Positions 1 to 64,000 of a stretch of 64,000 bases of DNA are shown piece by piece. A program made the position numbers and the translations under genes. The DNA is from the human T2T-CHM13v2.0 reference genome, Homo sapiens. The notes under the pieces were generated by a model. That model was not told the DNA's origin. It saw only the letters and a list, made by a program, of their open reading frames with translations, and searched no databases. The stretch spans positions 576,001 to 640,000 of the forward strand of contig CP068257.2 in assembly GCA_009914755.4 (NCBI GenBank). Direction: 5' to 3'. How positions within the stretch are numbered: position 1 is the stretch's first letter; every line of letters begins with the position of its first letter.

Positions 1-319
1 TCTTCTCTTGGATCTGCCTATGGGGGCATTGTGACAAATCTCTGCATTGATCAAACAGGTGATGTAACTGTTGTGTAACCTCTGCCTACAGGGGAATTGG
101 GAGAGATCTCGCCACTGATCACCCAAGTGATGTAACCATTGTCTAGGCTTTGCGTACAGGGTGCTTTGTGACATACCTTTGCACTGATCACCCAGGTGAT
201 GTAACACACCTAAGTTCGGCCTAAAGGAGCTTTGTGACATATCTCTGCACTGATCACTTAGGGGATGTAACACTTTTATAAGCACTGCCTACAGGGAATT
301 TTGACGAATCTCTGCACTG

Positions 320-333
320 ATCACCTAGGTGAT
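320..333. other. Representative perfect 14-bp palindrome ATCACCTAGGTGAT (AvrII CCTAGG core), a variant of the monomer dyad
   Basis: Read directly from the sequence. It recurs once per HOR at this monomer position (e.g. 2359-2372) and at a few other monomer positions. Confidence 0.6.
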
Positions 334-1477
334 GTAACTCTTGTCTACCCTCTGTCCAACGGGGCATTGTGAAATATCTCTGCACTGATCACCCAGGTGA
401 TTCAACTCTTGACTAGGATCTGCCTACAGAGGTTATTGTGAAATATCTCTACACTGATAAACTAAGTGGTGTAACCCTTGTCCAAGCTCTGCCTACAGGG
501 GCGTTTTCACATATCCCTGAACTGATGACAAAGGTGATGTAACTTTGCCTAGGCTTTGCTTACAGGGGACATTGGACATATATCTGCACTGATCACCCAG
601 GTGATGCAACTCTTGCCTAGGCTTTGCCTACAGGGGACATTGTGACATATCTCTTCAATGATCACCCATGTGATGCAACTCTTGCCTAGGCTTTGCCTAC
701 AGGGGACATTGTGACATATCTCTGCACTGATCTCCCAGGGGCTGTAACTTTATTCTAGGCTCTGGCTACACGGCATTGTGACATATCACTGCTCTGATCA
801 ACCAGGTGATATAACCCTTGTCTAGGCTCTGCCTCCAGGGGGCTTGTGACACATCTCTGCACTGATCACCTAGCTGTTATAACTCTTCTCTAGGATCTGC
901 CTACATGGTGCTTTGTGACATATCCCTGCACTCATCACCCAGGTGATCTAACACTGGTCTAAGCTCTGCCTAAAGGGGCATTGTGACAGATCTCTGCACT
1001 GATCACTCAGGTGATGTAACTATTGTCTAGGCTCTGCTTAAAGAGGCCTTGTCACATATCTCTGCACTGGTCAACCAGGTGATGTAACTGTTGTCTAGGC
1101 TCTGCTTCCAGGGCATATTGTGACATATCTATGCACTGATCACCTTAGTGATGTAACCCTTGTGTAGGCTCGGCCTACAGGGGAATCTTGACCTATCTCT
1201 GCACTGTTAACCGAGGTGATTTAACTCTTGTCTAGGCTGTGCCCTCAGGGGGATTGAGACATATCTCTGCACTGATCCCTAAGTGATCCAACTATTGCCT
1301 GGTCTCTGCCTACTAGTGATATTAAGACATACCTCTGCACTGATCTCCCAGGTGCTGCAACATTAGTCTAGGCTCTGGCTACACGGCATTGTGACATATC
1401 TCTGCACTGATCACCCACGTGATGTAACTCTTGCCTAGGCTCTGCCTACAATGGTCTTGTGACATATCTCTGCACTG

Positions 1478-1491
1478 ATCACCCAGGTGAT
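1478..1491. other. Representative instance of the per-monomer imperfect dyad ATCACC-CA-GGTGAT, containing the E-box CAGGTG and a GATC site
   Basis: atcacccaggtgat has 6-bp inverted arms around a 2-nt centre. It is present at the same phase in the large majority of monomers. Any function is unknown. Confidence 0.6.
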
Positions 1492-2045
1492 ATAACTGTT
1501 CTCTAGGATCTGACCACAGGGTGCTTTGTGACATATCCCTGCAATGATCACCCAGGTGATATAACTGTTCTCTAGGATCTGACCACAGGGTGTTTTGTGA
1601 CTTATCCCTGCAATGATCACCCAGGTGATATACCACTTGCCAAGGCTCTGCCTACAGGGGCATTGCAATGTATCTCTGCACTGATCACCTAGGTCTTGTA
1701 ACTCTTTTCTAGGATCTGCCTACAGGGTGCTTTGTGACGTATCCCAGCAAGGATTACCAAGGTGCTGTACCTCTCATCAAGGCTCTGCCTGCAGGCACAT
1801 TGCGATGTATCTCTGCACTGATCACCTAGGTCATGTAACTTTTGTCTACGCTCTGCCTACGATGGCATTGTGACATATCTCTGCACTAATCATCCAATGA
1901 TGTAACTCTTGTCTAGGATCTGCCTAAATTAACTTTGTGACATAACCCTGTAGTGATCATCCAGGTGATGGGGCTTTTGTCTAGGCTCTGCCTAAGGGGG
2001 CATTGTGACATATTTCTGCATTGATCACCCAGGTGGCGAACTCTT

Positions 2046-3543
2046 CTCTTGGATCTGCCTATGGGGGCATTGTGACAAATCTCTGCACTGATCACCCAGG
2101 TGATGTAACTGTTGTGTAACCTCTGCCTACAGGGGAATTGGGAGAGATCTCGCCACTGATCACCCAAGTGATGTAACCATTGTCTAGGCTTTGCGTACAG
2201 GGTGCTTTGTGACATACCTTTGCACTGATCACCCAGGTGATGTAACACACCTAAGTTCGGCCTAAAGGAGCTTTGTGACATATCTCTGCACTGATCACTT
2301 AGGTGATGTAACACTTTTATAAGCACTGCCTACAGGGAATTTTGACGAATCTCTGCACTGATCACCTAGGTGATGTAACTCTTGTCTAGCCTCTGTCCAA
2401 CGGGGCATTGTGAAATATCTCTGCACTGATCACCCAGGTGATTCAACTCTTGACTAGGATCTGCCTACAGAGGTTATTGTGAAATATCTCTGCACTGATA
2501 AACTAAGTGGTGTAACCCTTGTCCAAGCTCTGCCTACAGGGGCGTTTTCACATATCCCTGAACTGATGACAAAGGTGATGTAACTTTGCCTAGGCTTTGC
2601 CTACAGGGGACATTGGACATATCTCTGCACTGATCACCCAGGTGATGCAACTCTTGCCTAGGTTTTGCCTACAGGGGACATTGTGACATATCTCTTCAAT
2701 GATCACCCATGTGATGCAAATCTTGCCTAGGCTTTGCCTACAGGGGACATGGTGACGTATCTCTGTACTGATCAACCAGGTGATATAACTCTTTTCTAGG
2801 CTCTGCCTCCAGGGGGCTTGTGACATATCTCTGCACTGATCACCCAGGTGATATAACTCTTCACTAGGATCTCACTACAGGGTGCTTTGTGATATATCTC
2901 TGCACTTATCACCCACGAGATATAACTCTTGCCTAGGCTCTGCCTACAATGGTCTTGTGACATATCTCTGCACTGATCACCCAGGTGATATAACTGTTCT
3001 CTAGGATCTGACCACAGGGTGCTTTGTGACATATCCCTGCAATGATCACCCAGGTGATATAACTGTTCTCTAGGATCTGACCACAGGGTGTTTTGTGACT
3101 TATCCCTGCAATGATCACCCAGGTGATATACCACTTGCCCAGGCTCTGCCTACAGGGGCATTGCAATGTATCTCTGCACTGATCACCTAGGTCTTGTAAC
3201 TATTTTCTAGGATCTGCCTACAGGGTGCTTTGTGACGTATCCCAGCAAGGATTACCCAGGTGCCGTAACTCTCATCAAGGCTCTGCCTGCAGGCACATTA
3301 CGATGTATCTCTGCACTGATCACCTAGGTCATGTAACTTTTGTCTACGCTCTGCCTACGATGGCATTGTGACATATCTCTGCACTAATCATCCAATGATG
3401 TAACACTTGTATAGGATCTGCCTAAATTAACTTTGTGACATAACCCTGTAGTGATCATCCAGGTGATGGGGCTTTTGTCTAGACTCTGCCTAAGGGGGCA
3501 TTGTGACATATTTCTGCATTGATCCCCCAGGTGGCGAACTATT
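2046..3543. repeat. HOR copy 2 (22-mer, 1498 bp; 8-monomer deficit)
   Basis: Marker spacing 1498 = 22 x 68. Internal fusion at about 2740-2900 (gacatggtgacgtatctctgtactgatcaaccagg ... cttatcacccacgagatataac). Confidence 0.75.
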
Positions 3544-5042
3544 CTCTTGGATCTGCCTATGGGGGCATTGTGACAAATCTCTGCACTGATCACCCAGGTG
3601 ATGTAACTGTTGTGTATCCTCTGCCTACAGGGGAATTGTGAGAGATCTCGCCACTGATCACCCAAGTGATGTAATCATTGTCTAGGCTTTGCGTACAGGG
3701 TGCTTTGTGACATACCTTTGCACTGATCACCCAGGTGATGTAACACACCTAAGTTCGGCCTAAAGGAGCTTTGTGACATATCTCTGCACTGATCACTTAT
3801 GTGATGTAACACTTTTATAAGCACTGCCTACAGGGAATTTTGACGAATCTCTGCACTGATCACCTAGGTGATGTAACTCTTGTCTACCCTCTGTCCAACG
3901 GGGCATTGTGAAATATCTCTGCAGTGATCACCCAGGTGATTCAACTCTTGACTAGGATCTGCCTACAGAGGTTATTGTGAAATATCTCTGCACTGATAAA
4001 CTAAGTGTTGTAACCCTTGTCCAAGCTCTGCCTACAGGGGCGTTTTCACATATCCCTGAACTGATGACAAAGGTGATGTAACTTTGCCTAGGCTTTGCCT
4101 ACAGGGGACATTGGACATATCTCTGCACTGATCACCCAGGTGATGCAACTCTTGCCTAGGCTTTGCCTACAGGGGACATTGTGACATATCTCTTCAATGA
4201 TCACCCATGTGATGCAACTCTTGCCTAGGCTTTGCCTACAGGGGACATGGTGACATATCTCTGCACTGATCAACCAGGTGATATAACTCTTTTCTAGGCT
4301 CTGCCTCCAGGGGGCTTGTGACATATCTCTGCACTGATCACCCAGGTGATATAACTCTTCTCTAGGATCTGACTACAGGGTGCTTTGTGATATATCTCTG
4401 CACTTATCACCCACGAGATATAACTCTTGCCTAGGCTCTGCCTAAAATGGGCTTGTGACATATCTCTGCACTGATCACCCAGGTGATATAACTGTTCTCT
4501 AGGATCTGACCACAGGGTGCTTTGTGACATATCCCTGCAATGATCACCCAGGTGATATAACTGTTCTCTAGGATCTGACCACAGGGTGTTTTGTGACTTA
4601 TCCCTGCAATGATCACCCAGGTGGTATACCACCTGCCAAGGCTCTGCCTACAGGGGCATTGCAATGTATCTCTGCACTGATCACCTAGGTCTTGTAACTC
4701 TTTTCTAGGATCTGCCTACAGGGTGCTTTGTGACGTATCCCAGCAAGGATTACCCAGGTGCTGTACCTCTCATCAAGGCTCTGCCTGCAGGCACATTGCG
4801 ATGTATCTCTGCACTGATCACCTAGGTCATGTAACTTTTGTCTAGGCTCTGCCTACGATGGCATTGTGACATATCTCTGCACTAATCATCCAAGTGTTGT
4901 AACTCTTGTCTAGGATCTGCTTAAATTAACTTTGTGACATAACCCTGTAGTGATCATCCAGGTGATGGGGCTTTTGTCTAGGCTCTGCCTAAGGGGGCAT
5001 TGTGACATATTTCTGCATTGATCACCCAGGTGGCGAACTCTT
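3544..5042. repeat. HOR copy 3 (22-mer, 1499 bp; same deficit as copy 2)
   Basis: Marker spacing 1499. It repeats the fusion points of copy 2 (4240-4400). Confidence 0.75.
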
Positions 5043-6745
5043 CTCTTGGATCTGCCTATGGGGGCATTGTGACAAATCTCTGCACTGATCACCCAGGTGA
5101 TGTAACGGTTGTGTAACCTCTGCCTACAGGGGAATTGTGAGAGATCTCGCCACTGATCACCCAAGTGATGTAACCATTGTCTAGGCTTTGCGTACAGGGT
5201 GCTTTGTGACATACCTTTGCACTGATCACCCAGGTGATGTAACATATCTACGTTCGGCCTAAAGGAGCTTTGTGACATATCTCTGCACTGATCACTTAGG
5301 TGATGCAACTCTTTCCTAGACTTTGCCTACAGGGGACATTGTGACATAATTCTTCAATGATCACCCATGTGATGCAACTCTTGCCTAGGCTTTGCCTACA
5401 GGGGAAATTGTGACATATCTCTGCACTTATCTCCCAGGGGCTGTAACTTTAGTCTAGGCTCTGGCTACACGGCATTGTGACATATCACTGCACTGATCAA
5501 CCAGGTGATATAACTCTTCTCTAGGCTCTACCTCCAGGGGGCTTGTGACATATCTCTGCACTGATCACCCAGGTGATATAACTCTTCTCTAGGATCTGCC
5601 TACAGGGTGCTTTGTGACATATCCCTGCACTGATCACCCAGGTAATCTAACACTGTTCTAAGCTCTGCCTAAAGGGGCATTGTGACAGATCTCAGCACTG
5701 ATCACTCTGGTGATGTAACTGTTGTCTAGGCTCTGCTTAAAGAGGCCTTGTCACATATCTCTGCACTGGTCACCCAGGTGATGTAACTCTTGTCTAGGCT
5801 CTGCTTCCAGGGCATATTGTGACATATCTATGCACTGATCACCTTACTGATGGAACCCTTGTGTAGGCTCGGCCTACAGGGGAATCTTGACCTATCTCTG
5901 CACTGTTAACCGAGGTGAATTAACTCTTGTCTAGGCTGTGCCCACAGGGGGATTGAGATATATCTCTGCACTGATACCGAAGTGATCCAACTTTTGCCTG
6001 GTCTCTGCCTACTAGGGACATTGTGACATATCTCTGCACTGATCTCCCAGGTGCTGTAACTTTAGTCTCGGCTCTGGCTACACGGCATTGTGACATATCT
6101 CTGCACTGATCACCCACGTGATGTAACACTTGCCTAGGCTCTGCCTACAATGGTCTTGTGACATATCTCTGCACTGATCACCCAGGTGATATAACTGTTC
6201 TCTAGGATCTCACCACAGGCTGCTTTGTGACATATCCCTGCAATGATCACCCAGGTGATGTAACTCTTCTCTAGGATCTGACCACAGGGTGTTTTGTGAC
6301 TTATCCCTGCAATGATCACCCAGCTGATATACCACTTGCCAAGGCTCTGCCTACAGGGGCATTGCAATGTATCTCTGCACTGATCACCTAGGTCTTGTAA
6401 CTCTTTTCTAGGATCTGCCTACAGGGTGCTTTGTGACGTATCCCAGCAAGGATTACCCAGGTGCTGTACCTCTCATCAAGGCTCTGCCTGCAGGCACATT
6501 GCGATGTATCTCTGCACTGATCACCTAGGTCATGTAACTTTTGTCTACGCTCTGCCTACGATGGCATTGTGACATATCTCTTCACTAATCATCCAAGTGA
6601 TGTAACTCTTGTCTAGGATCTGCCTAAATTAATTTTGTGACATAACCCTGTAGTGATCATCCAGGTGATGTGTCTTTTGTCTAGGCTCTGCCTAAAGGGG
6701 CATTGTGACATATTTCTGCATTGATCACCCAGGTGGCGAACTCTT
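5043..6745. repeat. HOR copy 4 (25-mer, 1703 bp)
   Basis: Marker spacing 1703 = 25 x 68. Confidence 0.75.
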
Positions 6746-8787
6746 CTCTTGGATCTGCCTATGGGGGCATTGTGACAAATCTCTGCACTGATCACCCAGG
6801 TGATGTAACAGTTGTGTAACCTCTGCCTACAGGGGAATTGTGAGAGATCTCGCCACTGATCACCCAAGTGATGTAGCCATTGTCTAGGCTTTGCGTACAG
6901 GGTGCTTTGTGACATACCTTTGCACTGATCACCCAGGTGATGTAACACATCTAAGTTCGGCCTAAAGGAGCTTTGTGACATATCTCTGCACTGATCACTT
7001 AGGGGATGTAACACTTTTATAAGCACTGCCTACAGGGAATTTTGACGAATCTCTGCACTGATCACCTAGGTGATGTAACTCTTGTCTACCCTCTGTCCAA
7101 CGGGGCATTGTGAAATATCTCTGCACTGATCACCCAGGTGATTCAACTCTTGACTAGGATCTGCCTACAGAGGTTATTGTGAAATATCTCTGCACTGATA
7201 AACTAAGTGGTGTAACACTTGTCCAAGCTCTGCCTACAGGGGCGTTTTCACATATCCCTGAAGTGATGACAAAGGTGATGTAACTTTGCCTAGGCTTTGC
7301 CTACAGGGGACATTGGACATATATCTGCACTGATCACCCAGGTGATGCAACTCTTGCCCAGGCTTTGCCTACAGGGGACATTGTGACATATCTCTTCAAT
7401 GATCACCCATGTGATGCAACTCTTGCCTAGGCTTTGCCCACAGGGGACATTGTGACATATTTCTGCACTGATCTCCCAGGGGCTGTAACTTTAGTCTAGG
7501 CTCTGGCTACACGGCATTGTGACATATCACTGCACTGATCAACCAGGTGATATAACTCTTGTCTAGGCTCTGCCTCCAGGGGGCTTGTGACATATCTCTG
7601 CACTGATCACCCAGGTGATATAACTCTTCTCTAGGATCTGCCTGCAGGGTGCTTTGTGACATATCCCTGCACTGATCACCCAGGTGATCTAACACTGGTC
7701 TAAGCTCTGCCTAAAGGGGCATTGTGACAGATCTCTGCACTGATCACTCTGGTGATGTAACTGTTGTCTAGGCTGTGCTTAAAGAGGCCTTGTCACATAT
7801 CTCTGCACTGGTCACCCAGGTGATGTAACTCTTGTCTAGGCTCTGCTTCCAGGGCATATTGTGACATATCTATGCACTGATCACCTTACTGATGTAACCC
7901 TTGAGTAGGCTCGGCCTACAGGGGAATCTTGACCTATCTCTGCACTGCTAACCGAGGTGATTTCACTCTTGTCTAGGCTGTGCCCACAGGGGGATTGAGA
8001 CATATCTCTGCACTGATCCCGAAGTGATCCAACTCTTGCCTTGCCTCTGCCTACTAGGGACATTGTGACATATCTCTGCACTGATCTCCCAGGTGCTGTA
8101 GCTTTAGTCTAGGCTCTGGCTACACGGCATTGTGACATACCTCTGCACTGATCACCCACGTGATGTAACTCTTGCCTAGGCTCTGCCTACAATGGTCTTG
8201 TGACTTATCTCTGCACTGATCACCCAGGTGATATAACTGTTCTCTAGCATCTGACAACAGGGTGCTTTGTGACATATCCCTGCAATGATCACCCAGGTGA
8301 TATAACTGTTCTCTAGGATCTGACCACAGGGTGTTTTGTGACTTATCCCTGCAATGATCACCCAGGTGATATACCACTTGCCAAGGCTCTGCCTACAGGG
8401 GCATTGCAATGTATCCCTGCACTGATCACCTAGGTCTTGTAACTCTTTTCTAGGATCTGCCTACAGGGTGCTTTGTGACGTATCCCAGCAAGGATTACTC
8501 AGGTGCTGTACCTCTCATCAAGGCTCTGCCTGCAGGCACATTGCGATGTATCTCTGCACTGATCACCTAGGTCATGTAACTTTTGTCTACGCTCTGCCTA
8601 CGATGGCATTGTGACATATCTCTACACTAATCATCCAAGTGATGTAACTCTTGTCTAGGATCTGCCTAAATTAACTTTGTGACATAACCCTGTAGTGATC
8701 ATCCAGGTGATGGGGCTTTTATCTAGGCTCGGCCTAAGGGGGCATTGTGACATATTTCTGCATTGATCACCCAGGTGGCGAACTCTT
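6746..8787. repeat. HOR copy 5 (30-mer, 2042 bp)
   Basis: Marker spacing. Confidence 0.8.
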
Positions 8788-10829
8788 CTCTTGGATCTGC
8801 CTATGGGGGCATTGTGACAAATCTCTGCACTGATCACCCAGGTGATGTAACTGTTGTGTAACCTCTGCCTACAGGGGAATTGGGAGAGATCTCGCCACTG
8901 ATCACCCAAGTGATGTAACCATTGTCTAGGCTTTGCGTACAGGGGGCTTTGTGACATACCTTTGCACTGATCACCCAGGTGATGTAACACATCTAAGTTC
9001 GGCCTAAAGGAGCTTTGTGATATATCTCTGCACTGCTCACTTAGGTGATTTAACACTTTTATAAGCACTGCCTACAGGGAATTTTGACGAATCTCTGCAC
9101 TAATGACCTAGGTGATGTAACTCTTGTCTACCCTCTGTCCAACGGGGCATTGTGAAATATCTCTGCACTGATCACCCAGGTGATTCAACTCTTGACTAGG
9201 ATCTGCCTACAGAGGTTATTGTGAAATATCTCTGCACTGATAAACTAAGTGGTGTAACCCTTGTCCAAGCTCTGCCTATAGGGGTGTTTTCACATATCCC
9301 TGAAGTGATGACAAAGGTGATGTAACTTTGCCTAGGCTTTGCCTACAGGGGACAATGGACATATATCTGCACTGATCACCCAGGTGATGCAACTCTTGCC
9401 TAGGCTTTGCCTACAGGGGTCATTGTGACATATCTCTTCAAGGATCACCCATGTGATGCAACTCTTGCCTAGGCTTTGCCTACAGGGGACATTGTGACAT
9501 ATCTCTGAACTGATCTCCCAGGGGCTGTAACTTTAGTCTAGGCTCTCGCTACACGGCATTGTGACATATCACTGCACTGATCAACCAGGTGATATAACTC
9601 TTGTCTAGGCTCTGCCTCCAGGGGGCTTGTGACATATCTCTGCACTGATCACCCAGGTGATATAACTCTTCTCTAGGATCTGCCTACAGGGTGCTTTGTG
9701 ACATATCCCTGCACTGATCACCCAGGTGATCTAACACTGGTCTAAGCTCTGCCTAAAGGGGCATTGTGACAGATCTCTGCACTGATCACTGAGATGATGT
9801 AACCGTTGTCTAGGCTCTGCTTAAAGAGGTCTTGTCACATATCTCTGCACTGGTCACCCAGGTGATGTAACTCTTGTCTAGGCTCTGCTTCCAGGGCATA
9901 TTGTGACATATCTATGCACTGATCACCTTAGTGATGTAACCCTTGTGTAGGCTCGGCCTACAGGGGAATCTTGACCTATCTCTGCACTGCTAACCGAGGT
10001 GATTTCACTCTTGTGTAGGCTGTGCCCACAGGGGGATTGAGACATATCTCTGCACTGATCCCGAAGTGATCCAACTCTTGCCTGGTCTCTGCCTACTAGG
10101 GACATTGTGACATATCTCTGCACTGATCTCCCAGGTGCTGTAACTTTAGTCTAGGCTCTGGCTACACGGCATTGTGACATACCTCTGCACTGATCACCCA
10201 CGTGATGTAACTCTTGCCTAGGCTCTGCCTACAATGGTCTTGTGACATATCTCTGCACTGATCACCCAGGTGATATAACTGTTCTCTAGCATCTGACCAC
10301 AGGGTGCTTTGTGACATATCCCTGCAATGATCACCCAGGAGATATAACTGTTCTCTAGGATCTGACCACAGGGTGTTTTTTGACTTCTCCCTGCAATGAT
10401 CACCCAGGTGATATACCACTTGCCAAGGCTCTGCCTACAGGGACATTGCAATGTATCTCTGCACTGATCACCTAGGTCTTGTAACTCTTTTCTAGGATCT
10501 GCCTACAGGGTGCATTGTGACGTATCCCAGCAAGGATTACCCAGGTGCTGTACCTCTCATCAAGGCTCTGCCTGCAGGCACATTGCGATGTATCTCTGCA
10601 CTGATCACCTAGGTCATGTAACTTTTGTCTACGCTCTGCCTACGATGGCATTGTGACATATCTCTGCACTAATCATCCAAGTGATGTAACTCTTGTCTAA
10701 GATCTGCCTAAATTAACTTTGTGACATAACCCTGTAGTAATCATCCAGGTGATGGGGCTTTTGTCTAGGCTCTGCCTAAGGGGGCATTGTGACATATTTC
10801 TGCATTGATCACCCAGGTGGCGAACTCTT
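8788..10829. repeat. HOR copy 6 (30-mer, 2042 bp)
   Basis: Marker spacing. Confidence 0.8.
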
Positions 10830-12871
10830 CTCTTGGATCTGCCTATGGGGGCATTGTGACAAATCTCTGCACTGATCACCCAAGTGATGTAACTGTTGTG
10901 TAACCTCTGCCTACAGGGGAATTGGGAGAGATCTCGCCACTGATCACCCAAGTGATGTAACCATTGTCTAGGCTTTCCGTACAGGGTGCTTTGTGACATA
11001 CCTTTGCACTGATCACCCAGGTGATGTAACACATCTAAGTTCGGCCTAAAGGAGCTTTGTGACATATCTCTGCACTGATCACTTAGGTGATGTAACACTT
11101 TTATAAGCACTGCCTACAGGGAATTTTGACGAATCTCTGCACTGATCACCTAGGTGATGTAACTCTTGTCTACCCTCTGTCCAACGGGGCATTGTGAAAT
11201 ATCTCTGCACTGATCACCCAGGTGATTCAACTCTTGACTAGGATCTGCCTACAGAGGTTATTGTGAAATATCTCTGCACTGATAAACTAAGTGGTGTAAC
11301 CCTTGTCCAAGCTCTGCCTACAGGGGCGTTTTCACATATCCCTGAAGTGATGACAAAGGTGATGTAACTTTGCCTAGGCTTTGCCTACAGGGGACAATGG
11401 ACATATATCTGCACTGATCACCCAGGTGATGCAATTCTTGCCTAGGCTTTGCCTACAGGGGACATTGTGACATATCTCTTCAATGTTCACCGATGTGATG
11501 CAACTCTTGCCTAGGCTTTGCCTACTGGGGACATTGTGACATATCTCTGTACTGATCTCCCAGGGGCTGTAACTTTATTCTAGGCTCTGGCTACACGGCA
11601 TTGTGACATATCACTGCACTGATCAACCAGGTGATATAACTCTTGTCTAGGCTCTGCCTCCAGGGGGCTTGTGACATATCTCTGCACTGATCACCCAGGT
11701 GATATAACTCTTCTCTAGGATCTGCCTACAGGGTGCTTTGTGACATATCCCTGCACTGAACACCCAGGTGATCTAACACTGGTCTAAGCTCTGCCTAAAG
11801 GGGCATTGTGACAGATCTCTGCACTGATCACTCAGGTGATGTAATCCTTGTCTAGGCTCTGCTTAAAGAGGCCTTGTCACATATCTCTGCACTGGTCACC
11901 CAGGTGATGTAACTCTTGTCTAGGCTCTGCTTCCAGGGCATATTGTGACATATCTGTGCACTGATCACCTTAGTGATGTAACCCTTGTGTAGGCTCGGCC
12001 TACAGGGGAATCTTGACCTATCTCTGCACTGCTAACCGAGGTGATTTAACTCTTGTGAAGGCCGTGCCCACAGGGGGATTGAGACATATCTCTGCACTGA
12101 TCCCGAAGTGATCCAACTCTTGCCTGGTCTCTGCCTACTAGGGACATTGTGATATATCTCTGCACTGATCTCCCAGGTGCTGTAACTTTAGTCTAGGCTT
12201 TGGCTACACGGCATTGTGACATATCTCTGCACTGATCACCCACGTGATGTAACTCTTGCCTATGCTCTGCCTACAATGGTCTTGTGACATATCTCTGCAC
12301 TGATCACCCAGGTGATATAACTGTTCTCTAGCATCTGACCACAGGGTGCTTTGTGACATATCCCTGCAATGATCACCCAGGTGATATAACTGTTTTCTGG
12401 AATCTGACCATAGGGTGTTTTGTGACTTATCCCTGCAATGATCACCCAGGTGATATACCACTTGCCAAGGCTCTGCCTACAGGGACATTGCAATGTATCT
12501 CTGCACTGATGACCTAGGTCTTGTAACTCTTTTCTAGGATCTGCCTACAGGGTGCTTTGTGACGTATCCCAGCAAGGATTACCCAGGTGCTGTACCTCTC
12601 ATCAAGGCTCTGCCTGCAGGCACATTGCGATGTATCTCTGCACTGATCACCTAGGTCATGTAACATTTGTCTACGATCTGCCTACGATGGCATTGTGACA
12701 TATCTCTGCACTAATCATCCAAGTGATGTAACTCTTTTCTAGGATCTGCCTAAATTAACTTTGTGACATAACCCTGTAATGATCATCCAGGTGATGGGGC
12801 TTTTGTCTAGGCTCTGCCTAAGGGGGCATTGTGACATATTTCTGCATTGATCACCCAGGTGGCGAACCCTT
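10830..12871. repeat. HOR copy 7 (30-mer, 2042 bp)
   Basis: Marker spacing. Confidence 0.8.
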
Positions 12872-14913
12872 CTCTTGGATCTGCCTATGGGGACATTGTG
12901 ACAAATCTCTGCACTGATCACCCAGGTGATGTAACTGTTGTGTAACCTCTGCCTACAGGGGAATTGTGAGAGATCTCGCCACTGATCACCCAAGTGATGT
13001 AACCATTGTCTAGGCTTTGCGTACAGGGTGCTTTGTGACATACCTTTGCACTGATCACCCAGGTGATGTAACACATCTAAGTTCGGCCTAAAGGAGCTTT
13101 GTGACATATCTCTGCACTGATCACTTAGGGGATGTAACACTTTTATAAGCAGTGCCTACAGGGAATTTTGACGAATCTCTGTACTGATCACCTAGGTGAT
13201 GTAACTCTTGTCTACCCTCTGTCCAACGGGGCATTGTGAAATAACTCTGCACTGATCACCCAGGTGATTCAACTCTTGACTAGGATCTGCCTACAGAGGT
13301 TATTGTGAAATATCTCTGCACTGATAAACTAAGTGGTGTAACCCTTGTCCAAGCTCTGCCTACAGAGGCGTTTTCACATATCCCTGAAGTGATGACAAAG
13401 GTGATGTAACTTTGACTAGGCTTTGCCTACAGGGGACATTGGATATATATCTGCACTGATCACCCAGGTGATGCAACTCTTGCTTAGGCTTTGCCTACAG
13501 GGGACATTATGACATATCTCTTCAATGATCTCCCATGTGATGCAACTCTTGCCTAGGCTTTGCCTACAGGGGACATTGTGACATATCTCTGCACTGATCT
13601 CCCAGGGGTTGTAACTTTAGTCTAGGCTCTGGCTACACGGCATTGTGACATATCACTGCACTGATCAACCAGGTGATATAACTCTTGTCTAGGCTCTGCC
13701 TCCAGGGGGCTTGTGACATATCTCTGCACTGATCACCCAGGTGATATAACTCTTCTCTAGGATCTGCCTACAGGGTGCTTTGTGACATATCCCTGCACTG
13801 ATCACCCAGGTGATCTAACACTGGTCTAAGCTCTGCCTAAAGGGGCATTGTGACAGATCTCTGCACTGATCACTCAGGTGATGTAACTGTTGTCTAGGCT
13901 CTGCTTAAAGAGGCCTTGTCACATATCTCTGCACTGGTCACCCAGGTGATGTAACTCTTGTCTAGGCTCTGCTTCCAGGGCATATTGTGACATATCTATG
14001 CACTGATCACCTTAGTGATGTAACCCTTGTGTAGGCTCGGCCTACAGGGGAATCTTGACCTATCTCTGCACTGCTAACCGAGGTGATTTCACTCTTGGGT
14101 AGGCTGTGCCCACAGGGGGATTGAGACATATCTCTGCACTGATCCCGAAGTGATCCAACTCTTGCCTGGTCTCTGCCTACTAGGGACATTGTGACATATC
14201 TCTGTACTGATCTCCCAGGTGCTGTAACATTAGTCTAGGCTCTGGCTACACGGCATTGTGACATACCTCTGCACTGATCACCCACGTGATGTAACTCTTG
14301 CCTAGGCTCTGCCTACAATGGTCTTGTGACATATCTCTGCACTGATCTCCCAGGTGATATAACTGTTCTCTAGCATCTGACCACAGGGTGCTTTGTGACA
14401 TATCCCTGCAATGATCACCCAGGTGATATAACTGTTCTCTAGGATCTGACCACAGGGTGTTTTTTGACTTATCCCTGCAATGATCACCCAGGTGATATAC
14501 CACTTGCCAAGGCTCTGCCTACAGGGGCATTGCAATGTATCTCTGCACTGATCACCTAGGTCTTGTAACTCTTTTCTAGGATCTGCCTACAGGGTGCTTT
14601 GTGACGTATCCCAGCAAGGATTACCCAGGTGCTGTACCTCTCATCAAGGCTCTGCCTGCAGGCACATTGCGATGTATCTCTGCACTGATCACCTAGGTCA
14701 TGTAACTTATGTCTACGCTCTGCCTACGATGGCATTGTGACATATCTCTGCACTAATCATCCAAGTGATGTAACTCTTGTCTAAGATCTGCCTAAATTAA
14801 CTTTGTGACATAACCCTGTAGTAATCATCCAGGTGATGGGGCTTTTGTCTAGGCTCTGCCTAAGGGGGCATTGTGACATATTTCTGCATTGATCACCCAG
14901 GTGGCGAACTCTT
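12872..14913. repeat. HOR copy 8 (30-mer, 2042 bp)
   Basis: Marker spacing. Shares the private variant ttcactcttgggtaggctgtg with copy 9. Confidence 0.8.
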
Positions 14914-16955
14914 CTCTTGGATCTGCCTATGGGGGCATTGTGACAAATCTCTGCACTGATCACCCAGGTGATGTAACTGTTGTGTAACCTCTGCCTACAG
15001 GGGAATTGTGAGAGATCTCGCCACTGATCACCCAAGTGATGTAACCATTGTCTAGGCTTTGCGTACAGGGTGCTTTGTGACATACCTTTGCACTGATCAC
15101 CCAGGTGATGTAACACATCTAAGTTCGGCCTAAAGGAGCTTTGTGACATATCTCTGCACTGATCACTTAGGGGATGTAACACTTTTATAAGCACTGCCTA
15201 CAGGGAATTTTGACGAATCTCTGCACTGATCACCTAGGTGATGTAACTCTTGTCTACCCTCTGTCCAACGGGGCATTGTGAAATATCTCTGCACTGATCA
15301 CCCAGGTGATTCAACTCTTGACTAGGATCTGCCTACAGAGGTTATTGTGAAATATCTCTGCACTGATAAACTAAGTGGTGTAACCCTTGTCCAAGCTCTG
15401 CCTACAGGGGCGTTTTCACATATCCCTGAAGTGATGACAAAGGTGATGTAACTTTGCCTAGGCTTTGCCTACAGGGGACATTGGATATATGTCTGCACTG
15501 ATCACCCAGGTGATGCAACTCTTGCTTAGGCTTTGCCTACAGGGGACATTGTGACATATCTCTTCAATGATCTCCTATGTGATGCAACTCTTGCCTAGGC
15601 TTTGCCTACAGGGGACATTGTGACATATCTCTGCACTGATCTCCCAGGGGCTGTAACTTTAGTCTAGGCTCTGGCTACACGGCATTGTGACATATCACTG
15701 CACTGATCAACCAGGTGATATAACTCTTGTCTAGGCTCTGCCTCCAGGGGGCTTGTGACATATCTCTGCACTGATCACCCAGGTGATATAACTCTTCTCT
15801 AGGATCTGCCTACAGGGTGCTTTGTGACATATCCCTGCACTGATCACCCAGGTGATCTAACACTGGTCTAAGCTCTGCCTAAAGGGGCATTGTGACAGAT
15901 CTCTGCACTGATCACTCAAGTGATGTAACTGTTGTCTAGGCTCTGCTTAAAGAGTCCTTGTCACATATCTCTGCACTGGTCACCCAGGTGATGTAACTCT
16001 TGTTTAGGCTCTGCTTCCAGGGCATATTGTGACATATCTATGCACTGATCACCTTAGTGATGTAACCCTTGTGTAGGCTCGGCCTACAGGGGAATCTTGA
16101 CCTATCTCTGCACTGCTAACCGAGGTGATTTCACTCTTGGGTAGGCTGTGCCCACAGGGGGATTGAGACATATCTCTGCACTGATCCCGAAGTGATCCAA
16201 CTCTTGCCTGGTCTCTGCCTACTAGGGACATTGTGACATATCTCTGCCCTGATCTCCCAGGTGCTGTAACTTTAGTCTAGGCTCTGGCTACACGGCATTG
16301 TGACATACATCTGCACTGATCACCCACGTGATGTAACTCTTGCCTAGGCTCTGCCTACAATGGTCTTGTGACATATCACTGCACTGATCACCCAGGTGAT
16401 ATAACTGTTCTCTAGCATCTGACCACAGGGTGCTTTGTGACATATCCCTGCAATGATCACCCAGGAGATATAACTGTTCTCTGGGATCTGACCACAGGGT
16501 GTTTTTTGACTTATCCCTGCAATGATCACCCAGGTGATATAACACTTGCCAAGGCTCTGCCTACAGGGGCATTGCAATGTATCTCTGCACTGATCACCTA
16601 GGTCTTGTAACTCTTTTCTAGGATCTGCCTACAGGGTGCATTGTGACGTATCCCAGCAAGGATTACCCAGGTGCTGTACCTCTCATCAAGGCTCTGCCTG
16701 CAGGCACATTGCGATGTATCTCTGCACTGATCACCTAGGTCATGTAACTTTTGTCTACGCTCTGCCTACGATGGCACTGTGACATATCTCTGCACTAATC
16801 ATCCAAGTGATGTAACTCTTGTCTAAGATCTGCCTAAATTAACTTTGTGACATAACCCTGTAGTAATCATCCAGGTGATGGGGCTTTTGTCTAGGCTCTG
16901 CCTAAGGGGGCATTGTGACATATTTCTGCATTGATCACCCAGGTGGCGAACTCTT
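14914..16955. repeat. HOR copy 9 (30-mer, 2042 bp)
   Basis: Marker spacing. Confidence 0.8.
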
Positions 16956-18997
16956 CTCTTGGATCTGCCTATGGGGGCATTGTGACAAATCTCTGCACTG
17001 ATCACCCAGGTGATGTAACTGTTGTGTAACCTCTGCCTACAGGGGAATTGGGAGAGATCTCGCCACTGATCACCCAAGTGATGTAACCATTGTCTAGGCT
17101 TTGCGTACAGGGTGCTTTGTGACATACCTTTGCACTGATCACCCAGGTGATGTAACACATCTAAGTTCGGCCTAAAGGAGCTTTGTGACATATCTCTGCA
17201 CTGATCACTTAGGTGATGTAACACTTTTGTAAGCACTGTCTACAGGGAATTTTGACGAATCTCTGCACTGATCACCTAGGTGATGTAACTCTTGTCTACC
17301 CTCTGTCCAACGGGGCATTGTGAAATATCTCTGCACTGATCACCCAGGTGATTCAACTCTTGACTAGGATCTGCCTACAGAGGTTATTGTGAAATATCTC
17401 TTCACTGATAAACTAAGTGGTGTAACCCTTGTCCAAGCTCTGCCTACAGGGGCGTTTTCACATATCCCTGAAGTGATGACAAAGGTGATGTAACTTTGCC
17501 TAGGCTTTGCCTACAGGGGACAATGGACATATATCTGCACTGATCACCCAGGTGATGCAATTCTTGCCTAGGCTTTGCCTACAGGGGACATTGTGACATA
17601 TCTCTTCAATGATCACCGTTGTGATGCAACTCTTGCCTAGGCTTTGCCTACAGGGGACATTGTGACATATCTCTGCACTGATCTCCCAGGGGCTGTAACT
17701 TTAGTCTAGGCTCTGGCTACACGGCATTGTGACATATCACTGCACTGATCAACCAGGTGATATAACTCTTGTCTAGGCTCTGCCTCCAGGGGGCTTGTGA
17801 CATATCTCTGCACTGATCACCCAGGTGATATAACTCTTCTCTAGGATCTGCCCACAGGGTGCTTTGTGACATATCCCTGCACTGATCACCCAGGTGATCT
17901 AACACTGGTCTAAGCTCTGCCTAAAGGGGCATTGTGACAGATCTCTGCACTGATCACTCAGGTGATGTAACTGTTGTCTAGGCTCTGCTTAAAGAGGCCT
18001 TGTCACATATCTCTGCACTGGTCACCCAGGTGATGTAACTCTTGTCTAGGCTCTGCTTCCAGGGCATATTGTGACATATCTATGCACTGATCACCTTAGT
18101 GATGTAACCCTTGTGTAGGCTCGGCCTACAGGAGAATCTTGACCTATCTCTGCACTACTAACCGAGGTGATTTCACTCTTGTGTAGGCTGTGCCCACAGG
18201 GGGATTGAGACATATCTTTGCACTGATCCCGAAGTGATCCAACTCTTGCCTGGTCTCTGCCTACTAGGGACATTGTGACATATCTCTGCACTGATCTCCC
18301 AGGTGCTGTAACTTTAGTCTAGGCTCTGGCTACACGGCATTGTGACATACCTCTGCACTGATCACCCACGTGATGTAACTCTTGCCTAGGCTCTGCCTAC
18401 AATGGTCTTGTGACATATCTCTGCACTGATCACCCAGGTGATATAACTGTTCTCTAGCATCTGACCACAGGGTGCTTTGTGACATATCCCTGCAATGATC
18501 ACCCAGGTGATATAACTGTTCTCTAGGATCTGACCACAGGGTGTTTTGTGACTTATCCCTGCAATGATCACCCAGGTGATATACCACTTGCCAAGGCTGT
18601 GCCTACAGGGGCATTGCAATGTATCTCTGCACTGATCACCTAGGTCTTGTAACTCTTTTCTAGGATCTGCCTACAGGGTGCTTTGTGACGTATCCCAGCA
18701 AGGATTACCCAGGTGCTGTACCTCTCATCAAGGCTCTGCCTGCAGGCACATTGCGATGTATCTCTGCACTGATCACCTAGGTCATGTAACTTTTGTCTAC
18801 GCTCTGCCTACGATGGCATTGTGACATATCTCTGCACTAATCATCCAAGTGATGTAACTCTTGTCTAAGATCTGCCTAAATTAACTTTGTGACATAACCC
18901 TGTAGTAATCATCCAGGTGATGGGGCTTTTGTCTAGGCTCTGCCTAAGGGGGCATTGTGACATATTTCTGCATTGATCACCCAGGTGGCGAACTCTT
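16956..18997. repeat. HOR copy 10 (30-mer, 2042 bp)
   Basis: Marker spacing. Confidence 0.8.
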
Positions 18998-20970
18998 CTC
19001 TTGGATCTGCCTATGGGGGCATTGTGACAAATCTCTGCACTGATCACCCAGGTGATGTAACTGTTGTGTAACCTCTGCCTACAGGGGAATTGGGAGAGAT
19101 CTCGCCACTGATCTCCCAAGTGATGTAACCATTGTCTAGGCTTTGCGTACAGGGTGCTTTGTGACATACCTTTGCACTGATCACCCAGGTGATGTAACAC
19201 ATCTAAGTTCGGCCTAAAGGAGCTTTGTGACATACCTCTGCACTCATCACTTACGTGATGTAACACTTTTATAAGCACTGCCTACAGGGAATTTTGACAA
19301 ATCTCTGCACTGATCACCTAGGTGATGTAACTCTTGTCTACCCTCTGTCCAACGGGGCATTGTGAAATATCTCTGCACTGATCACCCAGGTGATTCAACT
19401 CTTGACTAGGATCTGCCTACAGAGGTTATTGTGAAATATCTCTGCACTGATAAACTAAGTGGTGTAACCCTTGTCAAAGCTCTGCCTACAGGGGCGTTTT
19501 CACATATCCCTGAAGTGATGAGAAAGGTGATGTAACATTGCCAAGGGTTTGCCTACAGGGGACATTGGACATATATCTGCACTGACCACCCAGGTGATGC
19601 AACTCTTGCCTAGGCTTTGCCTACAGGGGACAGTGTGACATATCTCCGCACTGATCTCCCAGGGGCTGTAACTTTAGTCTAGGCTCTGGCTACACGGCAT
19701 TGTGACATATCACTGCACTGATCAACCAGGTGATATAACCCTTGTCTAGCCTCTGCCTCCAGGGGGCTTGTGACATATCTCTGCACTGATCACCCAGGTG
19801 ATATAACTCTTCTCTAGGATCTGCCTACAGGGTGCTTTGTGACATATCCCTGCACTGATCACCCAGGTGATCTAACACTGGTCTAAGCTCTGCCTAAAGG
19901 GGCATTGTGACAGATCTCTGCACTGATCACTCAGGTGATGTAACTGTTGTCTAGGCTCTGCTTAAAGAGGTCTTGTCACATATCTCTGCACTGGTCACCC
20001 AGGTGATGTAACTCTTGTCTAGGCTCTGCTTCCAGGCCATATTGTAACATATCTATGCACTGATCACCTTAGTGATGTAACACTTGTGTAGGCTCGGCCT
20101 ACAGGGGAATCTTGACCTATCTCTGCACTGTTAACCGAGGTGATTTAACTCTTGTCTAGGCTGTGCCCACAGGGGGATTGAGACATATCTCTGCACTGAT
20201 CCCGAAGTGATCCAAATCTTGCCTGGTCTCTGCCTACTAGGGACATTGTGACATATCTCTGCACTGATCTCCCAGGTGCTGTAACTTTAGTCTAGGCTCT
20301 GGCTACACGGCATTGTGACATATCTCTGCACTGATCACCCACGTGATGTAACTCTTGCCTAGGCTCTGCCTACAATGGTCTTGTTACATATCTCTGCACT
20401 GATCACCCAGGTGGTATAACTGTTCTCTAGGATCTGACCACAGGGTGCTTTGTGACATATCCCTGCAATGATCACCCAGGTGATATAACTGTTCTCTAGG
20501 ATCTGACCACAGGGTGTTTTGTGACTTATCCCTACAATGATCACCCAGGTGATATTCCACTTGCCAAGGCTCTGCCTACAGGGGCATTGCAATGTGTCTC
20601 TGCACTGATCACCTAGGTCTTGTAACTCTTTTCTAGGATCTGCCTACAGGGTGCTTTGTGACGTATCCCAGCAAGGATTACTCAGGTGCTGTACCTCTCA
20701 TCAAGGCTCTGCCTGCAGGCACATTGCGATGTATCTCTGCACTGATCACCTAGGTAGTGTAACTTTTGTCTACGCTCTGCCTACGATGGCATTGTGACAT
20801 ATCTCTGCACTAGTCATCCAAATTATGTAACTCTTGTCTAGGATCTGCCTAAATTAACTTTGTGACATAACCCTGTAGTGATCATCCAGGTGATGGGGCT
20901 TTTGTCTAGGCTCTGCCTAAGGGGGCATTGTGACATATTTCTGCATTGATCACCCAGGTGGCGAACTCTT
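18998..20970. repeat. HOR copy 11 (29-mer, 1973 bp; one monomer lost at about 19645)
   Basis: Marker spacing 1973. The junction gacagtgtgacatatctccgcactgatctcccagg lacks the cttcaatgatcacccatgtgatgcaac monomer. Confidence 0.8.
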
Positions 20971-23012
20971 CTCTCGGATCTGCCTATGGGGGCATTGTGA
21001 AAAATCTCTGCACTGATCACCCAGGTGATGTAACTGTTGTGTAACCTCTGCCTACAGGGGAATTGTGAGAGATCTCGCCACTGATCACCCAAGTGATGTA
21101 ACCATTGTCTAGGCTTTGCGTACAGGGTGCTTTGGGACATACCTTTGCACTGATCACCCAGGTGATGTAACACATCTAAGTTCGGCCTAAAGGAGCTTTG
21201 TGACATATCTCTGCACTCATCACTTAGGTGATGTAACACTTTTATAAGCACTGCCTACAGGGAATTTTGACGAATCTCTGCACTGATCACCTAGGTGATG
21301 TAACTCTTGTCTACCCTCTGTCCAACGGGGCATTGTGAAATATCTCTGCACTGATCACCCAGGTGATTCAACTCTTGACTAGGATCTGCCTACAGAGGTT
21401 ATTGTGAAATATCTCTGCACTGATAAACTAAGTGGTGTAACCCTTGTGCAAGCTCTGCCTACAGGGGCGTTTTCACATATCCCTGAAGTGATGACAAAGG
21501 TGATGTAACTTTGTCTAGGCTTTGCCTACAAGGGACATTGGACATATATCTACACTGATCACACAGGTGATGCAACTCTTGCCTAGGCTTTGCCTACAGG
21601 GGACATTGTGACATATCTCTTCAATGATCACCCATGTGATGCAACTCTTGCCTAGGCTTTGCCTACAGGGGACATTGTGACATATCTCTGCACTGTTCTC
21701 CCAGGGGCTGTAACTTTAGTCGAGGCTCTGGCTACACGGCATTGTGACATGTCACTGCACTGATCAACCAGGTGATATAACTCTTGTCTAGGCTCTGCCT
21801 CCAGGGGGCTTGTGACATATTTCTGCACTGATCACCCAGGTGATATAACTCTTCTCTAGGATCTGCCTACAGGGTGCTTTGTGACATATCCCTGCACTGA
21901 TCACCCAGATGATCTAACACTGGTCTAAGCTCTGTCTAAAAGGGCATTGTGACAGATCTCTGCACTGATCACTCAGGTGATGTAACTGTTGTCTATTCTC
22001 TGCTTAAAGAGGCCTTGTCACATATCTCTGCACTGGTCACCCAGGTGATGTAACTCTTGTCTAGGCTCTGCTTCCAGGGCATATTGTGACATATCTATGC
22101 ACTGATCACCTTAGTGATGTAACCCTTGTGTAGGCTCGGCCTACAGGGGAATCTTGACCTATCTCTGCACTGTTAACCGAGGTGATTTAACTCTTGTCTA
22201 GGCTGTGCCCACAGGGGGATTGAGACATATCTCTGCACTGATCCCGAAGTGATCCAACTCTTGCCTGGTCTCTGCCTACTAGGGACATTGTGACATATCT
22301 CTGCACTGATCTCCCAGGTGCTGTAAATTTAGTCTAGGCTCTGGCTACACGGCATTGTGACATATCTCTGCACAGATCACCCACGTGATGTAACTCGTGC
22401 CTAGGCTCTGCCTACAATGCTCTTGTGACATATCTCTGCACTGATCACCCAGGTGATATAACTGTTCTCTAGGATCTGACCACAGGGTGCTTTGTGACAT
22501 ATCCCTGCAATGATCACCCAGGTGATATAACTGTTCTCTAGGATCTGACCACAGGGTGTTTTGTGACTTATCCCTGCAATGATCACCCAGGTGATATAAC
22601 ACTTGCCAAGGCTCTGCCTACAGGGGAATTGCAATGTATCTCTGCACTGATCACCTAGGTCTTGTAACTCTTTTCTAGGATCTGCCTACAGGGTGCTTTG
22701 TGACGTATCCCAGCAAGGATTACTCAGGTGCTGTACCTCTCATCAAGGCTCTGCCTGCAGGCACATTGCTATGTATCTCTGCACTGATCACCTAGGTCAT
22801 GTAACTTTTGTCTAGGCTCTGCCTACGATGGCATTGTGACCTATCTCTGCACTAATCATCCAAGTGATGTAGCTCTTGTCTAGGATCTGCCTAAATTAAC
22901 TTTGTGACATAACCCTGTAGTGATCATCCAGGTGATGGGGCTTTTGTCTAGGCTCTGCCTAAGGGGGCGTTGTGACATATTTCTGCATTGATCACCCAGG
23001 TGGCGAACTCTT
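20971..23012. repeat. HOR copy 12 (30-mer, 2042 bp)
   Basis: Marker spacing. Confidence 0.8.
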
Positions 23013-25054
23013 CTCTTGGATCTGCCTATAGGGGCATTGTGACAAATCTCTGCACTGATCACCCAGGTGATGTAACTGTTGTGTAACCTCTGCCTACAGG
23101 GGAATTGGGAGAGATCTCGCCACTGATCACCCAAGTGATGTAACCATTGTCTAGGCTTTGCGTACAGGGTGCTTTGTGACATACCTTTGCACTGATCACC
23201 CAGGTGATGTAACACATCTAAGTTCGGCCTAAAGGAGCTTTGTGACATATCTCTGCACTCATCACTTAGGTGATGTAACACTTTTATAAGCACTGCCTAC
23301 AGGGAATTTTGACGAATCTCTGCACTGATCACCTAGGTGATGTAACTCTTGTCTACCCTCTGTCCAACGGGGCATTGTGAAATATCTCTGCACTGATCAC
23401 CCAGGTGATTCAACTCTTGACTAGGATCTGCCTACAGAGGTTATTGTGAAATATCTCTGCACTGATAAACTAAGTGGTGTAACCCTTGTCCAAGCTCTGC
23501 CTACAGGGGCGTTTTCACATATCCCTGAAGTGATGACAAAGGTGATGTAACTTTGCCTAGGCTTTGCCTAAAGGGGACATTGGACATATATCTGCACTGA
23601 TCACCCAGGTGATGCAACTCTTGCCTAGGCTTTGCCTACAGGGGACATTGTGACATATCTCTTCAATGATCACCCATGTGATGCAACTCTTACCTAGGCT
23701 ATGCCTACAGGGGACATTTTGACATATCTCTGTACTGATCTCCCATGGGCTGTAACTTTAGTCTAGGCTCTGGCTACACGGCATTGTGACATATCACTGC
23801 ACTGATCAACCAGGTGATATAACTCTTGTCTAGGCTCTGCCTCCAGGGGGCTTGTGACATATCTCTGCACAGATCACCCAGGTGATATAACTCTTCTCTA
23901 GGATCTGCCTACAGGGTGCTTTGTGACATATCCCTGCACTGATCACCCAGGTGATCTAGCACTGGTCTATGCTCTGCCTAAAGGGGAATTGTGACAGATC
24001 TCTGCACTGATCACTCAGGTGATGTAACTGTTGTCTATTCTCTGCTTAAAGAGGCCTTATCACATATCTCTGCACTGGTCACCCAGGTGATGTAACTCTT
24101 GTCTAGGCTCTGCTTCCAGGGCATATTGTGACATATCTATGCACTGATCACCTTAGTGATGTAACCCTTGTGTAGGCTCGGCCTACAGGGGAATCTTGAC
24201 CTATCTCTGCACTGTTAACCGAGGTGATTTAACTCTTGTCTAGGCTGTGCCCACAGGGGGATTGAGACATATCTCTGCACTGATCCCGAAGTGATCCAAC
24301 TCTTGCCTGGTCTCTGCCTACTAGGGACATTGTGACATATCTCTGCACTGATCTCCCAGGTGCTGTAAATTTAGTCTAGGCTCTGGCTACACGGCATTGT
24401 GACATATCTCTGCACAGATCACCCACGTGATGTAACTCGTGCCTAGGCTCTGCCTACAATGCTCTTGTGACATATCTCTGCACTGATCACCCAGGTGATA
24501 TAACTGTTCTCTAGGATCTGACCACAGGGTGCTTTGTGACATATCCCTGCAATGATCACCCAGGTGATATAACTGTTCTCTAGGATCTGACCACAGGGTG
24601 TTTTGTGACTTATCCCTGCAATGATCACCCAGGTGATATAACACTTGCCAAGGCTCTGCCTACAGGGGAATTGCAATGTATCTCTGCACTGATCACCTAG
24701 GTCTTGTAACTCTTTTCTAGGATCTGCCTACAGGGTGCTTTGTGACGTATCCCAGCAAGGATTTCTCAGGTGCTGTACCTCTCATCAAGGCTCTGCCTGC
24801 AGGCACATTGCTATGTATCTCTGCACTGATCACCTAGGTCATGTAACTTTTGTCTAGGCTCTGCCTACGATGGCATTGTGACCTATCTCTGCACTAATCA
24901 TCCAAGTGATGTAGCTCTTGTCTAGGATCTGCCTAAATTAACTTTGTGACATAACCCTGTAGTGATCAACCAGGTGATGGGGCTTTTGTCTAGGCTCTGC
25001 CTAAGGGGGCGTTGTGACATATTTCTGCATTGATCACCCAGGTGGCGAACTCTT
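23013..25054. repeat. HOR copy 13 (30-mer, 2042 bp)
   Basis: Marker spacing. It is nearly identical to copy 12 at an offset of 2042 bp and shares many private variants with it. Confidence 0.8.
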
Positions 25055-27094
25055 CTCTTGGATCTGCCTATAGGGGCATTGTGACAAATCTCTGCACTGA
25101 TCACCCAGGTGATGTAACTGTTGTGTAACCTCTGCCTACAGGGGAATTGTGAGAGATCTCGCCACTGATCACCCAAGTGATGTAACCATTGTCTAGGCTT
25201 TGCGTACAGGGTGCTTTGTGACATACCTTTGCACTGATCACCCAGGTGATGTAACACATCTAAGTTCGGCCTAAAGGAGCTTTGTGACATATCTCTGCAC
25301 TCATCACTTAGGTGATGTAACACTTTTATAAGCACTGCCTACAGGGAATTTTGACGAATCTCTGCACTGATCACCTAGGTGATGTAACTCTTGTCTACCC
25401 TCTGTCCAACGGGGCATTGTGAAATATCTCTGCACTGATCACCCAGGTGATTCAACTCTTGACTAGGATCTGCCTACAGAGGTTATTGTGAAATATCTCT
25501 GCACTGATAAACTAAGTGGTGTAACCCCTGTCCAAGCTCTGCCTACAGGGGCGTTTTCACATATCCCTGAAGTGATGACAAAGGTGATGTAACTTTGCCT
25601 AGGCTTTGCCTAAAGGGGACATTGGACATATATCTGCACTGATCACCCAGGTGATGCAACTCTTGCCTAGGCTTTGCCTACAGGGTCATTGTGACATATC
25701 TCTTCAATGATCACCCCTGTGATGCAACTCTTGCCTAGGCTTTGCCTACAGGGGACATTGTGACATATCTCTGTACTGATCTCCCATGGGCTGTAACTTT
25801 AGTCTAGGCTCTGGCTACACGGCATTGTGACATATCACTGCACTGATCAACCAGGTGATATAACTCTTGTCTAGGCTCTGCCTCCAGGGGGCTTGTGACA
25901 TATCTCTGCACAGATCACCCAGGTGATATAACTCTTCTCTAGGATCTGCCTACAGGGTGCTTTGTGACATATCCCTGCACTGATCACCCAGGTGATCTAA
26001 CACTGGTCTATGCTCTGCCTAAAGGGGAATTGTGACAGATCTCTGCACTGATCACTCAAGTGATGTAACTGTTGTCTAGGCTCTGCTTAAAGAGGCCTTG
26101 TCACATATCTCTGCACTGGTCACCCAGGTGATGTAACTCTTGTCTAGGCTCTGCTTCCAGGGCATATTGTGACATATCTATGCACTGATCACCTTAGTGA
26201 TGTAACCCTTGTGTAGGCTCGGCCTACAGGGGAATCTTGACCTATCTCTGCACTGTTAACCGAGGTGATTTAACTCTTGTCTAGGCTGTGCCCACAGGGG
26301 GATTGAGACATATCTCTGCACTGATCCCGAAGTGATCCAACTCTTGCCTAGTCTCTGCCTACTAGGGACATTGTGACATATCTCTGCACTGATCTCCCAG
26401 GTGCTGTAACTTTAGTCTAGGCTCTGGCTACACGGCATTGTGACATATCACTGCACTGATCACCCACGTGATGTAACTCTTGCCTAGGCTCTGCCTACAA
26501 TTGTCTTGTGACATATCTCTGCACTGATCACCCAGGTGATATAACTGTTCTCTAGGATCTGACCACAGGGTGCTTTGTGACATATCCTTGCAATGATCAC
26601 CCAGGTGATATAACTGTTCTCTAGGATCTGACCACAGGGTGTATTGTGACTTATCCCTGCAATGATCACCCAGGTGATATACCACTTGCCAAGGCTCTGC
26701 CTACAGGGGCATTGCAATGTATCTCTGCACTGATCACCTAGGTCTTGTATCTTTTTTCTAGGACCTGCCTACAGGGTGCTTTGTGACGTATCCCAGCAAG
26801 GATTACTCAGGTGTTGTACCTCTCATCAAGGCTCTGCCTGCAGGCACATTGCGATGTATCTCTGCACTGATCACCTAGGTCATGTAACTTTTGTCTACGC
26901 TCTGCCTACGATGGCATTGTGACATATCTCTGCCTAATCATCCAAATGATGTAGCTCTTGTCTAGGATCTGCCTAAATTAACTTTGTGACATAACCCTGT
27001 AGTGATCATCCAGGTGATGGGGCTTTTGATTAGGCTCTGCCTAAGGGGGCATTGTGACATATTTCTGCATTGATCACCCAGGTGGCGAACTCTT
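25055..27094. repeat. HOR copy 14 (30-mer, 2040 bp)
   Basis: Marker spacing. Confidence 0.8.
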
Positions 27095-28523
27095 GTCTCG
27101 GATCTGACTATGGGGGCATTGTGACAAATCTCTGCACTGATCACCCAGGTGATGTAACTGTTGCGTAACCTCTGCCTACAGGGGAATTGTGAGAGATCTC
27201 GCCACTGATCACCCAAGTGATGTAACCATTGTCTAGGCTTTGCGTACAGGGTGCTTTGTGACATACCTTTGCACTGATCACCCAGGTGATGTAACACATC
27301 TAAGTTCGGCCTAAAGGAGCTTTGTGACATATCTCTGCACTCATCACTTAGGTGATGTAACACTTTTATAAGCACTGCCTACAGGGAATTTTGACAAATC
27401 TCTGCACTGATCACCTAGGTGATGTAACTCTTGTCTACCCTCTGTCCAACGGGGCATTGTGAAATATCTCTGCACTGATCACCCAGGTGATTCAACTCTT
27501 GACTAGGATCTGCCTACAGAGTTTATTGTGAAATATTTCTCCACTGATAAACTAAGTGGTGTAACCCTTGCCCATGCTCTGCCTACAGGGGCGTTTTCAC
27601 ATATCCCTGAAGTGATGACAAAGGTGATGTAACTTTGCCTAGGCTTTGCCTACAGGGGACATTGGACATATATCTGCACTGATCACCCAGGTGATGCAAC
27701 TCTTGCCTAGGCTTTGCCTACAGGGGACATTGTGACATATCTCTTCAATGATCACCCATGTGATGCAACTCTTCCCTAGGCTTTGCCTACAGGGGACATT
27801 GTGATATATCCCTGCACTGATCTCCCAGGGGCTGTAACTTTAGTCTAGGCTCTGGCTACACGGCATTGTGACATATCCCTGCACTGATCACCCGCGTGAT
27901 GTAACTCTTGCCTAGGCTCTGCCTACAATGGTCTTGTGACATATCTCTGCACTGATCACCCAGGTGATATAACTGTTCTCTAGGATCTGACCACAGGGTG
28001 CTTTGTGACATATCCCTGCAATGATCACCCAGGTGATATAACTGTTCTCTAGGATCTGACCACAGGGTGTTTTGTGACTTATCCCTGCAATGATCCCCCA
28101 GGTGATATACCACTTGCCAAGGCTCTGCCTACAGGGGCATTGCAATGTGTCTCTGCACTGATCACCTAGGTCTTGTAACTATTTTCTAGGATCTGCCTAC
28201 AGGGTGCTTTGTGACGTATCCCAGCAAGGATTACTCAGGTGCTGTACCTCTCATCAAGGCTCTGCCTGCAGGCACATTGCGATGTATCTCTGCACTGATC
28301 ACCTAGGTCATGTAACTTTTGTCTACGCTCTGCCTACGATGGCATTGTGACATATCTCTGCACTAATCATCCAAGTGATGTAACTCTTGTCTAGGATCTG
28401 CCTAAATTAACTTTGTGACATAACCCTGTAGTGATCATCCAGGTGATGGGGCTTTTATCTAGGCTCTGCCTAAGGGGGCATTGTGACATATTTCTGCATT
28501 GATCACCCAGGTGGCGAACCCTT
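27095..28523. repeat. HOR copy 15 (21-mer, 1429 bp; 9-monomer deletion)
   Basis: Marker spacing 1429. The offset of the ORF pair at 27856/27912 from the marker is 612 bp shorter than in copy 14. Confidence 0.75.
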
Positions 28524-30429
28524 CTCTTGGATCTGCCTATGGGGCATTGTGACAAATCTCTGCACTGATCACCCAGGTGATGTAACTGTTGTGTAACCTC
28601 TGCCTACAGGGGAATTGGGAGAAATCTCGCCACTGATCACCCAAGTGATGTAACCATTGTCTAGGCTTTGCTTACGGGGTGCTTTGTGACATACCTTTGC
28701 ACTGATCACCCAGGTGATGTAACACATCTAAGTTCGGCCTAAAGGAGCTTTGTGACATATCTCTGCACTCATCACTTAGGTGATGTAACACTTTTATAAG
28801 CACTGCCTTCAGGGAATTTTGACGAATGTCTGCACTGATCACCTAGGTGATGTAACTCTTGTCTACCCTCTGTCCAACGGTGCATTATGAAATATCTCTG
28901 CACTGATCACCCAGGTGATTCAACTCTTGACTAGGATCTGCCTACAGAGTTTATTGTGAAATATTTCTGCACTGATAAACTAAGTGGTGTAACCCTTGTC
29001 CAAGCTCTGCCTACAGGGGCGTTTTCACATATCCCTGAAGTGATGACAAAGGTGATGTAACTTTGCCTAGGCTTTGCCTACAGGGGACATTGGACATATA
29101 TCTGCACTGATCACCCAGGTGATGCAACTCTTGCCTAGGCTTTGCCTACAGGGGAAATTGTGACATATCTCTTCAATGATCACCCTTGTGATGCAACTCT
29201 TGCCTAGGCTTTGCCTACAGGGGACATTGTGACATATCTCTGCACTGATCTCCCAGGGGCTGTAACTTTAGTCTAGGCTCTGGCTACACGGCATTGTGAC
29301 ATATCACTGCACTGATCAACCAGGTGATATAACTCTTGTCTAGGCTCTGCCTCCAGGGGGCTTGTGACATATCTCTGCACTGATCACCCAGGTGATATTA
29401 CTCTCCTCTAGGATCTGCCTACAGGGTGCTTTGTGACATATCCCTGCACTGATCACCCAGGTGATCTAACACTGGTCTAAGCTCTGCCTAAAGGGGCATT
29501 TTGACAGATCTCTGCACTGATCGCTCAGGTGATGTAACTGTTGTCTAGGCTCTGCTTAAAGAGGCCTTGTCACATATCTCTGCACTGGTCACCCAGGTGA
29601 TGTAACTCTTGTCTAGGCTCTGCTTCCAGGGCATATTGTGACATATCTATGCACTGATCACCTTAGTGATGTAACCCTTGTGTAGGCTCGGCCTCCAGGG
29701 GAATCTTGACCTATCTCTGCACTGCTAACCGAGGTGATTTAACTCTTGTGTAGGCTGTGCCCACAGGGGGATTGAGACATATCTCTGCACTGATCCCGAA
29801 GTGATCCAACTCTTGCCTGGTCTCTGCCTACTAGGGACATTGTGACATATCTCTGCACTGATCACCCAGGTGATATAACTGTTCTCTAGGATCTGACCAC
29901 AGGGTGCTTTGTGACATATCCCTGCAATGATCACCCAGGTGTTATAACTGTTCTCTAGGATCTGACCACAGGGTGTTTTGTGACTTATCCCTGCAATGAT
30001 CACCCAGGTGATATACCACTTGCCAAGGCTCTGCCTACAGGGGAATTGCAATGTATCTCTGCACTGATCACCTAGGTCTTGTAACTCTTTTCTAGGATCT
30101 GCCTACAGGGTGCTTTGTGATGTATCCCAGCAAGGATTACTCAGGTGCTGTACCTCTCATCAAGGCTCTGCCTGCAGGCACATTGCGATGTATCTCTGCA
30201 CTGATCACCTAGCTCATGTAACTTTTGTCTACGCTCTGCCTACGATGGCATTGTGACATATCTCTGCACTAATCATCCAAATGATGTAACTCTTGTCTAG
30301 GATCTGCCTAAATTAACTTTGTGACATAACCCTGTAGTGATCATCCAGGTGATGGGGCTTTTGTCTAGGCTCTGCCTAAGGGGGCATTGTGACATATTTC
30401 TGCATTGATCACCCAGGTGGCGAACTCTT
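28524..30429. repeat. HOR copy 16 (28-mer, 1906 bp; 2-monomer deletion near 29860)
   Basis: Marker spacing 1906. At 29841-29880 the sequence ctgcactgatc joins directly to acccaggtgatataactgttc, skipping two monomers. Confidence 0.75.
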
Positions 30430-32471
30430 GTCTCGGATCTGCCTATGGGGGCATTGTGACAAATCTCTGCACTGATCACCCAGGTGATGTAACTGTTGTG
30501 TAACCTCTGCCTACAGGGGAATTGTGAGAGATCTCGCCACTGATCACCCAAGTGATGTATCCAGTGTCTAGGCTTTGCGTACAGGGTGCTTTGTGACATA
30601 CCTTTGCACTGATCACCCAGGTGATGTAACACATCTAAGTTCGGCCTAAAGGAGCTTTGTGACATATCTCTGCACTCATCACTTAGGTGATGTAACACTT
30701 TTATAAGCACTGCCTACAGGGAATTTTGACGAATCTCTGCACTGATCACCTAGGTGATGTAACTCTTGTCTACCTTCTGTCCAACGGGGCATTGTGAAAT
30801 ATCTCTGCACTGATCACCCAGGTGATTCAACTCTTGACTAGGATCTGCCTACAGAGGTTATTGTGAAATATCTCTGCACTGATAAACTAAATGGTGTAAA
30901 CCTTGTCCAAGCTCTGCCTACAGGGGCGTTTTCACATATCCCTGAAGTGATGACAAAGGTGATGTAACTTTGCCTAGGCTTTGCCTACAGGGGACATTGG
31001 ACATATATCTACACTGATCACCCAGGTGATGCAACTCTTGCCTAGGCTTTGCCTACAGGGGACATTGTGACATATCTCTTCAATGATCACCCATGTGATG
31101 CAACTCTTGCCTAGGCTTGGCCTACAGGGGACATTGTGTCATATCTCTGCACTGATCTCCCAGGGGCTGTAACTTTAGTCTAGGCTCTGGCTACACGGCA
31201 TTGTGACATATCACTGCACTGATCAACCAGGTGATATAACTCTTGTCTAAGCTCTGCCTCCAGGGGGCTTGTGACATATCTCTGCACTGATCACCCAGGT
31301 GATATAACTCTTCTCTAGGATCTGCCTACAGGGTGCTTTGTGACATATCCCTGCACTGATCACCCAGGTGATCTAACACTGGTCTAAGCTCTGCCTAAAG
31401 GGGCATTGTGACAGATCTCTGCACTGATCACTCAGGTGATGTAACTGTTGTCTAGGCTCTGCTTAAAGAGGCCTTGTTACATATCTCTGCACTGGTCACC
31501 CAGGTGATGTAACTCTTGTCTAGGCTCTGCTTCCAGGGCATATTGTGACATATCTATGCACTGATCACCTTAGTGATGTAACCCTTGTGTAGGCCCGGCC
31601 TACAGGGGAATCTTGACCTATCTCTGCACTGTTAACCGAGGTGATTTAACTCTTGTCTAGGCTGTGCCCACAGGGGGATTGAGACATATCTCTGCACTGA
31701 TCCCGAGGTGATCCAACTCTTGCCTGGTATCTGCCTACTAGGGACATTGTGACATATCTCTGCACTGATCTCCCAGGTGCTGTAACTTTAGTCTAGGCTC
31801 TGGCTACACGGCATTGTGACATATCTCTGCACTGATCACCCACGTGATGTAACTCTTGCCTAGGCTCTGCCTACAATGGTCGTGTGACATATCTCTGCAC
31901 TGATCACCCAGGTGATATAACTGTTCTCTAGGATCTGACCACAGGGTGCTTTGTGACATATCCCTGCAATGATCACCCAGGTGATATAACTGTTCTCTAG
32001 GATCTGAACACAGGGTGTTTTGTGACTTATCCCTGCAATGATCACCCAGGTGATATACCACTTGCCAAGGCTCTGCTTACAGGGGAATTGCAATGTATCT
32101 CTGCACTGATCACCTAGGTCTTGTAACTCTTTTGTAGGATCTGCCTACAGGGTGCTTTGTGACGTATCCCAGCAAGGAGTACTCAGGTGCTGTACCTCTC
32201 ATCAAGGTTCTGCCTGCAGGCACATTGCGATGTATCTCTGCACTGATCACCTAGGTCATGTAACTTTTGTGTACGCTCTGCCTACGATGGCATTGTGACA
32301 TATCTCTGCACTAATCATCCAAGTGATGTAACTCTTGTCTAGGATCTGCCTAAATTAACTTTGTGACATAACCCTGTAGTGATCATCCAGGTGATGGGGC
32401 TTTTGTCTAGGCTCTGCCTAAGGGGGCATTGTGACATATTTCTGCATTGATCACCCAGGTGGCGAACTCTT
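30430..32471. repeat. HOR copy 17 (30-mer, 2042 bp)
   Basis: Marker spacing. Confidence 0.8.
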
Positions 32472-34922
32472 CTCTCGGATCTGCATATGGGGTCATTGTG
32501 ACAAATCTCTGCACTGATCACCCAGGTGATGTAACTGTTGTGTAACCTCTGCCTACAGGGGAATTGTGAGAGATCTCGCCACTGATCACTCAAGTGATGT
32601 AACCATTGTCTAGGCTTTGCTTACAGGGTGCTTTGTGACATACCTTTGCACTGATCACCCAGGTGATGTAACACATCTAAGTTCGGCCTAAAGGAGCTTT
32701 GTGACATATCTCTGCACTCATCACTTAGGTGATGTAACACTTTTATAAGCACTGCCTACAGGGAATTTTGACGAATCTCTGCACTGATCACCTAGGTGAT
32801 GTAACTCTTGTCTACCCTCTGTCCAACGGGGCATTGTGAAATATCTCTGCACTGATCACCCAGGTGATTCAACTCTTGACTAGGATCTGCCTACAGAGGT
32901 TATTGTGACATATTTCTGCACTGATAAACTAAGTGGTGTAACCCTTGTCCAAGCTCTGCCTACAGGGGCGTTTTCACATATCACTGAAGTGATGACAAAG
33001 GTGATGTAACTCTTGCCTAGGCTTTGCCTACAGGGGACATTGGACATATATCTGCACTGCTCACCCAGGTGATGCAACTCTTGCCTAGGCTTTGCCTACA
33101 GGGGACATTGTGACATATCTCTTCAATGATCACCCATGTGATGCAACTCTTGCCTAGGCTTTGCCTACAGGGGACATTGTGACATATCTCTGCACTGATC
33201 ACTTAGGTGATGTAACACTTTTATAAGCACTGCCTACAGGGAATTTTGACGAATCTCTGCACTGATCACCTAGGTGATGTAACTCTTGTCTACCCTCTGT
33301 CCAACGGGGCATTGTGAAATATCTCGGCACTGATCACCCAGGTGATTCAACTCTTGACTAGGATCTGCCTACAGAGTTTATTGTGAAATATCTCTGCACT
33401 TATAAACTAAGTGGTGTAACCCTTATCCTAGCTCTGCCTACAGGGGCGTTTTCACATATCCCTGAAGTGATGACAAAGGTGATGTAAATTTGCCTAGGCT
33501 TTGCCTACAGGGGACATTGGACATATATCTGCACTGATCACCCAGGTGATGCAACTCTTGCCTAGGCTTTGCCTACAGGGGACATTGTGACATATCTCTT
33601 CAATGATCACCCATGTGATGCAACTCTTGCCTAGGCTTTGCCTAGAGGGGACATTGTGACATATCTCTGCACTGACCTCCCAGGGGCTGTAACTTTAGTC
33701 TAGGCTCTGGCTACACGGCATTGTGACATATCACTGCACTGATCAACCAGGTGATATAACTCTTTTCTAGGCTCTGCCTCCAGGGGGCTTGTGACATAAC
33801 ACTGCACTGATCACCCAGGTGATATAACTCTTCTCTAGGATCTGCCTACAGGGTGCTTTGTGACATATCACTGCACTGATCACCCAGGTGATCTAACACT
33901 GGTCTAAGCTCTGCCTAAAGGGGCATTGTGACAGATCTCTGCACTGATCACTCAGGTGATGTAACTGTTGTCTGGGCTCTGCGTAAAGAGGCCTTGTCAC
34001 ATATCTCTGCACTGGTCACCCAGGTGATGTAACTCTTGTCTAGGCTCTGCTTCCAGGGCATATTGTGACAAATCTATGCACTGATCACCTTAGTGATGTA
34101 ACCCTTGTGTAGGCTCGGCCTACAGGGGAATCTTGACCTATCTCTACACTGTTAACCGAGGTGATTTAACTCTTGTCTAGGCAGTGCGGACAGGGGGATT
34201 GAGACATATCTCTGCACTGATCCCGAAGTGATCCAACTCTTGCCTGGTCTCTGCCTACTAGGGACATTGTGACATAACTCTGCACTGATCTCCCAGGTGC
34301 TGTAACTTTAGTCTAGGCTCTGGCTACACGGCATTGTGACATATCTCTGCACTGATCACCCACGTGATGTAACTCTTGCCTAGGCTCTGCCTACAATGGT
34401 CTTGTGACATATCTCTGCACTGATCACCCAGGTGATATAACTGTTCTCTAGGATCTGACCACAGGGTGTTTTGTGACTTATCCCTGCAATGATGACCCAG
34501 GTGATATACCATTTGCCAAGGCTCTGCCTACAGGGGCATTGTAATGTATCTCTGCACTGATCACCTAGGTCTTGTAACTCTTTTCTAGGATCTGCCCACA
34601 GGGTGCCTTGTGACGTATCCCAGCAAGGATTACCCAGGTGATGTACCTCTCATCAAGGCTCTGCCTACAGGCACATTGCGATGTCTCTCTGCACTGATCA
34701 CCTAGGTCATGTAACTTTTGTCTAGGCTCTGCCTACGATGGCATTGTGACATATCTCTGCACTAATCATCCAAGTGATGTAACCATTGTCTAGGATCTGC
34801 CTAAATTAACTTTGTGACATAACCCTGTACTGCTCATCCAGGTGATGGGGCTTTTGTCTAGGCTCTGCCTGAGGGGGCATTGTGACATATTTCTGCATTG
34901 ATCACCCAGGTGGCGAACTCTT
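32472..34922. repeat. HOR copy 18 (36-mer, 2451 bp): transition copy with a 479-bp internal duplication and an A/B mosaic
   Basis: Marker spacing 2451. Block 32702-33180 recurs at 33181-33659. A-type variants persist up to about 34.3 kb. B-type variants (gtgatgtacctc, gcccacagggtgccttgtg, single gaccacaggg monomer) appear from about 34.45 kb. Confidence 0.75.
32702..33659. repeat. 479-bp direct internal duplication (about 7 monomers) inside HOR copy 18
   Basis: gacatatctctgcactcatcacttaggtgatgtaacacttttataagcactgcc... at 32702 recurs at 33181. The first copy ends by joining to acttaggtga at 33200, indicating unequal exchange between homologous monomer segments. Confidence 0.8.
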
Positions 34923-36825
34923 CTCTTGGATCTGCCTATGGGGGCATTGTGACAAATCTCTGCACTGATCACCCAGGTGATGTAACTGTTGTGTAACCTC
35001 TGCCTACAGGGGAATTGTGAGAGATCTCGCCACTGATCACCCAAGTGATGTAACCATTGTCTAGGCTTTGCGTACAGGGGGCTTTGTGACATACCTTTGC
35101 ACTGATCACCCAGGTGATGTAACACATGTAAGTTCGGCCTAAAGGAGCTTTGTGACATATCTCTGCACTGATCACTTGGGTGATGGAACACTTTTATAAG
35201 CATTGCCTACAGGGAATTTTGGCAAATCTCTGCACTGGTCACCTAGGTGATGTAACGCTTGTCTACCCTCTGTCCAACGGGGCATTGTGAAATATCTCTG
35301 CACTGATAACCCAGGTGATTCAACTCTTGACTAGGATCTGCCTACAGAGGTTATTGTGAAATATCTCTGCACTGATAAACTAGGTGGTGTAATCCTTATC
35401 GAAGCTCTGTGTACAGGGGCGTTTTCACATATCCCTGAAGTGATGACAAAGGTGATGTAACTCTTGCCTAGGCTTTGCCTACAGGAGACATAGGACATAT
35501 ATCTGCACTGATCACCCAGGTGATGCAACTCTAGCCTAGGCTTTGCCTACAGGGGACATTGTGACATATCTCCGCTGATCTCCCAGGTGTTGTAACATTA
35601 GTCTAGACCCTGGCTGCACGGCATTGTGACATATCACTGCACTGATCAACCAGGTGATATAACTCTTGTCTAGGCTATGCCTACAGGGGGCTTGTGACAT
35701 ATCTCTGCACTGATCACCCAGGTGATATAACTCTTCTCTAGGATCTGCCTACAGGGTGCTTTGTGACATATCCCTGCAATGATCACCCAGGTGATCTAAC
35801 ACTTGTTTAAGCTCTGCCTAAAGGCGCATTGTGACAGATCTCTGCACTGATCACTCAGGTGATGTAACTATTGCCTAGGCTCTGCTTAAAGGGGCCTTGT
35901 CACATATCTCTGCAATGATCACCCAGGTGATGTAACTCTTGTCTAGCCTCTGCTTTCACGGCATATTGTGACATATCTAGGCGCTGATCACCTTAGTGAT
36001 GTAACACTTGTGTAGGCTCGGCCTACAGGGGAATATTGACAAATCTCTGCACTGTTAAACGAGGTGATTTAACTCTTGTCTAGGCTGTGCCCACAGGGGG
36101 ATTGAGACATATCTCTGCACTGATCCCGAGGTGATCCAACTGTTGCCTGGTCTCTGCCTACTGGGGACATTGTGACATATCTCTGCACTGATCTCCCAGG
36201 TGCTGTAACTTTAGTCTAGGCTCTGGCTACACGGAATTGTGACATATCACTGCACTGATCACCCAGGTGATATAAATCTTGTCTAGGCTCTGCCTACAAT
36301 GGCCTAGTGACATATCTCTGCACTGATCACCCAGGTGATATAACTCTTCTCTAGGATCTGACCACAGGGTGCTTTGTGGCATTTCCCTGCAATGATCACC
36401 CAGGTGATATACCACTTACCAAGGCTCTGCCTACAGGGGCATTGCAATGTATCTCTGCACTGATCACCTCGGTCTTGTAACTCTTTTATAGGATCTGCCC
36501 ACAGGGTGCCTTGTGACGTATCCCAGCAAGGATTACCCAGGTGATGTACCTCTCATCAAGGCTCTGCCTACAGGCACATTGCGATGTATCTCTGCACTGA
36601 TCACCTAGGTCATGTAACTTTTGTCTAGGCTCTGCCTACGATGGCATTGTGACATATCTCTGCACTAATCATCCAAGTGATGTAACCCTTGTCTAGGATC
36701 TGCCTAAAGTAACTTTGTGACATAACCCTGTACTGATCATCCAGGTGATGGGGCTTTTGTCTAGGCTCTGCCTAAGGGGGCATTGTGACATATTTCTGCA
36801 TTGATCACCCAGGTGGCGAACTCTT
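34923..36825. repeat. HOR copy 19 (B-prime 28-mer, 1903 bp)
   Basis: Marker spacing. The junction gacatatctccgctgatctcccagg at about 35570 shows one monomer lost plus a 2-bp deletion. Confidence 0.75.
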
Positions 36826-38730
36826 CTCTTGGATCTGCCTATGGGGGCATTGTGACAAATCTCTGCACTGATCACCCAGGTGATGTAACTGTTGTGTAAC
36901 CTCTGCCTACAGGAGAATTGTGAGAGATCTCGCCACTGATCACCCAAGTGATGTAACCATTGTCTAGCCTTTGCGTACAGAGGGCTTTGTGACATACCTT
37001 TGCACTGATCACCCAGGTGATGTAACACATCTAAGTTCGGCCTAAAGGAGCTTTGTGACATATCTCTGCACTGATCACTTAGGTGATGTAACACTTTTAT
37101 AAGCACTGCCTACAGGGAATTTTGACAAATCTCTGCACTGGTCACCTAGGTGATGTAACGCTTGTCTACTCTCTGTCCAACGGGGCATTGTGAAATATCT
37201 CTGCACTGATCACCCAGGTGATTCAACTCTTGACTAAGATCTGCCTACAGAGGTTATTGTGAAATATCTCTGCACTGATAAACTAGGTGGTGTAATCCTT
37301 ATCGAAGCTCTGCCTACAGGGGCGTTTTCACATATCCCTGAAGTGATGACAAAGGTGATGTAACTGTTGCCTATGCTTTGCCTACAGGGGACATAGGACA
37401 TATATCTGCACTGATCACCCAGGTGATGCAACTCTAGCCTAGGCTTTGCCTACAGGGGACATTGTGACATATCTCTGCACTGATCTCCCAGGTGCTGTAA
37501 CATTAGTCTAGACCCTGGTTGCACGGCATTGTGACATATCACTGCACTGATCAACCAGGTGATATAACTCTTCTCTAGGCTCTGCCTACAGGGGGCTTGT
37601 GACATATTTCTGCACTGATCACCCAGGTGATATAACTCTTCTCTAGGATCTGCCTACAGGGTGCTTTGTGACATATCCCTGCAATGATCACCCAGGTGAT
37701 CTAACACTTGTTTAAGCTCTGCCTAAAGGGGCATTGTGACAGATCTCTGCACTGATCACTCAGGTGATGTAACTATTGTCTAGGCTCTGCTTAAAGGGGC
37801 CTTGTCACATATCTCTGCACTGATCACCCAGGTGATGTAACTCTTGTCTAGCCTCTGCTTTCACGGCATATTGTGACATATCTAGGCGCTGATCACCTTA
37901 GTGATGTAACACTTGTGTAGGCTCGGCCTACAGGGGAATATTGACAAATCTCTGCACTGTTAAACGAGGTGATTTAACTCTTGTCTAGGCTGTGCCCACA
38001 GGGGGATTGAGACATATCTCTGCACTGATCCCGAGGTGATCCAACTGTTGCCTGGTCTCTGCCTACTGGGGACATTGTGACATATCTCTGCACTGATCTC
38101 CCAGGTGCTGTAACTTTAGTCTAGGCTCTGGCTACACGGCATTGTGACATATCACTGCACTGATCACCCAAGTGATATAAATCTTGTCTAGGTTCTGCCT
38201 ACAATGGCCTTGTGACATATCTCTGCACTGATCACCCAGGTGATATAACTCTTCTCTAGGATCTGACCACAGGGTGCTTTGTGGCATTTCCCTGCAATGA
38301 TCACCCAGGTGATATACCACTTGCCAAGGCTCTGCCTACAGGGGCATTGCAATGTATCTCTGTACTGATCACCTCGGTCTTGTAACTCTTTTCTAGGATC
38401 TGCCCACAGGGTGCCTTGTGACGTATCCCAGCAAGGATTACCCAGGTGATGTACCTCTCATCAAGGCTCTGCCTACAGGCACATTGCGATGTATCTCTGC
38501 ACTGTTCACCTAGGTCATGTAACTTTTGTCTAGGCTCTGCCTACGATGGCATTGTGACATATCTCTGCACTAATCATCCAAGAGATGTAACCCTTGTCTA
38601 GGATCTGCCTAAATTAACTTTGTGACATAATCCTGTACTGATCATCCAGGTGATGGGGCTTTTGTCTAGGCTCTGCCTAAGGGGGCATTGTGACATATTT
38701 CTGCATTGATCACCCAGGTGGCGAACTCTT
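36826..38730. repeat. HOR copy 20 (B-prime 28-mer, 1905 bp)
   Basis: Marker spacing. Confidence 0.75.
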
Positions 38731-40704
38731 CTCTTGGATCTGACTATGGGGGCATTGTGACAAATCTCTGCACTGATCACCCAGGTGATGTAACTGTTGT
38801 GTAACCTCTGCCTACAGGAGAATTGTGAGAGATCTCGCCACTGATCACCCAAGTGATGTAACCATTGTCTAGCCTTTGCGTACAGAGGGCTTTGTGACAT
38901 ACCTTTGCACTGATCACCCAGGTGATGTAACACATCTAAGTTCGGCCTAAAGGAGCTTTGTGACATATCTCTGCACTGATCACTTAGGTGATGTAACACT
39001 TTTATAAGCACTGCCTACAGGGAATTTTGACAAATCTCTGCACTGGTCACCTAGGTGATGTAACGCTTGTCTACCCTCTGTCCAACGGGGCATTGTGAAA
39101 TATCTCTGCACTGATCACCCAGGTGATTCAACTCTTGACTAGGATCTGCCTACAGAGGTTATTGTGAAATATCTCTGCACTGATAAACTAGGTGGTGTAA
39201 TCCTTATCGAAGCTCTGCCTACAGGGGCGTTTTCACATATCCCTGAAGTGATGACAAAGGTGATGTAACTCTTGTCTAGGCTTTGCCTACAGGGGACATA
39301 GGACATATATCTGCACTGATCACCCAGGTGATGCAACTCTAGCCTAGGCTTTGCCTACAGGGGACATTGTGACATATCGCTTCAATGATCACCCATGTGA
39401 TGCAACACTTGCCTTGGCTTTGCCTACAGGGGACATTGTGACATATCTCTGCACTGATCTCCCAGGTGCTGTAACATTAGTCTAGACTCTGGCTACACGG
39501 CATTGTGACACATCACTGCACTGATCAACCAGGTGATATAACTCTTGTCTAGGACCTGCCTACAGGGGGCTTGTGACATATCTTTGCACTGATCACCCAG
39601 GTGATATAACTCTTCTCTAGGATCTGCCTACAGGGTGCTTTGTGACATATCCCTGCAATGATCACCCAGGTGATCTAACTCTTGTTTAAGCTCTGCCTAA
39701 AGGGGCATTGTGACAGATCTCTGCACTGATCACTCAGGTGATGTAACTGTTGTCTAGGCTCTGCTTAAAGGGGCCTTGTCACATACCTCTGCACTGATCA
39801 CCCAGGTGATGTAACTCTTGTCTAGCCTCTGCTTTCACGGCATATTGTGACATATCTATGCGCTGGTCACCTTTGTGATGTAACACTTGTGTAGGCTCGG
39901 CCTTCAGGGGAATATTGACATATCTCTGCCCTGTTAACCGAGGTGATTTAACTCTTGTCTAGGCTGTGCCCACAGGGGGATTGAGACATATCTCTGCACT
40001 GATCCCGAGGTGATCCAACTGTTGCCTGGTCTCTGCCTACTGGGGACATTGTGACATATCTCTGCACTGATCTCTCAGGTGCTGTAACTTTAGTCTAGGC
40101 TCTGGCTACACGGCATTGTGACATATCACTGCACTGATCACCCAGGTGATATAAATCTTGTCTAGGCTCTGCCTACAATGGCCTTGTGACGTATCTCTGC
40201 ACTGATCACCCAGGTGATATAACTCTTCTCTAGGATCTGACCACAGGGTGCTTTGTGGCATTTCCCTGCAATGATCACCCAGGTGATATACCACATGCCA
40301 AGGCTCTGCCTACAGGGGCATTGCAATGTATCTCTGCACTGATCACCTCGGTCTTGTAACTCTTTTCTAGGATCTGCCCACAGGGTGCCTTGTGACGTAT
40401 CCCAGCAAGGATTACCCAGGTGATGTACCTCTCATCAAGGCTCTGCCTACAGGCACATTGCGATGTCTCTCTGCACTGATCACCTAGGTCATGCAACTTT
40501 TGTCTAGGCTCTGCCTACGATGGCATTGTGACATATCTCTGCACTAATCATCCAAGTGATGTAACCCTTGTCTAGGATCTGCCTAAATTAACTTTGTGAC
40601 ATAACCCTGTACTGATCATCCAGGTGATGGGGCTTTTGTCTAGGCTCTGCCTAAGGGGGCATTGTGACATATTTCTGCATTGATCACCCTGGTGGCGAAC
40701 TCTT
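38731..40704. repeat. HOR copy 21 (B 29-mer, 1974 bp)
   Basis: Marker spacing. Confidence 0.8.
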
Positions 40705-42677
40705 CTCTTGGATCTGCCTATTGGGGCATTGTGACAAATATCTGCACTGATCACCCAGGTGATGTAACTGTTGTGTAACCTCTTCCTACAGGGGAATTGT
40801 GAGAGATCTCGCCACTGATCACCCAAGTGATGTAACCATTGTCTAGCCTTTGCGTACAGAGGGCTTTGTGACATACCTTTGCACTGATCACCCAGGTGAT
40901 GTAACACATCTAAGTTCGGCCTAAAGGAGCTTTGTGACATATCTCTGCACTGATCACTTAGGTGATGGAACACTTTTATAAGCACTGCCTACAGGGAATT
41001 TTGACAAATCTCTGCACTGATCACCTAGGTGATGTAACGCTTGTCTACCCTCTGTCCAACGGGGCATTGTGAAATATCTCTGCACTGATCACCGAGGTGA
41101 TTCAACTCTTGACTAGGATTGCCTACAGAGGTTATTGTGAAATATCTCTGCACTGATAAACTAGGTGGTGTAATCCTTATCGAAGCTCTGCCTACGGGGG
41201 CGTTTTCACATATCCCTGAAGTGATGACAAAGGTGATGTAACTCTTGCCTAGGCTTTGACTACAGGGGACATACGACATATATCTGCACTGATCACACAG
41301 GTGATGCAACTCTAGCCTAGGCTTTGCCTACAGGGGACATTGTGACATATCGCTTCAATGATCACCCATGTGATGCAACTCTTGCCTTGGCTTTGCCTAC
41401 AGGGGACATTGTGACATATCTCTGCACTGATCTCCCAGGTGCTGTAACATTAGTCTAGACTCTGGCTACACGGCATTGTGACATATCACTGCACTGATCA
41501 ACCAGGTGATATAACTCTTGTCTAGGCCCTGCCTACAGGGGGCTTGTGACATATCACTGCACTGATCATCCTGGTGATATAACTCTTCTCTAGGATCTGC
41601 CTACAGGGTGCATTGTGACATATCACTGCAATGATCACTCAGGTGATCTAACTCTTATTTAAGCTCTGCCTAAAGGGGCATTGTGACAGATCTCTGCACT
41701 GATCACTCAGGTGATGTAACTATTGTCTAGGCTCTGCTTAAAGGGGCCTTGTCACATACCTCTGCACTGATCACCCAGGTGATGTAACTCTTGTCTAGCC
41801 TCTGCTTTCACGGCATATTGTGACATATCTATGCGCTGATCACCTTAGTGATGTAACACTTGTGTAGGCTCGGCCTTCAAGGGAATATTGACATATCTCT
41901 GCACTGTTAACCGAGGTGATTTAACTCTTGTCTAGGCTGTGCCCACAGGGGGATTGAGACATATGTCTGCACTGATCCCGAGATGATCCAACTGTTGCCT
42001 GGTCTCTGCCTACTGGGGACATTGTGTCATATCTCTGCACTGATCTCCCAGGTGTTGTAACTTTAGTCTAGGCTCTGGCTACAAGGCATTGTGACATATC
42101 ACTGCACTGATCACCCAGGTGATATAAATCTTCTCTAGGCTCTGCCTACAATGGCCTTGTGACATATCTCTGCCCTGATCACCCAGGTGATATAACTCTT
42201 CTCTAGGATCTGACCACAGGGTGCTTTGTGGCATTTCCCTACAATGATCACCCAGGTGATATAACACTTGCCAGGGCTCTGCCTACAGGGGCAATGCAAT
42301 GTATCTCTGCACTGATCACCTTGGTCTTGTAACTCGTTTCTAGGATCTGCCCACAGGGTGCCTTGTGACGTATCCCAGCAAGGATTACCCAGGTGATGTA
42401 CCTCTCATCAAGGCTCTGCCTACAGGCACATTGCGATGTATCTCTGCACTGATCACCTAGGTCATGTAACTTTTGTCTACGCTCTGCCTACGATGGCATT
42501 GTGACATATCTCTGCACTAATCATCCAAGTGATGTAACCCTTGTGTACGATCTGCCTAAATTAACTTTGTGACATAACCCTGTACTGATCATCCAGGTGA
42601 TGGGGTTTTTGTCTAGGCTCTGCCTAAGGGGGCATTGTGACATATTTCTGCATTGATCACCCAGGTGGCGAACTCTT
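40705..42677. repeat. HOR copy 22 (B 29-mer, 1973 bp)
   Basis: Marker spacing. Confidence 0.8.
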
Positions 42678-44647
42678 CTCTTCGATCTGCCTATGGGGGC
42701 ATTGTGACAACTCTCTGCACTGATCACCCAGGTGATGTAACTGTTGTGTAACCTCTGCCTACAGGGGAATTGTGAGAGATCTCGCCACTGATCACCCAAG
42801 TGATGTAACCATTGTCTAGGCTTTGCGTACAGGGGGCTTTGTGACATACCTTTGCACTGATCACCCAGGTGATGTAACACATCTAAGTTCGGCCTAAAGG
42901 AGCTTTGTGACATATCTGTGCACTGATCACTTAGGTGATGGAACACTTTCATAAGCACTGCCGACAGGGAATTTTGACAAATCTCTGCACTGATCACCTA
43001 GGTGATGTAACGCTTGTCTACCCTCTGTCCAACGGGGCATTGTGAAATATCTCTGCACTGATCACCCAGGTGATTCAACTCTTGACTAGGATCTGCCTAC
43101 AGAGGTTATTGAGAAATATCTCTGCACTGATAAACTAGGTGGTGTAATCCTTATCGAAGCTCTGCCTACAGGGGCGTTTTCACATATCCCTGAAGTGATG
43201 ACAAAGGTGATGTAACTGTTGCCTAGGCTTTGCCTACAGGGGACATAGGACATATATCTGCACTGATCACCCAGGTGATGCAACTCTAGCCTAGGCTTTG
43301 CCTACAGGGGACATTGTGACATACCTCTGCACTGATCTCCCAGGTGCTGTAACATTAGTCTAGACTCTGGCTACACGGCATTGTGACATATCTCTGCACT
43401 GATCTCCCAGGTGCTGTAACATTAGTCTAGACTCTGGCTACACGGCATTGTGACATATCACTGCACTGATCAACCAGGTGATATAACTCTTGTCTAGGCT
43501 CTGCCTACAGGGGGCTTGTGACATATCTCTACACTGATCACCCAGGTGATATAACTCTTCTCTAGGATCTGCCTACAGGGTGCTTTGTGACATATCCCTG
43601 CAATGATCACCCAGGTGATCTAACTCTTGTTTAAGCTCTGCCTAAAGGGGCATTGTGACAGATCTCTGCACTGATCACTCAGGTGATGTAACTATTGTCT
43701 AGGCTCTGCTTAAAGGGGCCTTGTCACATATCTCTGCACTGATCACCCAGGTGATGTAACTCTTGTCTAGCCTCTGCTTTCACGGAATATTGTGACATAT
43801 CTATGTGCTGATCACCTTAGTGATGTAACACTTGTGTAGGCTCGGCCTACAGGGGAATCTTGACCTATCTCTGCACTGTTAACCGTGGTGATTTAACTCT
43901 TGTCTAGGCTGTGCCCACAGGGGGATTGAGACATGTCTCTGCACTGATCCCGAGGTGATCCAACTGTTGCCTGGTCTCTGCCTACTGGGGACATTGTGAC
44001 ATATATCTGCACTGATCTCCCAGGTGCTGTAACTTTAGTCTAGGCTCTGGCTAAACGGCATTGTGACATATCACTGCACTGATCACCCAGGTGATATAAA
44101 TCTTGTCTAGGCTCTGCCTACAATGGCCTTGTGACATATCTCTGCACTGATCCCCAGGTGATATAACTCTTCTCTAGGATCTGACCACAGGGTGCTTTGT
44201 GGCATTTCCCTGCAATGATCACCCAGGTGATATACCACTTGCCAAGGCTCTGCCTACAGGGGCATTGCAATGTATCTCTGCACTGATCACCTCGGTCTTG
44301 TAACTCTTTTCTAGGATCTGCCCACAGGGTGCCTTGTGACGTATCCCAGCAAGGATTACCCAGGTGATGTACCTCTCATCAAGGCTCTGCCTACAGGCAC
44401 ATTGCGATGTATCTCTGCACTGATCACCTAGGTCATGTAACTTTTGTCTAGGCTCTGCCTACGATGGCATTGTGACATATCTCTGCACTAATCATCCAAG
44501 TGATGTAACCCTTGTCTAGGATCTGCCTAAATTAACTTTGTGACATAACCCTGTACTGATCATCCAGGTGATGGGGCTTTTGTCTAGGCTCTGCCTAAGG
44601 GGGCATTGTGCATATTTCTGCATTGATCACCCAGGTGGCGAACCCTT
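42678..44647. repeat. HOR copy 23 (B 29-mer, 1970 bp; one monomer replaced by a copy of its neighbour)
   Basis: Marker spacing. Two consecutive near-identical 67-bp monomers lie at 43314-43380 and 43381-43447, where other B copies have the cgcttcaatgatcacccatgtgatgcaac monomer. Confidence 0.8.
43314..43447. repeat. Two consecutive near-identical 67-bp monomers (a monomer-scale conversion/duplication) in HOR copy 23
   Basis: ttgtgacata(c/t)ctctgcactgatctcccaggtgctgtaacattagtctagactctggctacacggca is repeated back to back. The HOR length stays at 29 monomers because the upstream monomer is missing. Confidence 0.8.
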
Positions 44648-46621
44648 CTCTTGGATCTGCCTATGGGGGAATTGTGACAAATCTCTGCACTGATCACCCA
44701 GGTGATGTAACTGTTGTGTAACCTCTGCCTACAGGGGAATTGTGAGAGATCTCGCCACTGATCACCCAAGTGATGTAACCATTGTCTAGGCTTTGCGTAC
44801 AGGGGGCTTTGTGACATACCTTTGCACTGATCACCCAGGTGATGTAACACATCTAAGTTCGGCCTAAAGGAGCTTTGTGACATATCTGTGCACTGATCAC
44901 TTAGGTGATGGAACACTTTTATAAGCACTGCCTACAGGGAATTTTGACAAATCTCTGCACTGATCACTTAGGTGATGTAACGCTTGTCTACCCTCTGTCC
45001 AACGGGGCATTGTGAAATATCTCTGCACTGATCACCCAGGTGATTCAACTCTTGACTAGGATCTGCCTACAGAGGTTATTGTGAAATATCTCTGCACTGA
45101 TAAACTAGGTGGTGTAATCCTTATCGAAGCTCTGCCTACAGGGGCGTTTTCACATATCCCTGAAGTGATGACAAAGGTGATGTAACTCTTGCCTAGGCTT
45201 TGCCTACAGGGGACATAGGACATATATCTGCACTGATCACCCAGGTGATGCAACTCTAGCCTAGGCTTTGCCTACAGGGGACATTGTGACATATCGCTTC
45301 AATGATCACCCATGTGATGCAACTCTTGCCTAGGCTTTGCCTACAGGGGACATTGTGACATATCTCTGCACTGATCTCCCAGGTGCTGTAACATTAGTCT
45401 AGACTCTGGCTACACGGCATTGTGACATATCACTGCACTGATCAACCAGGTGATATAACTCTAGTCTAGGCTCTGCCTCCAGGGGGCTTGTGACATATCT
45501 CTGCACAGATCACCTAGGTGATATAACTCTTCTCTAGGATCTGCCTACAGGGTGCTTTGCGACATATCCCTGCAATGATCACCCAGGTGATCTAACTCTT
45601 GTTTAAGCTCTGCCTAAAGGGGCCTTGTGACAGATCTCTGTACTGATCACTCAGGTGATGTAACTATTGTCTAGGCTCTGCTTAAAGGGGCCTTGTCACA
45701 TACCACTGCACTGATCACCCAGGTGATGTAACTCTTGTCTAGCCTCTGCTTTCACGGCATATTGTGACATATCTATGCGCTGATCACCTTAGTGATGTAA
45801 CACTTGTGTAGGCTCGGCCTACAGGGGAATATTGACATATCTCTGCACTGTTAACCGAGGTGATTTAACTCTTGTCTAGGCTGTGCCCACAGGGGGATTG
45901 AGACATGTCTCTGCACTGATCCCGAGGTGATCCAACTGTTGCCTGGTCTCTGCCTACTGGGGACATTGTGACATATCTCTGCACTGATCTCCCAGGTGCT
46001 GTAACTTTAGTCTAGGCTCTGGTTACAAGGCATTGTGACATATCACTGCACTGATCACCCAGGTGATATAAATCTTGTCTAGGCTCTGCCTACAATGGCC
46101 TTGTGACATATCTCTACACTGATCACCCAGGTGATATAACTCTTCTCTAGGATCTGACCACAGGGTGCTTTGTGGCATTTCCCTGCAATGATCACCCAGG
46201 TGATATACCACTTGCCAAGGCTCTGCCTACAGGGGCATTGCAATGTATCTCTGCACTGATCACCTCGGTCTTGTAACTCTTTTCTAGGATCTGCCCATTG
46301 GGTGCCTTGTGACGTGTCCCAGCAAGGATTACCCAGGTGATGTACCTCTCATCAAGGCTCTGCCTACAGGCACATTGCGATGTATCTCTGCACTGATCAC
46401 CTAGGTCATGTAACTTTTGTCTAGGCTCTGCCTACGATGGCATTGTGACATATCTCTGCACTAATCATCCAAGTGATGTAACCCTTGTCTAGGATCTGCC
46501 TAAATTAACTTTGTGACATAACCCTGTACTGATCATCCAGGTGATGGGGCTTTTGTCTAGGCTCTGCCTAAGGGGGCATTGTGACATATTTCTGCATTGA
46601 TCACCAAGGTGGCGAACTCTT
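44648..46621. repeat. HOR copy 24 (B 29-mer, 1974 bp)
   Basis: Marker spacing. Confidence 0.8.
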
Positions 46622-48594
46622 CTCTTGGATCTGCCTATGGGGGCATTGTGACAAATCTCTGCACTCATCACCCAGGTGATGTAACTGTTGTGTAACCTCT
46701 GCCTACAGGGGAATTGTGAGAGATCTCTCCACTGATCACCCAAGTGATGTAACCATTGTCTAGGCTTTGCGTACAGGGGGCTTTGTGACATACGTTTGCA
46801 CTGATCTCCCAGGTGATGTAACACATCTAAGTTCGGCCTAAAGGAGCTTTGTGACATATCTGTGCACTGATCACTTAGGTGATGGAACACTTTTATAAGC
46901 ACTGCCTACAGGGAATTTTGACAAATCTCTGCACTGATCACCTAGGTGATGTAACGCTTGTCTACCCTCTGTCCAACGGGGCATTGTGAAATATCTCTGC
47001 ACTGATCACCCAGGTGATTCAACTCTTGACTAGGATCTGCCTACAGAGGTTATTGTGAAATATCTCTGCACTGATAAACTAGGTGGTGTAATCCTTATCG
47101 AAGCTCTGCCTACAGGGGCGTTTTCACATATCCCTGAAGTGATGACAAAGGTGATGTATCTCTTGCCTAGGCTTTGCCTACAGGGGACATAGGACATATA
47201 TCTGCCCTGATCACCCAGGTGATGCAACTCTAGCCTAGGCTTTGCCTACAGGGGACATTGTGACATATCGCTTCAATGATCACCCATGTGATGCAACTCT
47301 TGCCTAGGCTTTGCTACAGGGGACATTGTGACATATCTCTGCACTGATCTCCCAGGTGGTGTAACATTAGTCTAGACTCTGGCTACACGGCATTGTGACA
47401 TATCACTGCACTGATCAACCAGGTGATATAACTCTTGTCTAGGCCCTGCCTACAGGGGGTTTCTGACATATCTCTGCACTGATCACCCAGGTGATATAAC
47501 TCTTCTCTGGGATCTGCCTACAGGGTGCTTTGCGACATATCCCTGAAATGATCACCCAGGTGATCTAACTCTTGCTTATGCTCTGCCTAAAGGGGCCTTG
47601 TGACAGATATCTGCACTGATCACTCAGGTGATGTAACTATTTTCTAGCCTCTGCTTAAAGGGGCCTTGTCACATACCTCTGCACTGATCACCCAGGTGAT
47701 GTAACTCTTGTCTAGCCTCTGCTTTCATGGCATCTTGTGACATATCTATGCGCTGATCACCTTAGTGATGAAACACTTGTGTAGGCTCGGCCTACAGGGG
47801 AATATTGACATATCTCTGCACTGTTAACCGAGGTGATTTAACTCTTCTCTAGGCTGTGCCCACAGGGGGATTGAGACATGTCTCTGCACTGATCCCGAGG
47901 TGATCCAACTGTTGCCTGGTCTCTGCCTACTGGGGACATTGTGACATATCTCTGCACTGATCTCCCAGGTGCTGTAACTTTAGTCTAGGCTCTGGCTACA
48001 CGGCATTGTGACATATCACTGCACTGATCACCCAGGTGATATAAATCTTGTCTAGGCTCTGCCTACAATGGCCTTGTGACATATCTCTGCACTGATCACC
48101 CAGGTGATATAACTCTTCTCTAGGATCTTACCACAGGGTGCTTTGTGGCATTTCCCTGCAATGATCACCCAGGTGATATACCACTTGCCAAGGCTCTCAC
48201 TACAGGGGCATTGCAATGTATCTCTGCACTGATCACCTCGGTCTTGTAACTCTTTTCTAGGATCTGCCCACAGGGTGCCTTGTGACGTATCCCAGCAAAG
48301 ATTACCCAGGTGATGTACCTCTCATCAAGGCTCTGCCTACAGGCACATGGCGATGTATCTCTGCACTGATCACCTAGGTCATGTAACTTTTGTCTAGGCT
48401 CTGCCTACGATGGCATTGTGACATATCTCTGCACTAATCATCCAAGTGATGTAACCCTTGTCTAGGATCTGCCTAAATTAACTTTGTGACATAACCCTGT
48501 ACTGATCATCCAGGTGATGGGGCTTTTGTCTAGGCTCTGCCTAAGGGGGCATTGTGACATATTTCTGCATTGATCACCCAGGTGGCGAACTCTT
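46622..48594. repeat. HOR copy 25 (B 29-mer, 1973 bp)
   Basis: Marker spacing. Confidence 0.8.
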
Positions 48595-50568
48595 CTCTTG
48601 GATCTGCCTATGGGGGCATTGTGACAAATCTCTGCACTGATCACCCAGGTGATGTAACTGTTGTGTAACCTCTGCCTACAGGGGAATTGTGAGAGATCTC
48701 GCCACTGATCACCCAAGTGATGTAACCATTGTCTAGGCTTTGCGTACAGGGGGCTTTGTGACATACCTTTGCACTGATCACCCAGGTGATGTAACACATC
48801 TAAGTTCGGCCTAAAGGAGCTTTGTGACATATCTGTGCACTGATCACTTAGGTGATGGAACACTTTTATAAGCACTGCCTACAGGGAATTTTGACAAATC
48901 TCTGCACTGATCACCTAGGTGATGTAACGCTTGTCTACCCTCTGTCCAACGGGGCATTGTGAAATATCTCTGCACTGATCACCCAGGTGATTCAACTCTT
49001 GACTAGGATCTGCCTACAGAGGTTATTGTGAAATATCTCTGCACTGATAAACTAGGTGGTGTAATCCTTATCGAAGCTCTGCCTACAGGGGCGTTTTCAC
49101 ATATCGCTGAAGTGATGACAAAGGTGATGTAACTCTTGCCTAGGCTTTGCCTACAGGGGACATAGGACATATATCTGCACTGATCACCCAGGTGATGCAA
49201 CTCTAGCCTAGGCTTTGCCTACAGGGGACATTGTGACATATCGCTTCAATGATCACCCATGTGATGCAACTCTTGCCTAGGCTTTGCCTACAGGGGACAT
49301 TGTGACATATCTCTACACTGATCTCCCAGGTGCTGTAACATTAGTCTAGACTCTGGCTACACGGCATTGTGACATATCACTGCACTGATCAACCAGGTGA
49401 TATAACTCTTGTCTAGGCCCTGCCTACAGGGGGCTTGTGACATATCTCTGCACTGATCACCCAGGTGATATAACTCTTCTCTGGGATCTGCCTACAGGGT
49501 GCTTTGCGACATATCCCTGAAATGATCACCCAGGTGATCTAACTCTTGCTTATGCTCTGCCTAAAGGGGCCTTGTGACAGATATCTGCACTGATCACTCA
49601 GGTGATGTAACTATTTTCTAGCCTCTGCTTAAAGGGGCCTTGTCACATACCTCTGCACTGATCACCCAGGTGATGTAACTCTTGTCTAGCCTCTGCTTTC
49701 ATGGCATCTTGTGACATATCTATGCGCTGATCACCTTAGTGATGAAACACTTGTGTAGGCTCGGCCTACAGGGGAATATTGACATATCTCTGCACTGTTA
49801 ACCGAGGTGATTTAACTCTTCTCTAGGCTGTGCCCACAGGGGGATTGAGACATGTCTCTGCACTGATCCCGAGGTGATCCAACTGTTGCCTGGTCTCTGC
49901 CTACTGGGGACATTGTGACATATCTCTGCACTGATCTCCCAGGTGCTGTAACTTTAGTCTAGGCTCTGGCTACACGGCATTGTGACATATCACTGCACTG
50001 ATCACCCAGGTGATATAAATCTTGTCTAGGCTCTGCCTACAATGGCCTTGTGACATATCTCTGCACTGATCACCCAGGTGATATAACTCTTCTCTAGGAT
50101 CTTACCACAGGGTGCTTTGTGGCATTTCCCTGCAATGATCACCCAGGTGATATACCACTTGCCAAGGCTCTCACTACAGGGGCATTGCAATGTATCTCTG
50201 CACTGATCACCTCGGTCTTGTAACTCTTTTCTAGGATCTGCCCACAGGGTGCCTTGTGACGTATCCCAGCAAAGATTACCCAGGTGATGTACCTCTCATC
50301 AAGGCTCTGCCTACAGGCACATGGCGATGTATCTCTGCACTGATCACCTAGGTCATGTAACTTTTGTCTAGGCTCTGCCTACGATGGCATTGTGACATAT
50401 CTCTGCACTAATCATCCAAGTGATGTAACCCTTGTCTAGGATCTGCCTAAATTAACTTTGTGACATAACCCTGTACTGATCATCCAGGTGATGGGGCTTT
50501 TGTCTAGGCTCTGCCTAAGGGGGCATTGTGACATATTTCTGCATTGATCACCCAGGTGGCGAACTCTT
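48595..50568. repeat. HOR copy 26 (B 29-mer, 1974 bp)
   Basis: Marker spacing. Confidence 0.8.
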
Positions 50569-52541
50569 CTCTTGGATCTGCCTATGGGGGCATTGTGACA
50601 AATCTCTGCACTGATCACCCAGGTGATGTAACTGTTGTGTAACCTCTGCCTACAGGGGAATTGTGAGAGATCTCGCCACTGATCACCCAAGTGATGTAAC
50701 CATTGTCTAGGCTTTGCGTACAGGGGGCTTTGTGACATACCTTTGCACTGATCACCCAGGTGATGTAACACATCTAAGTTCGGCCTAAAGGAGCTTTGTG
50801 ACATATCTGTGCACTGATCACTTAGGTGATGGAACACTTTTATAAGCACTGCCTACAGGGAATTTTGACAAAACTCTGCACTGATCACCTAGGTGATGTA
50901 ACGCTTGTCTACCCTCTGTCCAACGGGGCATTGTGAAATATCTCTGCACTGATCACCCAGGTGATTCAACTCTTGACTAGGATCTGCCTACAGAGGTTAT
51001 TGTGAAATATCTCTGCACTGATAAACTAGGTGGTGTAATCCTTATCGAAGCTCTGCCTACAGGGGCGTTTTCACATATCTCTGAAGTGATGACAAAGGTG
51101 ATGTAACTCTTGCCTAGGCTTTGCCTACAGGGGACATAGGACATATATCTGCACTGATCACCCAGGTGATGCAACTCTAGCCTAGGCTTTGCCTACAGGG
51201 GACATTGTGACATATCGCTTCAATGATCACCCAGGTGATGCAACTCTTGCCTAGGCTTTGCTACAGGGGACATTGTGACATATCTCTGCACTGATCTCCC
51301 AGGTGCTGTAACATTAGTGTAGACTCTGGCTACACGGCATTGTGACATATCACTGCACTGATCAACCAGGTGATATAACTCTTGTCTAGGCCCTGCCTAT
51401 AGGGGGCTTCTGACATATCTCTGCACTGATCACCCAGGTGATATAACTCTTCTCTGGGATCTGCCTACAGGGTGCTTTGCGACATATCCCTGCAATGATC
51501 ACCCAGGTGATCTAACTCTTGCTTATGCTCTGCCTAAAGGGGCCTTTTGACAGATATCTGCACTGATCACTCAGGTGATGTAACTATTTTCTAGGCTCTG
51601 CTTAAAGGGGCCTTGTCACATACCTCTGCACTGATCACCCAGGTGATGTAACTCTTGTCTAGCCTCTGCTTTCACTGCATATTGTGACATATCTATGCGC
51701 TGACCACCTTAGTGATGAAACACTTGTGTAGGCTCGGCCTACAGGGGAATATTGACATATCTCTGCACTGTTAACCGAGGTGATTTAACTCTTGTCTAGG
51801 CTGTGCCCACAGGGGGATTGAGACATGTCTCTGCACTGATCCCGAGGTGATCCAACTGTTGCCTGGTCTCTGCCTACAGGGGACATTGTGACATATCTCT
51901 GCACTGATCTCCCAGGTGCTGTAACTTTAGTCTAGGCTCTGGCTACACGGCATTGTGACATATCACTGCACTGATCTCCCAGGTGATATAAATCTTGTCT
52001 AGGCTCTGCCTACAATGGCCTTGTGACATATCTCTGCACTGATCACCCAGGTGATATAACTCTTCTCTAGGATCTGACCACAGGGTGCTTTGTGGCATTT
52101 CCCTGTAATGATCACCCAGGTGATATACCACTTGACAAGGCTCTGCCTACAGGGGCATTGCAATGTATCTCTGCACTGATCACCTCGGTCTTGTAACTCT
52201 TTTCTAGGATCTGCCCATTGGGTGCCTTGTGACGTGTCCCAGCAAGGATTACCCAGGTGATGTACCTCTCATCAAGGCTCTGCCTACAGGCACATTGCGA
52301 TGTATCTCTGCACTGATCACCTAGGTCATGTAACTTTTGTCTAGGTTCTGCCTACGATGGCATTGTGACATATCTCTGCACTAATCATCCAAGTGATGTA
52401 ACCCTTGTCTAGGATCTGCCTAAATTAACTATGTGACATAACCCTGTACTGATCATCCAGGTGATGGGGCTTTTGTCTAGGCTCTGCCTAAGGGGGCATT
52501 GTGACATATTTCTGCATTGATCACCAAGGTGGCGAACTCTT
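50569..52541. repeat. HOR copy 27 (B 29-mer, 1973 bp)
   Basis: Marker spacing. Confidence 0.8.
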
Positions 52542-54515
52542 CTCTTGGATCTGCCTATGGGGGCATTGTGACAAATCTCTGCACTGATCACCCAGGTGAT
52601 GTAACTGTTGTGTAACCTGTGCCTACAGGGGAATTGTGAGAGATCTCTCCACTGATCACCCAAGTGATGTAACCATTGTCTAGGCTTTGCGTACAGGGGG
52701 CTTTGTGACATACGTTTGCACTGATCACCCAGGTGATGTAACACATCTAAGTTCGGCCTAAAGGAGCTTTGTGACATATCTGTGCACTGATCACTTAGGT
52801 GATGGAACACTTTTATAAGCACTGCCTACAGGGAATTTTGACAAATCTCTGCACTGATCACCTAGGTGATGTAACGCTTTTCTACCCTCTGTCCAACGGG
52901 ACATTGTGAAATATCTCTGCACTGATCACCCAGGTGATTCAACTCTTGACTAGGATCTGCCTACAGAGGTTATTGTGAAATATCTCTGCACTGATAAACT
53001 AGGTGGTGTAATCCTTATCGAAGCTCTGCCTACAGGGGCGTTTTCACATATCCCTGAAGTGATGACAAAGGTGATGTAACTCTTGCCTAGGCTTTGCCTA
53101 CAGGGGACATAGGACATATATCTGCACTGATCACCCAGGTGATGCAACTCTAGCCTAGGCTTTGCCTACAGGGGACATTGTGACATATCGCTTCAATGAT
53201 CACCCATGTGATGCAACTCTTGCCTAGGCTTTGCCTACAGGGGACATTGTGACATATCTCTGCACTGATCTCCCAGGTGCTGTAACATAATTCTAGACAC
53301 TGGCTACACGGCATTGTGACATATCACTGCACTGATCAACCAGGTGATATAACTCTTGTCTAGGCCCTGCCTACAGGGGGCTTGTGACATATCTCTGCAC
53401 TGATCACCCAGGTGATATAACTCTTCTCTAGGATCTGCCTACAGGGTGCTTTGCGACATATCCCTGCAATGATCACCCAGGTGATCTAACTCTTGTTTAA
53501 GCTCTGCCTAAAGGGGCCTTGTGACAGATCTCTGTACTGATCACTCAGGTGATGTAACTATTGTCTAGGCTCTGCTTAAAGGGGCCTTGTCACATACCAC
53601 TGCACTGATCACCCAGGTGATGTAACTCTTGTCTAGCCTCTGCTTTCACGGCATATTGTGACATATCTAAGCGCTGATCACCTTAGTGATGTAACACTTG
53701 TGTAGGCTCGGCCTACAGGGGAATATTGACATATCTCTGCACTGTTAACCGATGTGATTTAACTCTTGTCTAGGCTGTGCCCACAGGGGGATTGAGACAT
53801 GTCTCTGCACTGATCCCGAGGTGATCCAACTGTTGCCTGGTCTCTGCCTACTGGGGACATTGTGACATATCTCTGCACTGATCTCCCAGGTGCTGTAACT
53901 TTAGTCTAGGCTCTGGTTACACGGCATTGTGACATATCACTGCACTGATCACCCAGGTGATATAAATCTTGTCTAGGCTCTGCCTACAATGGCCTTGTGA
54001 CATATCTCTTTACTGATCACCCACGTGATATAACTCTTCTCTAGGATCTGACCACAGGGTGCTTTGTGGCATTTCCCTGCAATGATCACCCAGGTGATAT
54101 ACCACTTGCCAAGGCTCTGCCTACAGGGGCATTGCAATGTATCTCTGCATTGATCACCTCGGTCTTGTAACTCTTTTCTAGGATCTGCCCACAAGGTGCC
54201 TTGTGACATATCCCAGCAAGGATTACCCAGGTGATTTACCTCTCATCAAGGCTCTGCCTACAGGCACATGGCGATGTATCTCTGCACTGATCACCTAGGT
54301 CATGTAACTTTTGTCTAGGCTCCGCCTACGATGGCATTGTGACATATCTCTGCACTAATCATCCAAGTGATGTAACCCTTGTCTAGGATCTGCCTAAATT
54401 AAGTTTGTGACATAACCCTGTACTGATCATCCAGGTGATGGGGCTTTTGTCTAGGCTCTGCCTAAGGGGGCATTGTGACATATTTCTGCATTGATCCACC
54501 AGGTGGCGAACTCTT
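52542..54515. repeat. HOR copy 28 (B 29-mer, 1974 bp)
   Basis: Marker spacing. Confidence 0.8.
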
Positions 54516-56489
54516 CTCTTGGATCTGCCTATGGGGGCATTGTGACAAATCTCTGCACTGATCACCCATGTGATGTAACTGCTGTGTAACCTCTGCCTAC
54601 AGGGGAATTGGGAGAGATCTCGCCACTGATCACCCAAGTGATGTAACCATTGTCTAGGCTTTGCGTACAGGGGACTTTGTGACATACCTTTGCACTGTTC
54701 ACCCAGGTGATGTAACACATCTAAGTTCGGCCTAAAGGAGCTTTGTGACATATCTGTGCACTGATCACTTAGGTGATGGAACACTTTTATAAGCACTGCC
54801 TACAGGGAATTTTGACAAATCTCTGCACTGATCACCTAGGTGATGTAACGCTTGTCTACCCTCTGTCCAACGGGGCATTGTGAAATATCTCTGCACTGAT
54901 CACCCAGGTGATTCAACTCTTGACTAGGATCTGCATACAGAGGTTATTGTGAAATATCTCTGCACTGATAAACTAGGTGGTGTAATCCTTATCGAAGCTC
55001 TGCCTACAGGGGCGTTTTCACATATCCCTGAAGTGATGACAAAGGTGATGTAACTCTTGCCTAGGCTTTGCCTACAGGGGACATAGGACATATATCTGCA
55101 CTGATCACCCAGGTGATGCAACTCTAGCCTAGGCTTTGCCTACAGGGGACATTGTGACATATCGCTTCAATGATCACCCAGGTGATGCAACTCTTGCCTA
55201 GGCTTTGCCTACAGGGGACATTGTGACATATCTCTGCACTGATCTCCCAGGTGCTGTAACATTAGTGTAGACTCTGGCTACACGGCATTGTGACATATCA
55301 CTGCACTGATCAACCAGGTGATATAACTCTTGTCTAGGCCCTGCCTACAGGGGGCTTCTGACATATCTCTGCACTGATCACCCAGGTGATATAACTCTTC
55401 TCTGGGATCTGCCTACAGGGTGCTTTGCGACATATCCCTGCAATGATCACCCAGGTGATCTAACTCTTGCTTATGCTCTGCCTAAAGGGGCCTTTTGACA
55501 GATATCTGCACTGATCACTCAGGTGATGTAACTATTTTCTAGGCTCTGCTTAAAGGGGCCTTGTCACATACCTCTGCACTGATCACCCAGGTGATGTAAC
55601 TCTTGTCTAGCCTCTGCTTTCACTGCATATTGTGACATATCTATGCGCTGACCACCTTAGTGATGAAACACTTGTGTAGGCTCGGCCTACAGGGGAATAT
55701 TGACATATCTCTGCACTGTTAACCGAGGTGATTTAACTCTTGTCTAGGCTGTGCCCACAGGGGGATTGAGACATGTCTCTGCACTGATCCCGAGGTGATC
55801 CAACTGTTGCCTGGTCTCTGCCTACAGGGGACATTGTGACATATCTCTGCACTGATCTCCCAGGTGCTGTAACTTTAGTCTAGGCTCTGTTTACACGGCA
55901 TTGTGACATATCACTGCACTGATCTCCCAGGTGATATAAATCTTGTCTAGGCTCTGCCTACAATGGCCTTGTGACATATCTCTGCACTGATCACCCAGGT
56001 GATATAACTCTTCTCTAGGATCTGACCACAGGGTGCTTTGTGGCATTTCCCTGTAATGATCACCCAGGTGATATACCACTTGACAAGGCTCTGCCTACAG
56101 GGGCATTGCAATGTATCTCTGCACTGATCACCTCGGTCTTGTAACTCTTTTCTAGGATCTGCCCATTGGGTGCCTTGTGACGTGTCCCAGCAAGGATTAC
56201 CCAGGTGATTTACCTCTCATTAAGGCTCTGCCTACAAGCACATGGCGATGTATCTCTGCACTGATCACCTAGGTCATGTAACTTTTGTCTAGGCTCTGCC
56301 TACGATGGCATTGTGACATATCTCTGCACTAATCATCCAAGTGATGTAACCCTTGTCTAGGATCTGCCTAAATTAACTTTGTGACATAACCCTGTACTGA
56401 TCATCCAGGTGATGGGGCTTTTGTCTAGGCTCTGCCTAAGGGGGCATTGTGACATATTTCTGCATTGATCACCCAGGTGGCCAACTCTT
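54516..56489. repeat. HOR copy 29 (B 29-mer, 1974 bp)
   Basis: Marker spacing. Confidence 0.8.
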
Positions 56490-58461
56490 CTCTTGGATCT
56501 GCCTATGGGGGCATTGTGACAAATCTCTGCACTGATCACCCAGGTGATGTAACTGTTGTGTAACCTCTGCCTACAGGGGAATTGGGAGAGATCTCGCCAC
56601 TGATCACCCAAGTGATGTAACCATTGTCTAGGCTTTGCGTACAGGGGGCTTTGTGACATACCTTTGCACTGTTCACCCAGGTGATGTAACACATCTAAGT
56701 TCGGCCTAAAGGAGCTTTGTGACATATCTGTGCACTGATCACTTAGGTGATGGAACACTTTTATAAGCACTGCCTACAGGGAATTTTGACAAATCTCTGC
56801 ACTGATCACCTAGGTGATGTAACGCTTGTCTACCCTCTGTCCAACGGGGCATTGTGAAATATCTCTGCACTGATCACCCAGGTGATTCAACTCTTGACTA
56901 GGATCTGCATACAGAGGAAATTGTGAAATATCTCTGCACTGATAACCTAGGTGGTGTAATCCTTATCGAAGCTCTGCCTACAGGGGCGTTTTCACATATC
57001 CCTGAAGTGATGACAAAGGTGATGTAACTCTTGCCTAGGCTTTGCCTACAGGGGACATAGGACATATATCTGCACTGATCACCCAGGTGATGCAACTCTA
57101 GCCTAGGCTTTGCCTACAGGGGACATTGTGACATATCGCTTCAATGATCACCCATGTGATGCAACTCTTGCCTAGGCTTTGCTACAGGGGACATTGTGAC
57201 ATATCTCTGCACTGATCTCCCAGGTGGTGTAACATTAGTCTAGACTCTATCTACACGGCATTGTGACATATCACTGCACTGATCAACCAGGTGATATAAC
57301 TCTTGTCTAGGCCCTGCCTACAGGTGGTTTCTGACATATCTCTGCACTGATCACCCAGGTGATATAACTCTTCTCTGGGATCTGCCTACAGGGTGCTTTG
57401 CGACATATCCCTGAAATGATCACCCAGGTGATCTAACTCTTGCTTATGCTCTGCCTAAAGGGGCCTTGTGACAGATATCTGCACTGATCACTCAGGTGAT
57501 GTAACTATTTTCTAGCCTCTGCTTAAAGGGGCCTTGTCACATACCTCTGCACTGATCACCCAGGTGATGTAACTCTTGTCTAGCCTCTGCTTTCATGGCA
57601 TCTTGTGACATATCTATGCGCTGATCACCTTAGTGATGAAACACTTGTGTAGGCTCGGCCTACAGGGGAATATTGACATATCTCTGCACTGTTAACCGAG
57701 GTGATTTAACTCTTCTCTAGGCTGTGCCCACAGGGGGATTGAGACATGTCTCTGCACTGATCCCGAGGTGATCCAACTGTTGCCTGGTCTCTGCCTACTG
57801 GGGACATTGTGACATATCTCTGCACTGATCTCCCAGGTGCTGTAACTTTAGTCTAGGCTCTGGCTACACGACATTGTGACATACCACTGCACTGATCACC
57901 CAGGTGATATAAATCTTTTCTAGGCTCTGCCTACAATGGCCTTGTGACATATCTCTGCACTGATCACCCAGGTGATATATCTCTTCTCTAGGATCTGACC
58001 ACAGGGTGCTTTGTGGCATTTCCCTGCAATGATCACCCAGGTGATATACCACTTGCCAAGGCTCTGCCTACAGGGGCATTGCAATGTATCTCTGCACTGA
58101 TTACCTCGGTCTTGTAAATCTTTTCTAGGATCTGCCCACATGGTGCCTTGTGACTTATCCCAGCAAGGATTACCCAGGTGATGTACCTCTCATCAAGGCT
58201 CTGCCTACAGGCACATTGCGATGTATCTCTGCACTGATCACCTAGGTCATGTAACTTTGTCTAGGCTCTGCCTACGATGGCATTGTGACATATCTCTGCA
58301 CTAATCATCCAAGTGATGTAACCCTTGTCTAGGATCTGCCTAAATTAACTTTGTGACATAACCCTGTACTGATCATCCAGGTGATGGGGCTTTTGTCTAG
58401 GCTGTGCCTAAGGGGGCATTGTGACATATTTCTGCATTGATCACCCAGGTGGCGAACTCTT
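56490..58461. repeat. HOR copy 30 (B 29-mer, 1972 bp)
   Basis: Marker spacing. Confidence 0.8.
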
Positions 58462-60231
58462 CTCTTGGATCTGCCTATGGGGGCATTGTGACAAATCTCT
58501 GCACTGATCACCTAGGTGATGGAACACTTTTATAAGCACTGCCTACAGGGAATTTTGACAAATCTCTGCACTGATCACCTAGGTGATGTAACGCTTGTCT
58601 ACCCTCTGTCCAACGGGGCATTGTGAAATATCTCTGCACTGATCACCCAGGTGACTCAACTCTTGACTAAGATCTGCCTACAGAGGTTATTGTGAAATAT
58701 CTCTACACTGATAAACTAGTTGGTGTATTCCTTATCGAAGCTCTGCCTACAGGGGCGTTTTCACATATCCCTGAAGTGATGACAAAGGTGATGTAACCCT
58801 TGCCTAGGCTTTGCCTACAGGGGACATAGGACATATATCTGCACTGATCACCCAGGTGATGCAACTCTAGCCTAGGCTTTGCCTACAGGGGACATTGTGA
58901 CATATCGCTTCAATGATCACCCATGTGATGCAACTCTTGCCTAGGCTTTGCCTACAGGGGACATTGTGACATATCTCTGCACTGATCTCCCAGGTGCTGT
59001 AACATTAGTCTAGACTCTGGCTACACGGCATTGTGACATATCACTGCACTGATCAACCAGGTGATATAACTCTTGTCTAGGCCCTGCCTACAGGGGGCTT
59101 GTGACATATCCCTGCACTGATCACCCAGGTGATATAACTCTTCTCTAGGGTCTGCCTACAGGGTGCTTTGCGACATATCCCTGCAATGATCACCCAGGTG
59201 ATCTAACTCTTGTTTAAGCTCTGCCTAAAGGGGCCTTGTGACAGATCTCTGCACTGATCACTCAGGTAATGTAACTATTGTCTAGGCTCTGCTTAAAGGG
59301 GCCTTGTCACATACCTCTGCACTGATCACCCAGGTGATGTAACTCTTGTCTAGCCTCTGCTTTTACGGGATATTGTGACATATCTATGCGCTGATCACCT
59401 TAGTGATGTAACACTTGTGTAGGCTCGGCCTACAGGGGAATATTGACATATCTCTGCATTGTTAACCGAGGTGATTTAACTCTTGTCTAGGCTGTGCCCA
59501 GAGGGGGATTGAGACATGTCTCTGCACAGATCCCGAGGTGATCCAACTGTTGCCTGGTCTCTGCCTACTGGGGACATTGTGACATATCTCTGCACTGATC
59601 TCCCAGGTGCTGTAACTTTAGTCTAGGCTCTGGTTACACGGCATTGTGACATATCACTGCACTCATCACCCAGGTGATATAAATCTTGTCTAGGCTCTGC
59701 CTACAATGGCCTTGTGACATATCTCTGCACTGATCACCCAGGTGATATAACTCTTCTCTAGGATCTGACCACAGGGTGCTTTGTGGCATTTCCCTGCAAT
59801 GATCACCCAGGTGATATACCACTTGCCAAGGCTCTGCCTACAGGGGCATTGCAATGTATCTCTGCACTGATCACCTCGGTCTTGTAACTCTTTTCTAGGA
59901 TCTGCCCACAGGGTGCCTTGTGACGTATCCCAGCAAGGATTACCCAGGTGATGTACCTCTCATCAAGGCTCTGCCTACAGGCACATGGCGATGTATCTCT
60001 TCACTGATCACCTAGGTCATGTAACTTTTGTCTAGGCTCTGCCTACGATGGCATTGTGACATATCTCTGCACTAATCATCCAAGTGATGTAACCCTTGTC
60101 TAGGATCTGCCTAAATTAACTTTGTGACATAAACCTGTACTGATCATCCAGGTGATGGGGCTTTTGTCTAGGCTCTGCCTAAGGGGACATTGTGACATAT
60201 TTCTGCATTGATCACCCAGTTGCGAACTCTT
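58462..60231. repeat. HOR copy 31 (26-mer, 1770 bp; 204-bp = 3-monomer deletion at about 58510)
   Basis: Marker spacing 1770. At 58491-58530 gacaaatctctgcactgatcacc joins directly to taggtgatggaacacttttataagc, skipping three monomers that are present in the other B copies. Confidence 0.8.
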
Positions 60232-62202
60232 CTCTTGGATCTGCCTATGGGGGCATTGTGACAAATCTCTGCACTGATCACCCAGGTGATGTAACTGTTG
60301 TGTAACCTCTGCCTACAGGGGAATTGTGAGAGATCTCGCCACTGATCACCCAAGTGATGTAACCATTGTCTAGGCTTTGCGTACAGGGGGCTTTGTGACA
60401 TACCTTTGCACTGATCACCCAGGTGATGTAACACATCTAAGTTCGGCCTAAAGGAGCTTTGTGACATATCTCTGCACTGATCACTTAGGTGATGGAACAC
60501 TTTTATCGGCACTGCCTACAGGGAATTTTGACAAATCTCTGCACTGATCACCTAGGTGATGTACTTGTCTACCCTCTGTCCAACGGGGCATTGTGAAATA
60601 TCTCTGCACTGATCACCCAGGTGATTCAACTCTTGACTAGGATCTGCCTACAGAGGTTATTGTGAAATATCTCTGCAATGATAAACTAGTTGGTGTAATC
60701 CTTATCGAAGCTCTGCCTACAGGGGCGTTTTCAGATATCCCTGAAGTGATGACAAAGGTGATGTAACTCTTGCCTAGGCTTTGCCTACAGGGGACACAGG
60801 ACATATATCTGCACTGATCACCCAGGTGTTGCAACTCTGGCCTAGGCTTTGCCTACAGGGGACATTTTGAGATATGGCTTCAATGATCACCCATGTGATG
60901 CAACTCTTGCCTAGGCTTTGCCTCCAGGGGACATTGTGACATATCTCTGAACTGATCTCCCAGGTGCTGTAACATTAGTCTAGACTCTGGCTACACGGCA
61001 TTATGACATATCACTGCACTGATCAACCAGGTGATATAACTCTTGTCTAGGCCCTGCCTACAGGGGGCTTGTGACATATCCCTGCACTGATCACGCAGGT
61101 GATATAACTCTTCTCTAGGATCTGCCTACAGGGTGCTTTGCGACATATCCCTGCAATGATCACCCAGGTGATCTAACTCTTGTTTAAGCTCTGCCTAAAG
61201 GGGCCTTGTGACAGATCTCTGCACTGATCACTCAGGTGACGTAACTATTGTCTAGGCTCTGCTTAAAGGGGCCTTGTCACATACCTCTGCAATGATCACC
61301 CAGGTGATGTAACTCTTGTCTAGCCTCTGCTTTCACGGCATATTGTGACATATCTATCCGCTGATCACCTTAGTGATGTAACACTTGTGTAAACTCGGCC
61401 TACAGGGGAATATTGACATATCTCTGCACTGTTAACCGAGGTGATTTAACTCTTGTCTAGGGTGTGCCCACAGGGGGATTGAGACATATCTCTGCACTGA
61501 TCCCGAGGTGATCCAACTGTTGCCTGGTCTCTGCCTACTGGGGACATTGTGACATATCTCTGCACTGATCTCCCAGGTGCTGTAACTTTAGTCTAGGCTC
61601 TGGTTACACGGCATTGTGACATATCACTGCACTCATCACCCAGGTGATATAAATCTTGTCTAGGCTCTGCCTACAATGGCCTTGTGACATATCTCTGCAC
61701 TGATCACCCAGGTGATATAACTCTTCTCTAGGATCTGACCACAGGGTGCTTTGTGGCATTTCCCTGCAATGATCACCCAGGTGATATACCACTTGCCAAG
61801 GCTCTGCCTACAGGGGCATTGCAATGTATCTCTGCACTGATCACCTCGGTCTTGTAACTCTTTTCTAGGATCTGCCCACAGGGTGCCTTGTGACGTATCC
61901 CAGCAAGGATTACCCAGGTGATGTACCTCTCATCAAGGCTCTGCCTACAGGCACATTGCGATGTATCTCTGCACTGATAAACTAGGTCATGTAACTTTTG
62001 TCTAGGCTCTGCCTACGATGGCATTGTGACATATCTCTGCACTAATCATCCAAGTGATGTAACCCTTGTCTAGGATCTGCCTAAATTAACTTTGTGACAT
62101 AACCCTGTACTGATCATCCAGGTGATGGGGCTTTTGTCTAGGCTCTGCCTAAGGGGGCATTGTGACATATTTCTGCATTGATCACCCAGGTGGCGAACTC
62201 TT
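60232..62202. repeat. HOR copy 32 (B 29-mer, 1971 bp)
   Basis: Marker spacing. Confidence 0.8.
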
Positions 62203-64000
62203 CTCTTGGATCTGCCTATGGGGGCATTGTGACAAATCTCTGCACTGATCACCCAGGTGATGTAACTGTTGTGTAACCTCTGCCTACAGGGGAATTGTGA
62301 GAGATCTCGCCACTGATCACCCAATTGATGTAACCATTGTCTAGGCTTTGCGTACAGGGTGCTTTGTGACATACATTTGCACTGATCAGTCAGGTGATGT
62401 AACACATCTAAGTTCGGCCTAAAGGAGCTTTGTGACATATCTCTACACTGATCACTTAGGTGATGGAACACTTTTATAAGCACTGCCTACAGGGAATTTT
62501 GACAAATCTCTGCACTGATCACCTAGATGATGTAACGCTTGTCTACCCTCTGTCCAACGGGACATTGTGAAATATCTCTGCACTGATCACCCAGGTGATT
62601 CAACTCTTGACTAGGATCTGCCTACAGAGGTTATTGTGAAATATCTCTGCACTGATAAACTAGGTGGTGTAATCCTTATCGAAGCTCTGCCTACAGGGGC
62701 GTTTTCACATATCCCTGAAGTGATGACAAAGGTGATGTAACTCTTGCCTAGGCTTTGCCTACAGGGGACATAGGACATATATCTGCACTGATCACCCAGG
62801 TGATGCAACTCTAGCCTAGGCTTTGCCTACAGGGGACATTGTGACATATCGCTTCAATGATCACCCATGTGATGCAACTCTTGCCTAGGCTTTGCCTACA
62901 GGGGACATTGTGACATATCTCTGCACTGATCTCCCAGGTGCTGTAACATTAGTCTAGACTCTGGCTACACGGCATTGTGACATATCACTGCACTGATCAA
63001 CCAGGTGATATAACTCTTGTCTAGGCCCTGCCTACAGGGGGCTTGTGACATATCTCTGCACTGATCACCCAGGTGATATAACTCTTCTCTAGGATCTGCC
63101 TACAGGGTGCTTTGCGACATATCCCTGCAATGATCACCCAGGTGATCTAACTCTTGTTTAAGCTCTGCCTAAAGGGGCCTTGTGACAGATCTCTGCACTG
63201 ATCACTCAGGTGATGTAACTATTGTCCAGGCTCTGCTTAAAGGGGACTTGCCACATACCTCTGCACTGATCACCCAGGTGATGTAACTCTTGTCTAGCCT
63301 CTGCTTTCACGGCATATTGTGATATATCCATGCGCTGATCACCTTAGTGATGTAACACTTCTGTAGGCTCGGCCTACAGGGGAATATTGACATATCTCTG
63401 CACTGCTAACCGAGGTGATTTAACTCTTGTCTATGCTGTGCCCACAGGGGGATTGAGACATGTCTCTGCACTGATCCCGAGGTGATCCAACTGTTGCCTG
63501 GTCTCTGCCTACTGGGGACATTGTGACATATCTCTGCACTGATCTCCCAGGTGCTGTAACTTTCGTCTAGGCTCTGGCTACACGGCATTGTTACATATCA
63601 CTGCACTGATCACCCAGGTGATATAAATCTTGTCTAGGCTCTGCCTAAAATGGCCTTGTGATATATCTCTGCACTGATCACCCAGGTGATATAACTCTTC
63701 TCTAGGATCTGACCACAGGGTGCTTTGTAGCATTTCCCTGCAATGATCACCCAGGTGATATACCACTTGCCAAGGCTCTGCCTACAGGGGCATTGCAATG
63801 TATCTCTGCACTGATCACCTCGGTCTTGTAACTCTTTTCTAGGATCTGCCCACAGGGTGCCTTGTGACGTATCCCAGCAAGGATTACCCAGGTGATGTAC
63901 CTCTCATCAAGGCTCTGCCTACAGACACATTGCGATGTATCTCTGCACTGATCACCTAGGTCATGTAACTTTTGTCTAGGCTCTGCCTACGATGGCATTG
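62203..64000. repeat. HOR copy 33 (B, partial; truncated by the window end)
   Basis: Marker at 62203. The array continues to the window edge. Confidence 0.8.

What the first reader, a model, noticed from the sequence alone, without database searches (positions are those of the whole stretch)
19600..19700. Recurrent collapse hotspot at doublets of near-identical adjacent monomers
The HOR contains two internal doublets of nearly identical neighbouring monomers. One is gatgcaactcttgcctaggctttgcctacaggggacattgtgacatatc followed by cttcaatgatcacccatgtgatgcaactcttgcctaggctttgcctacaggggacattgtgacatatc. The other is the gatataactgttctctaggatctgaccacagggtg pair. The first doublet has collapsed in copy 11 (about 19645), in B-prime copies 19 and 20 (about 35575 and 37480) and in copy 23 (43300). 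The second doublet is single in every B copy and already single in the B part of copy 18 (about 34450). So the 29-mer and 28-mer HORs are deletion derivatives of the 30-mer at the same hotspots. Copy 11 and copy 19 share the odd junction variant ctccgc (normally ctctgc), which may be a common breakpoint scar or a coincidence.
Basis: partly seen in the sequence, partly recalled or inferred. Interest (0 to 1): 0.55.

Follow-up and report, generated by a model that had tools for sequence, protein, structure and literature searches.

The report
Beta-satellite repeat units losing duplicated monomers

Summary
The whole window is one 68-bp beta-satellite array built from a 30-monomer unit of 2042 bp. 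There are 33 units in two haplotypes, A (units 1-18) and B (from 34.6 kb).

Both doublets are real.
- I/J are 92.8% alike and share a 54-bp exact tract, the longest internal direct repeat of the unit.
- U1/U2 are 95.7-97% alike.

Confirmed: the I monomer is missing in units 11, 19, 20 and 23. In the B units the surviving monomer is an I-head/J-tail hybrid, so these are derived collapses on at least two backgrounds.

Corrections:
- Unit 23 is not shorter, because it carries a compensating K1-head/J-tail monomer.
- The single U of unit 18 is an A-type U2 in A-type context, so it is an independent collapse and not a "B part".
- The single U of B is the ancestral state, as related units from other samples show. 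The 30-mer is therefore a duplication derivative, not the parent.
- Seven further rearrangements lie away from the doublets, at 8-24-bp tracts.

Rearrangements favour long identity tracts (P about 1e-5 to 1e-3). This is known satellite behaviour.

The ctccgc variant is found only in two I-less monomers (P about 5e-5, post hoc) and remains unexplained.

The parts
1..64000 (+). One uninterrupted 68-bp beta-satellite array: 941 monomers in 33 higher-order units (30-mer of 2042 bp canonical). A haplotype covers units 1-18; B haplotype runs from 34.6 kb to the end.
17554..17691 (+). Intact I/J doublet (unit 10): I 17554-17622, J 17623-17691. The heads are identical in the consensus and the tails differ at 5 of 17 positions.
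19596..19664 (+). Unit 11 (A type, 29-mer, 1973 bp): a single J-type monomer directly after H. I has been lost within the 54-bp identity tract. Carries T51>C (ctccgc, 19644-19649) and a private G38.
35522..35588 (+). Unit 19 (B type, 28-mer): I-head (A12) / J-tail hybrid. The crossover lies in the 37-bp tract at positions 13-49. Carries ctccgc (35570-35575) plus a 2-bp deletion.
37425..37493 (+). Unit 20 (B type, 28-mer): the same I-head/J-tail hybrid, without ctccgc.
43277..43412 (+). Unit 23 (B type, still 29 monomers): I-head/J-tail hybrid at 43277-43345, followed by an extra K1-head/J-tail monomer at 43346-43412. In effect [I tail + J head] has been replaced by [J tail + K1 head].
18440..18577 (+). 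Intact U1/U2 doublet (unit 10): U1 18440-18508, U2 18509-18577. Found only in A-type units.
34434..34502 (+). Unit 18: a single U of A-type U2 sequence (G10, T36, T45) between an A-type T and an A-type V. U1 has been lost within the 48-bp tract (T tail + U head).
34566..34597 (+). Interval in which the array switches from haplotype A to haplotype B (V tail is A-type, W position 27 is B-type).
2713..2918 (+). Unit 2 (22-mer): J-head/K1-tail hybrid at 2713-2781 (1 monomer lost, 11-bp tract) and M-head/K2-tail hybrid at 2850-2918 (7 monomers lost). The same pair occurs in unit 3 at 4211-4279 and 4348-4416.
5236..5370 (+). Unit 4 (25-mer): C is joined directly to I. D-H are lost, with the junction in the 8-bp AGGTGATG.
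27831..27897 (+). Unit 15 (21-mer): K1/K2 hybrid with nine monomers lost. This pair is 94% alike, with a 45-60-bp identity tract.
29803..29871 (+). Unit 16 (28-mer, 1907 bp): e-head/T-tail hybrid. K2 and T are lost, within a 24-bp tract.
33140..33208 (+). Unit 18 (36-mer): J-head/C-tail hybrid marking a duplication of D-J (7 monomers), within a 24-bp tract.
58451..58584 (+). Unit 30b (26-mer): b is joined directly to D. A-C are lost, with the junction in about 8-10 bp at the monomer boundary.

Best explanation
The window is a simple primate, almost certainly human, beta-satellite (Sau3A-family) array. It belongs to the higher-order-repeat family reported from the acrocentric short arms.

The unit grew by monomer duplications. 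The H/I/J series came first. The U1/U2 doublet arose later and only in the A haplotype. The unit shrinks again by out-of-register homology-directed events. Candidate processes are unequal sister or homologue exchange, single-strand annealing after a break, replication slippage, or short offset gene conversion.

The chance that two monomers pair out of register rises with the length of uninterrupted identity they share. As a result:
- The three longest internal direct repeats of the A unit each show a deletion among only 18 units. These are I/J (54 bp), U1/U2 (48 bp) and K1/K2 (45-60 bp).
- I/J was hit again on the B background.
- The other rearrangements used the 8-24-bp stretch that nearly all monomers share.

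Variants then spread locally by unit-level duplication (units 2-3 and 19-20).

Shown: the anatomy, the hybrid junctions, the polarity and the enrichment. Inferred: which enzymatic pathway acted, and the number of independent events in B.
For: Family assignment:
- The monomer is 68 bp, GATC occurs in 797 of 941 monomers and G+C is 47%. These are the features given for beta satellite in 10.1101/589531, 10.1101/2021.07.12.452052 and PMC8125562.
- CpG observed/expected is 0.17.
- The same units occur in 43 contaminant contigs. L007 is 98.8% identical to B units and is joined to a 1906-7-bp 28-mer. That matches the 1906-bp 28-mer of chr22/chr15 described in PMC10760446.

Hybrid junctions: every variant unit has an in-register hybrid monomer.

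Identity tracts: I/J is the longest exact internal repeat of the A unit, and the longest at one-monomer offset in B.

Enrichment:
- Pairs used in rearrangements average 84.1% identity against 77.6% for random pairs (P = 4e-5).
- Single-monomer events at the two doublets give P = 0.003 to 2e-5, depending on how events are counted.

Polarity:
- I and J are both present in the A, B and external C-type units, and the B hybrids carry the I-specific A12.
- U is single and of ancestral sequence in all external non-A units.
- The single U of unit 18 is U2-type inside A-type flanks.

Precedent: variant alpha-satellite units arise by gain and loss of whole monomers and expand locally (PMC7732198, PMC6562703).
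Against: - More than half of the events (7 of about 12) are not at high-identity pairs, so identity length is a bias, not a rule.
- J takes part in 5 of 11 junctions, which may point to a local effect beyond homology. This is not significant after correction.
- There are 9 deletions against 2 duplications. No reciprocal I-I-J or triple-U product is seen, which simple reciprocal exchange does not predict. The numbers are small.
- Units 19/20 and 23 share O47T, and 20 and 23 share H10G. The B collapses may therefore be one event, which would leave only two independent I/J losses.
- An I-less monomer that keeps being converted by full units would look like an I/J hybrid whatever its origin.
- External contigs are short-read assemblies and may be chimeric or collapsed.
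- Singleton variants (units 11, 18, 23) could not be checked against raw reads.
Confidence: 0.8

Rival explanations
1. The 30-mer is the parent form, and every shorter unit is a deletion derivative produced at the two doublets, including the B 29-mer, which is said to have lost one U.
For: The doublets are the most similar neighbours. A true U1/U2 collapse does exist in unit 18. The I/J losses are real.
Against: - The single U of B cannot be produced by a U1-head/U2-tail crossover. It has G19, C36 and A45 plus the ancestral C10, while U1 and U2 share a derived G10.
- All related units from other samples have one U with the ancestral sequence.
- Units 2, 3, 4, 15, 16 and 30b were shortened at other positions.
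Confidence: 0.1
2. The I-less units are not recurrent de novo collapses. They are copies of, or conversions from, a pre-existing paralogous arrangement in which H is followed by a single I/J-head monomer carrying CTCCGC. A break in the I head would be repaired from such a donor and would re-anneal in the J tail. That removes one monomer and imports the C in the same step.
For: - CTCCGC at this site occurs in the window only in two I-less monomers, against 0 of 476 other monomers with TCTCTGC (Fisher P = 5e-5, post hoc).
- An I/J-head monomer with ATATCTCCGCACTG directly after H exists at array edges in L018 and L024.
- The same variant is fixed in another flanking monomer type.
- Units 20 and 23 share H10G, so one CpG-to-TpG decay could explain why they lack the C. 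CpG observed/expected is 0.17.
Against: - No other donor-specific variant is seen in unit 11 or unit 19, and the heads offer no markers.
- The donor tail (ATCACCC) was not copied.
- In L018 and L024 the monomer sits in a differently organised edge and is not a simple I-less unit.
- Unit 19 also has a 2-bp deletion at the site.
Confidence: 0.25
3. The T-to-C change is a mutational scar of the collapse itself, made by error-prone synthesis or mismatch processing at the last matched base before the first I/J mismatch.
For: The change sits at position 51, the last base of the identity tract and immediately 5' of the first I/J difference. This holds on both backgrounds.
Against: - I found no templated or repair route that gives T-to-C there. 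The heteroduplex mismatches would be T:C or G:A at position 52.
- Units 20 and 23 lack the change.
- An identical substitution in independent events is not what random polymerase errors produce.
Confidence: 0.12
4. The singleton length variants (units 11, 18, 23) are assembly or consensus artefacts in a highly repetitive region.
For: They could not be checked against reads. Each occurs once.
Against: - Each variant unit carries its own private substitutions and clean in-register hybrids.
- The same kind of variant occurs in tandem pairs whose copies have since diverged (units 2/3 at 2.2%, units 19/20 at 1.9%).
- A 69-bp exact loss is not a typical long-read error.
Confidence: 0.05

Closest known systems
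Human beta satellite (Sau3A family) higher-order repeats of the acrocentric short arms (pB4-type; the 1906-bp 28-mer of T2T-CHM13 chr22 and chr15, PMC10760446; PMC8125562)
   Same: - 68-bp monomers with a GATC site and about 77% identity between monomers.
- A unit of about 2 kb built from 28-30 monomers.
- Contaminant contigs link a B-type unit of this window directly to a 1906-7-bp 28-mer.
   Different: - The units here are a 30-mer (A) and a 29-mer (B).
- The widespread 28-mer lacks T and has one U but keeps both I and J. It is therefore not the 28-mer of units 19/20.
- The chromosome of origin of the window is not known.
Structurally variant alpha-satellite higher-order repeats (D17Z1 16/15/14/13-mers, D11Z1 6m1/7m1x3, DXZ1 variants; Warburton, Waye and Willard 1993 as cited in PMC6562703; PMC7732198)
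   Same: - Whole-monomer gains and losses with in-register hybrid monomers.
- Breakpoints that fall non-randomly within the monomer.
- Local tandem spread of a variant.
- Array haplotypes that each carry their own variant sets.
   Different: - A different satellite family (68 bp rather than 171 bp) that is pericentromeric or on the short arm, not centromeric, with no CENP-B box involved.
- Here the preference can be tied to measured identity-tract lengths inside one unit.
Deletion between short direct repeats by single-strand annealing or replication slippage (general DNA-repair knowledge, from memory)
   Same: - Loss of exactly one repeat plus the spacer.
- The junction lies inside the identity tract.
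- Frequency rises with tract length.
- An excess of deletions over duplications (9 to 2).
   Different: - The pathway was not tested.
- Unequal exchange or offset gene conversion would leave the same products.
- Unit 23 looks more like a short offset conversion than a deletion.

Membership tests
Beta satellite (Sau3A family) DNA | Tandem array of monomers of about 68 bp | tested here: met
   TRF finds period 68 with 940 copies over 1-63990. Monomer lengths are 66-69 bp. The definition is taken from 10.1101/2021.07.12.452052 and PMC8125562.
Beta satellite (Sau3A family) DNA | Sau3A (GATC) site in nearly every monomer and G+C around 47-50% | tested here: met
   GATC occurs in 797 of 941 monomers. 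G+C is 0.46-0.48 throughout. The feature is as described in 10.1101/589531.
Beta satellite (Sau3A family) DNA | Sequence match to a reference beta-satellite consensus or clone (pB3/pB4, BSR) | not testable with these tools
   No reference sequence was available. A text search of the literature for monomer fragments found nothing, and Waye and Willard 1989 is not held. Indirect support: the same units occur as human-type contaminants, and a 28-mer of 1906-7 bp matches the description in PMC10760446.
Beta satellite (Sau3A family) DNA | Monomers organised in multimeric higher-order repeats | tested here: met
   The unit has 30 monomers (2042 bp). Units are 1-3% apart within a haplotype, while monomers within a unit are 77.6% alike.
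Variant higher-order units made by out-of-register (unequal) recombination | Length changes by whole monomers, with an in-register hybrid monomer at the junction | tested here: met
   All 12 junctions are in register. Hybrids were painted against parental consensus sequences.
Variant higher-order units made by out-of-register (unequal) recombination | Junctions prefer the most similar monomer pairs or longest identity tracts | tested here: met
   Pairs ranked 1, 2 and 3 of 435 were each used. Mean identity of used pairs is 84.1% against 77.6% (P = 4e-5). Seven events nevertheless used ordinary pairs.
Variant higher-order units made by out-of-register (unequal) recombination | Reciprocal duplication products are present | tested here: inconclusive
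   Two duplications are present (7 monomers in unit 18, 1 monomer in unit 23) against 9 deletions. No I-I-J or triple-U unit is present. The U1/U2 doublet itself is an old duplication.
Variant higher-order units made by out-of-register (unequal) recombination | The variants are polymorphic in the population | not testable with these tools
   No human long-read or pangenome data could be searched. None of about 25 external units covering H-K lacks I.
Single-strand annealing or replication slippage between direct repeats | Dependence on the pathway's enzymes, non-reciprocal outcome | not testable with these tools
   Only the products are visible. The deletion excess of 9 to 2 is suggestive (two-sided binomial P of about 0.07, my arithmetic).

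The most novel reading that the evidence does not exclude
Loss of the I monomer may be tied mechanistically to a specific base change. That change is T-to-C at the last base of the I/J identity tract, and it creates a CpG in a strongly CpG-depleted satellite. Two routes are possible. The collapse may be templated by a CG-bearing paralogue that lacks I, which would be evidence of exchange between array edges or between acrocentric arms. Alternatively, the repair pathway may leave a reproducible signature. Either way, beta-satellite length variants would carry a readable record of the event that made them.
Probability: 0.3. Interest if true: 0.5.

Novelty: new member of a known kind. Interest (0 to 1): 0.25.

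Why it matters
It gives a clean, fully resolved small example of how a satellite repeat unit changes length. The unit grows by monomer duplication. The young duplicates then become the preferred sites of loss, in proportion to the length of uninterrupted identity they share. Such rules are useful for annotating beta-satellite arrays on acrocentric short arms and for choosing markers of array haplotypes. They also help in reading the direction of change: here the longest unit is the derived one. The work adds no new mechanism. Two by-products have practical value. First, this human satellite sits as contamination in several bacterial reference assemblies. Second, there is a possible junction-linked substitution that complete human assemblies could test quickly.

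Tried and rejected
- A literature search for monomer sequence fragments found no paper. Waye and Willard 1989 is not held, and the PMC copy of Altemose 2022 is not held (I used the bioRxiv version). The assignment to beta satellite therefore rests on defining features, not on a reference alignment.
- A scan of viral contigs for the I/J head found nothing. Rfam found nothing in the window.
- I first rejected the 'scar' idea because unit 20 lacks ctccgc. I withdrew that rejection when units 20 and 23 turned out to share H10G, because a CpG would decay fast here (CpG observed/expected 0.17).
- I first counted L018, L024 and L020 as independent external I-less units. On reading the sequences, they are differently organised array edges or a possibly chimeric contig, not simple I-less units, so they do not count as further collapses.
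- I looked for a route by which the CGC of B-type I (ATCGCTTC) could have templated the CCGC of unit 19. The motifs are out of register by 3-5 nt, and A-type I has no such motif, so I rejected this.
- I tested whether the single U of B could be a U1-head/U2-tail crossover product. Its states at positions 19, 36 and 45 are in the wrong order for that.
- MAFFT places the one-monomer gap at H rather than at I, because H resembles the I head. The hybrid painting, not that alignment, locates the junctions.
- J takes part in 5 of 11 junctions. After setting aside the I/J events and correcting for choosing the most-used monomer, this is not significant (my arithmetic).
Full report
**What the window is.** Tandem Repeats Finder reports a single array of a 68-bp unit over 1-63990, 76% matches, with no interruption. 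G+C is 0.46-0.48 throughout. Base-by-base autocorrelation peaks at 2042 bp, then 1974 and 1905 bp. These lags correspond to units of 30, 29 and 28 monomers. GATC is present in 797 of 941 monomers, and CpG is at 0.17 of expectation. A 68-bp monomer, a Sau3A site in nearly every monomer, G+C of 47-50% and a higher-order organisation are the features by which beta satellite is defined (10.1101/589531; 10.1101/2021.07.12.452052; PMC8125562). I could not align to a reference clone, because none was available. Rfam finds nothing.

**Numbering the monomers.** I cut the window into 941 monomers with a wrap-around alignment to the consensus. I then computed all pairwise edit distances and clustered them. 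The canonical unit is A B C D E F G H I J K1 L M N O P Q R e K2 T U1 U2 V W X Y Z a b.

| Units | Monomers | Note |
|---|---|---|
| 1, 5-10, 12-14, 17 | 30 | canonical A type |
| 2, 3 | 22 | |
| 4 | 25 | |
| 11 | 29 | |
| 15 | 21 | |
| 16 | 28 | |
| 18 | 36 | |
| 19, 20 | 28 | |
| 21-29, 30, 31 | 29 | |
| after unit 30 | 26 | lacks A-C; called 30b here |

Consensus sequences of the canonical 30-mers (A type) and 29-mers (B type) differ at 61 positions over 29 shared monomers. Units are 1-3% apart within a type and 4-6% apart between types. The switch from A to B lies inside unit 18, between 34566 and 34597.

**The doublets.** Among the 435 pairs of monomer positions the mean identity is 77.6 +/- 4.8%. 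U1/U2 (95.7%) rank first, K1/K2 (94.0%, nine monomers apart) second, and I/J (92.8%) third, tied with M/U1. I/J are not uniformly similar. In the A consensus their first 52 nt are identical and the last 17 differ at five positions. Together with the last two bases of the preceding monomer, this gives a 54-bp exact direct repeat at 69-bp spacing. That is the longest exact internal repeat of the A unit. In B the tract is 37 bp, because B-type I has A at position 12 and G at position 50. In units 1-4 and 11-17, U1 and U2 differ at only two positions, which gives a 48-bp tract.

**The I/J losses.** H is followed by a single I/J-head monomer in four units:

- unit 11 (19596-19664)
- unit 19 (35522-35588)
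- unit 20 (37425-37493)
- unit 23 (43277-43345)

Painting against the parental consensus sequences shows that the three B-type monomers carry the I-specific A12 and then the J tail. The junction therefore lies in positions 13-49. In unit 11 the heads are uninformative and the junction lies anywhere in the 54-bp tract. I and J are both present in the A and B types, and also in a third type (C) found in sequences from other samples. The I-less state is therefore derived.

Unit 11 sits on an A background and the others on B, so there were at least two events. Whether unit 23 is separate from units 19/20 is open. Units 19, 20 and 23 share O47T, and units 20 and 23 share H10G, whereas units 19 and 20 share six variants downstream. 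The region is a mosaic.

Unit 23 is not shorter than its neighbours. A K1-head/J-tail monomer (43346-43412) follows the hybrid, so that [I tail + J head] has in effect been replaced by [J tail + K1 head]. This could be either a short conversion from a donor offset by one monomer, or a loss followed by a gain.

**The U doublet and the direction of change.** But that U has C10, G19, C36 and A45, plus two private changes (G43, T47). U1 and U2 both have G10, and U2 alone has T36 and T45. A U1-head/U2-tail crossover cannot give the B sequence. C10, C36 and A45 are also the states of the paralogue M.

To get an outgroup, I searched public contig collections for the 37-nt I/J head tract. It occurs in 36 metagenome contigs and 7 contigs of nominally bacterial assemblies, which I take to be human contamination. 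I labelled their monomers with my consensus set.

- L007 carries 1.9 kb that is 98.8% identical to B units of the window, joined to a 28-monomer unit of 1906-7 bp. L034 shows the same period.
- This fits the 1906-bp, 28-copy beta-satellite unit reported in tandem on chr22 and chr15 of T2T-CHM13 (PMC10760446).
- In all these external non-A units U is single. Its sequence is exactly the inferred ancestral one: C10, G19, C36, A43, A45, A47.

The U1/U2 doublet is therefore a duplication that arose in the A lineage after G10. The B 29-mer is the older state, and the 30-mer is the derivative.

A true collapse of this doublet does exist. The single U of unit 18 (34434-34502) has G10, T36 and T45, so it is U2. 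It lies between an A-type T and an A-type V, upstream of the A-to-B switch. It is not in the 'B part'.

**Other rearrangements.** The window holds seven more events, each with an in-register hybrid.

| Unit(s) | Junction | Coordinates | Change | Identity tract |
|---|---|---|---|---|
| 2, 3 | J/K1 | 2713, 4211 | 1 monomer lost | 11 bp |
| 2, 3 | M/K2 | 2850, 4348 | 7 monomers lost | a few bp |
| 4 | C joined to I | 5301/5302 | 5 monomers lost | 8 bp |
| 15 | K1/K2 | 27831 | 9 monomers lost | 45-60 bp |
| 16 | e/T | 29803 | 2 monomers lost | 24 bp |
| 18 | J/C | 33140 | 7 monomers duplicated | 24 bp |
| 30b | b joined to D | 58517/58518 | 3 monomers lost | 8-10 bp |

Most of these junctions fall in the part of the monomer that nearly all monomers share, either TTGTGACATATCTCTGCACTGATC or AGGTGATG.

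**Is there a hotspot?** Yes, in a statistical sense.

- The three longest exact repeats of the A unit (I/J, U1/U2, K1/K2) each show one deletion among 18 A-type units, and I/J was used again in B.
- Pairs used in rearrangements average 84.1% identity against 77.6% for random pairs (P = 4e-5).
- Of five to seven single-monomer events, three to five fall on the two doublets out of 30 adjacent pairs (P = 0.003 to 2e-5).

But more than half of all events lie elsewhere.

**Mechanism.** The products are those expected from out-of-register pairing of monomers, followed by exchange, annealing or copying. Nothing in the sequence tells these apart. Nine deletions against two duplications, and the absence of I-I-J or triple-U units, lean towards non-reciprocal routes. 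These would be single-strand annealing, slippage or short conversion, but the numbers are small. Units 2/3 and 19/20 show that a variant then spreads by duplication of whole units. All this parallels what is known for variant alpha-satellite units (PMC7732198; PMC6562703, citing Warburton et al. 1993).

**The ctccgc variant.** ATATCTCCGC occurs twice in the window, at 19640 and 35566, both in I-less monomers. None of 476 other monomers with TCTCTGC has it (Fisher P = 5e-5, computed after the fact). The change is T-to-C at position 51, the last base of the identity tract. In unit 19 it is accompanied by a 2-bp deletion. Units 20 and 23 lack it. They share H10G, however, and a new CpG would decay quickly in this sequence, so their state does not exclude a C in the common ancestor.

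Outside the window, an I/J-head monomer with ATATCTCCGCACTG lies directly after H at differently organised array edges (L018, L024). The same variant is fixed in another flanking monomer type. Three readings remain:

- the C was imported together with the loss of I by repair from such a paralogue;
- the change is a scar of the collapse;
- it is coincidence.

I could not find a repair route that would produce the change de novo, and there are no further markers with which to test a donor. I leave this point unexplained.

**Verdict.** It is wrong about the 30-mer being the parent of the B 29-mer and about unit 18. It is incomplete in ignoring the other rearrangements. What is there is an ordinary, well-resolved case of satellite unit evolution.

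Noticed in passing
window 32528-34978 (unit 18); switch at 34566-34597: Unit 18 combines three changes within 2.4 kb: a 7-monomer duplication (J/C hybrid at 33140-33208), loss of U1, and the switch from haplotype A to haplotype B. The haplotype boundary looks like a site of repeated exchange.
   Followed up: partly
window 31090-31389 versus 31703-32002 (every unit): Old internal paralogy at nine-monomer offset: J-K1-L-M resembles e-K2-T-U, 89% over 300 nt. In external contigs (L003, L012, L019, L029) K1-L are replaced by K2-T-like monomers, which suggests exchange between the two segments.
   Followed up: partly
L037-L043 (genome contigs): Whole contigs of species-representative 'bacterial' assemblies consist of this human-type beta-satellite unit. 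The assemblies are Actinomadura cremea BMRF01000120.1, Streptosporangium violaceochromogenes, Campylobacter concisus, Legionella sp., Actinacidiphila cocklensis, a Desulfobacteraceae MAG and Octadecabacter dasysiphoniae. This is almost certainly contamination. It is relevant to published claims of horizontal transfer of beta satellite (10.1101/589531).
   Followed up: partly
L007 1950-3949; L034 2144-5822: A widespread 28-monomer unit of 1906-7 bp lacks T and has one U but keeps I and J. It is adjacent to a B-type 29-mer in L007 and to a T-containing unit in L034. It probably equals the 1906-bp unit of chr22/chr15 in PMC10760446. The dominant short unit elsewhere is therefore not a doublet collapse.
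   Followed up: partly
window, I and J monomers of all units (e.g. 17554-17691): The I and J heads differ at 0-1 of 52 positions in each of three haplotypes, while their tails differ at 5 of 17, with the same differences in all haplotypes. The I tail (CAATGATCACCC) is closer to the U/M tail than to the J tail. Either I is a chimeric monomer, or the heads are kept alike by conversion.
   Followed up: no
window 12383-12451, 23680-23748, 60828-60896: Single monomers carry clusters of 5-7 private substitutions (a U2 variant in unit 7, a J variant in unit 13, an I variant in unit 31) in otherwise ordinary units.
   Followed up: no
window, whole: CpG is at 0.17 of expectation, with TG and CA in excess. 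This is consistent with long-term germline methylation of this satellite.
   Followed up: no
L001-L003, L011, L028 (about 5 monomers after H-I-J); L010, L014, L022, L025: Several contigs run from the repeat unit, always breaking after J, into diverged monomeric beta satellite and then into a G+C-rich non-satellite sequence (GCTGGTACCTGGGCCGGCTCTGGGATCCCC...). The array edge seems to lie at the I/J position, and the flank may be an LSau-type element.
   Followed up: no

What the first reader, a model, noticed from the sequence alone, without database searches (positions are those of the whole stretch)
20971..26400. Very recent duplication of a whole HOR unit (copies 12 and 13 share private variants)
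About 22.0-24.0 kb and 24.05-26.05 kb carry the same set of rare variants at an offset of exactly 2042 bp. These are gctgtaaatttag, cacagatcacccacgtgatgtaactcgtgcc, caatgctcttgtg, gtagctcttgtctagg, gggggcgttgtgacat, ctataggggcattg, ctcccatgggctgtaac, ctagcactggtctatgctctgcc and aaaggggaattgtgacag. All are absent from neighbouring copies. The matching minus-strand ORFs at 22345/24387 and 22401/24443 are identical. Copies 8 and 9 similarly share ttcactcttgggtaggctgtg. This shows ongoing expansion in single-HOR steps.
Basis: seen in the sequence. Interest (0 to 1): 0.5.

Follow-up and report, generated by a model that had tools for sequence, protein, structure and literature searches.

The report
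One-unit duplication in beta satellite array
Two neighbouring 2-kb repeat units in a 68-bp (beta-type) satellite array are near-copies of each other, the ordinary footprint of out-of-register recombination in tandem DNA, and not the only or the youngest such pair in this window.

Summary
The whole window is a 68-bp satellite with the features of primate beta (Sau3A) satellite. It forms a 30-monomer, 2042-bp higher-order repeat (HOR) at 5.7-27.8 kb and a 29-monomer, 1974-bp variant from 35.9 kb onward.

Units 21987-24028 and 24029-26069 differ by 12 substitutions and 1 indel (99.41% identity). All other 30-mer pairs are 96.5-98.7% identical. The pair shares 17 variants found in no other 30-mer copy; other pairs share 4 or fewer.

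- Identity is 99.4%, not 99.8%.
- The offset becomes 2041 after a 1-bp deletion.
- One listed string also occurs in the next copy, and one occurs only once.

The high-identity tract on the +2042 diagonal is 1963-2092 bp long, which brackets one HOR. This favours a one-unit tandem duplication by unequal exchange over a gene-conversion patch, but conversion is not excluded.

"Very recent" is only relative. A divergence of 0.54% implies roughly 0.5-5 Myr at plausible mutation rates. A second, younger pair exists (47464-49105 vs 49438-51079, 1 mismatch in 1642 bp). Monomer-level and multi-HOR steps are also visible.

This is textbook satellite dynamics, with no gene or RNA involved. Interest is low.

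The parts
1..63990 (+). Uninterrupted 68-bp satellite array of beta/Sau3A type: 941 monomers, all in one orientation
   Evidence: TRF gives period 68 and 940 copies. nhmmer finds 941 monomers of 64-69 bp, nearly all 67-69. GATC is present in 84.8% of monomers. GC is 0.46-0.48.
5720..27838 (+). Domain of the 30-monomer HOR (2042 bp). Units start at 5720, 7762, 9804, 11846, 13888, 15930, 17972 (29-mer lacking m25), 19945, 21987, 24029 and 26070 (truncated after m26).
   Evidence: Autocorrelation peak at 2042. Local best offsets. Monomer-type string.
21987..24028 (+). HOR copy '12' in monomer phase m1-m30
24029..26069 (+). HOR copy '13' (2041 bp; 1-bp deletion opposite 23641)
21946..23987 (+). 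Inferred first copy of the duplicated one-HOR segment. The left edge lies within 21946-21996.
   Evidence: The last background mismatch on the +2042 diagonal is at 21945. The shared private variants begin at 21996/21997.
23988..26028 (+). Inferred second copy of the duplicated segment. The tract ends between 23959 and 24037 in first-copy coordinates.
   Evidence: At 24038/24039 copy 13 carries the pair-specific variants that copy 14 lacks. Background mismatch density resumes beyond that point.
23641..23719 (+). Cluster of 6 of the 12 post-split differences, in monomers m25/m26. Three are private to copy 13's m25 (25682-25717) and three are private to copy 12's m26.
   Evidence: Clustering P of about 4e-4 by simulation.
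47464..49105 (+). First arm of a second, younger near-identical adjacent pair in the 29-mer domain
   Evidence: 1435-bp exact match 47464/49438. One mismatch (48899) in 1642 bp. Copies 47638/49612 are 99.54% identical.
49438..51079 (+). Second arm of that pair (offset 1974)
35869..63990 (+). Domain of the 29-monomer HOR variant (1970-1974 bp; lacks m9), including a 28-mer unit (35869-37773, 1905 bp) and a 26-mer unit (57506-59275, 1770 bp)

Best explanation
Window 21.9-26.0 kb holds a tandem duplication of exactly one higher-order-repeat length (2042 bp) inside a beta-satellite HOR array.

Proposed sequence of events (inferred, not shown):
1. One HOR copy accumulated about 17 private substitutions.
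2. An out-of-register exchange, offset by one HOR, placed two copies of a 2042-bp segment side by side. The junction lies near the m30/m1 boundary at about 21.95 kb. The exchange could have been unequal sister-chromatid or homologue crossover, or the equivalent template switch during replication or break repair.
3. The two copies then diverged by 11 substitutions and one 1-bp deletion.

The feature has no coding or RNA function. It is a mutational footprint of the ordinary turnover that homogenises satellite arrays.
For: Shown by the sequence:
- The pair is 99.41% identical, against 96.5-98.7% for the other 54 pairs.
- It shares 17 private variants, against 4 or fewer for any other pair, and has the fewest singletons.
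- At most of the 17 sites, two related contigs from elsewhere (L001 and L002) carry the majority state. The shared states are therefore derived.
- The high-identity tract on the +2042 diagonal starts within 21946-21996 and ends within 23959-24037. Its length is 1963-2092 bp, which brackets one period. This is what a one-register unequal exchange predicts.
- 9-10 of the 12 differences are singletons in one of the two copies, as expected for mutation after the split.
- The monomer-level map shows a run of zero-distance monomers only here and at 47.3-49 kb.

Against: - A single haplotype cannot separate a copy-number gain from a full-length gene conversion of one neighbour by the other.
- Six of the 12 differences are packed into 79 bp (P about 4e-4). 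Simple independent point mutation after a clean duplication does not predict this.
- The second near-identical pair has a tract of about 1642 bp, shorter than its 1974-bp period. Tracts not equal to one period therefore do occur in this array.
- Read-level support for the assembly could not be checked.
Confidence: 0.68

Rival explanations
1. Gene conversion without a change in copy number. One pre-existing HOR copy was overwritten along essentially its whole length by its neighbour, through non-reciprocal repair using the adjacent unit as template.
For: It gives the same pairwise pattern of shared private variants. The array is visibly mosaic. Examples are a 312-bp exact match at 21136/23178 within otherwise 97%-identical copies 11 and 12, and long exact matches at 2-, 4- and 6-HOR offsets. 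The second pair's tract (1642 bp) is shorter than one period, which suits a conversion tract.
Against: The tract length (1963-2092 bp) coincides with one period. Conversion has no reason to produce that, whereas unequal exchange produces exactly that. From general knowledge, mammalian conversion tracts are usually well below 2 kb.
Confidence: 0.22
2. Assembly artefact: one true copy was represented twice because reads were misplaced in a highly repetitive array.
For: Satellite arrays are prone to mis-assembly. Nothing in the window itself argues for it.
Against: The two copies differ at 11 substitutions and 1 indel. Most differences are substitutions, not homopolymer indels. A false duplication of the same reads would be essentially identical. 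Both copies also join their different neighbours (copies 11 and 14) in register.
Confidence: 0.04
3. No specific event: the similarity is chance variation in the identity between neighbouring copies.
For: None beyond the general 97-98.7% similarity of all copies.
Against: The pair lies 4.3 sd above the other 54 pairs. It has 17 shared private variants against a maximum of 4 elsewhere, and 704-bp and 377-bp exact matches.
Confidence: 0.01

Closest known systems
Beta satellite (Sau3A family) HOR arrays of hominoid genomes: pB4-type acrocentric short-arm arrays, and the 1906-bp 28-monomer beta-satellite HOR reported on T2T-CHM13 chr22 and chr15 short arms
   Same: 68-bp monomer, GATC in most monomers, about 76% inter-monomer identity, and multimeric HORs whose copies are 97-98% alike. 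The window also contains 28-monomer units of 1905-1907 bp, the size reported in PMC10760446. The family description comes from PMC8125562 and bioRxiv 10.1101/2021.07.12.452052.
   Different: The dominant units here are 30-mers (2042 bp) and 29-mers (1974 bp). No reference primate sequence is available in the tools, so species, chromosome and identity to pB4 or the CHM13 arrays are untested. The only external relatives found are 95.5% and 89% identical.
Local homogenisation and HOR-unit duplication by unequal crossing-over in alpha-satellite HOR arrays (concerted evolution, saltatory amplification)
   Same: Adjacent units share private variants, the step is an integer HOR, identity is highest between neighbours and decays with distance, and HOR length variants occur within one array. 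PMC11062924 names the mechanisms.
   Different: This is a different satellite family (68 bp rather than 171 bp) and not a centromere-core array, as far as can be told. The event involves only one unit rather than a large saltatory block.

Membership tests
Beta satellite (Sau3A family) | Tandem monomer of about 68 bp | tested here: met
   TRF gives period 68 and 940 copies. Of the 940 monomer spacings, 937 are 67-69 bp.
Beta satellite (Sau3A family) | Sau3A site (GATC) in nearly every monomer | tested here: met
   798 of 941 monomers (84.8%) contain GATC. The feature is as described in bioRxiv 10.1101/772921.
Beta satellite (Sau3A family) | Organisation into multimeric higher-order repeats | tested here: met
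   30-mer (2042 bp) and 29-mer (1974 bp) HORs, with copies 96.5-99.5% identical against about 76% between monomers.
Beta satellite (Sau3A family) | Sequence identity to a reference beta-satellite consensus (Repbase BSR, pB3 or pB4 clones) | not testable with these tools
   No reference sequence is held, and a text search for part of the consensus found no paper. The match to the BSR consensus rests on my memory only.
Acrocentric short-arm beta-satellite HOR (pB4 type; 1906-bp 28-mer of CHM13 chr22/chr15) | HOR of 28 monomers, about 1906 bp, at least 98% identical to that unit | tested here: inconclusive
   Units of 1905-1907 bp (28 monomers) occur at 28.0-30.0 kb and 34.0-37.8 kb, but the main units are 30- and 29-mers. 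Identity to the CHM13 unit cannot be measured here (PMC10760446).
Tandem duplication by one-register unequal exchange | Identity tract on the +1-period diagonal equal to one period | tested here: met
   The tract is 1963-2092 bp against a period of 2042 bp.
Tandem duplication by one-register unequal exchange | The two units share derived variants absent from all other units | tested here: met
   17 shared private sites. Outgroup contigs carry the majority state at most of them.
Tandem duplication by one-register unequal exchange | Copy-number difference of one unit between haplotypes, or a reciprocal deletion product | not testable with these tools
   No other haplotype of this array is available. 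The metagenome and genome scans returned only diverged relatives or nothing.

The most novel reading that the evidence does not exclude
The m24-m26 zone of the HOR consists of three consecutive monomers that share an identical 44-bp first half. It may be a recombination and mutation hotspot. Many of the monomer-level rearrangement breakpoints in the window touch m25/m26. Six of the 12 post-duplication differences of pair 12/13 fall there as unique clustered substitutions. The identity tract of the second pair also breaks down in that zone (47133-47463). If this is real, break-induced error-prone repair at a defined site inside the HOR would drive both structural and point variation in beta-satellite arrays.
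Probability: 0.15. Interest if true: 0.35.

Novelty: already known. Interest (0 to 1): 0.1.

Why it matters
The finding matters little on its own. It is a clean, quantified example of single-unit turnover in a beta-satellite HOR array, a family studied far less than alpha satellite. With population long-read assemblies, such pairs could serve as markers to measure rates of unit gain, loss and conversion on the chromosome arms that carry these arrays. Nothing here changes the current understanding of satellite evolution.

Tried and rejected
1. Coding or RNA function. The identical minus-strand ORFs are periodic translations of the satellite with no Pfam match. Rfam finds nothing in 20971-26400. 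Rejected.

2. Other haplotypes of the same array. One degenerate 61-bp m6-specific pattern was scanned against two collections. Metagenome contigs gave two contigs only 95.5% and 89% identical, that is other arrays. They were useful only as outgroups. Prokaryote genome contigs gave nothing.

3. The cluster at 23641-23719 as a conversion patch from another copy in the window. All six states are absent from every other m25/m26 monomer in the window. Rejected for in-window donors.

4. A multi-HOR super-period that could reveal an inserted unit by a register shift. Long exact matches occur at many different multiples (offsets 3948, 4084, 7894, 8168, 9868 and others) with no clean super-period. Not informative.

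5. Technical failures. A first attempt at monomer cutting with Biopython end-gap settings and a blastn self-comparison with unsupported scoring both failed. They were replaced by nhmmer and a k-mer diagonal method.

6. Literature searches for a 2042-bp beta-satellite HOR and for a printed consensus string found nothing. Waye & Willard 1989 is not held.
Full report
**What the window is**

TRF reports one array over 1-63990 with a 68-bp period, 940 copies and 76% matches. Base composition is flat at 46-48% GC. nhmmer with the TRF consensus finds 941 head-to-tail monomers on one strand, and 84.8% of them contain GATC. A 68-bp unit with a Sau3A site in nearly every monomer, organised into multimeric HORs, is how the literature defines primate beta satellite. 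The sources are PMC8125562, bioRxiv 10.1101/2021.07.12.452052 and bioRxiv 10.1101/772921. I could not compare the sequence with a reference consensus or a primate genome. The family assignment therefore rests on these defining features, and species and chromosome are unknown.

**Higher-order structure**

Autocorrelation peaks at 2042 bp. This shows three zones:
- A regular 30-mer domain at 5720-27838. One of its units lacks m25.
- Rearranged units at 1-5.7 kb and 26-35.9 kb.
- A 29-mer (1970-1974 bp) domain from 35869 to the end. It includes one 28-mer unit (1905 bp) and one 26-mer unit (1770 bp).

Within the HOR, m8 and m9 differ by 2 edits. The block m6-m8 also resembles m27-m29 at 5-8 edits, against a mean of 16.4. 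This explains why one-monomer deletions and hybrid monomers are frequent.

A 1906-bp, 28-monomer beta-satellite HOR has been reported on CHM13 chr22 and chr15 short arms (PMC10760446). Units of 1905-1907 bp occur here too. The window may therefore belong to that acrocentric family, but this is untested.

**Checking the observation**

- Variant strings: seven of the nine listed strings occur exactly twice in the window, at offsets 2042 or 2041. GTAGCTCTTGTCTAGG also occurs in the following copy, at 26951. CTAGCACTGGTCTATGCTCTGCC occurs once, because copy 12 has a private G at 23959.
- Identity: a MAFFT alignment of the eleven 30-mer-domain units gives 99.41% for 21987 vs 24029, from 12 substitutions plus a 1-bp deletion opposite 23641. 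The other 54 pairs give 96.50-98.73%, so the pair lies 4.3 sd above them.
- Private variants: the pair shares 17 variants seen in no other unit. The maximum for any other pair is 4. Copies 12 and 13 have 4 and 5 singletons, against 6-27 for the others.
- Polarity: two related contigs recovered from metagenome collections are 95.5% and 89% identical to units of this window. They carry the majority state at most of the 17 sites, so the shared states are derived. It is therefore either recurrent or an old polymorphism.
That simply reflects the 704-bp exact match at 22018/24060. They are periodic satellite translations with no Pfam hit, and Rfam finds nothing either.

**Anatomy of the event**

On the +2042 diagonal, mismatch density is at background (about 2-4 per 100 bp) up to 21945. 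It then drops to 11 substitutions and 1 indel up to 23959. Background density resumes from about 24038.

The first pair-specific variants (21996/21997 = 24038/24039) are present in copies 12 and 13 and absent from copies 11 and 14. The tract therefore begins within 21946-21996 and ends within 23959-24037, giving a length of 1963-2092 bp. A one-register unequal exchange creates two tandem copies of a segment exactly one period long. It thus predicts an identity tract of 2042 bp on this diagonal. A conversion tract has no reason to match the period. This is my main reason for preferring duplication at about 0.68 over conversion at about 0.22. The mechanism step is inferred, not shown.

**What happened after the split**

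Nine or ten of the 12 differences are singletons in one copy. Six of them lie within 79 bp, at 23641-23719. Three are in copy 13's m25 and three in copy 12's m26. Under uniform placement the simulated probability is about 4e-4. None of these states occurs in any other m25 or m26 in the window, so an in-window conversion donor is excluded. I have no firm explanation. Candidates are clustered mutation during repair, or conversion from a copy outside the window.

**How recent**

The ratio of post-split changes (4-5 per copy) to pre-split private changes (17) puts the split at roughly one fifth of the depth of a typical unit lineage.

In absolute terms, 11 substitutions in 2042 bp is 0.54%. I assume a hominid germline rate of about 0.5e-9 per bp per year (established knowledge; the species is an assumption). 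That gives about 5 Myr. With the 4- to 10-fold acceleration suggested for centromeric satellites (PMC11062924), it gives about 0.5-1.3 Myr. 'Very recent' is therefore true only relative to the rest of the 30-mer domain.

**Not unique**

The longest exact repeat in the window is 1435 bp, at 47464/49438 (offset 1974). The tract 47464-49105 has one mismatch in 1642 bp. Units 47638 and 49612 are 99.54% identical, against 95.9-98.5% for other 29-mer pairs. The monomer-level map shows these two runs of zero-distance monomers and no others of comparable length. This second tract is shorter than its period, and its left 330 bp (47133-47463, the m25/m27 zone) is at background divergence.

**Step sizes**

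Mean identity declines with distance between units. In the 30-mer domain it falls from 97.85% at lag 1 to about 97.0-97.2% at lags 7-10. However, several of the most similar pairs are not adjacent:
- 9804 vs 15930: 98.73%, three units apart.
- 51585 vs 55533: 6 shared private variants and a 541-bp exact match at offset 3948.

Monomer-level indels are also common. The array thus evolves by several step sizes. A single haplotype shows gains only.

**Comparison with what is known, and verdict**

Adjacent HOR units that share private variants are the classical expectation for satellite arrays evolving by unequal crossing-over and conversion. The pattern is documented at scale for alpha satellite (PMC11062924). 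Beta-satellite HORs are also known (PMC8125562, PMC10760446). The finding is real, statistically clear and well explained, but ordinary. The novelty class is 'already known' and the interest score is 0.1.

Noticed in passing
window 47464-49105 vs 49438-51079: A second and younger near-identical adjacent pair, in the 29-mer domain. It includes a 1435-bp exact match and has 1 mismatch in 1642 bp. The tract is shorter than the 1974-bp period and breaks down at the m25/m27 zone (47133-47463).
   Followed up: partly
window 23641-23719 (and 25682-25760): Six of the 12 differences between copies 12 and 13 cluster in 79 bp of monomers m25/m26 (P about 4e-4). All six are unique states not found in any other m25/m26 in the window. 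The cause is unexplained.
   Followed up: partly
window 1-5720, 26070-35869, 57506-59276: Monomer-level rearranged HOR units of 26, 28, 29, 36 and 37 monomers. Many breakpoints involve m25/m26 or the paralogous blocks m5-m8 and m26-m29. m8 and m9 differ by only 2 edits, and the 29-mer variant lacks m9.
   Followed up: partly
window 5720-27838 and 35869-63220: The transition/transversion ratio of singleton variants among HOR copies is low: 0.86 in the 30-mer domain and 0.67 in the 29-mer domain. The genome-wide value usual for mammals is about 2 (from general knowledge).
   Followed up: no
L001 (QZLL01010687.1, 1938 bp) and L002 (Ga0115852_105324, 1132 bp): Two contigs in metagenome collections carry the same beta-satellite HOR family, at 95.5% and 89% identity to units of this window. 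They are presumably host or contaminant primate DNA.
   Followed up: partly
window 21136-21447 vs 23178-23489 and 25220-25527: A 308-312-bp stretch is identical in copies 11, 12 and 13, although copies 11 and 12 are otherwise only 97.3% identical. This indicates a mosaic of short shared tracts, probably conversion patches, across neighbouring units.
   Followed up: no
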